The notes under the pieces are model-generated. The model worked only from the letters and a program-made list of their open reading frames with translations. It did no database searches and was not told where the DNA came from. A stretch of DNA of 50,579 nt from Macrostomum lignano (Eukaryota): the NCBI GenBank assembly GCA_002269645.1, contig NIVC01003420.1, positions 1 to 50,579 of the forward strand, in the 5' to 3' direction. Made by a program: the position numbers and the translations under genes. Of this stretch, positions 1-50,579 are shown in pieces (the first letter of the stretch is position 1; each line of letters starts with the position of its first letter).

Positions 1-231
1 TCAGATGAAAACCATAAAAATTTCTGGTCCGGAAGAGATTTCCATCTGCGGATATAATTTCTGGGAGAAAAAATCTGTCACGAAAGCTTAAATTAGACAT
101 TTCTTCATTTCTGAAGCCCCAACTGTGGCCTCCTGGAGCTGTCACACAGTGACTTGGAGGGCTTCAGCGTCTTCCTTTTTAAATAGATTTTTTGAGTCTA
201 ATTTTGAGTTTTTCTGTGCTCAGAAACACCA

Positions 232-500
232 GTTTGTGTCAGCCCCAGTCCAGTTTGTGTCAGCCCAGTCCAGTTTGTGTCAGCCCAGTCCAGTTTGTGT
301 CAGCCCAGTCCAGTTTGTGTCAGCCCAGTCCAGTTTGTCAGCCCAGTCCAGTTTGTGTCAGCCCCAGTCCAGTTTGTGTCAGCCCCAGTCCAGTTTGTGT
401 CAGCCCAGTCCAGTTTGTGTCAGCCCCAGTCCAGTTTGTGTCAGCCCAGTCCAGTTTGTGTCAGCCCAGTCAGTTTGTGTCAGCCCAGTCAGTTGTGTCA
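232..500. repeat. 20/21-bp minisatellite (cagtttgtgtcagccc[c]agtc), ~13 units, in a ZnT intron
   Basis: Tandem units read directly; they explain the repeat-derived ORFs 125..648. Confidence 0.95.
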
Positions 501-507
501 GGCGCAC

Positions 508-653
508 CTGCTCTGTGCCAGCCGAAGCTCATGGCCTTGGTGCGGGGCGGGCTGCCAGGTACACGGCCAGCAGGCTGATCATGAAGCTGGCAAAGTCGGT
601 GAGCAGGTGAGCAGCGTCGGTCATAATCGCCAGGCTGCGGGCCATTGAACCAC
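508..653 (-). CDS. SLC30A2-like: SLC30/ZnT2-like zinc transporter, coding exon 4 (TM2 region), apparent 1-nt deletion
   Basis: Reverse strand: cag|GT GGT TCA ATG... = [37 protein letters not shown], then in a shifted frame [11 protein letters not shown], ending G|gtgcgc. This matches the CDF-family [14 protein letters not shown] and FGWHRAE motifs. The exon is 146 nt, one short of a multiple of 3. Confidence 0.9.
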
Positions 654-932
654 CTGCATGGGGGATGTATGTACCGATATGTATCGAAAACGATTCAGTA
701 AGATGAAAACGCCGGTCAGAGAAGCGCTCAGCAAAAGCAACACAACTAAGTGGAGTCGGTTAGAGGCCTCAGTCTGAAGCAGCTCGCCTCAAAGGATCAA
801 ATTTTACTTCCTTTCTCTGCCTGTTTGACTTCCCAGCTCTCCGGGGACTTAGCTGCATCAAAAACTCTCACCGGTGGCTCAGACTGCCTGGCGCCAGGAG
901 GGAACAGCAAAGCTTGGATTTGGCTTGAGCTG

Positions 933-1058
933 CTCATCTAGATTCTCATATCTACTCATCTAGATTCTCATATCTACTCATCTAGATTCTCTTATCTACT
1001 CATCTAGATTCTCATATCTACTCATCTAGATTCTCATATCTACTCATCTAGATTCTCA
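933..1058. repeat. 22-bp tandem repeat (ctcatctagattctcatatcta), ~5.5 units
   Basis: Read directly. Confidence 0.9.
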
Positions 1059-1160
1059 CAAGCTGCTCAGACTCTCATAAGCTGCTCAGACAGACTCTCA
1101 TAAGCTGCTCAGACAGACTCTCATAAGCTGCTCAGACAGACTCTCAAAAGCTGCTCAGAC
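1059..1160. repeat. 23-bp tandem repeat (gctgctcagacagactctcataa), ~4.5 units
   Basis: Period 23 (unit starts at 1081, 1104, 1127). Confidence 0.9.
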
Positions 1161-1198
1161 AGCATATCAGACCAGCCGCCTCCCCGATCCCATCGCAC

Positions 1199-1309
1199 CG
1201 ATGATCTCTCCCGTCATGAACACCAGGCAGATGCCGCTAGCAATCAGCAGCTTCTTCCTGGCGTGGGTGTCCACGCTGGCCGTCTGGTCCACGCCTCCAT
1301 GGCAATGAT
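1199..1309 (-). CDS. SLC30A2-like: SLC30/ZnT2-like zinc transporter, coding exon 3 (HCH motif and TM1)
   Basis: cag|AT CAT TGC CAT... = HCHGGVDQTASVDTHARKKLLIASGICLVFMTGEIIG, ending G|gtgcg. 111 nt, phase 1 to phase 1. HCH and ARxKL...CxxFMxGE are typical of ZnT2/3/8. Confidence 0.92.
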
Positions 1310-1403
1310 CTGCGAACGGGGCCACCGAGTTTCAGCTTCATTCATTCCCTGAGCAGTTGCCAGCGCATTGAGCACGAATTAGGCAGCCTTGCAGTGGACT
1401 TAC

Positions 1404-1441
1404 TTGCGTGGTCCAGCTGAAGAGCATCGTAAGTTGTCCGG
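1404..1441 (-). CDS. SLC30A2-like: ZnT gene coding exon 2 (RTTYDALQLDHA)
   Basis: ttttcactccag acceptor and gtaagt donor. 38 nt, phase 2 to phase 1, joining exons 1 and 3 in frame. Confidence 0.75.
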
Positions 1442-1501
1442 CTGGAGTGAAAATACGAGTGTTTCTGTTCGATAAACTGTATCTCTGACCCCTCTACCCC
1501 A

Positions 1502-4338
1502 CCCTCTCCTTTGCCTGCGCCCCCTCCCTTCCTCTGCCTGTGCCCTCTCCTTCCTCTGCCTGTGCCCTCTCCTTCTCTGCCTGTGCCCTCTCCCTTCCTC
1601 TGTCTGTGCCCTCTCCCTTTGCCTGCGCCCTCTCCCTTCCTCTGCCTGCGCCCTCTCCCTTCCTCTGCCTGTGCCCTCTCCCTTCCTCTGCCTGTGCCCT
1701 CTCCCTTCCTCTGCCTGTGCCCTCTCCCTTCCTCTGCCTGCGCCCTCTCCCTTCCTCTGCCTGTGCCCTCTCCCTTCCTCTGCCTGTGCCCTCTCCCTTC
1801 CTCTGCCTGTGCCCTCTCCCTTCCTCTGCCTGTGCCCTCTCCCTTCCTCTGCCTGTGCCCTCTCCTTCCTCTGCCTGTGCCTCTCCCTTCCTCTGCCTGT
1901 GCCCTCTCCCTTCCTCTGTCTGTGCCCTCTCCCTTTGCCTGCGCCCCTCCCTTCCTCTGCCTGCGCCTTCCCTTCCTCTGCCTGTGCCCTCTCCCTTCCT
2001 CTGCCTGTGCCCTCTCCCTTCCTCTGCCTGTGCCCTCTCTCTTCCTCTGTCTGTGCCCTCTCCCTTTGCCTGCGCCCCTCCCTTCCTCTGCCTGCGCCCT
2101 CTCCCTTCCTCTGTCTGTGCCTCTCCCTTCCTCTGCCGCCCTCTCCCTTCCTCTGCCTGTGCCTCTCCCTTCCTCTGTCTGTGCCCTCTCCTTTGCCTGT
2201 GCCCTCTCCTTTGCCTGCGCCCTCTCCCTTCCTCTGTCTGTGCCCTCTCCCTTTGCCTGTGCCCTCTCCCTTTGCCTGCGCCCTCTCCCTTCCTCTGTCT
2301 GTGCCCTCTCCCTTCCTCTGCCTGTGCCCTCTCCCTTCCTCTGCCTGTGCCCTCTCCCTTCCTCTGCCTGTGCCCTCTCCCTCTCCCTTTGCCTGTGCCC
2401 TCTCCCTTCCTCTGCCTGTGCCCTCTCCCTTCCTCTGCCTGTGCCCTCTCCCTTCCTCTGCCTGTGCCCTCTCCCTTCCTCTGTCTGTGCCCTCTCCCTT
2501 TGCCTGTGCCCTCTCCCTTTGCCTGCGCCCTCTCCCTTCCTCTGTCTGTGCCCTCTCCCTTCCTCTGCCTGTGCCCTCTCCCTTCCTCTGTCTGTGCCTC
2601 TCCCTTTGCCTGCGCCCCCTCCCTTCCTCTGCCTGTGCCCTCTCCCTTCCTCTGCCTGTGCCCTCTCCCTTCCTCTGTCTGTGCCCTCTCCCTTTGCCTG
2701 CGCCCCCTCCCTTCCTCTGCCTGTGCCCTCTCCCTTCCTCTGCCTGTGCCCTCTCCCTTCCTCTGTCTGTGCCCTCTCCCTTTGCCTGCGCCCTCTCCCT
2801 TCCTCTGCCTGTGCCCTCTCCCTTCCTCTGCCTGTGCCCTCTCCCTTCCTCTGCCTGTGCCCTCTCCCGCTCCCTTTGCCTGTGCCCTCTCCCTTCCTCT
2901 GCCTTGCCCTCTCCCTTCCTCTGCCTGTGCCCTCTCCCTTCCTCTGCCTGTGCCCTCTCCCTTCCTCTGCCTGTGCCCTCTCCCTTCCTCTGCCTGTGCC
3001 CTCTCCCTTCCTCTGCCTGTGCCCTCTCCCTTCCTCTGCCTGTGCCCTCTCCCTTCCTCTGTCTGTGCCCTCTCCCTTTGCCTGCGCCCCCTCCCTTCCT
3101 CTGCCTGCGCCCTCTCCCTTCCTCTGCCTGTGCCCTCTCCCTTCCTCTGCCTGTGCCCTCTCCCTCTCCCTTTGCCTGTGCCCTCTCCCTTCCTCTGCCT
3201 TTGCCCTCTCCCTTCCTCTGCCTGTGCCCTCTCCCTTCCTCTGCCTGTGCCCTCTCCCTTCCTCTGCCTGTGCCCTCTCCCTTCCTCTGCCTTTGCCCTC
3301 TCCCTTCCTCTGCCTGTGCCCTCTCCCTTTGCCTGCGCCCTCTCCCTTCCTCTGCCTGTGCCCTCTCCCTTCCTCTGCCTGTGCCCTCTCCCTTCCTCTG
3401 CCTGCGCCCTCTCCCTTCCTCTGCCTGTGCCCTCTCCCTTTGCCTGCGCCCTCTCCCTTCCTCTGCCTGTGCCCTCTCCCTTCCTCTGCCTGCGCCCCTC
3501 CCTTCCTCTGCCTCTGCCCTCTCCCTTCCTCTGCCTGTGCCCTCTCCCTTCCTCTGCCTGTGTCCTCTCCCTTCCTCTGCCTGTGCCCTCTCCCTTCCTC
3601 TGTCTGTGCCCTCTCCCTTTGCCTGTGCCCTCTCCCTTTGCCTGTGCCCTCTCCCTTCCTCTGCCTGTGCCCTCTCCCTTCCTCTGCCTGTGCCCTCTCC
3701 CTTCCTCTGTCTGTGCCCTCTCCCTTTCTCTGCCTGTGCCCTCTCCCTTTGCCTGTGCCCTCTCCCTTTGCCTGTGCCCTCTCCCTTCCTCTGCCTGTGC
3801 CCTCTCCCTTCCTCTGCCTGTGCCCTCTCCCTCTCCCTTTGCCTGTGCCCTCTCCCTTTGCCTGTGCCCTCTCCCTTCCTCTGTCTGTGCCCTCTCCCTT
3901 CCTCTGCATGTGCCCTCTCCCTTTGCCTGTGCCCTCTCCCTTCCTCTGCCTGTGCCCTCTCCCTTCCTCTGCCTGTGCCCTCTCCCTTTGCCTGTGCCCT
4001 CTCCCTTCCTCTGCCTGTGCCCTCTCCCTTCCTCTGCCTGTGCCCTCTCCCTTCCTCTGCCTGTGCCCTCTCCCTTCCTCTGCCTGTGCCCTCTCCCTCT
4101 CCCTTTGCCTGTGCCCTCTCCCTTCCTCTGCCTGTGCCCTCTCCCTTCCTCTGCCTGTGCCCTCTCCCTTCCTCTGCCTGTGCCCTCTCCATTTGCCTGT
4201 GCCCTCTCCATTTGCCTGTGCCCTCTCCATTTGCCTGTGCCCTCTCCCTTCCTCTGCCTGTGCCCTCACCCTTCCTCTGCCTGTGCCCTCTCCCTTCCTC
4301 TGCCTGTGCCCTCTCCTTCCTTTGCCTCTGCCCCTCTT
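1502..4338. repeat. 2.8-kb pyrimidine-rich minisatellite, 23-bp unit gcctgtgccctctcccttcctct with 19-bp variant gcctgtgccctctcccttt, ~125 units, in ZnT intron 1
   Basis: Read directly; no stop codon in any frame, which explains the six ~900-aa ORFs. Confidence 0.97.
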
Positions 4339-4776
4339 CTAGAAGAAGTTCTGATGTTTTGAATCCCTCCTGCTAGCCGTGCCTGACAGATCCCTATAGC
4401 CCAGCAAATTGAAGCCCAGATCCCCCGAGGCCAGCCTTCAACGGATGAAGCTGCTGGTTAATTAGATTCTACTCGCGTTCCCGCCGCCTTCAGGCGCTCC
4501 ATCCGCGCTTAATGCCGGCAATGCCAAGCCAAGGGAATCGGAAATGTTCCATCGGTGTTGAATTAAAATTTCAAAACTGCGGTGAGCCGGCAGTTCAGTT
4601 TTGTACAGTAAACAGGAAATGGAGCCGGCACCATGCCTTTGAAGCTCTTTGATGCAGCTGCGGTGTTTGCAAAGACCAACCCGGATAAACTGTCCGATAA
4701 TCTGCTTCCACAATTTTGCTCAACAGCCTCATGCAGCTTGGATTGCCGCTTCCCAACCTAGCGTGCTGCGGTGCGA

Positions 4777-5468
<692 letters not shown>

Positions 5469-5849
5469 TTGCGTGAATGAACTACTCGTAAAAATACTTT
5501 AGATCTCTGCCTCACACCGATATTTAATGAACTTTTTGCCAGGTCAAGCAGTTCTTCACTCTTTGAACCAGCCATTCAACTTCATTGGAGACTTTTTTAG
5601 GCAGACGGAGCCGAAGAAAGGCGTTGTTAATTTATTCTGCAAATAACTTTCTACGAGTTTGAGTATTTGAGTAGAAAATTAAAAAACCATCCTGCTCGAC
5701 TTCTTCCAACTCAGAATTCCGGCTTCCGTGATGTGAAGTTTGTTTGCCTGATCCTGGAGTCGGGTTCCTATTACAGCTTCTTAGACTGACTCACTGGCTC
5801 TCTCTCGGTCTCCCGCTATTGAAGTTTCACTGAGGTAGCTCCCAAGGTG

Positions 5850-6105
5850 AGCCCTCTCTCCCTCTCACCCTCTCTCCCAGTCTCCCTCTCTCCCAGTCTC
5901 CCTTCCTCCCAGCCTCCCTCTCTCCCTCTCTCCCTCACCCTTCCGTCTCTCCGTCTCTTGCTCTCTTCCAGTCTCCCTCTCTCCCTCTCCCCCTCTCCCC
6001 CTCTCCCACTCTCTCCACCTCTCCCTCTCTTCCAGTCTCCCTCTCTCTCTCCGCCTCTCTCCCTCTCTCTCTCCCTCTCTACCCTTCTCCCTCTATCCCT
6101 CTCTT
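5850..6105. repeat. CT-rich low-complexity tract
   Basis: Read directly. Confidence 0.85.
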
Positions 6106-6191
6106 TGTTCCCTCATTGTCCCAATCTAACAAATTAGCTGATTCTCTGTCCCCTCTCACCCCAAAGCCTCCGTCACCACCTTCAGCCTCAC

Positions 6192-6289
6192 CCGGCTCCG
6201 GAGGCGCCCTCCTGCCGGCCGGCAGTGATGAGGTTGGCCTTGTCGCCCCTGTCTCCGCCGCTCACTCGCTCCGCCAGCTGGGCGAACAT
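6192..6289 (-). CDS. SLC30A2-like: ZnT gene putative first coding exon (MFAQLAERVSGGDRGDKANLITAGRQEGASGAG)
   Basis: ATG at 6289, GC3-rich codons, donor GG|gtgagg in phase 2 matching exon 1404-1441. Confidence 0.7.
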
Positions 6290-6530
6290 GTCCTGCAGAT
6301 GCCGGCTGAACTGCGGCTCGCTCGGTTTGGGGCGCGTGGCTTGGCTAATTTTAAACACGCCGGATTTTCCCGTCTCGATATGGACAGCCCAGGCTGGCTG
6401 AGAGCCCTGGAGCCAATGGGAAGCTGCTGAGAACAGCGAGATGCAGTGAGATAATGATTCGTATTGGCGGTAGATCAGGTTGGTGACTGGAGAGAAAGGA
6501 AGGTGAAAAATTGCAAATGCTTTCAAGCAC

Positions 6531-7637
6531 GCTAGATTAGCAATCCATGATGGGCTAGATTAGCAATCCATGATAGGCTAGATTAGCAATCCATGATGGG
6601 CTAGATAAGCAATCCATGATAGGCTAGATTAGCAATCCATGATAGGCTAGATTAGCAATCCATGATGGGCTAGATAAGCAATCCATGATGGGCTAGATTA
6701 GCAATCCATGATGGGCTAGATTAGCAATCCATGATGGGCTTGATTAGCAATCCATTCTATTCCTGCAGCCATGATAGGCTAGATTAGCAATCCATTCTAT
6801 TCCTGCACCCATGATAGGCTAGATTAGCAATCCATTCTATTCCTGCAGCCATAATAGGCTAGATTAGCAATCCATTCTATTCCTGCACCCATGATAGGCT
6901 AGATTAGCAATCCATGATGGGCTAGATTAGCAATCCATTCTATTCCTGCACCCATGATAGGCTAGATTAGCAATCCATGATGGGCTAGATTAGCAATCCA
7001 TGATGGGCTAGATTAGCAATCCATGATGGGCTAGATTAGCATCCATGATAGGCTAGATTAGCAATCCATGATGGGCTAGATTAGCAATCCATGATGGGCT
7101 AGATTAGCAATCCATGATAGGCTAGATTAGCAATCCATGATGGGCTAGATTAGCAATCCATGATGGGCTAGATTAGCAATCCATTCTATTCCTGCAGCCA
7201 TGACAGGCTAGATTAGCAATCCATTCTATTCCTTGCCACATGATAGGCTAGATTAGCAATCCATTCTATTCCTGCACCCATGATAGGCTAGATTAGCAAT
7301 CCATTCTATTCCTACACCCATGATAGGCTAGATTAGCAATCCATTCTATTCCTGCACCCATGATAGGCTAGATTAGCAATCCATTCTATTCCTGCACCCA
7401 TGATAGGCTAGATTAGCAATCCATTCTATTCCTGCACCCATGATAGGCTAGATTAGCAATCCGTTCTGTTCCTGCAGCCATGATAGGCTAGATTAGCAAT
7501 CCATTCTATTCCTGCATCCATGATAGGCTAGATTAGCAATCCATTCTATTCCTGCACCCATGATTTCTAGATTAGCAATCCATTCTACTCCTGCATCCCT
7601 GATGGGCTAGATTAGCAGTCCATTCTATTCCTGCACC
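6531..7637 (+). repeat. Satellite left arm: 23-bp units (ggctagattagcaatccatgat[a/g]) grading into 40-bp units (same unit plus tctattcctgca[c/g]ccat)
   Basis: Read directly. Confidence 0.95.
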
Positions 7638-7889
7638 AGCGCCACGGCTACGGGCAAAAGTCGCAGCTAATCGGTCGCGCAGCCTCACACTGATTCACAA
7701 ACATTTCTGGGCCAGGTCAATTCAGGGGCGGCAGAAAAGTGCAGACCATCAAAATAAATAGCTGCTCCAGAACTGAGCAAACCGGCCGACTATTTGATGA
7801 TGCCTGCCCAGCCCTACTGGCAGCGCCACCGAACAGACGGGTTGAAATCGCTTCCCACATTATACAGCTGATTAACTGATAGACAGGTA

Positions 7890-9918
7890 CGATGCAGGAA
7901 TAGAATGGATTGCTAATCTAGCCTATCATGGATGCAGGAATAGAACGAATTGCTAATCTAGCCTATCATGGCTGCAGGAATAGAATGGATTGCTAATCTA
8001 GCCTATCATGGCTGCAGGAATAGAATGGATTGCTAATCTAGCCTATCATGGCTGCAGGAATAGAACGGATTGCTAATCTAGCCTATCATGGGTGCAGGAA
8101 TAGAATGGATTGCTAATCTAGCCTATCATGGATGCAGGAATAGAACGGATTGCTAATCTAGCCTATCATGGGTGCAGGAATAGAACGAATTGCTAATCTA
8201 GCCTATCATGGATGCAGGAATAGAATGGATTGCTAATCTAGCCTATCATGGCTGCAGGAATAGAACGGATTGCTAATCTAGCCTATCATGGGTGCAGGAA
8301 TAGAATGGATTGCTAATCTAGCCTATCATGGGTGCAGGAATAGAATGGATTGCTAATCTAGCCTATCATGGCTGCAGGAATAGAACGGATTGCTAATCTA
8401 GCCTATCATGGCTGCAGGAATAGAATGGATTGCTAATCTAGCCTATCATGGATGCAGGAATAGAATGGATTGCTAATCTAGCCTATCACGGATGCAGGAA
8501 TAGAATGGATTGCTAATCTAGCCTATCATGGCTGCAGGAATAGAACGGATTGCTAATCTAGCCTATCATGGATGCAGGAATAGAATGGATTGCTAATCTA
8601 GCTTATCATGGATGCAGGAATAGAATGGATTGCTAATCTAGCCTATCATGGCTGCAGGAATAGAACGGATTGCTAATCTAGCCTATCATGGCTGCAGGAA
8701 TAGAACGGATTGCTAATCTAGCCTATCATGGCTGCAGGAATAGAATGCATTGCTAATCTAGCCTATCATGGCTGCAGGAATAGAACGGATTGCTAATCTA
8801 GCCTATCATGGCTGCAGGAATAGAATGGATTGCTAATCTAGCCTATCATGGATGCAGGAATAGAATGCATTGCTAATCTAGCCTATCATGGATGCAGGAA
8901 TAGAATGGATTGCTAATCTAGCCTATCATGGATGCAGGAATAGAATGGATTGCTAATCTAGCCTATCATGGGTGCAGGAATAGAATGGATTGCTAATCTA
9001 GCCTATCATGGATGCAGGAATAGAACGGATTGCTAATCTAGCCTATCATGGCTGCAGGAATAGAACGGATTGCTAATCTAGCCTATCATGGCTGCAGGAA
9101 TAGAATGCATTGCTAATCTAGCCTATCATGGCTGCAGGAATAGAACGGATTGCTAATCTAGCCTATCATGGCTGCAGGAATAGAATGCATTGCTAATCTA
9201 GCCTATCATGGATGCAGGAATAGAATGGATTGCTAATCTAGCCTATCATGGATGCAGGAATAGAATGGATTGCTAATCTAGCCTATCATGGATGCAGGAA
9301 TAGAATGGATTGCTAATCTAGCCTATCATGGATGCAGGAATAGAATGGATTGCTAATCTAGCCTATCATGGATGCAGGAATAGAACGGATTGCTAATCTA
9401 GCCTATCATGGCTGCAGGAATAGAATGGATTGCTAATCTAGCCTATCATGGCTGCAGGAATAGAATGGATTGCTAATCTAGCCTATCATGGCTGCAGGAA
9501 TAGAATGGATTGCTAATCTAGCCTATCATGGCTGCAGGAATAGAATGCATTGCTAATCTAGCCTATCATGGGTGCAGGAATAGAATGGATTGCTAATCTA
9601 GCCTATCATGGGTGCAGGAATAGAATGGATTGCTAATCTAGCCTATCATGGCTGCAGGAATAGAATGGATTGCTAATCTAGCCTATCATGGATGCAGGAA
9701 TAGAATGGATTGCTAATCTAGCCTATCATGGCTGCAGGAATAGAATGGATTGCTAATCTAGCCTATCATGGATGCAGGAATAGAATGGATTGCTAATCTA
9801 GCCTATCATGGCTGCAGGAATAGAATGGATTGCTAATCTAGCCTATCATGGATGCAGGAATAGAATGGATTGCTAATCTAGCCTATCATGGCTGCAGGAA
9901 TAGAATGGATTGCTAATC
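7890..9918 (-). repeat. Satellite right arm: ~51 copies of the 40-bp unit in inverted orientation
   Basis: g[a/c/g]tgcaggaatagaatggattgctaatctagcctatcatg is the reverse complement of the left-arm 40-mer. Confidence 0.97.
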
Positions 9919-10476
9919 CAACCTACCTCGGAACAGGAATGCAAGGATCATATTTATTATATTGCTTTCTTTTCTTTCAGTTAGTGGGAGAATTGAATCT
10001 GGTAGAGCATTTGCCCACCCCTCACAGTGCATACTTTCATCCCACATGCCCAGTGCCAGTGCTCCCCTCTCAGGCTGAGCACTGCTGCACTTAGCTAAAC
10101 ATTGTCAGTTTGTTCAAACTCCCTCGATTCCAGAGCTGGACGGCAGATTGCAAACAATTGGCACAATTCAATGGCTAATTTTTGTTCATCTTCTCCGTCC
10201 AATCGTTGGTGCGGAACTCAGCTGAAGTACAAATTAAATATTACCGGATGGCCGGCCCGTGGCAATTCCATGGGGATTGGGGATTAATGGCAAATCAATC
10301 TTCCCTCAGTCTGGCTCCCTTCTAAATAATATTGTGGCCTGAAGTTCAGTGCTCAGAATCTATGATTGAAGCGTGCAGTGCTATCGTTTGAGATGTGGCT
10401 CGGCATTGGCTTCTCATCTGAGCTTTGACTCAACTCGCCAATGAAATGCATCTTGCGATTTCTGTATGTTCTGTCT

Positions 10477-11541
10477 TATGAGTCACTCCAATCTCGACTC
10501 AAAAGTCACTCCAATATTAACTCAAAAGTCACTCCAATATTAACTCAAAAGTCACTCCAATATTAACTCATGAGTCACTCCAATGTCAACTTATGAGTCA
10601 CTCCAATATCAACTCATGAGTCACTCCAATCTCAACTCATGAGTCACTCCAATCTCAACTCATGAGTCACTCCAATCTCAACTCATGAGTCACTCCAATC
10701 TCAACTCATGAGTCACTCTAATCTCAACTCATGAGTCACTCCAATCTCAACTCATGAGTCACTCCAATCTTAACTCAAGAGTCACTCCAATCTCAATCAT
10801 GAGTCACTCCAATCTTAACTCAAGAGTCACTCCAATCTTAATCATGAGTAACTCCAATCTTAACTCAAGAGTCACTCCAATCTTAACTCAAGAGTCACTC
10901 CAATATTAATTCATGAGTCACTCCAATATTAACTCATGAGTCACTCCAATATTAACTAATGAGTCACTCCAATATTAACTAATGAGTCACTCCAATATTA
11001 ACTCATGAGTCACTCTAATCTCAACTCATGAGTCACTCCAATCTTAACTCAAGAGTCACTCCAATCTCAATCATGAGTCACTCCAATCTCAATCATGAGT
11101 CACTCCAATCTTAACTCAAGAGTCACTCCAATCTTAATCATGAGTCACTCCAATCTTAACTCAAGAGTCACTCCAATCTTAACTCAAGAGTCACTCCAAT
11201 ATTAACTCATGAGTCACTCCAATATTAACTCATAAGTCACTCCAATCTCAACTCATGAGTCACTCCAATATTAACTCATAAGTCACTCCAATATCAACTC
11301 ATGAGTCACTCCAATATTAACTCATAAGTCACTCCAATATCAACTCATGAGTCACTCCAATATTAACTCATAAGTCACTCCAATATCAACTCATGAGTCA
11401 CTCCAATATTAACTCATAAGTCACTCCAATATCAACTCATGAGTCACTCCAATCTCAACTCATGAGTCACTCCAATCTCAACTCATGAGTCACTCCAATC
11501 TCAACTCATGAGTCACGCCAATCTTAACTCATGAGTCACTC
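10477..11541. repeat. 23-bp satellite (atgagtcactccaatctcaactc), ~46 units, most containing TGAGTCA
   Basis: Period 23 (tcactcc at 10621 and 10644). Confidence 0.96.
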
Positions 11542-11750
11542 TTGCCCAGTCGAAGGAGTCATCTCATCTCCTGAATCCTCGTCTTCTCAGAACTCCCAGC
11601 TCTACTCTCTTCTTCTGGGTAGACGCCACTCACCAGCACCTGAGTTCGAGAGGCAGCATCCTCTCCGTATTCAATTTGCTCATCCTGCTCACGCGCAGAG
11701 TCCCGGATGCTGCACGCAGGATGGCCGAACGAAAGGCGAACCTGGCCAAG
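11531..11750 (+). other. Putative upstream exon of the DEG/ENaC gene
   Basis: GC-rich unique segment ending in a strong donor ccaag|gtaagc. Its phase (1) matches acceptor ttgttcgcag|TC at 14000 in the channel frame. Confidence 0.4.
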
Positions 11751-12077
11751 GTAAGCAAAGGCCTGCCCATCGATCAGTGAGGGCTTCATCTAAATAATTC
11801 TACAGGGAGAAGTACGTTCAAAAAAACTACTGATATTTTAAAGAAGATAAATTAGCAACCCATTTAGCTTATAAAAATTTTGTATCACGCGAGCACTTGT
11901 CACTTACAAGCATATGACTACAAGAGATGCGGAAGGTTAATTTTGCAGAATTAAAAAAAAATCCGAATGCTTAAACATCTACTTTTAGTAGAAAATAGAT
12001 TTTTAATTCTTATTTTCAAATTAGAAATATTTTTGTAATTCAAAATTATTGAGCAAAGTGTATGCAACAAGTTTCTC

Positions 12078-13020
12078 GGTCACTGTCTGGCCACATATGA
12101 ACTGCCGCTGCTGACAGTCTCAGTCAACGGCAAGCGGCTGGAAGCCCTCATCGACAGTGGCGCCAGCTGCAACGTCATCGACATGGCGACCTTTCAGGAG
12201 ATCAAGACTGCTAAGACGCCACTTCGGCTGCCAACAAGGCGGCTTTATCCTTTCGGCTCTCGGTCGCCCCTGGAAACTGCCGGCAGGGCTAAGCTCCTGG
12301 TCAACGTCGGCGGCTCGAAGGACATGGTCGACTTCACAGTGATGCGCAACCAGGGCGTCACCATCCTGGGGAGGGTGACGAGTGAGAAATCCGGGCCGAA
12401 AAGGAAGACGCACATCGGCAGAATTGGCAGCGCTGGCCGAATCAAAGCAGCTGAACTTTGACGTGTCCGGAGAGCTACTCCGCGAATCTTCCAACTGACC
12501 AACTCGGTCAAGCGTTCAGCCACCACCAAACAGAAGTTTTAACAGCCAAACCGTCGCTATCCACGCTACCGAAGTCGGCATGGTCGACCATCTGTGTCGA
12601 TTTCATCGGGCCCGTCAACGGTCGGCATTTCCTCATGATACTAGCACTCGCGCTACCCCATCATAGTAGCAATGAAGTCGCTTACAGCTGAAGGCACGAT
12701 CAAGCAGCTGAAGCAGATAAACAGATCTTCGCTATGTTCGGGATTCCAAAGCAAATCATGACCGGCAGCGGTCGGCCATTTTATTCAAAAGTATTCATTC
12801 AATTCGTCACGAGTCAGCGGATCGGTCACGAGCGGATCAAGCTGCATCCAGAGGCCCAGCGCATCGTGGAGGGCATGAAGCGGCTCCTAAACAATCTGCT
12901 CCGCTCCTTCAGCGCTCAAGGAGCCGCCTGGAGTGTTGCGCTGCGAGACTGGCTCGCCGCGTACCGCAGCAACCCAAACATCGACACGGGAGCCGCGCCA
13001 GCTAATCTGCTGTTCATCAC
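12078..13020 (+). mobile_element. Degenerate, internally deleted Ty3/gypsy LTR-retrotransposon pol remnant (aspartic protease and integrase core)
   Basis: VNGKRLEALIDSGASCNVID is a retropepsin DSG motif. WSTICVDFIGP, FGIPKQIMTGSGRPF and HPEAQRIVE are gypsy integrase-core blocks, frameshifted. No RT/RNase H lies between them and no LTRs were recognised. Confidence 0.85.
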
Positions 13021-13469
13021 CGATCGTACGCTGTGTTCATTCAGCATTGGACTAATGATAAACTTTTAATTTATTTTGGGCTAATGCGAGCCTTCTTTAA
13101 GTGCCGCTTTCATTCCTTTTAATTTCTTTCGAAAATTCTTGCAGGGGAAGATGTACTCTATTCTACCTAGCGCCCAGCGCCCAGCGTCTATTTATAATGT
13201 ACATCAAACTACATTCACAATACCTAAGTGCACGTTGATCTCTGAGCGAACCCTTAGATCTCAAATATATAAATCGCAATCGATGCCCAAGTGGAGGCTA
13301 ACTTCGTATTCAGCAAATTCTACTCGATTACTACAGTCACTGCGACTGTTACCTTCTATGTGGGTGTCATGATTGCTGTGTCACTGTCACTGCGTCACAG
13401 TCAGTGCGTCTCTTTTACTGTGTCACGGTTACAGTGCGAAGATCACTGTGTCACACTGTGAATGTGAAA

Positions 13470-13650
13470 GAGGGGTTGTGGCCTAGGGGTTAGAGCGTCG
13501 GAGTCACGACTGAATGGTCGGGGGTTCGATTCTCGACACATTAGGAACAATTTGTGTCCTTGAGCAAAACACTTAACTCTGTGTTGCTTCAAATTACTCA
13601 GCTGTAAAATGGGTGCCAGCATTAGCTGGGGTAATTCAGGTTGTGTGGCG
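13470..13650 (+). mobile_element. tRNA-derived SINE with conserved CORE-like central domain
   Basis: Box A-like tggcctaggggttag and box B ggttcgattc, then tgtgtccttgagcaaaacacttaac...cagctgtaaaatgggt, which resembles metazoan SINE central domains. Confidence 0.75.
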
Positions 13651-14014
13651 ACCCCCCAGTCTTTGGACTGAACAGCCGTACGCAGCCTTCAGATGCGCCG
13701 CGCAATAGTTGCGGCTGAGCTGTCGGTTGCACATCTGCCAATTAGCTGTTTTTTAAGAAACCTGTGCCACGATCAATGTCATAACATTCTTTCATTCTTC
13801 CTGCAGTCGTCAGTCTGCAGATCTCTGATGACACAGGTGGTCAATCTTCAAAATGAAACTAGGCACAGTCAGAGGACGCTCGCACCCCACCCCATTTCAT
13901 CAGCGTAAATTGAACACAATAATTAGCGAGAAAGAAGGCAATCCCAGCTCTATAAAAGGAATTCAACACGGGTGTCCCACTGGGTTACAGTTGTTCGCAG
14001 TCGAATCAGCCGCC

Positions 14015-14714
14015 ATGTCGGAGATCCGGAAGATTACCCGCGCCTTCGTCAGCCAGACGACCATCCACGGCGTGCGCCGGCTGAACGATGGCCCACTGAT
14101 ATATCGGCTCGCGTGGGTGCTGCTAGTTTTTGGCACCTTTGTCGGGTTCCTAATACACCTGGGCCAGCTCCTGACTCGCTACGCTGAGTACCCGGTCAAC
14201 ACGGAGAACTACGAGGGCGTGGACGACTTCCAATTCCCGTCGGTGACCATTTGCCCCAATGACTACATCCACTATGACTACCGGTTCAACCCCATTCCAG
14301 GGCCGGGCGAAGACAGGCGCTCTCTCTACGACATGGTGTACGACCTGGCGCGAGTCTGGTACCGCATCAAGTACAACGACACAAACATCCCCGTCTATCC
14401 CTACAGCGAGTACGACGATGGCAAATACTCGCTGAAGCAGGTGGCCTACAGGTCGCAGCAATTTCAAACCCTGAAGGACACGGTAGTGTACTGCCGGTTC
14501 AACTCCCGCGAGTGCTCCTACGACGATTTCCGGGTCTACAAAGACCCCATCAGGTTTCTCTGCTTTACCTTCACGCCCAAAAATCGTGACGGCCTGCAAA
14601 TTGGCGAGGGCAACGGACTGTTCCTCATCCTATACTCCAACTCCAACAGCTTCCTCACCGAGGAGGAGGAGGTCAACCACATCCCGGGATTTTCAGTGTC
14701 ACTGCACGAGCCGA
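14015..14714 (+). CDS. DEG/ENaC amiloride-sensitive channel, coding exon 1
   Basis: gccgccATG; MSEIRKITRAFVSQTTIHGVRRL (pre-TM1 HG motif), TM1, YxxYPVNT, FPSVTICP, YCRFNSRECS, CFTF, GL.LIL, GFSVSLHEP; donor A|gtgagt. Confidence 0.93.
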
Positions 14715-15065
14715 GTGAGTTCGAATCGGGTTTCGACTTTAGAATCTTATACTTTACACGAAAGCTGTTTACGAGTTACAGGTACCCACTCTAACTTTTT
14801 GAAACTTCAAGTCCAAAGAACTCGCTAAAAAATTGTTTCCGCACGCAAATAGATTTAATTGTCTGAGTGAAGCCGAGGCACTCAATGATATTGAGAAAAA
14901 CCTTGAGCAAAATGCAAAACGTCATTAGCTTAAGTTAACGTAAAACTGCTTATGTTTTCAAAGGTCGCTTCCATCGCCATTATGAAGCCTTCCATTTTCT
15001 AATTCATTGAACGTTCTGCATTTTCCAAGCTTCACTCCATCCGCCTCACCCGCCTCCACCGGCAG

Positions 15066-15899
15066 ATGCGAATCCCTTCACTGCCACGGCCATTGCGGTG
15101 CCGCTTCAGCAGCGACTGAGCGTCGACGTCAGCCAGAAGATCGAGACAAAGCTTGACCGCGACGCCTACGAGTGCAGCGAGGACCTGGGCATAGTTGACT
15201 ACGTCAGCGACTACAGCCGCTCAAACAGCAACCCTGAGCTCGTGTCCTTCCGCGCCAAGCAGCAGGACTGCCAGCTGCGCCGCCAGCAGCTGCAGTTTCT
15301 ACACGAATGCGGCTGCCTGGCGGAGCACCTGCCAATCCCTTCGGACCTCATGCCGGCCGCCCGGCCCTGCCACGAGATGTGGGAGCCGATGTTCTTCATT
15401 GACATCCGGCCGCCAACCAACACCTCGGCCAGCATGACCATCAAGAACGGAAGCACTGTGCAGAGCTTCGAGGAATTTTACCAGGCAAACTTGGCCCGCT
15501 GGGAGCAGCTGCGTCGAGCTGCCCTCTGTTTTGACAGAGTTGAGAGTCTCCAGAGAGGCCGCACCGCAGCGGACGACTGCAACCGGCTGTGCCGGCGCTC
15601 CGAGTTTCCCGCGTCCGTGATGGCCACTCGCTGGCCGATGGACTCGGCGGCCGGCTACTCAGTGACAGCATTTCAGAGTTCAATGGACATGTTTCTGAGC
15701 AGGGCGATAGCCAAGGCTGAGTCCGTTGATAATGCCACTCTGGCCAGCCTGCGTGCGGCGATGAATCGGCCAGTGCCGGAGAAGTTTCAGTACTTCAGCC
15801 TGCTGGATTTGCACATTTCCGCCTCTGGAGCGTACCACTACATTGAGGACTGGGTCTACCCCCTGCGGAACTTGCTGTCTGACCTCGGCGGCATCCTGG
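15066..15899 (+). CDS. DEG/ENaC channel, coding exon 2 (Cys-rich thumb to start of TM2)
   Basis: ggcag|AT acceptor, phase 1; Cys-rich region (ECS, DC, ECGC, CNRLCRRSEF), YPLRNLLSDLGGILG; donor G|gtgagc. Confidence 0.92.
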
Positions 15900-16019
15900 G
15901 TGAGCTGGGTCCTCATTCTGTCATGGTGGATCGTTGGTACCAATGCTCATAGGTTTACTGCACTGTTTTTTACTGAACAGTTTGTTAATAGGCAGAAAAC
16001 TGATTCAAACTTTGTACAG

Positions 16020-16180
16020 GACTCTGGATCGGTGCCAGCATCATCACCATGATTGAGCTGCTGGAGCTGCTGCTGCGCATCGGGTTCTCATTTCCAGATG
16101 CCTGCGGCCAACCAGCAAGGAGGAGACATCGGCTGGGACCGACAAGAGGACCGTCTCTGACTCGCCAGCCTGAAACCTGA
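16020..16180 (+). CDS. DEG/ENaC channel, coding exon 3 (TM2, GAS filter, stop)
   Basis: tttgtacag|GA CTC TGG ATC GGT GCC AGC = GLWIGASIITMIELLELL; TGA at 16178-16180. The spliced CDS is 1695 nt (564 aa). Confidence 0.9.
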
Positions 16181-16194
16181 AATCCGCTTCGTCT

Positions 16195-16500
16195 CTCTGA
16201 CCTGTGTGCATCAGTCTCACCTGTATACAGGCATTTCTTACCTGTGCACAGACCAATCTATCCTGTGTGCAGCAGTCTCACCAGTATACAGGCATATCCT
16301 ACCTGCGCATAAACCAATCCCCCCACTTGTGCATAAACCAAATCCACCTTGCAAAGACCAATCCCACCTGTTCACAAACCAATCCCACCTGTTCACAAAC
16401 CAATCCCACCTGTTCACAAACCAATCCCACCTGTGCACAGACCAATCCCAACTGTACACAGACCAATATTACCTGTCTCACCTGTCTCACCTGTCTTACC
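16195..16500. repeat. Degenerate 21-bp tandem repeat (acctgt[t/g]cac[a]aaccaatccc)
   Basis: Read directly; translates as QTNPTCS repeats. Confidence 0.85.
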
Positions 16501-16502
16501 TG

Positions 16503-16561
16503 GCTGGCGGCGCAGCTGGCAGTCCTGCTGCTTGGCGCGGAAGGACACGAGCTCAGGGTTG
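16503..16561 (-). repeat. Perfect 59-nt inverted copy of DEG/ENaC exon 2 (15229-15287)
   Basis: The reverse complement is identical to caaccctgagctcgtgtccttccgcgccaagcagcaggactgccagctgcgccgccagc. Confidence 0.95.
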
Positions 16562-17874
16562 AACTGTCTCACCCATCCATCACCGTTTGCGTCACCCAAC
16601 AAATATTTATTATGGTCTAGAAGCATACTTATGTATTTTAACTGGAAGTTCTTGATCCCAGGAGGTACGAGTACTATTGAAACTCCGTGGACCCAATCAA
16701 TATAAAATTTCTAATTACGCTCCCATTTGGATTGGCTAAAGAAGCTACTTCGTGAAATTTCCTACCCAACTGACAGTAGGAGTTTTCGAGCATGCCTCGT
16801 AATATCGTTGTATGCAGTAAAAACTGCCGACAAGAATGCTGCTTGAATTTGATCGGAGCTGGAAACTCCACTCTGCACTTTTTTGGGATTCCAACCTCTA
16901 TTCATACCTTCACTCACCCAGTCTAAATTAACTTCTTCTAATTAATCATGTTTTCATGTGTGCCCAGACAAATATGTCTAAGTTTGATTTGATTGCTTCT
17001 AGCAGAGAGAACGACAGAAAAGTTTAATTCCGGCTAAGGCTCGAAGATTCCAGCCATAGCAACAGAATATGCATGCATGCCATTTTTCTGCTGCGAGTAC
17101 TTGCAGTGTTCTCTGCTTCCCCAGATTCTACTAGTGAGATTTTCACAGGAGGAATATCCAGCCATTTTCATTTCTGGTTTTTACCTGAGGCTTTTCAAAA
17201 AGTAGCCAAGGATGTCTTCAAGAGCCACGATGACAGCTGTGCAGTCACTCCTGCTGGCCTTAGCGATCGACATCAGCATGTGATGACTTGAAAACAGCGG
17301 TAGCTGATGCTCAACCCCAAGATCACCAGCCCAGGGGTTGCGAGTCGCGACAGACGGGCTGGTAGACACGCCGCGGACAACCTCTGAGACTGGGAAACAG
17401 AGTAGTTTAGATTTTCTTACTGTCGTATGCAAAGTGTCGAGGTGATGACCGAATGCTTGAGAGACTATTTGAGTAATTCTAGCAGTTGCGACTTGCCCAC
17501 TGTCGAGGATTGATCAGAGAAATCGGACAGGGTGTTCATGGTCACTTGGTGCCACCTGTTGAAGGTCCAGGAGCTCCACCTGACTGAAGGCCTGGGGCCA
17601 CCAAAGTTATTGATGATGCAGACACATGTGGTTGACGTACTGCTGAAATATGAGGGACTGACAAGGCCTCACTGGTGCACAAGAGTGTACTGAATTCATT
17701 AGCGCTTGTGTAAAAAAACCGAACTTCTGGCAGAATCGTTGAATTTCTCGACTTTGTTGAAGGCTGGCGACTTGATTATCGTTTGATAAGGTGCATAACA
17801 GAATGTTAGGCCAGTTTGCAAGTTTGTGAGTCTGCGTTGCTCCGTTCCGGTGTAGAAAGCAATTGTCAGTGGGG

Positions 17875-18205
17875 GGTCACTGGTTAGTGGTCCCTGGTCC
17901 CTGGTTAGTTGTCCTTGGTTAGTGGTCTCTGGATGGTGGTCCCTGATTATTGATCACTAGTTAGTGGTCCCTAGTCCCTGGTCCCTGGTTAATGATCACT
18001 GGTTAATGGCCCCTGGTTATTTGTCACTGATTGGTGGTCCCTGCTGTTTAGTTGTCCTTGGTTAGTGGTCTCTGGTTAGTGGTCCCGATTAGTGGTCCCT
18101 GTTATTGGTTTCTGGTTAGTGGTCCCTGATCCTTGGTTAGTTGTCCTTTTTAGTGGTCCTTTTTGATATTGGTCACTGGTTAGTGGTCCCTGGTTAGTGG
18201 TCCTC
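17875..18205. repeat. Degenerate ggttagtggtccct-type tandem repeat
   Basis: Read directly. Confidence 0.85.
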
Positions 18206-19693
18206 GGTAGGTAATTCAGGTACTATCAGTAAATCAAAAAGTAATCAAAGTTTGATCTCTATTTGCATGAGTTAAAATGCACACACAGACCTCGCTCTGC
18301 AAGCACATTACTCGGTTGATACTGCTTTCTACCCACAGAGGCCACCTTTGATTAGTTTTCGTGCTCAGTGTGCGGCCCTGAAGCCCCGGCTCTGAATAAA
18401 TGTTGGGCCAAGCAATTAAAAAATTGCTGAATTGCAACTTCGTTTTGTTGGCGATTTGGCAAGATTAAAGATCATTCATTGAAAATTAACAAGATGGAGA
18501 ATTTTGGCTGCCTTAGAATGAGTCGTCATTGTGAACGAGTTCTAGCTTTTCTGTTCGAGAGTTTCTCCCATGTATTTTTCTCCCGTTTCTGTGTGCTAAA
18601 AAAGGTGAATTTCGAAATCCTTAAATGGACAGACAAGAGTTCTTGAATGGTAGAGTGAAAGACCGCTTCAATGTTGCTCTCAAATATTAATTTTACACTG
18701 ATAAAGGTTAGAAAAAAGGCGATAAAGAACTGACAGAAACTTCTAGGAAGAGTTCAGCCAGCTTTAAACTGACTCCTTGTCACTCCATAGAAGGCTTGCC
18801 TTGGAACTCCCTGGCACAGAAAAGATAACTAACAGTAAAGGTTGTAAGGGAAGGCAGCTATTACTGCTGCCAACGACCTCAGTTTGAACCCTAAATACAC
18901 AATGTGCATTCCCGCCCTTCTTACCCATGCTCTCAGCCAATGGCGGACAGGTTTTAGAGAACGCTCTGTCGATTAGGCTGCATAATACTGTCCACTCGTC
19001 CTTTTATCGCTGGGTCTGCCCCAGCCAGAACCGGGCGACGCCGCCCTCACCCAGCGTACACGCGTCGTGGCAGTGCAGGATCGGGAGACACCCCGACCCA
19101 ACCTCTCACATTTTTCTACACCTCGTCTCTCGACCATCGACAAATATAAAAGCAGGATTTTCATACCTAGCAGCTGGGAAGGCTTTTGTATAGACTGATT
19201 AACTTGTGCCGCGACTTACAAGTCTCCTCTTACTCATTCGGATCGAAAGCGAAGCTTCGGTCGTTTCACTTGATGAGGTAGGAGCCAGGACAGTCATAAT
19301 CTTGCTGTAGCGTTTAGCCATTATTAGTGTCTATCCTATCGTTGAAAAAAACAGAAATTATTTACTAATACCTTTTCGTACAGTTTTCTGCGAGGACGAT
19401 TGGAACGTTGCAGAATGGCTCTATTTGTTCCCAACCCAACCAAATGTAGCCACGGAACAACAGTGAATTCACATTTGCACAACAGAAAATCTTAGTCAAA
19501 ACAACATTTTGTACTCTAAAACAGCAACACAACACAATATTAGTAATAGCTGGAAGCCGCAACTTTTACTACTTCAAGTAGGAAGCGAAACTTATAAAGG
19601 TCAAAAAATGAAATTTTTAATGGTTACTTGGCGAATAATTAACAACCTGCCCCATCAATTCAAATTTCAGTCCGACTTCAAATCAAGCTAAAC

Positions 19694-20815
19694 ATGAACG
19701 ATTCAGTCATCAGCCGGGCTGTCACCGAAAACGATGGATCGGCGCTACCGTCGGGAAACGCCCTGGACGTTCGCATCGACAAGTCAACAACGTCGCACCT
19801 GAGCCAAATATCATCCGGAATCTACAGCATGGAATCCGGGAGCGACGATGGCGTATGCGATAGCCTCAGTCGTGCATTCCGAGAAATCGGACTCAAAGAG
19901 GTCGGTACGAATCGCGAGCTATCCGCTTCCGACACCGCGGCTCAAGTCGACGGCTGGGTGCAGCGGAGCTGCGATCAGACAGCCAGCGAAAAGGAAACGG
20001 ACGTGGATCCGTTCGAGGATGACGTCACGGAAGCCGCAGATACGGACCAGGTGGAAGTATTGGACGAGGATGACGTCACGGAAGCCGCAGATACGGACCA
20101 GGTCGAAGTATTGGATGATGACGAAGAGACCTGGACATCGCGGGTGGCCGTCAAGCGGTGCTCTTCGCTGAAGAGCAGCTGCTCGACTGACAGCGACAGT
20201 AGCCGACGCACCAAAAAGGCCGTGCGATTCGCCGACTCACTCGGCTTGGATCTCATCAAGGTGCGCCACGTATTCAAGTTCGACGCACCGACTGAGACGG
20301 AGCCGACTCTTCGGCAACTTGGACGCAGGCGAGACTCTTTGGCTCCCGCATCTGCTGATCGGTCTCGGCGGCGCCTCTTAGTCAGTCCGTGCTTTCCTCA
20401 ACCGGGAGGCTGCGCCGGCTTCATCTCGCGAGTCATGTCTCAGAAGATAATGCTCGAGAGGGCGTCGTTCGATCAGAGCAGCCGCGTTCTGTCCGGCCAC
20501 ATCCGGGTGTGCAACCTGCACTTCGAGAAGCGAGTAACTGTTCGAGTCACATTCGACGGCTGGCACAGCTGCAGCGAGGTCCCGGCGGTCTACGAGGCAT
20601 CGGACACAGCCGCCAACATGACTGACAGGTTCGCTTTCCGGATCCCGATGCCGCCCGGCTTCGGCACAGGGGCGGGCGATCGAGCGGCGCTCTGCGTTCG
20701 CTACGACACCTTGGGGCAGACGTTCTGGGACAGCAACTATGGGGAGAACTACACGTTCGACTGCCTGCCACTCGGATGGGAGGACTCAGACGAGTCATTA
20801 GCAAGCTTTTCGTAG
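19694..20815 (+). CDS. PPP1R3-like: Protein phosphatase 1 glycogen-targeting regulatory subunit (CBM21), copy 1, 373 aa
   Basis: RVxF motif KKAVRFADSLGLDL, CBM21 motif GHIRVCNLHFEKRVTVRVTFDGW, glycogen-synthase-binding WDSNYGENY; uninterrupted ORF. Confidence 0.93.
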   Translation: MNDSVISRAVTENDGSALPSGNALDVRIDKSTTSHLSQISSGIYSMESGSDDGVCDSLSRAFREIGLKEVGTNRELSASDTAAQVDGWVQRSCDQTASEKETDVDPFEDDVTEAADTDQVEVLDEDDVTEAADTDQVEVLDDDEETWTSRVAVKRCSSLKSSCSTDSDSSRRTKKAVRFADSLGLDLIKVRHVFKFDAPTETEPTLRQLGRRRDSLAPASADRSRRRLLVSPCFPQPGGCAGFISRVMSQKIMLERASFDQSSRVLSGHIRVCNLHFEKRVTVRVTFDGWHSCSEVPAVYEASDTAANMTDRFAFRIPMPPGFGTGAGDRAALCVRYDTLGQTFWDSNYGENYTFDCLPLGWEDSDESLASFS

Positions 20816-21228
20816 ATCTGATATGCATCGTCGTTGTCAGTCATTTTTTATTTTTGATATCGAGATTTCTCTTGCGTTGGCAGTTTGTTTTTCTTACTGC
20901 TCAAGTATTGTTTTTAGATAGCAGATTTGCGATTTTTAGGTGGGAGCCGATGAATTTCGAAGTTTTTTGTGTTTTAAAAATCCATTTTGAACTGCATATT
21001 TTTACAACTTCTTTCAAATCTAATTTGTGGAAAGAGCATCTTTAGTCTTTGCGTTAGGTTTCTTGAGCAGCCGGTGTTTCTCTGTTGTCTGTACCTAAAC
21101 AGTGGATTTTCAAAGTTTCCGTTCGCTGTAGTAGTTTGAGTTCAATTAGTATTCTCGGCAGCACTTCTGCGTTAAGATTTTCTTCATCTGCATGCAGCGT
21201 TGCTTCATGGCGTACCGACCGCATGCTA

Positions 21229-22207
21229 CCTTAGTGTGTCCAAAAAGTTCTTAGACACCCTTCCTATCTCTGTATCTGTTCAAGCGATTTTTTATAAAAA
21301 ATTACACAAACATGGACCTATATGTAATGAATTCAGTGCTAACATTTCAGCTTAATCGGGTTGACAGAGCAAAAGCAATCGATCATTTACTGAGGAACCT
21401 ATGAAATTAGCAATACGATTTTTGAAGAGCATCGAACCTGGACTCCAGTGGTGACATTGCAGCTCATTTTTTAGAAAAATTAATCAGCAAAAATATCACT
21501 GCTTTCGCTGAGTATTGATTACTACCTTAACTGATTTAATACTAATGCCAGCTGTGAGGGTTTAGCCAGAGATTAAAGAGCAAAAAAGAACAAAGCAGTA
21601 AGCAGCATAGCCAGAGTGCACAGAGATTCAGATGCTGAGACGCGGAACCAGCCTCAGGTGGAAAGGAGCAGAAGAATTGCCTATACGAAGTCTGCTTGCA
21701 ACAAAGGGCGGCAATTTCAGCTCTGGGAGACGAGTTCAATCTGAGCAGATTCAGCACACAGGATGAGTCCAAGAGGCCAGCGGTTTGCCAGCTTCCCCCG
21801 AGCTGCAAGCGGCTGCTGAGGGGCTGATCAGAACGACACCTAGGGATATGTGGTCGGCGTGGATTGAGGATGAGTTGCCGATGCGATATGACAAGTGCAT
21901 TCGACGGAATGAAGATTCTTCTGAAGATTTTCACGATTGGTGATCCGTTTTTGAAGTTCTGGAACTTGTCAGTTTGAACTGTTTGCTCGTTAACTTTTAC
22001 ATTTTGTTGAGTTTAAAATCGTATTGCTAATTTCGTAGGTTCCTCAGTAAATGATCGATTGCTTTCGCTCTGTCAACCCGATTAAGCTGAAACTTTAGCA
22101 CTGAATTCAAAACATATTGGCCCATATTTGTGTAACTTTTTATATAAATCGATTAAACAGATGCAGAGATAGGAGGCGTGTCTAAGAACTTTTTGGACGC
22201 ACTGAGG
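21229..22207 (+). mobile_element. Non-autonomous Tc1/mariner-type DNA transposon, ~195-bp imperfect TIRs, TA target duplication
   Basis: ta|ccttagtgtgtccaaaaagttcttagacac... and ...gtgtctaagaactttttggacgcactgagg|ta. TIRs are ~21229-21422 and ~22015-22207. The interior encodes TPRDMWSAWIEDELPMRYDKCIRRN, resembling a Tc1/mariner transposase C-terminus. Confidence 0.88.
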
Positions 22208-23361
22208 TAGTTGGGCGAATATTCTAATTGGACCACAGCTGCAGATTTTGATTCAATGCTGGTTCTTTCAAGAAGGGCCTCTTAGCATGAGGGTACTGTA
22301 GTTTGCTTTTCTTAGAAATTTCACCCGTCATGTACACGAACTAAAGTATAGGTATCTTTGAACAGAATTCGAATGTGGCGAGATTTAAGGCTAACAGTCT
22401 ATTTTACTACAATAGTTTTTTATTCTGTGCGATGTCACGCGAGTACGAAGTTAACTTGAAACGAATCAATACAAAGTTCTACTATTTTATTTGAATCATA
22501 ACTGCAAAAAAACTCAATCAGCCGCTTTGAGCCTGTTTGTTGAACGGAAAAAGTCAGATTTTCAAATGACCTTCAAAAGTTATTCTGCTCAATTTCGTAA
22601 TTTCATTGTCAAATCTAAATAAACAAGGTAGCACTGTAAAAACTGTTAGTCATTTAACCACCGGGAAAATGATAATGGCACCTCAACTAACCTTAATTGG
22701 GCCTACTGCAGGTGAAGGTCGTCTAAAGTGACTTCATTTACAAAGCAATAGATACGCTCGTAATATATGTATTGATTTTTCCCAGCCCTGGCATCGAACT
22801 TTATTTATTCAAGAATTCTTGCTAAATTGCTATGAGGTTCAACATTGATTTTTTAATTTTTAATAAGTGTTTTGAAAGCTTTCGCAGTTACTTGTACATT
22901 TCGGTCTTCTATCTAATGGCTAATCCCGAGTTCCAGGATTAAAAAGGTTTCGAGTGCATAAATTTATTAATATACTTCATCATTCTTTACCGTCATTAAG
23001 AAAGAGGTGAGGATACCAGATTACCCAATGTTTGCATATAAAACTATTAGCAAAAACTAAAAACGGTCTTCTACCTTATCTTCTAGACTTACCACCCAGG
23101 GTCTGTTTACGTCTGATCTCGGTTTATATACGCTACTTCATCAAGTCAGCCAGTTAATTGAATTCCCGTGTCAAACCGTGGGCCATCATCCCGGAATGCT
23201 TTCAATCCTGGCACAGATGCTCTGGTTGCGAACTCTAGCATTAGCAAGCAACGGCATCGACAGTACGAGCGTACAAACCCGATGATGTACTTTAGAAAGC
23301 TGAAGTCTGACGAGAAGAGAAGAGAAGAGAAGAGAAGCTCAAGTTTTTCCAGTACAGGTTT

Positions 23362-24645
23362 TCTAGTAAGTTTTCTAGTAAGGTTTTTAGTAAGTTTTTT
23401 AGTAAGTTTTTTAAGTAAGTTTTCTAGTAAGTTTTCTAGTAAGTTTTCTAGTAAGGTTTTTAGTAAGTTTTTTAGTAAGTTTTTTAAGTAAGTTTTCTAG
23501 TAAGTTTTTTAGTAAGTTTTGTAGTAAGTTCTGTAGTAAGTTCTGTAGTAAGATTTCAAGTAAGTTTTCTGGTAGGTTTTCTAGTAAGTTCTGTAGTAAG
23601 TTCTGTAGTAAGATTTCTAGTAAGTTTTGTAGTAAGTTTTGTAGTAAGTTCTGTAGTAAGTTTTCTATTAAGTTTTGTCGTAAGTTTTGTAGTAAGTTCT
23701 GTAGTAAGTTCTGTAGTAAGTTTTATAGTAAGTTTTCTAGTAAGTTTTCTAGTAAGTTTTGTAGTAAGTTTTTTAGTAAGTTCTGTAGTAATTTCTGTAG
23801 TAAGTTTTCAAGTAAGTTTTCTAGTAAGTTTTGTAGTAAGTTTTGTAGTAAGTTCTGTAGTAAGTTCTGTAGTAAGTTCTGTAGTAAGTTTTCAAGTAAG
23901 TTTTCAAGTAAATTTTCTAGTAAGTTTTCTAGTAAGTTTTGTAGTAAGTTTTTTAGTAAGTTCTGTAGTAAGTTCTGTAGTAAGATTTCAAGTATGTTTT
24001 CTAGTAAGTTTTCTAGTAAGTTCTGTAGTAAGTTCTGTAGTAAGATTTCTAGTAAGTTTTCTAGTAAGTTTTGTAGTAAGTTCTGTAGTAAGTTTTCTAT
24101 TAAGTTTTGTCGTAAGTTTTGTAGTAAGTTCTGTAGTAAGTTTTCTATTAAGTTCTGTAGTAAGTTTTCTAGTAAGTTCTATAGTAAGTTCTGTATTAAG
24201 TTCTGTAGTAAGTTCTGTATTAAGTTTTCTAGTAAGTTCTGTATTAAGTTCTATAGTAAGTTTTCTAGTAAGTTTTTAAGTAAGTTTTGCGGTAAGCTTT
24301 GTAGTAAATTTTTTAGTAAGTTTTGTTGTAAGTTTGCAAGTAAGCTTTGTAGTAAGTTTTCTAGTACGTTTTCTAGTAAGTTCTGTAGTAAGTTTTCTAT
24401 TAAGTTTTGTAGTAAGTTTTCTATTAAGTTTTGTAGTAAGTTCTGTAGTAAGTTTTCTATTAAGTTTTGTAGTAAGTTTTCTATTAAGTTTTGTAGTAAG
24501 TTCTGTAGTAAGTTTTCTATTAAGTTTTGTAGTAAGTTTTCTAGTAGTTTTTGTAGTAAGTTTTGTAGTAAGTTTTTTAGTAAGTTTTGTAGTAAGTTTT
24601 GTCGTAAGATTTCTAATAACTTTTAGTAAATTTTCCAGTAAATTT
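23362..24645. repeat. AT-rich 12-bp satellite (agtaagtt[t/c]t[c/g]t), ~105 units
   Basis: Read directly. Confidence 0.96.
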
Positions 24646-24789
24646 TCTGGTAAACGCACCAAGATCTCGGAACAGAAAATTTATGTAGTCACTATGCAAT
24701 TTACTTAGTTCTCATCTCGATGCTTTCGAGTGAATTCTACTATAAAGTTATAATAAAAAGAAACTTTTGTAGCACAAGTTCTCCTTTCT

Positions 24790-24985
24790 AGTTTCTCCTT
24801 CTAAAAGTATTAGCGAGAGTCCTCTGTTCTAATAGGATAGAGATATTGTCAGATACGCTGTGCTATTTTATTGCAAATAAGGTCACAGCTACAAGTGATC
24901 GAAGACCGTTGCAGACTTTTCAGTTTTTTTCGATACTCTGTCCTTGCAAGCAGTTCAATTGCCGCGCACCATGCTACCTAGTTAC
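24790..24985 (+). repeat. Non-coding relic of the PPP1R3 tandem duplication (paralogous to ~29985-30330)
   Basis: Shared blocks ctaaaagtatt, agtcctctgtt and cagatacgctgtgctattttattg[c/t]aaataaggtcacagctac, about 2 kb upstream of copies 2 and 3. Confidence 0.8.
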
Positions 24986-26780
24986 AAAAATGGGTTTGGT
25001 AAGCAGCCCGTAGCTTATAACGGATGACGTAACTATCATAGCCACCCCCTTACCTTCAGGCCAGTCTTGATGGGGGTCCCCGCTGTTTTCAATGCATCCT
25101 GACAGATAATAATTGAAGTTCAATCTGTAAACAAGTGCCCTGACATTGCCGCGTATGCATTTCCGATCTACAGTAAATATAGAAATTGAAAAGGGCATGG
25201 TGAACTTTAAAACCACAGCTACTGATAAAATAGCCGCTGCTTTCGAAAACCGGAAAAAAAGGATTATGAAATAAAGTCCTGGGACATTCAAAATCGATAG
25301 GCTTGAGAGAAGCCTCATTGCTGTCCATGCCATGGTCAAGCGAAAAGTCACAAAAGTAACAAAAGCGATTCGTCACAGCGAAAAGTACATGAAATAAATT
25401 CGTCACGTGATGACATTGGCTGCAACATTTTTTCACAAAAAGCGTGACTGTTTCTATGCTTATCAGTGAGTTGTGAGCATTTGCAAATTTACAAAGCGAG
25501 AATGTACTAGTTAATAAATCTCTTCTTGCAAAATTTACATTCACCCACATCTAGAGAGTATAAATTCTTCCAAGTCTTCAAAGTACTTCTTAAGCTAAAT
25601 CTAGTTAAAACCAAGTTTGCCAACTAACACTCGTCCGGCAGACTCATCTCAAGAAAGTGAAAGCCAAATCAAAGCCAAAGAAAGTCAAAGAAATCTTGTG
25701 CGTATTGTGAGCCTGCTCAGGTTAATGGGACAGAACTGCCTTGCCAGCAGGCTAATTGACCGTTTCACCGAAGGCAGGATTCCCGCAACCAATAGGCATT
25801 AGGAAATTATCAGTAACACAGGCAGCTACCAGAAATTCTGTTTTCTATGCCCTATTCGACCTTTCGTGTCAAATTTCAGACGAGTCACCGTGACAGAAAC
25901 CGCTCCGACATGGCAAGTGGTAAACAACTTGCGCAGACAAGTGCGCAGATAGCAGCCAAGGAGAAAAGGGGGGGGGCAGCAGTGGAGACATTCAAGTGTC
26001 AGTGATTCTACGATAGCACGGCGACTGTGTGGGTTTGTTTGGCCCAAAAACCTCTATATGAACCCTGAGAATCAAAGTGTAATGTGCGGCGTCTGTCTGA
26101 CCTTCTACCCAGCCGGCCTGCCAGCTAATAGTAAACAGCAGAGGTTGGTCAGGTCAGTGGGCAGTGTACGAGTATACATGGGGCAGCTGACATTCTTGCC
26201 TACCCTGCCTTCAATCAAAGCCACTCTGAATACCAAAGGGTGTTCATTCACAAGTACGCGCGCCCGGCTGTACAGGAGCGCAAAGAATCCAGGCATTCCC
26301 GATTTCTCTTCCCCTAGGATTTTTCTCTCCCCGACCGGCTAAAACTGCCTCTCCTCCATTGGGTAAGGCAGAGCTGATTTACAGCAGTAGTGTGGAAGTG
26401 TGCGAGGGTCTGCACGTTTAATATCCCGGTAGCAATTAACTTTTTTTCTACGGATAAGCAGGTGGATCTTCACTTATTGAGGCAAGTTGGTGAGTAACTT
26501 CGAGCTGGTATGTGCACCCAGCTCAAGATTTTTAATTTTATCCCTCGAAAACAGATGCAGTTGTTTTATTAGCATTGTTACCAATTCTCTGAAAAATTGC
26601 GGTAGCTGAAGTCCAGGAAGGGCCAGTGACTTCTTTTGACAGATCCATTATTTATAAAAAAATGATTGACCTGAATAAAGGTACCGACAATAGACAATTC
26701 AATATTATGAAAAACTGTAAGCAAAGGTGGATTGTTTATTATATTCGAATTTCAGTCCGACTCTGAAAATGCAACCGGTC

Positions 26781-27890
26781 ATGAACGATTCAGTCGCCAC
26801 CGAAAACGATGGATGGACGATGCCGCCGGGAAACACCCTGGACGTTCGCATCGACAAGTCAACAACGTCGCACCTGAGCCAAATATCATCCGGAATCTAC
26901 AGCATGGAATCTGGGAGCGACGATGGCGTATGCGATAGCCTCAGTCGTGCATTCCGAGAAATCGGACTCAAAGAGGTCGGTACGAATCGCGAGCTATCCG
27001 CTTCCGACACCGCGGCTCAAGTCGACGGCTGGGTGCAGCGGAGCTGCGATCAGACAGCCAGCGAAGAGGAAACCGACGTCGATCCGTTCGAGGATGACGT
27101 CACAGAAGCCGCAGATACGAACCAGGTGGAAGTATTGGACGAGGATGACGTCACAGAAGCCGCAGATACGGACCAGGTCGAAGTATTGGATGAGGACGAA
27201 GAGACCTGGACATCGCGGGTGGCCGTCAAGAGGTGCTCTTCGCTGAGGAGCAGCTGCTCGACTGACAGCGACAGTAGCCGACGCACCAAAAAGGCCGTGC
27301 GATTCGCCGACTCACTGGGTTTGGATCTCATCAAGGTGCGCCACGTATTCAAGTTCGACGCACCGACTGAGACGGAGCCGACTCTTCGGCGACTTGGACG
27401 CAGGCGAGACTCTTTGGCTCCCGCATCTGCTGGTCGGTCTCGGCGGCGCCTCTTAGTCAGTCCGTGCTTTCCTCAGCCGGGAAGCTGCGCCGGCTTCATC
27501 TCGCGAGTCATGTCTCAGAAGATAATGCTCGAGAGGGCGTCGTTTGATCAGAGCAGCTGTGTTCTGTCCGGCCACATCCGGGTGTGCAACCTGCACTTCG
27601 AGAAGCGAGTAACTGTTCGAGTCACATTCGACGGCTGGCACAACTGCAGCGAGGTCCCGGCGGTCTACGAGGCATCGGACACAGCCGCCGACATGACTGA
27701 CAGGTTCGCTTTCCGGATCCCGATGCCGCCCGGCTTCGGCACAGGGGCGGGCGATCGAGCGGCGCTCTGCGTTCGCTACGACACCTTGGGGCAGACGTTC
27801 TGGGACAGCAACTATGGGGAGAACTACACGTTCGACTGCCTGCCACTCGGATGGGAGGACTCAGACGAGTCATTAGCAAGCTTTTCGTAG
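26781..27890 (+). CDS. PPP1R3-like: PP1 glycogen-targeting subunit, copy 2 (alternative ATG at 26769)
   Basis: Same RVxF, CBM21 and WDSNYGENY motifs; near-identical to copy 1. Confidence 0.93.
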   Translation: MNDSVATENDGWTMPPGNTLDVRIDKSTTSHLSQISSGIYSMESGSDDGVCDSLSRAFREIGLKEVGTNRELSASDTAAQVDGWVQRSCDQTASEEETDVDPFEDDVTEAADTNQVEVLDEDDVTEAADTDQVEVLDEDEETWTSRVAVKRCSSLRSSCSTDSDSSRRTKKAVRFADSLGLDLIKVRHVFKFDAPTETEPTLRRLGRRRDSLAPASAGRSRRRLLVSPCFPQPGSCAGFISRVMSQKIMLERASFDQSSCVLSGHIRVCNLHFEKRVTVRVTFDGWHNCSEVPAVYEASDTAADMTDRFAFRIPMPPGFGTGAGDRAALCVRYDTLGQTFWDSNYGENYTFDCLPLGWEDSDESLASFS

Positions 27891-28990
27891 ATCTGATATG
27901 CATCGTCGTTGAGAGTGTCTTTGCAGTTTCATTTGATTTCTCTCGCATTATGTTCATTTTTCGCATGATATAGAGCAGTTTTTTTATTTAAAAAAATATT
28001 TTTTGCATAAATAATTCGTAAACAATTCTCTATATGAGTCTTCTGAATGGCTTATCTTGAGGATTGTACATTTATGTTGAAGAGTCATTTTTTGTTATGT
28101 TACACATGTTTCATGTACTCGCAATTCCAGAGTTGATCCTCATTTGATATGTACAATCGCAGTCACAATTGTACCAGATTAGTCCTCCGAATGAATTTTC
28201 GGCGCGAGAACTCGCTTGGCAGCAAAAACCTCATCTGTGTGACAATTAATGTCACAGGGGTCAATTTGTATAGTTCAGCATTGTTCCTTGATTTTGTTTC
28301 GTGACACTCGTCCCAAAAAATTCGAATTTTCTTTCAAGCGAAAACGGCCTGTTAGCATGAGGCACAATGATTTAAGTTTGTTTTTTTTCATTCAGTCTTG
28401 TCACGTGACTTTTTATTTCCCAAATTCACCTGTCATGTGCAAGCGTACCCGAGCGTGCACAAGTAATAAATAATATTTCCAGATAGAACTTTACAGCAAT
28501 GAGCATATTTTAATGAGATATGATATTTTTACTCGTCTGTGAAATACACTGGAGCACAATATAAGAAAAAGAAAATTTTCGCCGAATAGAACCGCTCAAA
28601 ATTGGATCCGATGAAGCTTTGCAATTCTGAAGCAGTTCGACAAGCAGTGAATTTTCTGAAGCGTCTAAGACGGTCTGATTACATACCTACTCTGTCCTGC
28701 ATAAACAGCCTGTTTAATTAGCTTTCACCTTTGAAACTACAGAAATGGACTTGGAATGGCTCCAGATCTGTGATAGATATCACTTATTGTGAGTTCCAGT
28801 CATGGCTAAAAATGGCGAGATCTGCCTTCTCTAATAGCGAGATCGCCTTTGTGGGAGTTACAAACCAGGCGTGCATTCGAAATCTCAAGTCGGAGAAATT
28901 CTCAAATTTTTTTCGACAAGGGACCTTGTAAGAATATTCTTTGCAGAGAATAATGCAGAGAAATATTTTCTGCTGTACAATTAGCAACTC

Positions 28991-29134
28991 CGATTGAGCG
29001 CCAACGACACTAAGACGACTAGGCCTGAAGAAATCCAACATTCCCATATCTCACGTCCCGATTGGGCGCCAACGACACTAAGACGACTAGGCCTGAAGAA
29101 ATCCAACATTCCCATATCTCACGTCCCGATTGGG
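28991..29134. repeat. 68-bp direct tandem duplication
   Basis: cgattg[a/g]gcgccaacgacactaagacgactaggcctgaagaaatccaacattcccatatctcacgtcc occurs twice, plus 8 nt of a third copy. Confidence 0.95.
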
Positions 29135-30129
29135 AGCAGAATTTTAACTAGATAATGCACCCGTTTGATAGCAGAAAAATATCTCTTCTCTCTATTTTTG
29201 TGTCCGAGTCTGTCTGATCTCAGGTGCGCAAAGACACCCAGGACCATCCGGTGCTCTTTGACTATTCGAGGGAACTTCAAAGGAACCTGTTGGGAAACTG
29301 CGACTATAGAGTTAAGAAAACCATCAAAGTATTGATATTTGAGACGTTTTCTATTTTCAATTTAGCAGTCGCCGTAGCACCTGTAGAATAATTGCTCAAC
29401 GGCCACAGAAGCGAGTCTCAGCGTATCTGCCTGGACAGATTGTATGCAAGAATTTAGATAGAAATCGCTTTCTGTCTTGCTTGTTCCGCCGGTGTCAAAC
29501 GGTATTCCATAAGATTTCGTCAGTGAGACATCCAAATCTTCGAATAGTGTTCCCATCGTCTGTGCCTGTGGAACATGCCAGTTAAGTCTCTCTGCATGCT
29601 TATATTTCAATGGGCAGATGCGACAACAGGGCACCATCCGGTTGGAAGCCTGGCTTGGAAAGAGAGAGTCTTGCCGAAGTCTTGGCTGAGCCACCTGATG
29701 CTGTTGGCTGCAGGTTGCCAACAGCTAACAGGCAGTTTTGGTGAAGTAGTGCCTGTGTGCAGTTCATGGTGCACACATCTGGCCATTGACTTACTTCAGA
29801 GTGAGAAAGCTCTGCGCAACAAATTCACTGCAACCAGAGAAGAACAAGGTTAACGTGTAGATTCGGAGAAAATTATTGAGTGACCATGCAGTTTACTCGT
29901 ATTCGCTGAGATCCTCGATGCTGTCGAGTGAAAGGTCTGTATCATACAATTAAAATAATCTTTTGAAGCGCAGGTTTTCTTCTCCTAAAAGTATTCGTTC
30001 ATGAAAGTCCTCTGTTACTATAGAGAATATTGATATTATCAGTATTGTGGCAAAGTTGCGCGTCTGATGAAAAGCAAAATTAAGAACGTGAGCGCTATCA
30101 TTTTTTGTTATTCGGCATGTTTCGCCTCG

Positions 30130-30167
30130 CGTCAGGCATCGTCAGGCATCGTCAGGCATCGTCAGGC
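30130..30167. repeat. (cgtcaggcat) x ~4
   Basis: Read directly. Confidence 0.85.
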
Positions 30168-32125
30168 TCCTGACGAGATAAGATATTATCAGATACGCTG
30201 TGCTATTTTATTGTAAATAAGGTCACAGCTACGAGTGAAGAACAGCGCAGACTTTTCAGTTCTTACGGCCTCTGTCCTCGCAAACAGATCAATGCGAGCG
30301 CTTCGAGATACCGCTGCTATGTAACCTAGTCGCAGAAATGCAGAAATGTCGTAAATAGACAGCGATAGTGTTGACGGCAGTTGGAACTTTGCATGGAACA
30401 CATGGCTCACCGGGCTCTGTACCGTCTGACCTCGTGGTGCAGTGGTAAACAGAAACACCCACTTACTCTTTCTGAAAATACCAGCCAATAGCAAAAGCTT
30501 GTGCAATAGAAACTACGTACATGTACAAATAGTTTCCGACATTGTAGTGTTACTTTCTACTGGCCAGAGATAAATAATGGCAGAAAGAACTTTTATCCAC
30601 TGGAAAAATAGCATGCTGCACAACACTCAGATGTTACAATTTCCGCGGCTGCTAAGTAGCAGGTGAAGGTGATTTTGAATGATGATTAGGACATAGCTCG
30701 TGTTGGAAATCTGTAGGCCTGTGATTTTTTCTGCCAACGGATGAAGCTACATTAATGCAGAATAATTATTAGTGACTTTCTTTGATAACTTAACAAAACT
30801 TAAAAGACGTTTGCTTCCCTTCTAGACGTTACACAGTGTGTATTTTTTCTCTTTGCGCTCTCCTCATAATGTTTACTGAATTATAAATGGAGTTTAAAAA
30901 GCGAGAACACAATACAAATTATGAATTATGATTATGTACTTTTAAAAAATCCGACTTTCTTGCTCAAACTGCACTTAAATAACAAACCCATCGCCCCGTG
31001 AATATGATGATGATGAAAGAAGCGCCTCACCCGTGAAAATATTTTTCTTACTTTATTCAGTGGTCTGCATTCGACTGTCTGGAAACTGCCTTCAATTCAC
31101 TTATTTGCGCCAGAAACCGCTTAGAATCAGGTTTTACTGGCTCAGTAGATTAGAGCCGAGCGCGCGGTAAACAGCTTGCACAGACGGATCGAAGCAAAAA
31201 AATTGTAGTGGAGGCAGCCAAGTGTCTGGTCTATCTGGCTTTCTGGGCTTTCTAGCCCCAGCCGGCTCTTGGCTAGCCAATAATAGTACAGCCTGCAAGG
31301 TTTGCTAGGCAGGGCGCCAACCTCTGTGTTCATATGGGGTTTCTGGCCTGTTCTGCCCTCATTCACAGCTGTATTAAATATCCAAGCGGCAGCGCGGAAA
31401 CGCCAGCAAAACAATTCCCGCATCCCGCATAGGTACGCGCGCGCCCGGCTGTACAGGAGGACCGCAAAGCATCCAGACAATCCCAATTTTTCTTTTACTG
31501 ACTTCTCTGCCCGCATAGCCGAAACTGCCTTTCTATTATCTGGTAAGATTTAGCAAATTTATTGAGGCTGTGGAAAATGTCCAAGCGTCAGTGCGACTGT
31601 AGATTATTGTGTACCGGCAGAACGGTAAATTTCCTTACGAATGTCAACCTGGAAATCCGCAGATGGTCTTCAAGTGATGAGGTAAGGTTGTAAGTAACTT
31701 TACTATTGCCGCACCCATTTCACCTATGATAAAGAATTATTTACCTGAATTATTTAATGATTCATATTATTATCACCATAATTGTATTGGGCCACGTAAC
31801 CCTCCAAATCAAGTTCAATCGTCTTTTTACATCCAGTCGAAAACTTGAGTTATTAGTAAATATTGATACTTCAGTACATATACTATAAACATGTTGACCT
31901 ACTATGCTTCTAATTTTAATTTGTGCTCAATGGACGTGTGGAAAACAGTTTATTTCAGACCAGAGTACCGGTTGTTTTCGAAAAGACAGGGACATAATTC
32001 TTGAGGTCACTTTTCCGCAAGTTTATGTAAAAAAGAAAATTTAAACTGCACATTGAATAGCTAACGCAAAATAAAAAAAATTAATTAAAATCCGAATTTC
32101 AGTCCGACTTCAAATCAAGCTGAAC

Positions 32126-33304
32126 ATGAACGATACAGTCACCAGAAAGTCTGGCACTACTCGTGTAAACGATGGATCGACGCTGCCAAAAGAAATTTTG
32201 GCCGTTTGCATCGACAAGTCAACACCGTCGCACCTGAGACAAATATCATCTGGCTTCTACAGCATGGAATCTGGGAGCGACGACGGCGTATGCGATAGCC
32301 TCAGTCGTGCATTCCGAGAAATCGGACTCAAAGAGGTCGGTACGAATCGCGAGCTATCCGCTTCCGACACCGCGGCTCAAGTCGACGGCTGGGTGCAGCG
32401 GAGCTGCGATCAGACAGCCAGCGAAGAGGAAACCGACGTCGATCCGTTCGAAGATGACGTCACGGAAGCTGCAGATACGTACCAGGTCGAAGTATTGGAC
32501 GAGGATGACGTCACGGAAGCTGCAGATACGTACCAGGTCGAAGTATTGGACGAGGATGACGTCACGGAAGCCGCAGATACGGACCAGGTCGAAGTATTGG
32601 ATGAGGACGAAGAGACCTGGACATCGCGGGTGGCCGTCAAGCGGTGCTCTTCGCTGAAGAGCAGCTGCTTGACCGACAGCGACAGTAGCCGACGCACCAA
32701 AAAGGCCGTGCGATTCGCCGACTCACTCGGCTTGGATCTCATCAAGGTGCGCCACGTATTCAAGTTCGACGCACCGACTGAGACGGAGCCGACTCTTCGG
32801 CGACTTGGACGCAGGCGAGACTCTTTGGCTCCCGCATCTGCTGGTCGGTCTCGGCGGCGTCTTTTCGTCAGTCCGTGTTTTCCTCAGCCGGGAAGCTGCG
32901 CCAGCTTCATCTCGCGAGTCATGTCTCAGAAGATAATGCTCGAGAGGGAGTCGTTCGATCAGAGCAGCTGTGTTCTGTCCGGCCACATCCGGGTGTGCAA
33001 CCTGCACTTCGAGAAGCGAGTAACTGTTCGAGTCACATTCGACGGCTGGCACAACTGCAGCGAGGTCCCGGCGGTCTACGAGGCATCGGACACAGCCGCC
33101 GACATGACTGACAGGTTCGCTTTCCGGATCCCGATGCCGCCCGGCTTCGGCACAGGGGCGGGCGATCGAGCGGCGCTCTGCGTTCGCTACGACACCTTGG
33201 GGCAGACGTTCTGGGACAGCAACTATGGGGAGAACTACACGTTCGACTGCCTGCCACTCGGATGGGAGGACTCAGACGACGAGTCATTAGCAAGCTTTTC
33301 GTAG
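32126..33304 (+). CDS. PPP1R3-like: PP1 glycogen-targeting subunit, copy 3, 392 aa (three acidic repeats)
   Basis: Same motifs; one extra 51-nt EDDVTEAADTxQVEVLD unit and an extra Asp near the C-terminus. Confidence 0.93.
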   Translation: MNDTVTRKSGTTRVNDGSTLPKEILAVCIDKSTPSHLRQISSGFYSMESGSDDGVCDSLSRAFREIGLKEVGTNRELSASDTAAQVDGWVQRSCDQTASEEETDVDPFEDDVTEAADTYQVEVLDEDDVTEAADTYQVEVLDEDDVTEAADTDQVEVLDEDEETWTSRVAVKRCSSLKSSCLTDSDSSRRTKKAVRFADSLGLDLIKVRHVFKFDAPTETEPTLRRLGRRRDSLAPASAGRSRRRLFVSPCFPQPGSCASFISRVMSQKIMLERESFDQSSCVLSGHIRVCNLHFEKRVTVRVTFDGWHNCSEVPAVYEASDTAADMTDRFAFRIPMPPGFGTGAGDRAALCVRYDTLGQTFWDSNYGENYTFDCLPLGWEDSDDESLASFS

Positions 33305-35562
33305 GCTTGACCATCGCCACCGAATTGTTAACCTTTGGTATCTAGCTACGAGCGTAGCTGTATCTTAATTGCATCAAGCATGGGGCTTTTCCTGCGACCC
33401 AACCACACGCGAAGGTCTTGTATTATATTTTAAGGTATTTTAATTAGTAAACAGTCATGATTTCACTATTTTTATAACCTTATTCGCTTACAAATAAGAC
33501 TGACGGGTGAGTCTTTTTAGAACAACTTTGTGTTAAATTACTGTTTTATAGAGTATATCAGAATTGAGTGCAAATTTCTTGATCACAGTCTGTTTTTTTA
33601 AAGTTGACGTAGTAGTGCGAGTGTTCGGCGGCCTTTGCATTCGCTCAGTATTTGAGATGCCAGTAAGTGATAAAAGTCTAAATACTAATTTTTTCATACC
33701 GCAACTTCCTGCGCATGCATAGTCATGTATTCTTATTGTGTCACTCTGTTATTTTGTTTCGTGCGATATTTTGTTACTTAGTACAATAAATGTTGATAAC
33801 TATAAGGATCTGAATGATTTTCGCTTGGCAGGAGTTTCTTTTCGAATGTTTTAAGTGGTGCATAATTTGCAAAGAAATATAATATTGATATTTAATGAGC
33901 ATAACATTTCGAATTAAAAGTTAAGGCTAAAATTGAAGTATATTGCTGCTTTGATGCTTTGAAGCCGTTCTTTCTAAGAACTGCAGTTCACGTGTGTCAA
34001 ACGATGGCTTTGATTTTATTGCCAGACAAAAGAATGCAGTTCATCTTACGTGTTTACGCTCGTGCACGTGACGATGCGCTTCTAAAAAAATAAGTAGGAA
34101 AAGTAAAGCAACCGCCATTAGAATTTACCATTTCGTCTAGTGGTCTTTGGGTCAAGTTGACTAGAGCAGGCAGAACACACAATGGGCAAGACTGTCACTG
34201 CGTAGCACAGAGAGGTATTGGGAGGGCAGATACGAGCGTAAGGCAGATATGGAAAGAGTGGTTTTCAAAATGAAGAAATGTAAGACTACAGACAGATAAG
34301 AGAGGCTTTGTGCACCATACGTCATTGATTCTGTTGTTGTTAAATAGTTGCAATCTAATTCAGGAGAACAATTATATTTTAAAAAGTCGACAGTGTCTGA
34401 AAGCTGTGCAACATTTTCTGTCGAATTCGTTTTTTTCGCATTTCTGCTGTATGCTACTTCTTACAAGTAGAGTACAAAGTGCTTTCTATTCTACAGACGA
34501 AGGTATAGTAAGCAAAAACAACAGATCCTCTCAGATCTGTCTGATCAGATGCCCCGTACCGGTAGCTGTCTCTGGGCTTGCGAGTGAGCAGTCGATATAG
34601 GTACTCGTATCAATATTACACCTGGAGGCTACGCCACGTGCTACACAAGTACCAGGTAGAAGGACTCTTACAGACCGTAAAAACTCGTTCGTTTTTAAGC
34701 CCCACTTAGAGCGTGTCGATTTAGAGAACTACCTTTTCGTGCCGCCCATCTCCAAGTACTTTTCTGAACGTTGTCTTCATAAACTGGTGAATCTGAAGCA
34801 GAAAGAATCGCTACATACTTGCTTCATGTTCAGTTCAGAAGTCCAGGAGGGGCGAAACGCAACAATCCGCATACACAGTGCCATTGACCTTTTTGAACTG
34901 CTGTGTGTTCTTGGAAGTTTACTTAAGAACTCTGCTACCGATCTGCGGTACTTGAGCTGACCCGTTATACTTTCAATAGCTAAGCTTTAAAAATGTGTGA
35001 AATAAGTGAAACAAAAAATCATTTCAGTATTCGTAGGCACTGTGCAGTGACAAGCTGAACTTTAAGCATTGCAGGCGAGGAAAGGCCGGCACCCGAGCAT
35101 GGAAATTCGCACGAGCGTAACAAAGTAACAAAATAGGACACTGAATTTCTCAGCTTGTAAAAGTTGCGGCCGGCTGACTCCGTTCTTGACCGGTCTGCGA
35201 ATGGAGATTCAAATTTGGCTTGAAAAATTCAGTTAAGATTCGTGCTGAGCAGACCATCTGAGGGGAAGAAGTGGGCTCAAGACCACAGATGACATTGCCT
35301 TGGCTAATCTGGCGTAGCTACATTCCACTCGGCTACTTTCCTAGAGCTGCAATTTGAATATAAGGGATATAAGATGTATCTTGACGGATGCACGCCGGAA
35401 CGGGACATAATAGAATGAGTTCACTTCAATAAACAGGATTGCTTCTTCGCAAGCACCTGATTTTGAGAATTAACTAGCAGTCAGGGCACCCGGTTGGTGA
35501 GGCATCAAAATGGAATATGGAATAATTTTTTTGAATAAACTACGAATGCATTTAGCTTCTGA

Positions 35563-36070
35563 CCTCTCAGCCTTGACCTCTCGGCAATTCCTCCCGTAAG
35601 CCTTGACATCTCGGCAATTCCTCCCGTAAGCCTTGACATCTCGGCAATTCCTCCCGTCAGCCTTGACACCTCGGCAATTCCTCCCGTAAGCCTTGACATC
35701 TCGGCAATTCCTCCCGTCAGCCTTGACATCTCGGCAATTCCTCCCGTCAGCCTTGACATCTCGGTAATTCCTCCCGTAAGCCTTGACATCTCGGCAATTC
35801 CTCCCGTCAGCCTTGACATCTCGGCAATTCCTCCCGTAAGCCTTGACATCTCGGCAATTCCTCCCGTCAGCCTTGACATCTCGGTAATTCCTCCCGTCAG
35901 CCTTGACATCTCAGCAATTCCTCCCGTCAGCCTTGACATCTCGACAATTCCCCCCGTCAGCCCTGACCTCTCGGCAATTCCCCCGTAAGCCTTGACATCT
36001 CGGCAATTCCTCCCGTCAGCCTTGACATCTCAGCAATTCCTCCCGTCAGCCTTGACATCTCGGTAATTCC
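35563..36070. repeat. 30-bp minisatellite (cagccttgacatctcggcaattcctcccgt), ~17 units
   Basis: Read directly; explains ORF 35505..35939. Confidence 0.95.
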
Positions 36071-37883
36071 TCAAGATCTCAGCATGGTTATTAGCTCTTA
36101 CCATGGCCTTGGTTGCTTTGCCGGACTTCTCAAATGCTAGAAAGAAATTTGCGATGAGGAAGCTCTTTTCAGCGCATCTCTGATATTGGGAATGTGATAA
36201 ATGTTTCCTAGTTGGCTGCTAAACTAAGAAGCTCACAAGCTTACTAAGAAGTTAAACAAAGAACAACTCGTTACTCTGTGACAATGAGCGTACATATAAT
36301 TGAGCATACGTTCAACAGAGAATACGCTCATGCGGCATCCGTGTCCTGAAATGACTGGTGAATTAGATACAGTTGTACCCCGGCTAAAGACCTAAGGACC
36401 CTTAATGGTGGTAACAATATTTTAGGGCGGCCCTCTGCAGTGCCGTCATCAAGTACTTGCGGCTTTTGTAAGAGTGCAACAGACCGCATCTACTGCACTC
36501 CAACACGCTCTGATAGCACTGCAAATCCCTATTGTTGACCTCGGTACCTTGGACAGATTTACATGCGAGTACATGTACATTCCTTGGGCTGGTGCGTTTC
36601 AAAAACCATGCGACGACTGAGTGCGGATTTGCTGTAAACGAATTAGGGATGAGAAAAGCAATCTGTTTGTCCTCCGAAATGCATCAGTGCGTTGGGATTC
36701 TTTCTGTTTTTCAGCTCCATCAAAACAGTGTTGAGATCAAAATGAACAAAACAATTTGTGTATGCTTTTCTATAAATAGCACTGTCTCTATCTGTCTTGA
36801 GTTGTAATGAAGTACTACAATAGTCTGTAAGCTCTCAGGCTGCCTGTGCATATTTATTAAATTAAACAAATTGATTATTTCGTTGCAGAACTGAAATAAA
36901 ATTTTTGTTAGCTCCTCTGTTCATTTCTATGCTCTGTTTGCAGCCGTTTGGCATATTTTACACGCTATGTTTGTCTTTCTTCATTATTTAATCCGCTGCA
37001 AACTGACTGTAGGCTACGGTTGAGAGCGAGATAGAGTGAAATAAAGGTGAGAAGGGTACACAAACAGGATAGAAGGATAAAATATGGACAAAATCCCGAA
37101 CGGAGCTTCTTTGCTTTGTCTCACGTGAGGTGCCGATCGAGAGAGTCCGCTGTACGAGTCTCGCCTTGTCTCGTATTTTAATCTTCTACTACGAGCGATG
37201 TCTACCTGGTTGTTGCCAGTGGCAACAGAATAGAATGAGAAAATGAATAGAGCCTAATGGTCAAGCAAAAAGAGGGGAGCGTTAAAGAAATGGATGATAG
37301 AATGAGTGAAGTGTGGCAAACAGTATAATGTATTTAGTAGCTGGGCCACGCACAGGGGTGTTTTAGAACACAGAGGCAGAAAATTCTTGTGAAACAAATT
37401 GCTCTACCGATTACAGACATAAGTGGCTGGGGGACTCTTCAAATACTTACACAACTCTAGCATACTCTCAGCACAACTCGCCAAAATACAGCGCGTAGCA
37501 TCTTAAAAGAGGCTCGATTATTTCTTTCCCTAAATAAAGGGGGGGTGAGAGTCCCGAGCCATCCATCTCGGTAGCTACTCGCCCCGCATTGGTTGGCACC
37601 ACGCCGAGTGCCAAACTGACCATTAATAAATGGTCAGTTTTTGAATACCTGGCTGCTTGGATACGAAGACGCCGGGGTAGCAACGGCTAATTTTTAAACG
37701 CCGTTCTACGAGTATAATACCCCAGCTTCCCTGTCAAAAAGCAGCTCTTGAGCTCCGCACAAAAGCTATTGAGCTTTAATCAAAAAGGTACGGCAGTGAA
37801 AGTGATAAACGAGCCTCCTAGCTTCCTTTTTGTGAAAAAATCAAAGTCGCAACTAGGCAGCGGAGTCGGAATCTTGTCGCTCG

Positions 37884-40800
37884 ATGGCTGGCGAGGACGT
37901 TCTGTGCATCGGCGACACAATTGCCCTGTACTCGGACGATGCACTGGGATACGTGTTCGCAACGCAGTCCAGGTGAGTAGCTAGCTTTAAAGTACCCGGA
38001 TTAAATTACTTCCTAAATACTGGCGTTGAAAGACTCAAAGGCGATTTGCTATACAACCCTTGAATTTGAGCAGAAAAAAACCATTTGCCATAGTGAAGTT
38101 TAGTAGAACCTCATTTTTAGGAAGAACAGGAAGTGAAATTACAATATGAAAATAAATGAAACATTTATGAAATTGACAGAAGTGCATCGATTGTGACGAT
38201 CAGCGGTGATCAGCTATATATTTGTTTGCTTTTAGTAGTCTGCTCGTGCAGTTGCTTTTGGTTGTCACACAACCGGTGAGAGACATTAGCGCGCGGATAC
38301 GTACGCAGTCATACGCACAGGCACTCACACAGGGTGCACAGTGGCCCTAACTTATTTATCGTTTGGCATGTACACTTCACTGTGCCTTGGAGGTTGGCCC
38401 TGAAGGCCGCGTCAATTGCACGAGCAGGCCCAAGCCGAGATTCCAATTTAGCCCCAAATTAATGTGACTGCACTTGGAATCGAGCCTGGGCCGCTGGTAC
38501 ATCAGAGTGCCGCGCTTTGCCACTGGGCTACGGCTCCCCTTATCATTTTTGCTTATTTTAGCTCGTACTTTTGCTTCGTACATTCATGTTTAATTATTAA
38601 CGATCTAAATGTACGTGCAAACACAGAACATCTTTCCACCGGCACCCCACCCCCACCCCAAATCTTTGAAAATTACTAATAAAAGGTACATTGAAGATAT
38701 TTTAGCTTCTTCAGTGCGCGAGATTGCAGCGCTTTTACAGACCTTTAGACCGATTGTTTGAGAACACCAAGATCAATTGTGCTGCGTATTTTCTTCGTTC
38801 GTCTTTAAAACCGCACCAATAAACCGCCATTAAGTTTATTCTAGTGACCGTCTACTAAACAGTAGCGAGAAAGGAATGTGAAACGAATCCCTTACTGCGT
38901 GTGTAGAACGGCTGATAGTTAAACAGATAGGTAAACAGAACTTTGCGTGCTCACTGGCGAGGTTCCAGCTCATCGATGAATACCAACGTTACAGAAACCA
39001 TAAATTAATGTGGCCCCGAACGGATTCAAAACAGGGGTCGTGCGCGCGACAGTCAGACGTATTTGCCGCTGGGGCTACTCCGGCTCCTGAGCGGGGCCCA
39101 TGTTTTAGCTTATTCATGTACATTTTCTAGTAAGCAGATCCGAGAGTATAAAAAATATCTGGATGCCCAACTTTGCTTGACTTGCAGTTCCGCTCACGCA
39201 TATCTGGCAGTGAACAGCAAAGAGGACAAGGTGCAGCCGCGATGCCCCGACGCACAGGGTGAGCTTGGCGACCTGACTTCGCTTTGACAACCAACCATTT
39301 CAGGAGAAATTCCGGAAACTGTTAACTCCGGAAACAACTCCAACCTTTTTTGCCATCATCAAGGACCCATCATATCTATATTTTTTGAACAAAAACTTCT
39401 TCTTTAAGAACTTTCGCCACCTTACTAGTGAGCAAATACACAGATGCCCTGACTTCAACGATGCAACACCATTTACGAGTACTGTATGTGCAAATGTTGT
39501 TTTCAGTCCCAATGAAGAAGGAATTTTCACTAACCATTTCTCCCATACAGTTCTGTCCTTCAGAATTTGCGCTGCGAACCGCTACAAACTGCAGAAGGCT
39601 TACAGAAAGCTGGCCGCCTCCTGCATTGAAGACTCTGGCAACATGGCCCAAATGGCCCAGCTAACACAGGCCAAGGTAAGTGTAGGGAAATGTTGTGTGC
39701 TTTTTTCAAAGCTGTGCGAAAAACCTTGTAATTGATAAAAGTCAGTTCAAGTCACAAAAATGGAAACACGAGGAAAAAGGCCCTATACAATCCGGACAGC
39801 GAGCCCCTGCAACCGCCGATGGCAATATATATTTTGGGGTGCCGGGTGCAGCGTCCTACCACTAAATCCCTAACATCCATATACTAAAAATGGTCTTTTG
39901 AAACCATTAATAGAATATGAACTGCTCAAAAGTGACTTTACTAAGATTATGCACTGACTAAGATGAGGCGGAAAATGGAGTTGAGCGTTGCAGACCAGTC
40001 GAAAGGACTAGCAGTTCAAGAGCAAGAAAAACCAAATATCAAAAACATTAATGACAGATCGCGGCAGCGGCCGAGGAGGAGGACAATGCTCTCGAGCAGA
40101 GGCGCCAGAAAGGCAAGAAGGTGCTGTACGGCCAGATGGTGCAGCTGCAGCATGTTTTCACCGGAAAGTTCGTGCACATCAGCACACAGAACACGTCGCC
40201 GACGGAGAGCAGCAACATGCAGGTGACGCTGAGCAGCGAGAACGCCGCCTTCGCCTTGTTCCGCGTGATGCCGCGCTTCAAAGTGAAGGGCGAGGGCGAC
40301 CTCGTGCAGATTGAGGACCAGGTGGTGCTGGAGAGCGTCAAGAGTCCCGGCCAGTTCCTGCACGTCAGCCGGCACAAGTTCGAAGCCCACATGCCGGTGT
40401 ACGCGGACTCCTACGAGCTCAACTTGTCCGTGAGGTTCAGCGGCTTTACACTGATCAGGCGGTACCACGAGACCGAGGACGAGGCCAACAAGATACGAGC
40501 CGGACAGCCCGTCAGGTTCTTCCACACCGAGCTGGAGGCCTACCTGGTGTGTGAGGGCACCTTAAACGAGCCCGAAGTCGAAGACGTTCACCTGCGAGTC
40601 CGAGCTGTCGAACAGACAAAGCCGAAGACCATGTTCCCGCCCACATCCGCCATCTGCTACTGGCAGCTGGAGTTCTTCGAGGGCTGCATCAGCGGCGACA
40701 TCATCAAGTGGGAGCAGCAGGTGCGCATCCGGCACATGTGCACCAGGAAATTTCTCGCCATCAACAAGGATGGCCGTCTTGCGCTCACAGACGACCACTC

Positions 40801-43800
40801 GGACGCCAGAGCCGTGTTCCGGCTGCATCCTGTGCTCAGGGTGAGTAAACACTCGTACGTATTTTGTAGGAGGTCGATAAAAGCCTTGAGTATAAAAACA
40901 CAACTTAAAATTAGTCGCTTTGACTCGAATAGAATTAAGCAACTATCTTTAACTTTTAAGTTTGCATCCGCTGATAAAAACAAGAAGCTCAAATTCAGCG
41001 TGAGTTCGAAATTGACCACACGAAGGCACATAAGCTGCTGCACCTCTTTGCACGCTTTCATTCGGATATGAATTATTGATATGTAAAAGTTCAAATTCCA
41101 AGAATTATAAACGAGAAATGCTTTACGCCGCAACGTATACATTTTTTATATGCTTCTCTCTGCTGTGCATTTTACAACTCAGTGTAGGGCCAGTTGCCCA
41201 ACAGATTTTTACCGACGCTTCTCTCACGTAAAATTACTGTGTGACTCACTGTTTAATTATACAACAGGAGCGGGACGAGATCGAAGACTCAAGCTACTGC
41301 AGGATTGAGCACGTGGTTACTGGCGCCTGGATGCACGGCAGCAAAGGTAGAAGGGATTTCCATTGGTTCATTAGTGTGCTTGATACATGAAATTTGACAT
41401 GAAGTCGAATAAATTTGTTCAATCCGTGTTGCAGAGGACTACGTTCGAAAAGCTATTGACAAAGAGACCGGCAGTTCCAACTCGATGGCCGGTTTGGTGT
41501 GGTCCCAGGCGCCATTGAAGAAGGTAAGAGGAAGGATTTTGCAGCGAACGCATCGGAACTTTGGAGATGGGAGGGGGCAGCTGCCGAACTAATTTACTAG
41601 TGCGAGCTGTACTTTTCTTTTTTCAGACAGCTTCAGTGCTCAATTAAAAAACTGGGAGTGGGAGCTTGAATGAAACGTTATTTTAAGGGTTATTAAAAAC
41701 TACCCTTTCCCATGAAATTGACTGACCCCCCCAGCGAGCTGACCCTGGAAAAGTACCTTCCCCATATTCATTTTCGACCAGTTTACGTTCCATACAACAT
41801 TTGTCAAAACGGTCTCTTATCCACAATGACAACAGGTAGGCATAGTCCAGGAGATGCAGTTCGATGACGCCTTTACCATCTACGCTGTTGAGGAGGACCT
41901 GGTGAACATTTTCAACTATGCAGCCGGCGCCGTGCCATTCGTCCAGAAACTCTGCCACGAGGTGAGAGAAGCGCGGGAAGTTTTTCGATAATTGTTGATT
42001 TTCGAGGAGAAATTTTCTTTGCTCGGAACCTGTAGACACAAAACGAGAGCCAGTACGAGCTATTAAACCCCCGGGGGATTTAACTTGAGGTTCAGCAGCT
42101 GACCTTGCGTGTTTAACTGGCTTGCTTTTAGCTTCGTGGCGATAAGTCGGCCAAGCCAACTGGATCTGCTGCTGGGGAGGTAACATGGTTATTTTACCTT
42201 TCTATGAAAAAATTCAAACACACCCTAATACATAAAGTTTATCGATTAACATCTAACAGATTATTCACAATTCCGCTACGGAGATGTTTGTCAGTGAAAT
42301 CGAAAGTTCATGTAGTATTTGTTCTTTGCACCGATCTCACTGTATATAAGTCGCACAGATGTTTCTTTCTCACCACATTTTGCACTTTACAATGAAATGA
42401 CGCACTTTTGCTATTTTATTTAACTTTGAGTCTGAATAATAGTTTGGCTGAGGAAACCAATGCTTCTCTGACTAATCGGTAACAAAACATTTCAGCGAAA
42501 GCAGCAGCCAGATGCAGTTCATCTGAACGCCTACCGCTGTCATTTGATTGTCACGGCGCTGGGCGAGCTGCGCGACTTCATGATCGTCAACAGCGAGCCG
42601 GTCAAGAAGCGGCAGAAGCTGCTCAGGAATCTTAGGGTAAGTGGCTTTGTTAGTACTTCAGTACTTGAGTCAAAAAGAATGGTGGGAGAACTCGTGTTAA
42701 TCTTTTTAACCAAACGTGCACTTGAGCAGATCGTGGAGCTGCTGGTGCGGCTGCTGCAGACGCCATTCCGAGGAGCAGCCGACCAGCAGTATCTGGTGAA
42801 GATTTTTGTAGAGTGCTACGAAGTCCTGTACACCTACCTGATGGGCGACTGTCGCAAAAATGAGCTCTACATAGCGAAGCACATTGACTTCTTTCGCAGC
42901 CAAATTGTCCTTGAGGTGAGGTTTGTTGGTTGATATCTCTCCAGAAATCAGGAATTCATAGTAAAAATCAATCGATACTAATAAAAGCCAGGCAAAAAGA
43001 AGTACTCTTCACCAGAAATTGTGCATCGTAAAGATGAACTGCCTTTCACTTTTCAGACTTCCTCAGATTGCGTAAGTGCCATACAACACTGATAGTGTGG
43101 CTTCAAATTCACAATTTTAACCACTAACTCATGCTAGCGATTGGAGTTTTTGCTGCGTGCAACACAAATAACAAGAGGTAAAATCATACTTGTTTCAGAG
43201 ATAGTCTGAATTTAACAGAAATAGATTGTGTGTGATAATCTTATCTCCATCCCTACTGCATATTGCCTACTGAAAAGTAGCAAAGAAAGAATGCAGATCT
43301 CTGATAGTGTGAGCAAAAATTTAATTCACTGTTAGTTTAATAGAACTTAGGATTTTTACATGTGGGCCCTGGCTCAACGGGGTTAATACCAGATTACAGC
43401 GAGTAAGAACTCAAAAACTGGTTCTGGCCTATCACGAGTTCGAATCTCTAATTTACGATGAACCAATTTGCCAAAAATGCATACTTTCATCCGTTGTAAC
43501 TTTCTAAAGTGTGAATTTCCTGCTAACATTCGTGAACGTAGCGTCAGAGTTTTGCGCTTAATAAAAAAACTGCTTCTTACCCAGGAGGAAGTGGGTCTCA
43601 GCGCCGCTCACATGATCAAGGAGCTTATCATGGATAACAGAAAGATTGTTGACCGCATTCCTACTAGCTACATCGACGAGATAATGGAGCTTCTCAAACA
43701 GAATCGGGTAAGGATAATGGGAGACAGATAAAATACCTTCAGAGAGTTTTGCTGCAGGCAATGAGTGCAAGAAATTTCCATAATCGACTCCCTAAAGAAC

Positions 43801-46800
43801 TTTCGGTATATCGAACTGCTGAGCATTTTGTGCGTCTGCGACGGTTTGAGCATGCCGGAGAACCAGAACTACATCACTGAGAAATGGCTGGTGGAGGGCA
43901 AGAATTTCTGTCTGGTCTTCTTCACGGATCTTGGACAGGAGGTGGGCAAAGAGAAAGACAAAGTGTTCGTGTCCACTGACAACAGAAGACGTTGGACATC
44001 GCTTGCCAACTTTGCTAAAGATGTGAGGCACTTTTTAGTGCATACTTATATATCAAAACCAAGTTCTTGAATTGCATCTGCAAACCAACAAATTTAAAAA
44101 ATTTTCATATTACTTGGTTGAAGTATCAATCAGCGGTCGCTTCATCAAAGCTTAACTCTGACGGCTCAGTGCAGATCACGCACGTCAAGTCACGCAAGAA
44201 GAAACGCAACGCACGGAAGCTTAGCCCTGAAGAGGTGAGCACCATTCTGCCTTAAAGCCGAATTGCGACATAGGTATTTCATTAGTATGAGTAGCTTTAG
44301 CAACAAGCTTGAGTTCCGGGGCGTCAAATTTGAGATGAATGTGGAAAGTGCAAACACAAGTAGCTCATGGTGGGAGTTAATAAACGACGTCACTAAAGTA
44401 CAAATGTTCGTAAACCACTGAAGAAAAGACAAAGGCCCATTGCCAGGTAACGCCTATCAAACCAGTAGCATCAATTTTCGAGCCAGCACATCCGGTTTGG
44501 CTTTGCCTCGGATTTATGGAAGTTTGCGCTTTAACTCAACTCAACCTTATTGAATGCGATGTACCCGTGAAATGATTTCATTACAGCAAAACGCTACAAT
44601 AATACAAGACTTCCTTTTTCTGGAGCATCAACTCGACCTGTTCGGCAAGCTTTGTCAGGTAAATGAAGACAACAGCATCATTTTTTGTGCGTAAACTGAA
44701 CCCATTGCTCTTTCATGCTGATTTTAAGTACATTGTCGCATTCCATATAAATCCAGGGTCGCAACGCAAAGTCAATCGAGGTGATCACAAAGCGGCTCAA
44801 CTACCTCACCTGGAATGAGGCTTTCATCTGCCTCACCGATGAGGAGCTGCCGGACCAGCTGCGAGCCAAGTACTGCGAGCTCATCACCACCATGTTCGTG
44901 GACGTTGACGACAATATCAGCGTGCTGGACAAGATCGACCTCACCTTCGTCTATGACGATATTGCAAAGCGCAGCAAGGAGCAGCAGGCTACTCAGCTAG
45001 TAGAGATTGTAGGTTTCAGAATCCAAATAAAGATTGAGCATTCAAGCTCAACATTTGCTATTGTGAGTCTCCAGCCATAGCTTCTGACCTGTTAATTTCA
45101 GGACACATCCAGGAAGGCATCGACTCAGCGCTACTTCCCAGCACTTCGAGACTGGTTGGAGGGCTTCTTGGACCAGAACCACGACATGACGGCCTCGGAG
45201 GTCGGGCACAACATTTTGCTGGCGCACGTAATGCAGATGCTGCATTACCTGGTGAGGTTCGGATACTACAACTCCACCACCGACATCAAGAAGCTTCTCA
45301 AGCCGCTGCTGGATCTGCTGGACGGACGAAACGACAAGCCGCTGCCAAAAGGTAACCTGATCTATTTGAAAAATCTATTGAAGTCTCTAAAGAGGCTTAA
45401 AACTGAGGTAATCCAGTTAGGTAAAGAAGAATAAAATCTATTATCTTTAACACTTGCAGGAGCTCTATTGGGTGGCATGGTTGCTAATGTTGCAGGATGT
45501 AAAAATCTTTATTTATCTGTTGATCTCACAAAGCTCTCGTGCATTTGTTACGCACTCAACTGGCTATTAAGTTCACATTCATATTTAGATTTTTCATTTC
45601 ACAAAATATTTTTTAAATTAAAAAGTTTATTAATTCTGTTCAAAAGTTCTGACGAGGAATTGTACTGTGCAAAACATTAGTTTTAGTTAATTGTATCCAC
45701 TAAGAAGCTGTTCACAAGAAAATGGAATAATTTTTTTTACATTTTATTAATTTATTAAATTCGATTTACTGTTAATATTGAAAGCTATTTACGTAGAGTA
45801 AAAAAATACATAGTACGAGCTACATGCACAGGCCTTTGTCATTCTACACAAATATTTATTTTTCATTTGTCACGAATGTTGTCTGATAGCTTATTTGGAA
45901 TTAATATTTCATAGAAACTGATTGCACCGATAACTTCTTGTGAGGAACTGTTATCGTACTAAAATATTGTCTTCAGACCACACAGGTAACTTTATGCGGG
46001 TTTCTCATACTGGTGTGAAATCAATCTTTTCCTCACTGCAGCTGTAACTGCCGACTACGACAAGGTGCTTCAGCACTATCGAACTGGTGATCGATTCAAG
46101 CAATCTAGAGAGACGAAAGCCGTGGTGGACGCAAAATACGAGTAAGATTTCTTGAGCATTTGCCCAGTACTTGCACATGAAGTGCATGTATGCGAGGTCG
46201 CCTATAGAAAAAGTAGAAAGGAAAGAGTGTTAAACTGTTGAATATCAGATAGATGTTCGAGTAAGTGACCAAAGGTGCAGTCCAATTTCAGTTTACCAAG
46301 TGACAACTCAGAGCAGCTCACGAGTTCGAATCTCACTTTCGGACACAGGTGTAGAAAATACTTGTAGAATCTGCAAACTGTATTTTCAGAGCGATGCGAG
46401 TTCTAGACTTGCTCTTCAACTTCCGTTTCAATGTCCGCCTGAGGCGATTTGTTGCCGAGTTCAAAGAAATTCACCAGTTGGCGCAGAGTACGAGCTCATC
46501 CACTCAGGACGCTTTGACAGCTTTGCTCAGCGAGACATATGAGCTTAATGAAAGGTGAGCTTCTTGGAAACGATGTGAGAGAGTCAGAATTTTTAGCTTA
46601 CGGGAGATAAGAGCATAGTGCTCATCCATTTTCAGCGTGGATTCCGTCGCATGCCAACGCTTGGCCGGAATATTATCGGAATCTGCCTACTTCAAGGACT
46701 TCGACATTGTGCAGGTTTTGCTGGTGAGCTGCCTAAACCCACCATTAACCATTGAGTATGTTGAAAGTGACTAAGATAAAAAATTTCAGGACCTGAGCAA

Positions 46801-49800
46801 CTACGACTACCCGAAGATGGTGCAGATGTCTATGTGGCTGATTAACCGTTACCACTCCGCTTACAACCTGCTCTTCAAGCGTGCAGTGCTGGCCCAGGTG
46901 CTCATCACAGACAGGTCTGTAGCCGTGCACAAGATGGTCGAGGAAGAGAGTCACGTGATGCGCCGACTTATCGGCTCTAAGATGACCAAAGCAGACGTGG
47001 AAAAGATGTGCGCAATTTTAACGAAGTTCTGCAAGTAAGCAAAATCGGAAGATATTTTGTTAGTACAGCCTACATTAAAGGGAACGAATAAATCAAAATT
47101 TTCATTTATTCCCTTCAATCAGAGTTTGCCACCTGGACGACGAGCCAGAAGAGAGGCACCCGATGAATCAGGCCATTCTGTACAACCACGGCATACTAAA
47201 TGAGATCTTTGACCTGGTTTCTCAAGACGTGGATATTAACTTGCTGGTAAGTCTCAATATTAGGTAAAATTCATATTATACGCTCGTAACTTCAAGTTCT
47301 AAAGCCAGCAAGTCCACTTCATTTGCGAAATGTTTTTCCTCTCATGGAATTTTCTTTTTAAAATGTTCTTTACAAATAATTACAAGTTTACTTTTCAAAA
47401 ATAGGCTCAAACTTAAATTTTATTATTAGGACGAGTACAGCGGACTTCGCAAAGTGTTCGCCAAGTGCTTCAGCCTGCTGCGCCTCATGGCCAGAGGAAA
47501 CGCGGTCGTACAAAACCACCTGTTCGATCGCCTGGACGCCCTGCTGAGCTGCGTTGGCGCCGAGTCCGAGCTGGCCCTGGCTCTCGCTGAGGTGTTCACT
47601 GGAAATAAGAACACCTGCATGAAAGTTCTGCCGCACCAAATCGCCAGAGCAATGGCTCTCGTGGCGCAGCATGGGTCGAAAGCCCCAGAGTTTCTGGACA
47701 TGCTCAACGCTCTGGTGAAGGTGGAGGAGCTGGACTTGCCGCTCAAGCGCAACCAGGCCTACGTAATGAAGTACTTCATGCAGCATCGAGCCGATGTGGC
47801 TCAGTGCCTCGATCAACCAAAGGAAGCTCAATTTAAGCTGCTCCGTTCAGCCTCCCAATCGCCGGAGTCCGACTACATGATCGCTCTGGTCGACCTGCTG
47901 GCTACCTGTGCTGAGGGCGAGAACCGCTTCATCGAGTCCATCAACCAGACCATCTACAAGGTGAGCGACGTGCTGGCGATTCTGACGGACCCCGCCATCC
48001 CGAACCACAACAAGCGGCCATTCGCGCGCTTCCTGCTGTGGGTCTACCTCAACACGGCCGGCGGGCTCATCGAGAGCGGAGCCGGAGACCTGCCGCACGA
48101 CGCCAACATGTGGCAGCTGTTCGGCATGGTGAGGGAGGACCTGAGTCGCATGGCGGAGCTCGCCGTGGAGAGCCCGCAGCTCGTTCGACAGCTGCTAAAG
48201 GTTCGCGTCTTGAAGAAGTGAGTTTTTGTTCTATTGCATACAAATGGCAACGTCAGAAATAAGTTAAAATACAGTATCAGTCAGTTTAAAATTTGGGATA
48301 ATTTTTCCTTTGATTAATTTTAGGCAAAATTCAATTCCTAAGTCAGCAAAAGGCAGCAAGGAAGAGACAAATGTGGAAGCGCCGCAACAAGTGTAAGTTT
48401 GCACTACTCTGTCCTTGAGTTGTCCTCGCCCAGACGGATCTAATTCAGTGTTGCTATAATTTTCAGCTCGAGTGGTAGCAGCAATGCGAACATCTCGGAT
48501 GGGACTGTTCATGGCACCCTGAAGTTCCTATTTGAAGGCGGGCTGCCCATCATGAATGTAGGCCAGAAATCATGAAAGTGACTACAAAAGCTTCAGTGCA
48601 TATCAGTGAAATCATAATTTTTTCCCAAAATTTTTTAGGTTTTCTTCAAAAATATATTCCTGAAGGATTTGGAAGAGTATCCTATGGAGATCGACGAGAT
48701 AAACAAACTGGTCTCAGTCCTGATGGTAAGATATGATATTCTTGTAGGAAAGGAGAGTTATCACGTGAACCCACAGAATCAAATACTTTTGCATTTTAGA
48801 CGTTTGTCGACGCAATCATGCCGTTGGCTTCGGATGAAAAGTACGTCAAGACACTCCTGGGCTGCACCACAACACTGTTCACCGTCAGCACTTTGCCGAC
48901 CAAGGTGACACATATATTTGACCCTATCCAGTGCGTTTTTATGCATAAGTAAAAACGCATTCTAACAACAACTATGTACCTTTTGCCAGGCTATGGAAGA
49001 ATTTCAGAGCAAGTACGGATCAGCGATGCAATTCAATTGGGACGCACGAACTGAAGGAAGAAAAGTACGCAGACGTAATCAGTCAAATACATCAGCTGAA
49101 ACGCTTTAGAGTTAAAGACGTTCTTTTTTAGTTAGATGCTCTAACCACTATGCTACAACCCCATTAATACAAATAAAAATTAAAGGAAGTCCTTTCTGGC
49201 TTTTATGGACGATACAATCTTCTATTTCAGCAATACGAAGAGTACTACAGCACGGAGGAAGAGCTGAACGCCCAGCTGAATGTATTCGCATTGAACTACA
49301 GCATTGCCTACGGCGGTGAAAACACGCTGCGGGTGCAGATCGGCTTTCCCAGTGATTTGGGTAAGGGATCATTTCTGGCGCTGACTGACCTCCTAGGTTC
49401 AGATTATTTCTTGCAATGCTTTGCTTTTGCTTCACCACAGAATACACCGAGATTGGCAGCGATGAAGAGCTACCGCTCGGTAAAGAGTTCCAGAACCACA
49501 TGAATTGCTTCATCGATACTGATAGGCCTGTATCGGATCCGCTCAAGTTCCAGCTGGCGGGAAAGCTAGTGGAACAGCTGCAGTGAGTATGGCTTTAAAG
49601 ATTTTTTTCTTTATCCGAGGTTTGAGTTCCTTTTCACTTTATGCGACAGTCAGCCAGCAAAATGGAATTTGCACATTAGCGGTACAGTTCAAATGCGGGT
49701 CTCATTGTGCACCCGCAGCATTTCCAATCAAATGGAGCTCACCAACGAGAAGGAGCGGGTCGAGCAGGAAATCCTTGATCTGAAATGCCTGCAGCTGCTG

Positions 49801-50579
49801 CGGGCCATGGTGCACAACGAAATTGTGAAGCTTCCGGACGACTTTGACAGCGCTGACACCAAGGAGTAAGTGCTTTTAGATCTAAATACATAATGACAAA
49901 GTCTCATGTGAAATTATCGGTGACTTACTTTCAGACTGACTCGAATGGGACAAAGCGACCTGTCCAGGTAACGCCACATTTCGTGCAATTGATGATATTT
50001 AGCCAAACTTTTCTGTGTGTAAGGCTTGCAACTAATATTGAAGCTTGTGCGTGTGTGTGCGTAGTGGTGTGTGTTTACTGTTTACTGTTTACTGTAAGTT
50101 ATTTTAAAAAGATAAAGGCCGATAAACAACTTTGATAAGTTTAGAAGCCAGGATTGCAAGCGTAAACAACTTGCTAATTGGTTCATGAACAATGTACATT
50201 GACCAGTCCACTGAAAGACAATAAAAATTGGGGCCGGGGTAGTGTGAAAGGTGTGGTTAAAGGGTTTATGCTGGGGGTGAGAGCCATTAAATGAGCCTTG
50301 GCTTTAAAAATACATTAAAATGCTTCCTTAAAATACATTAAAATACAGTGTTTAACTTACTACTGAACTGAAAGTAGCTTACACGCAAATTTGCTGAGTG
50401 GCCATCTAGCTCGTACCTGTGGTAGTCGTAGAAACTTTTAGCACTGATTTTAATACCAAGTGTAGCAGTCAGCAGAATCTTTTGAACACAATCAGTTGAC
50501 CCCAACCTCTGCATTCTCATCTAGGCTTATCGAGGTCATCTCGCAAGTGCAGAATTCGCTCAACAAGCACGATGCCATG
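37884..50579 (+). CDS. ITPR-like: Inositol 1,4,5-trisphosphate receptor-like Ca2+ channel, 5' ~30 exons, incomplete at window end
   Basis: Phase-consistent GT-AG exons: 37884-37972, 39188-39258, 39551-39675, 40058-40840, 41268-41346, 41435-41523, 41836-41961, 42496-42636, 42730-42915, 43585-43707, 43798-44022, 44587-44658, 44757-44999, 45102-45351, 46042-46141, 46390-46554, 46636-46723, 46790-47034, 47123-47246, 47430-48200, ~48343/48347-48392/48390, 48467-48557, 48639-48725, 48800-48904, 48990-49064, 49231-49360, 49441-49582, 49719-49865, 49935-49967, 50525-end. Motifs: [28 protein letters not shown] repeats ([16 protein letters not shown]), [38 protein letters not shown]. Confidence 0.93.
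38345..38539 (-). mobile_element. tRNA-derived SINE-like element in ITPR intron 1
   Basis: Reverse strand ggggagccgTAGCCCAGTGGcaaagcgcggcac...GGCTCGATTCCaag gives box A and a near box B. There is no acceptor-stem pairing, so it is not a functional tRNA. Confidence 0.65.

What the first reader, a model, noticed from the sequence alone, without database searches (positions are those of the whole stretch)
15229..16561. Perfect antisense copy of 59 coding nucleotides placed ~320 nt after the stop codon of the same gene
16503-16561 is the exact reverse complement of exon 2 positions 15229-15287. It is fused to the end of a 21-bp array that degenerates into acctgtctc triplets, suggesting a recent template switch during repeat replication or repair. 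I see no canonical AATAAA between the stop and this copy, so it may be in the 3'UTR. The mRNA would then fold a 59-bp perfect, GC-rich duplex between 3'UTR and CDS (loop ~1.1 kb), a potential ADAR or Dicer substrate, translation block or cis-antisense autoregulator.
Basis: partly seen in the sequence, partly recalled or inferred. Interest (0 to 1): 0.7.

Follow-up and report, generated by a model that had tools for sequence, protein, structure and literature searches.

The report
Inverted exon fragment inserted downstream
A 59-base piece of an ion-channel gene's coding sequence has been copied backwards into a repeat array about 320 bases after the gene's stop codon, most likely as a recent scar of DNA replication or repair jumping to a nearby template. 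It could make the transcript fold back on itself, but nothing here shows that it has a function.

Summary
16503-16561 is the exact reverse complement of 15229-15287 (59/59), and it is the only isolated short inverted repeat around the gene. The gene is an intact three-exon DEG/ENaC (Pfam ASC) channel of a Macrostomum-like flatworm. The coding arm lies in exon 2 and encodes residues conserved in M. lignano homologues, so it is the source. The downstream arm is a sharp-edged insert that interrupts a 9-bp ACCTGTCTC array at the end of 61-bp and 21-bp minisatellites, 322 nt after the stop. The flanks show no residual homology, no target-site duplication and no junction microhomology. The best reading is a recent, local, reverse-complement templated insertion: a template switch or snap-back during replication or repair of the minisatellite. 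This is a known kind of mutation, unusual only for its 1.2-kb reach and 59-nt length. The predicted RNA duplex is real on paper (-142.6 kcal/mol, formed in the MFE fold). Whether the copy is transcribed into the mature mRNA is unknown: the lack of AATAAA over 322 nt is expected by chance (P about 0.7). No other strain, read set or transcript could be found, so function, polymorphism and assembly correctness remain untested. Interest is low to moderate.

The parts
14015..14714 (+). Coding exon 1 of a DEG/ENaC (ASC) channel gene, from ATG 14015 to a GTGAGT donor after 14714.
   Evidence: ORF. The joined 576-aa protein matches Pfam ASC PF00858 over profile positions 1-455 of 455, E=5.3e-51.
15030..15899 (+). 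Coding exon 2, with an AG acceptor before 15030 and a GTGAGC donor after 15899.
   Evidence: Its translation aligns with Macrostomum lignano ASC homologues.
15229..15287 (+). Source arm: 59 coding nucleotides encoding (S)NPELVSFRAKQQDCQLRRQ(Q).
   Evidence: The invariant D79 and C80 of the homologue alignment lie inside this stretch, so this copy is the ancestral one.
16020..16180 (+). Coding exon 3 (TM2 with the GAS motif, short C-terminus), with TGA at 16178-16180.
   Evidence: TM2 aligns to FaNaC1 8on7.
16201..16467 (+). Minisatellites in the 3' flank: 61-bp unit x2 (16201-16319), then 21-bp unit ATCCCACCTGTGCACAAACCA x8.1 (16296-16467).
   Evidence: Tandem Repeats Finder; families D1, D2 and D4.
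16471..16502 (+). 9-bp array ACCTGTCTC x3.6. The last unit is cut after ACCTG by the insert.
16503..16561 (-). Derived arm: an exact reverse-complement copy of 15229-15287, inserted into the 9-mer array.
   Evidence: The flanks carry no residual similarity to the source flanks.
16562..16570 (+). A further 9-mer unit (AACTGTCTC) after the insert, which shows that the insert lies inside the array and not at its end.
   Evidence: Direct reading.

Best explanation
This is a real, evolutionarily recent mutational scar: a local reverse-complement templated insertion. While the minisatellite behind the gene was being replicated or repaired, a free 3' end on the + strand, ending ...ACCTGTCTTACCTG, left its template. 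It paired with the same strand (or the equivalent sister or lagging-strand template) 1.2 kb upstream inside exon 2 and copied 59 nt, from 15287 back to 15229. It then returned to the array, which continues AACTGTCTC ACCC. The perfect fidelity and long reach fit a replicative template switch (four-point template-switch, FoSTeS or MMBIR type), or a long-range snap-back on a resected end, better than typical polymerase-theta filler synthesis. The insert most likely has no selected function. As a by-product, any RNA spanning both arms can form a 59-bp perfect duplex. Shown: the sequence anatomy, the polarity of copying, and the sharp edges. Inferred: the mechanism, the recency and the neutrality.
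For: The exact 59/59 reverse complement is unique in the window.

Polarity: the coding arm is in frame in a full-length ASC match and contains the invariant D and C of the alignment with M. lignano homologues. The other arm interrupts a 9-mer tandem array, and a further unit follows it.

Sharp edges: Smith-Waterman scores of the copy flanks against the reverse-complemented source flanks are at or below the shuffle means (12 vs 12.7 and 12 vs 14.3). This is an insert, not the remnant of a larger inverted duplication.

Locality: the source lies 1.2 kb away on the same molecule. For a random fragment from a genome of several hundred Mb (the M. lignano assembly is 764 Mb) this would have a probability of about 3e-6 (my arithmetic).

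Orientation: a + strand 3' end on the left side of a break, using its own resected + strand as template, gives exactly the observed reverse-complement configuration. This is the 'snap-back' geometry described in PMC5068794.

Known process: template switches are documented to create perfect reverse-complement repeats tens of bases long, up to 59 bp (PMC5453318; PMC8794818).

Context: the region is dense in minisatellites, as in M. lignano, where simple and tandem repeats make up 15% of the genome.
Against: Neither junction has exact microhomology (0 nt). MMBIR, FoSTeS and Pol theta models usually show at least 1-5 nt. The pre-insertion allele is unknown, so this cannot be judged properly.

The 1.2-kb source-to-target distance is far beyond the short-range events that the four-point model was built for, and beyond the usual Pol theta inserts, which are under 25 bp and lie a few bases from the junction.

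The array's single strand is not unusually structured (z = -1.07), so there is no specific evidence that it stalls forks.

There are no reads, no second assembly and no other strain, so an artefact or a maintained functional element is not excluded.
Confidence: 0.68

Rival explanations
1. The inverted copy is a functional cis-antisense module. It lies in the 3'UTR, pairs with the CDS in the nucleus or in untranslated mRNA, and is used for ADAR editing, Dicer-derived self-targeting siRNAs, or translational or stability control of this channel mRNA.
For: The duplex is very stable (-142.6 kcal/mol) and 57 of 59 arm pairs form in the MFE fold of the spliced 1213-nt piece. No canonical poly(A) hexamer lies on the + strand for 2214 nt after the stop (P about 0.09 by the window rate). 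The neighbouring genes' first hexamers lie 481-757 nt after their stops, so a UTR longer than 380 nt is plausible. Macrostomum makes long polycistronic precursors (PMC5730564), so the primary transcript probably crosses the copy. Flatworms have ADARs (PMC8797187).
Against: There is no evidence of transcription, editing or small RNAs. Perfect identity is equally expected for a young neutral insert. The nearest available homologue locus in M. lignano has no CDS-to-flank inverted repeat, although it is only 35% identical and is therefore a weak test. The lack of a hexamer in the 322 nt before the copy is expected by chance (P about 0.70). Ribosomes would unwind a CDS arm on every pass. Two CATAAA variants (16308, 16332) lie upstream of the copy.
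Confidence: 0.07
2. It is an assembly or library artefact, such as a chimeric molecule or polishing error fixed in the consensus, and does not exist in the animal's genome.
For: It is a single occurrence, it sits in a tandem-repeat region where assemblies are weakest, and no independent sequence of this locus could be found.
Against: The sequence returns to the same array after exactly 59 nt, so there are two clean junctions. Typical fold-back, missed-adapter or amplification chimeras continue as long palindromes. The array and the CDS share no k-mer at either junction (0 nt), so a graph mis-join has nothing to work with. A consensus built from many reads would not normally keep a single chimeric read.
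Confidence: 0.1
3. A double-strand break in the array was sealed by end joining that captured a free 59-bp DNA or cDNA fragment of the gene (filler DNA or templated-sequence insertion), not by a polymerase switching templates in cis.
For: Both junctions are blunt, with no microhomology, as in classical NHEJ capture. The source is wholly exonic, so an RNA-derived fragment is formally possible.
Against: The source gene is intact, so the fragment had to be a copy in any case. Capture of a fragment from the very same gene 1.2 kb away is improbable unless the process is local. There is no poly(A) tract, no exon junction and no target-site duplication to indicate reverse transcription.
Confidence: 0.1
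4. The two arms are the terminal inverted repeats of a mobile element, or the last remnant of a larger inverted segmental duplication of the gene.
For: Formally it is a 59-bp perfect inverted repeat bracketing 1215 bp.
Against: The interior is conserved channel-coding sequence, including TM2. There is no direct repeat outside the arms (GCTCAAACAG on the left, AACTGTCTCA on the right). There are no other copies in the window. There is no residual similarity beyond the arms.
Confidence: 0.02

Closest known systems
Template-switch mutations (four-point model of Loytynoja and Goldman 2017, PMC5453318; TSM-born RNA hairpins and miRNAs, PMC8794818 and bioRxiv 10.1101/2023.04.19.537475)
   Same: A single event copies a nearby segment in reverse-complement orientation and instantly creates a perfect inverted repeat or hairpin. 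Patterns up to 59 bp are reported.
   Different: Those events are short-range, with source and target within a few to some hundreds of bases, forming compact hairpins. Here the source is 1216 nt away, in a coding exon, and the target is a minisatellite. The authors explicitly did not model long-range switches.
Polymerase-theta templated insertions, snap-back (in cis) class (PMC5068794, PMC4912351, PMC2943611)
   Same: A 3' end at a break is extended on its own flank, giving a reverse-complement insert. The geometry matches, with the template on the same side of the break and on the same strand.
   Different: Reported inserts are mostly under 25 bp, map a few bases from the junction, are primed by at least 1 nt of homology and carry about 1 error per 30 nt. 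Here the insert is 59 nt and error-free (probability about 0.13 at that error rate, my arithmetic), lies 1.2 kb away and has no junction homology.
FoSTeS/MMBIR replicative template switching (named from established knowledge; mentioned in PMC5453318)
   Same: A stalled or collapsed fork switches to a nearby template within kilobases and inserts short templated stretches in either orientation, with replicative fidelity.
   Different: It is usually recognised at breakpoints of copy-number changes and shows 2-5 nt microhomology. Here there is no accompanying rearrangement and no microhomology.
Hairpin-RNA / endo-siRNA loci and long 3'UTR inverted repeats edited by ADAR (named from established knowledge)
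   Same: A transcript containing both arms would carry a long perfect intramolecular duplex.
   Different: Known loci have arms of hundreds of nt or repeated-element pairs, and they have documented small RNAs or editing. Here one arm is the gene's own CDS, the duplex is 59 bp, and no expression data exist.

Membership tests
Template-switch mutation (four-point model) | The inserted or replaced segment is the exact reverse complement of a nearby segment of the same locus. | tested here: met
   59/59.
Template-switch mutation (four-point model) | Short range: the source is close to the switch point (the model was built for short-range switch-and-return). | tested here: not met
   The source is 1216 nt from the target. 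The authors exclude long-range switches from the model.
Template-switch mutation (four-point model) | The ancestral state, from an outgroup or other allele, shows that one event explains the change. | not testable with these tools
   No orthologous or allelic sequence was found.
Pol theta templated insertion (snap-back) | Reverse-complement insert whose template is on the same side of the break. | tested here: met
   The orientation and side fit extension of the + strand 3' end at 16502 on the + strand at 15287 to 15229 (definition).
Pol theta templated insertion (snap-back) | Small insert (mostly under 25 bp) templated within a few bases of the junction. | tested here: not met
   59 nt, 1216 nt away (compared).
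Pol theta templated insertion (snap-back) | At least 1 nt of priming homology at the junction. | tested here: inconclusive
   There is 0 nt at both observed boundaries, but the pre-insertion allele is unknown and 1-2 untemplated bases could mask nearby CTG/CTGT matches.
MMBIR/FoSTeS | Microhomology of 2-5 nt at the junctions, with an associated complex rearrangement. | tested here: not met
   No microhomology and no other rearrangement or duplication of the gene region.
Transposon with terminal inverted repeats | Target-site duplication outside the arms, multiple copies, and a non-host interior. | tested here: not met
   There is no flanking direct repeat. There are only two sites in the window. 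The interior is conserved ASC coding sequence.
Hairpin-RNA / cis-antisense regulatory element | Both arms are present in one transcript, with small RNAs or A-to-I editing over the arms. | not testable with these tools
   No transcript or small-RNA data were available. Only the fold prediction could be made.
DEG/ENaC (Pfam ASC) channel - the host gene | Full-length match to PF00858 above the curated cut-off, with the N-terminal HG motif and the TM2 G-x-S motif. | tested here: met
   174.5 bits against a cut-off of 23.6, profile positions 1-455 of 455. TTIHGV and LWIGASIIT are read in the translation. The best solved relative is FaNaC1 8on7, E=2.9e-22.

The most novel reading that the evidence does not exclude
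The insert is a newborn self-targeting hairpin. A single long-range template switch placed an antisense copy of the channel's own CDS into its 3'UTR. The transcript now carries a 59-bp perfect duplex that is processed (ADAR recoding of the cysteine-rich extracellular segment, or Dicer-derived siRNAs against the gene and any close paralogues). That would be the birth of a cis-regulatory RNA structure caught before any decay.
Probability: 0.06. Interest if true: 0.6.

Novelty: new member of a known kind. Interest (0 to 1): 0.25.

Why it matters
If real, it is a clean natural example that a template switch can reach more than a kilobase, copy 59 nt without error, and in one step create a long perfect CDS/3'-flank duplex in a protein-coding transcript. 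This is the raw material from which hairpin RNAs or editing sites could evolve. It also marks a minisatellite as a site of replication or repair error. In addition, a 59-bp perfect inverted repeat bracketing the last 1.2 kb of the gene could mediate inversions that would destroy the channel gene. As an isolated single-genome observation with no expression or population data, its value is mainly as an illustration and as an annotation or assembly check.

Tried and rejected
1. Cross-sample evidence. The neighbouring single-exon CBM21 ORF is not on record. A metagenome scan with the exon-2 protein and an exact 38-mer of the arm both found nothing. So no second copy of the locus, no transcript and no empty site could be obtained.

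2. The exhaustive HMMER search gave only seven relatives. The three best that I looked up are all from Macrostomum lignano, and the best is 35% identical. Its genomic locus (L001) has no CDS-to-flank inverted repeat and no nucleotide similarity to the window gene. This helped with polarity but is not a test of presence or absence.

3. 'The array is a hairpin-prone fork barrier.' Not supported: the ssDNA fold gives z = -1.07, and no short palindromes were detected in the 21-bp or 9-bp units.

4. 'Remnant of a larger inverted duplication.' Rejected: the flanks score at or below shuffles.

5. 'Transposon TIRs.' Rejected: there is no TSD, no other copies, and the interior is coding.

6. Junction microhomology. 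Only offset, imperfect matches were seen (CTGT two bases from the right junction; A.CTG with a 1-nt offset on the left). I judged these not distinguishable from chance.

7. Rfam found nothing in the window.

8. The minus-strand ORF across the copy (16414-16626) and the ORF at 17181-17432 have no Pfam match.

9. One search failed on a coordinate-format error of mine and was repeated.

Full report
**Observation.** The claimed repeat exists exactly as described. The repeat finder reports arms 15229-15287 and 16503-16561: 59 nt, 100% complementary, 1215 nt apart. A search allowing three mismatches finds only these two sites in the window, and none in 100 dinucleotide-preserving shuffles. Self-BLAST of the gene region (13800-19700) against the whole window returns nothing else for the gene or its flanks. 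A window-wide inverted-repeat scan shows that, apart from a large pair of oppositely oriented satellite arrays and one 197-nt 90% pair, this is the only isolated inverted match, and it is perfect.

**The host gene.** Reading the splice signals and joining the ORFs gives a three-exon gene:
- Exon 1 runs from ATG 14015 to 14714, followed by a GTGAGT donor.
- Exon 2 is 15030-15899.
- Exon 3 is 16020-16180, ending in TGA at 16178-16180.

The 1893-nt test join, started at an upstream in-frame ATG (13853), reads through to that TGA without a stop. The 576-aa product from ATG 14015 matches Pfam ASC (amiloride-sensitive sodium channel, DEG/ENaC) over the whole profile, E=5.3e-51. Its best solved relative is the FMRFamide-gated channel FaNaC1. 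The HG motif and the TM2 GAS motif are both present. So the gene looks intact, the left arm lies in the second coding exon, and the right arm starts 322 nt after the stop.

**Organism.** The ASC protein has no close relative in the large protein sets. The exhaustive search found seven relatives, and the three best that I looked up are all Macrostomum lignano proteins, at 35% identity or less. An IP3-receptor exon in the window is 74% identical to an M. lignano protein. The window's 40-bp satellite shares its 15-mer core, TAGATTAGCAATCCA, with a 42-bp satellite beside the M. lignano homologue: 61 and 55 exact copies respectively. The window therefore most likely comes from a Macrostomum-like flatworm that is not itself in the searchable collections. 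This fits the very high minisatellite density and the published 15% simple and tandem-repeat content of M. lignano (PMC5730564).

**Polarity of the copy.** The coding arm encodes NPELVSFRAKQQDCQLRRQ. In the alignment with the M. lignano homologues, the invariant D79 and C80, together with the recurrent F-R and R..Q positions, fall inside this stretch. The coding copy is therefore the old, constrained one. The other arm interrupts a tandem array. The sequence reads ACCTGTCTC ACCTGTCTC ACCTGTCTT ACCTG | 59 nt | AACTGTCTC ACCC.... The insert thus lies inside the 9-mer array, not at its end. Compared with an uninterrupted array, either 4 nt (TCTC) were lost or 5 nt (A[C/A]CTG) were duplicated. Without the empty allele this cannot be decided.

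**Edges.** The match stops abruptly on both sides. The next bases disagree, so there is 0 nt of junction microhomology. Local alignment of 150 nt of each copy flank against the reverse-complemented source flank scores at or below the shuffle mean. This excludes a decayed larger inverted duplication. There is no direct repeat outside the arms and no further copy, and the interior is conserved coding sequence, so a transposon with terminal inverted repeats is excluded too.

**Mechanism of origin (inferred).** Four features point to a cis-acting templated process and away from capture of a random fragment:
- the source is on the same molecule, 1.2 kb away;
- the orientation is reverse-complement;
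- the fidelity is perfect;
- the target is a tandem array.

A random genomic source would fall this close with a probability of about 3e-6 for a genome of several hundred Mb (my arithmetic; genome size).

The geometry is exactly that of a + strand 3' end at 16502 being extended on the + strand from 15287 down to 15229. That can happen as an intra-strand snap-back on a resected break end. It can equally happen as an inter-strand switch at a stalled fork (four-point template-switch model, PMC5453318; snap-back definition in PMC5068794).

Typical polymerase-theta inserts are under 25 bp, lie a few bases from the junction, are primed by at least 1 nt and carry about one error per 30 nt. At that error rate a 59-nt error-free tract has a probability of about 0.13 (my arithmetic). 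I therefore favour a higher-fidelity replicative switch (FoSTeS/MMBIR-like), or an unusually long-range snap-back, and hold this sub-choice loosely. Template switches are documented to create perfect hairpins of tens of bases, the largest reported pattern being 59 bp (PMC8794818). I looked for a reason why the array would stall replication and found none: its single strand is not unusually structured (z = -1.07).

**Age.** Zero differences in 59 sites bound the divergence between the copies below about 5% at the 95% level (my arithmetic). The insert is recent on an evolutionary scale. Continuous homogenisation or selection cannot be excluded from one genome.

**Consequences at RNA level.** The two arms have 69% GC, and their duplex is predicted at -142.6 kcal/mol. 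In the MFE fold of the spliced 1213-nt piece, 57 of the 59 arm pairs form. The coding arm contains 10 adenosines and the copy 8.

Whether both arms are ever in one mature mRNA is unknown:
- There is indeed no AATAAA or ATTAAA between the stop and the copy. At the window's own hexamer density this is expected 70% of the time, so it is weak evidence.
- The absence continues for 2214 nt (P about 0.09).
- The three neighbouring genes have their first hexamer 481-757 nt after the stop.
- Macrostomum makes long polycistronic precursors.

It is therefore plausible, but not shown, that at least the primary transcript contains the copy. Flatworms possess ADARs (PMC8797187). In the cytoplasm, translating ribosomes would open a duplex that involves the CDS. 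No datum here supports an actual regulatory role.

**Artefact.** I could not examine reads. Three points argue against an artefact. The sequence returns to the same array after 59 nt. The two loci share no k-mer at the junctions that could cause a graph mis-join. The usual fold-back chimeras are long palindromes, not short inserts. I leave about 10% for this.

**Verdict.** The functional readings remain speculation. It is a new example of a known mutational class, notable for reach and length. Its interest is modest unless expression or population data show that the duplex is used.

Noticed in passing
window 6531-7637 and 7893-9925: Two arrays of the same 40-bp satellite (with 23-bp subrepeats in the first) lie in opposite orientation around a spacer of about 255 nt, forming a kilobase-scale imperfect palindrome. 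This is another sign of strand-switching or inversion in tandem repeats of this region.
   Followed up: partly
window 6533-9880; L001 4-2278: The satellite core TAGATTAGCAATCCA occurs 61 times in the window and 55 times in a 42-bp satellite next to the Macrostomum lignano ASC homologue. The satellite family is shared, which points to a Macrostomum-like host.
   Followed up: partly
window 21226-21422 and 22015-22210: A second isolated inverted repeat, 197 nt at 90% identity with about 590 nt between the arms. It may be the terminal inverted repeats of a small transposon or foldback element.
   Followed up: no
window 19694-20815, 26727-27890, 32126-33304: Three tandem single-exon genes encode CBM21 domain proteins, resembling protein phosphatase 1 glycogen-targeting subunits (Pfam E about 1e-29). 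They carry an in-frame 51-bp repeat in 2.0, 2.1 and 3.1 copies.
   Followed up: partly
window 40121-41071 and 47454-48221: Exons of an inositol trisphosphate/ryanodine-receptor type channel (Ins145_P3_rec, MIR and RIH domains). The closest protein is from M. lignano at 74% identity.
   Followed up: partly
window 1502-4333 and 4777-5468: A 23-bp satellite of about 128 copies with essentially no A on the + strand (AT skew -1.0), followed by a TCTG microsatellite of 173 copies. These create very long spurious ORFs in all frames.
   Followed up: no
window 12458-13069: Two broken + strand ORFs just upstream of the channel gene look to me like retroelement integrase, for example CVDFIGPVNGRHFLMI and PFYSKVFIQF. 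Pfam gave no hit at E<=0.01.
   Followed up: partly
window 16606-16611: An AATAAA on the minus strand lies 45 nt to the right of the inverted copy. A leftward transcript using it would end just before the copy. No minus-strand gene was recognisable in 16600-19690.
   Followed up: partly
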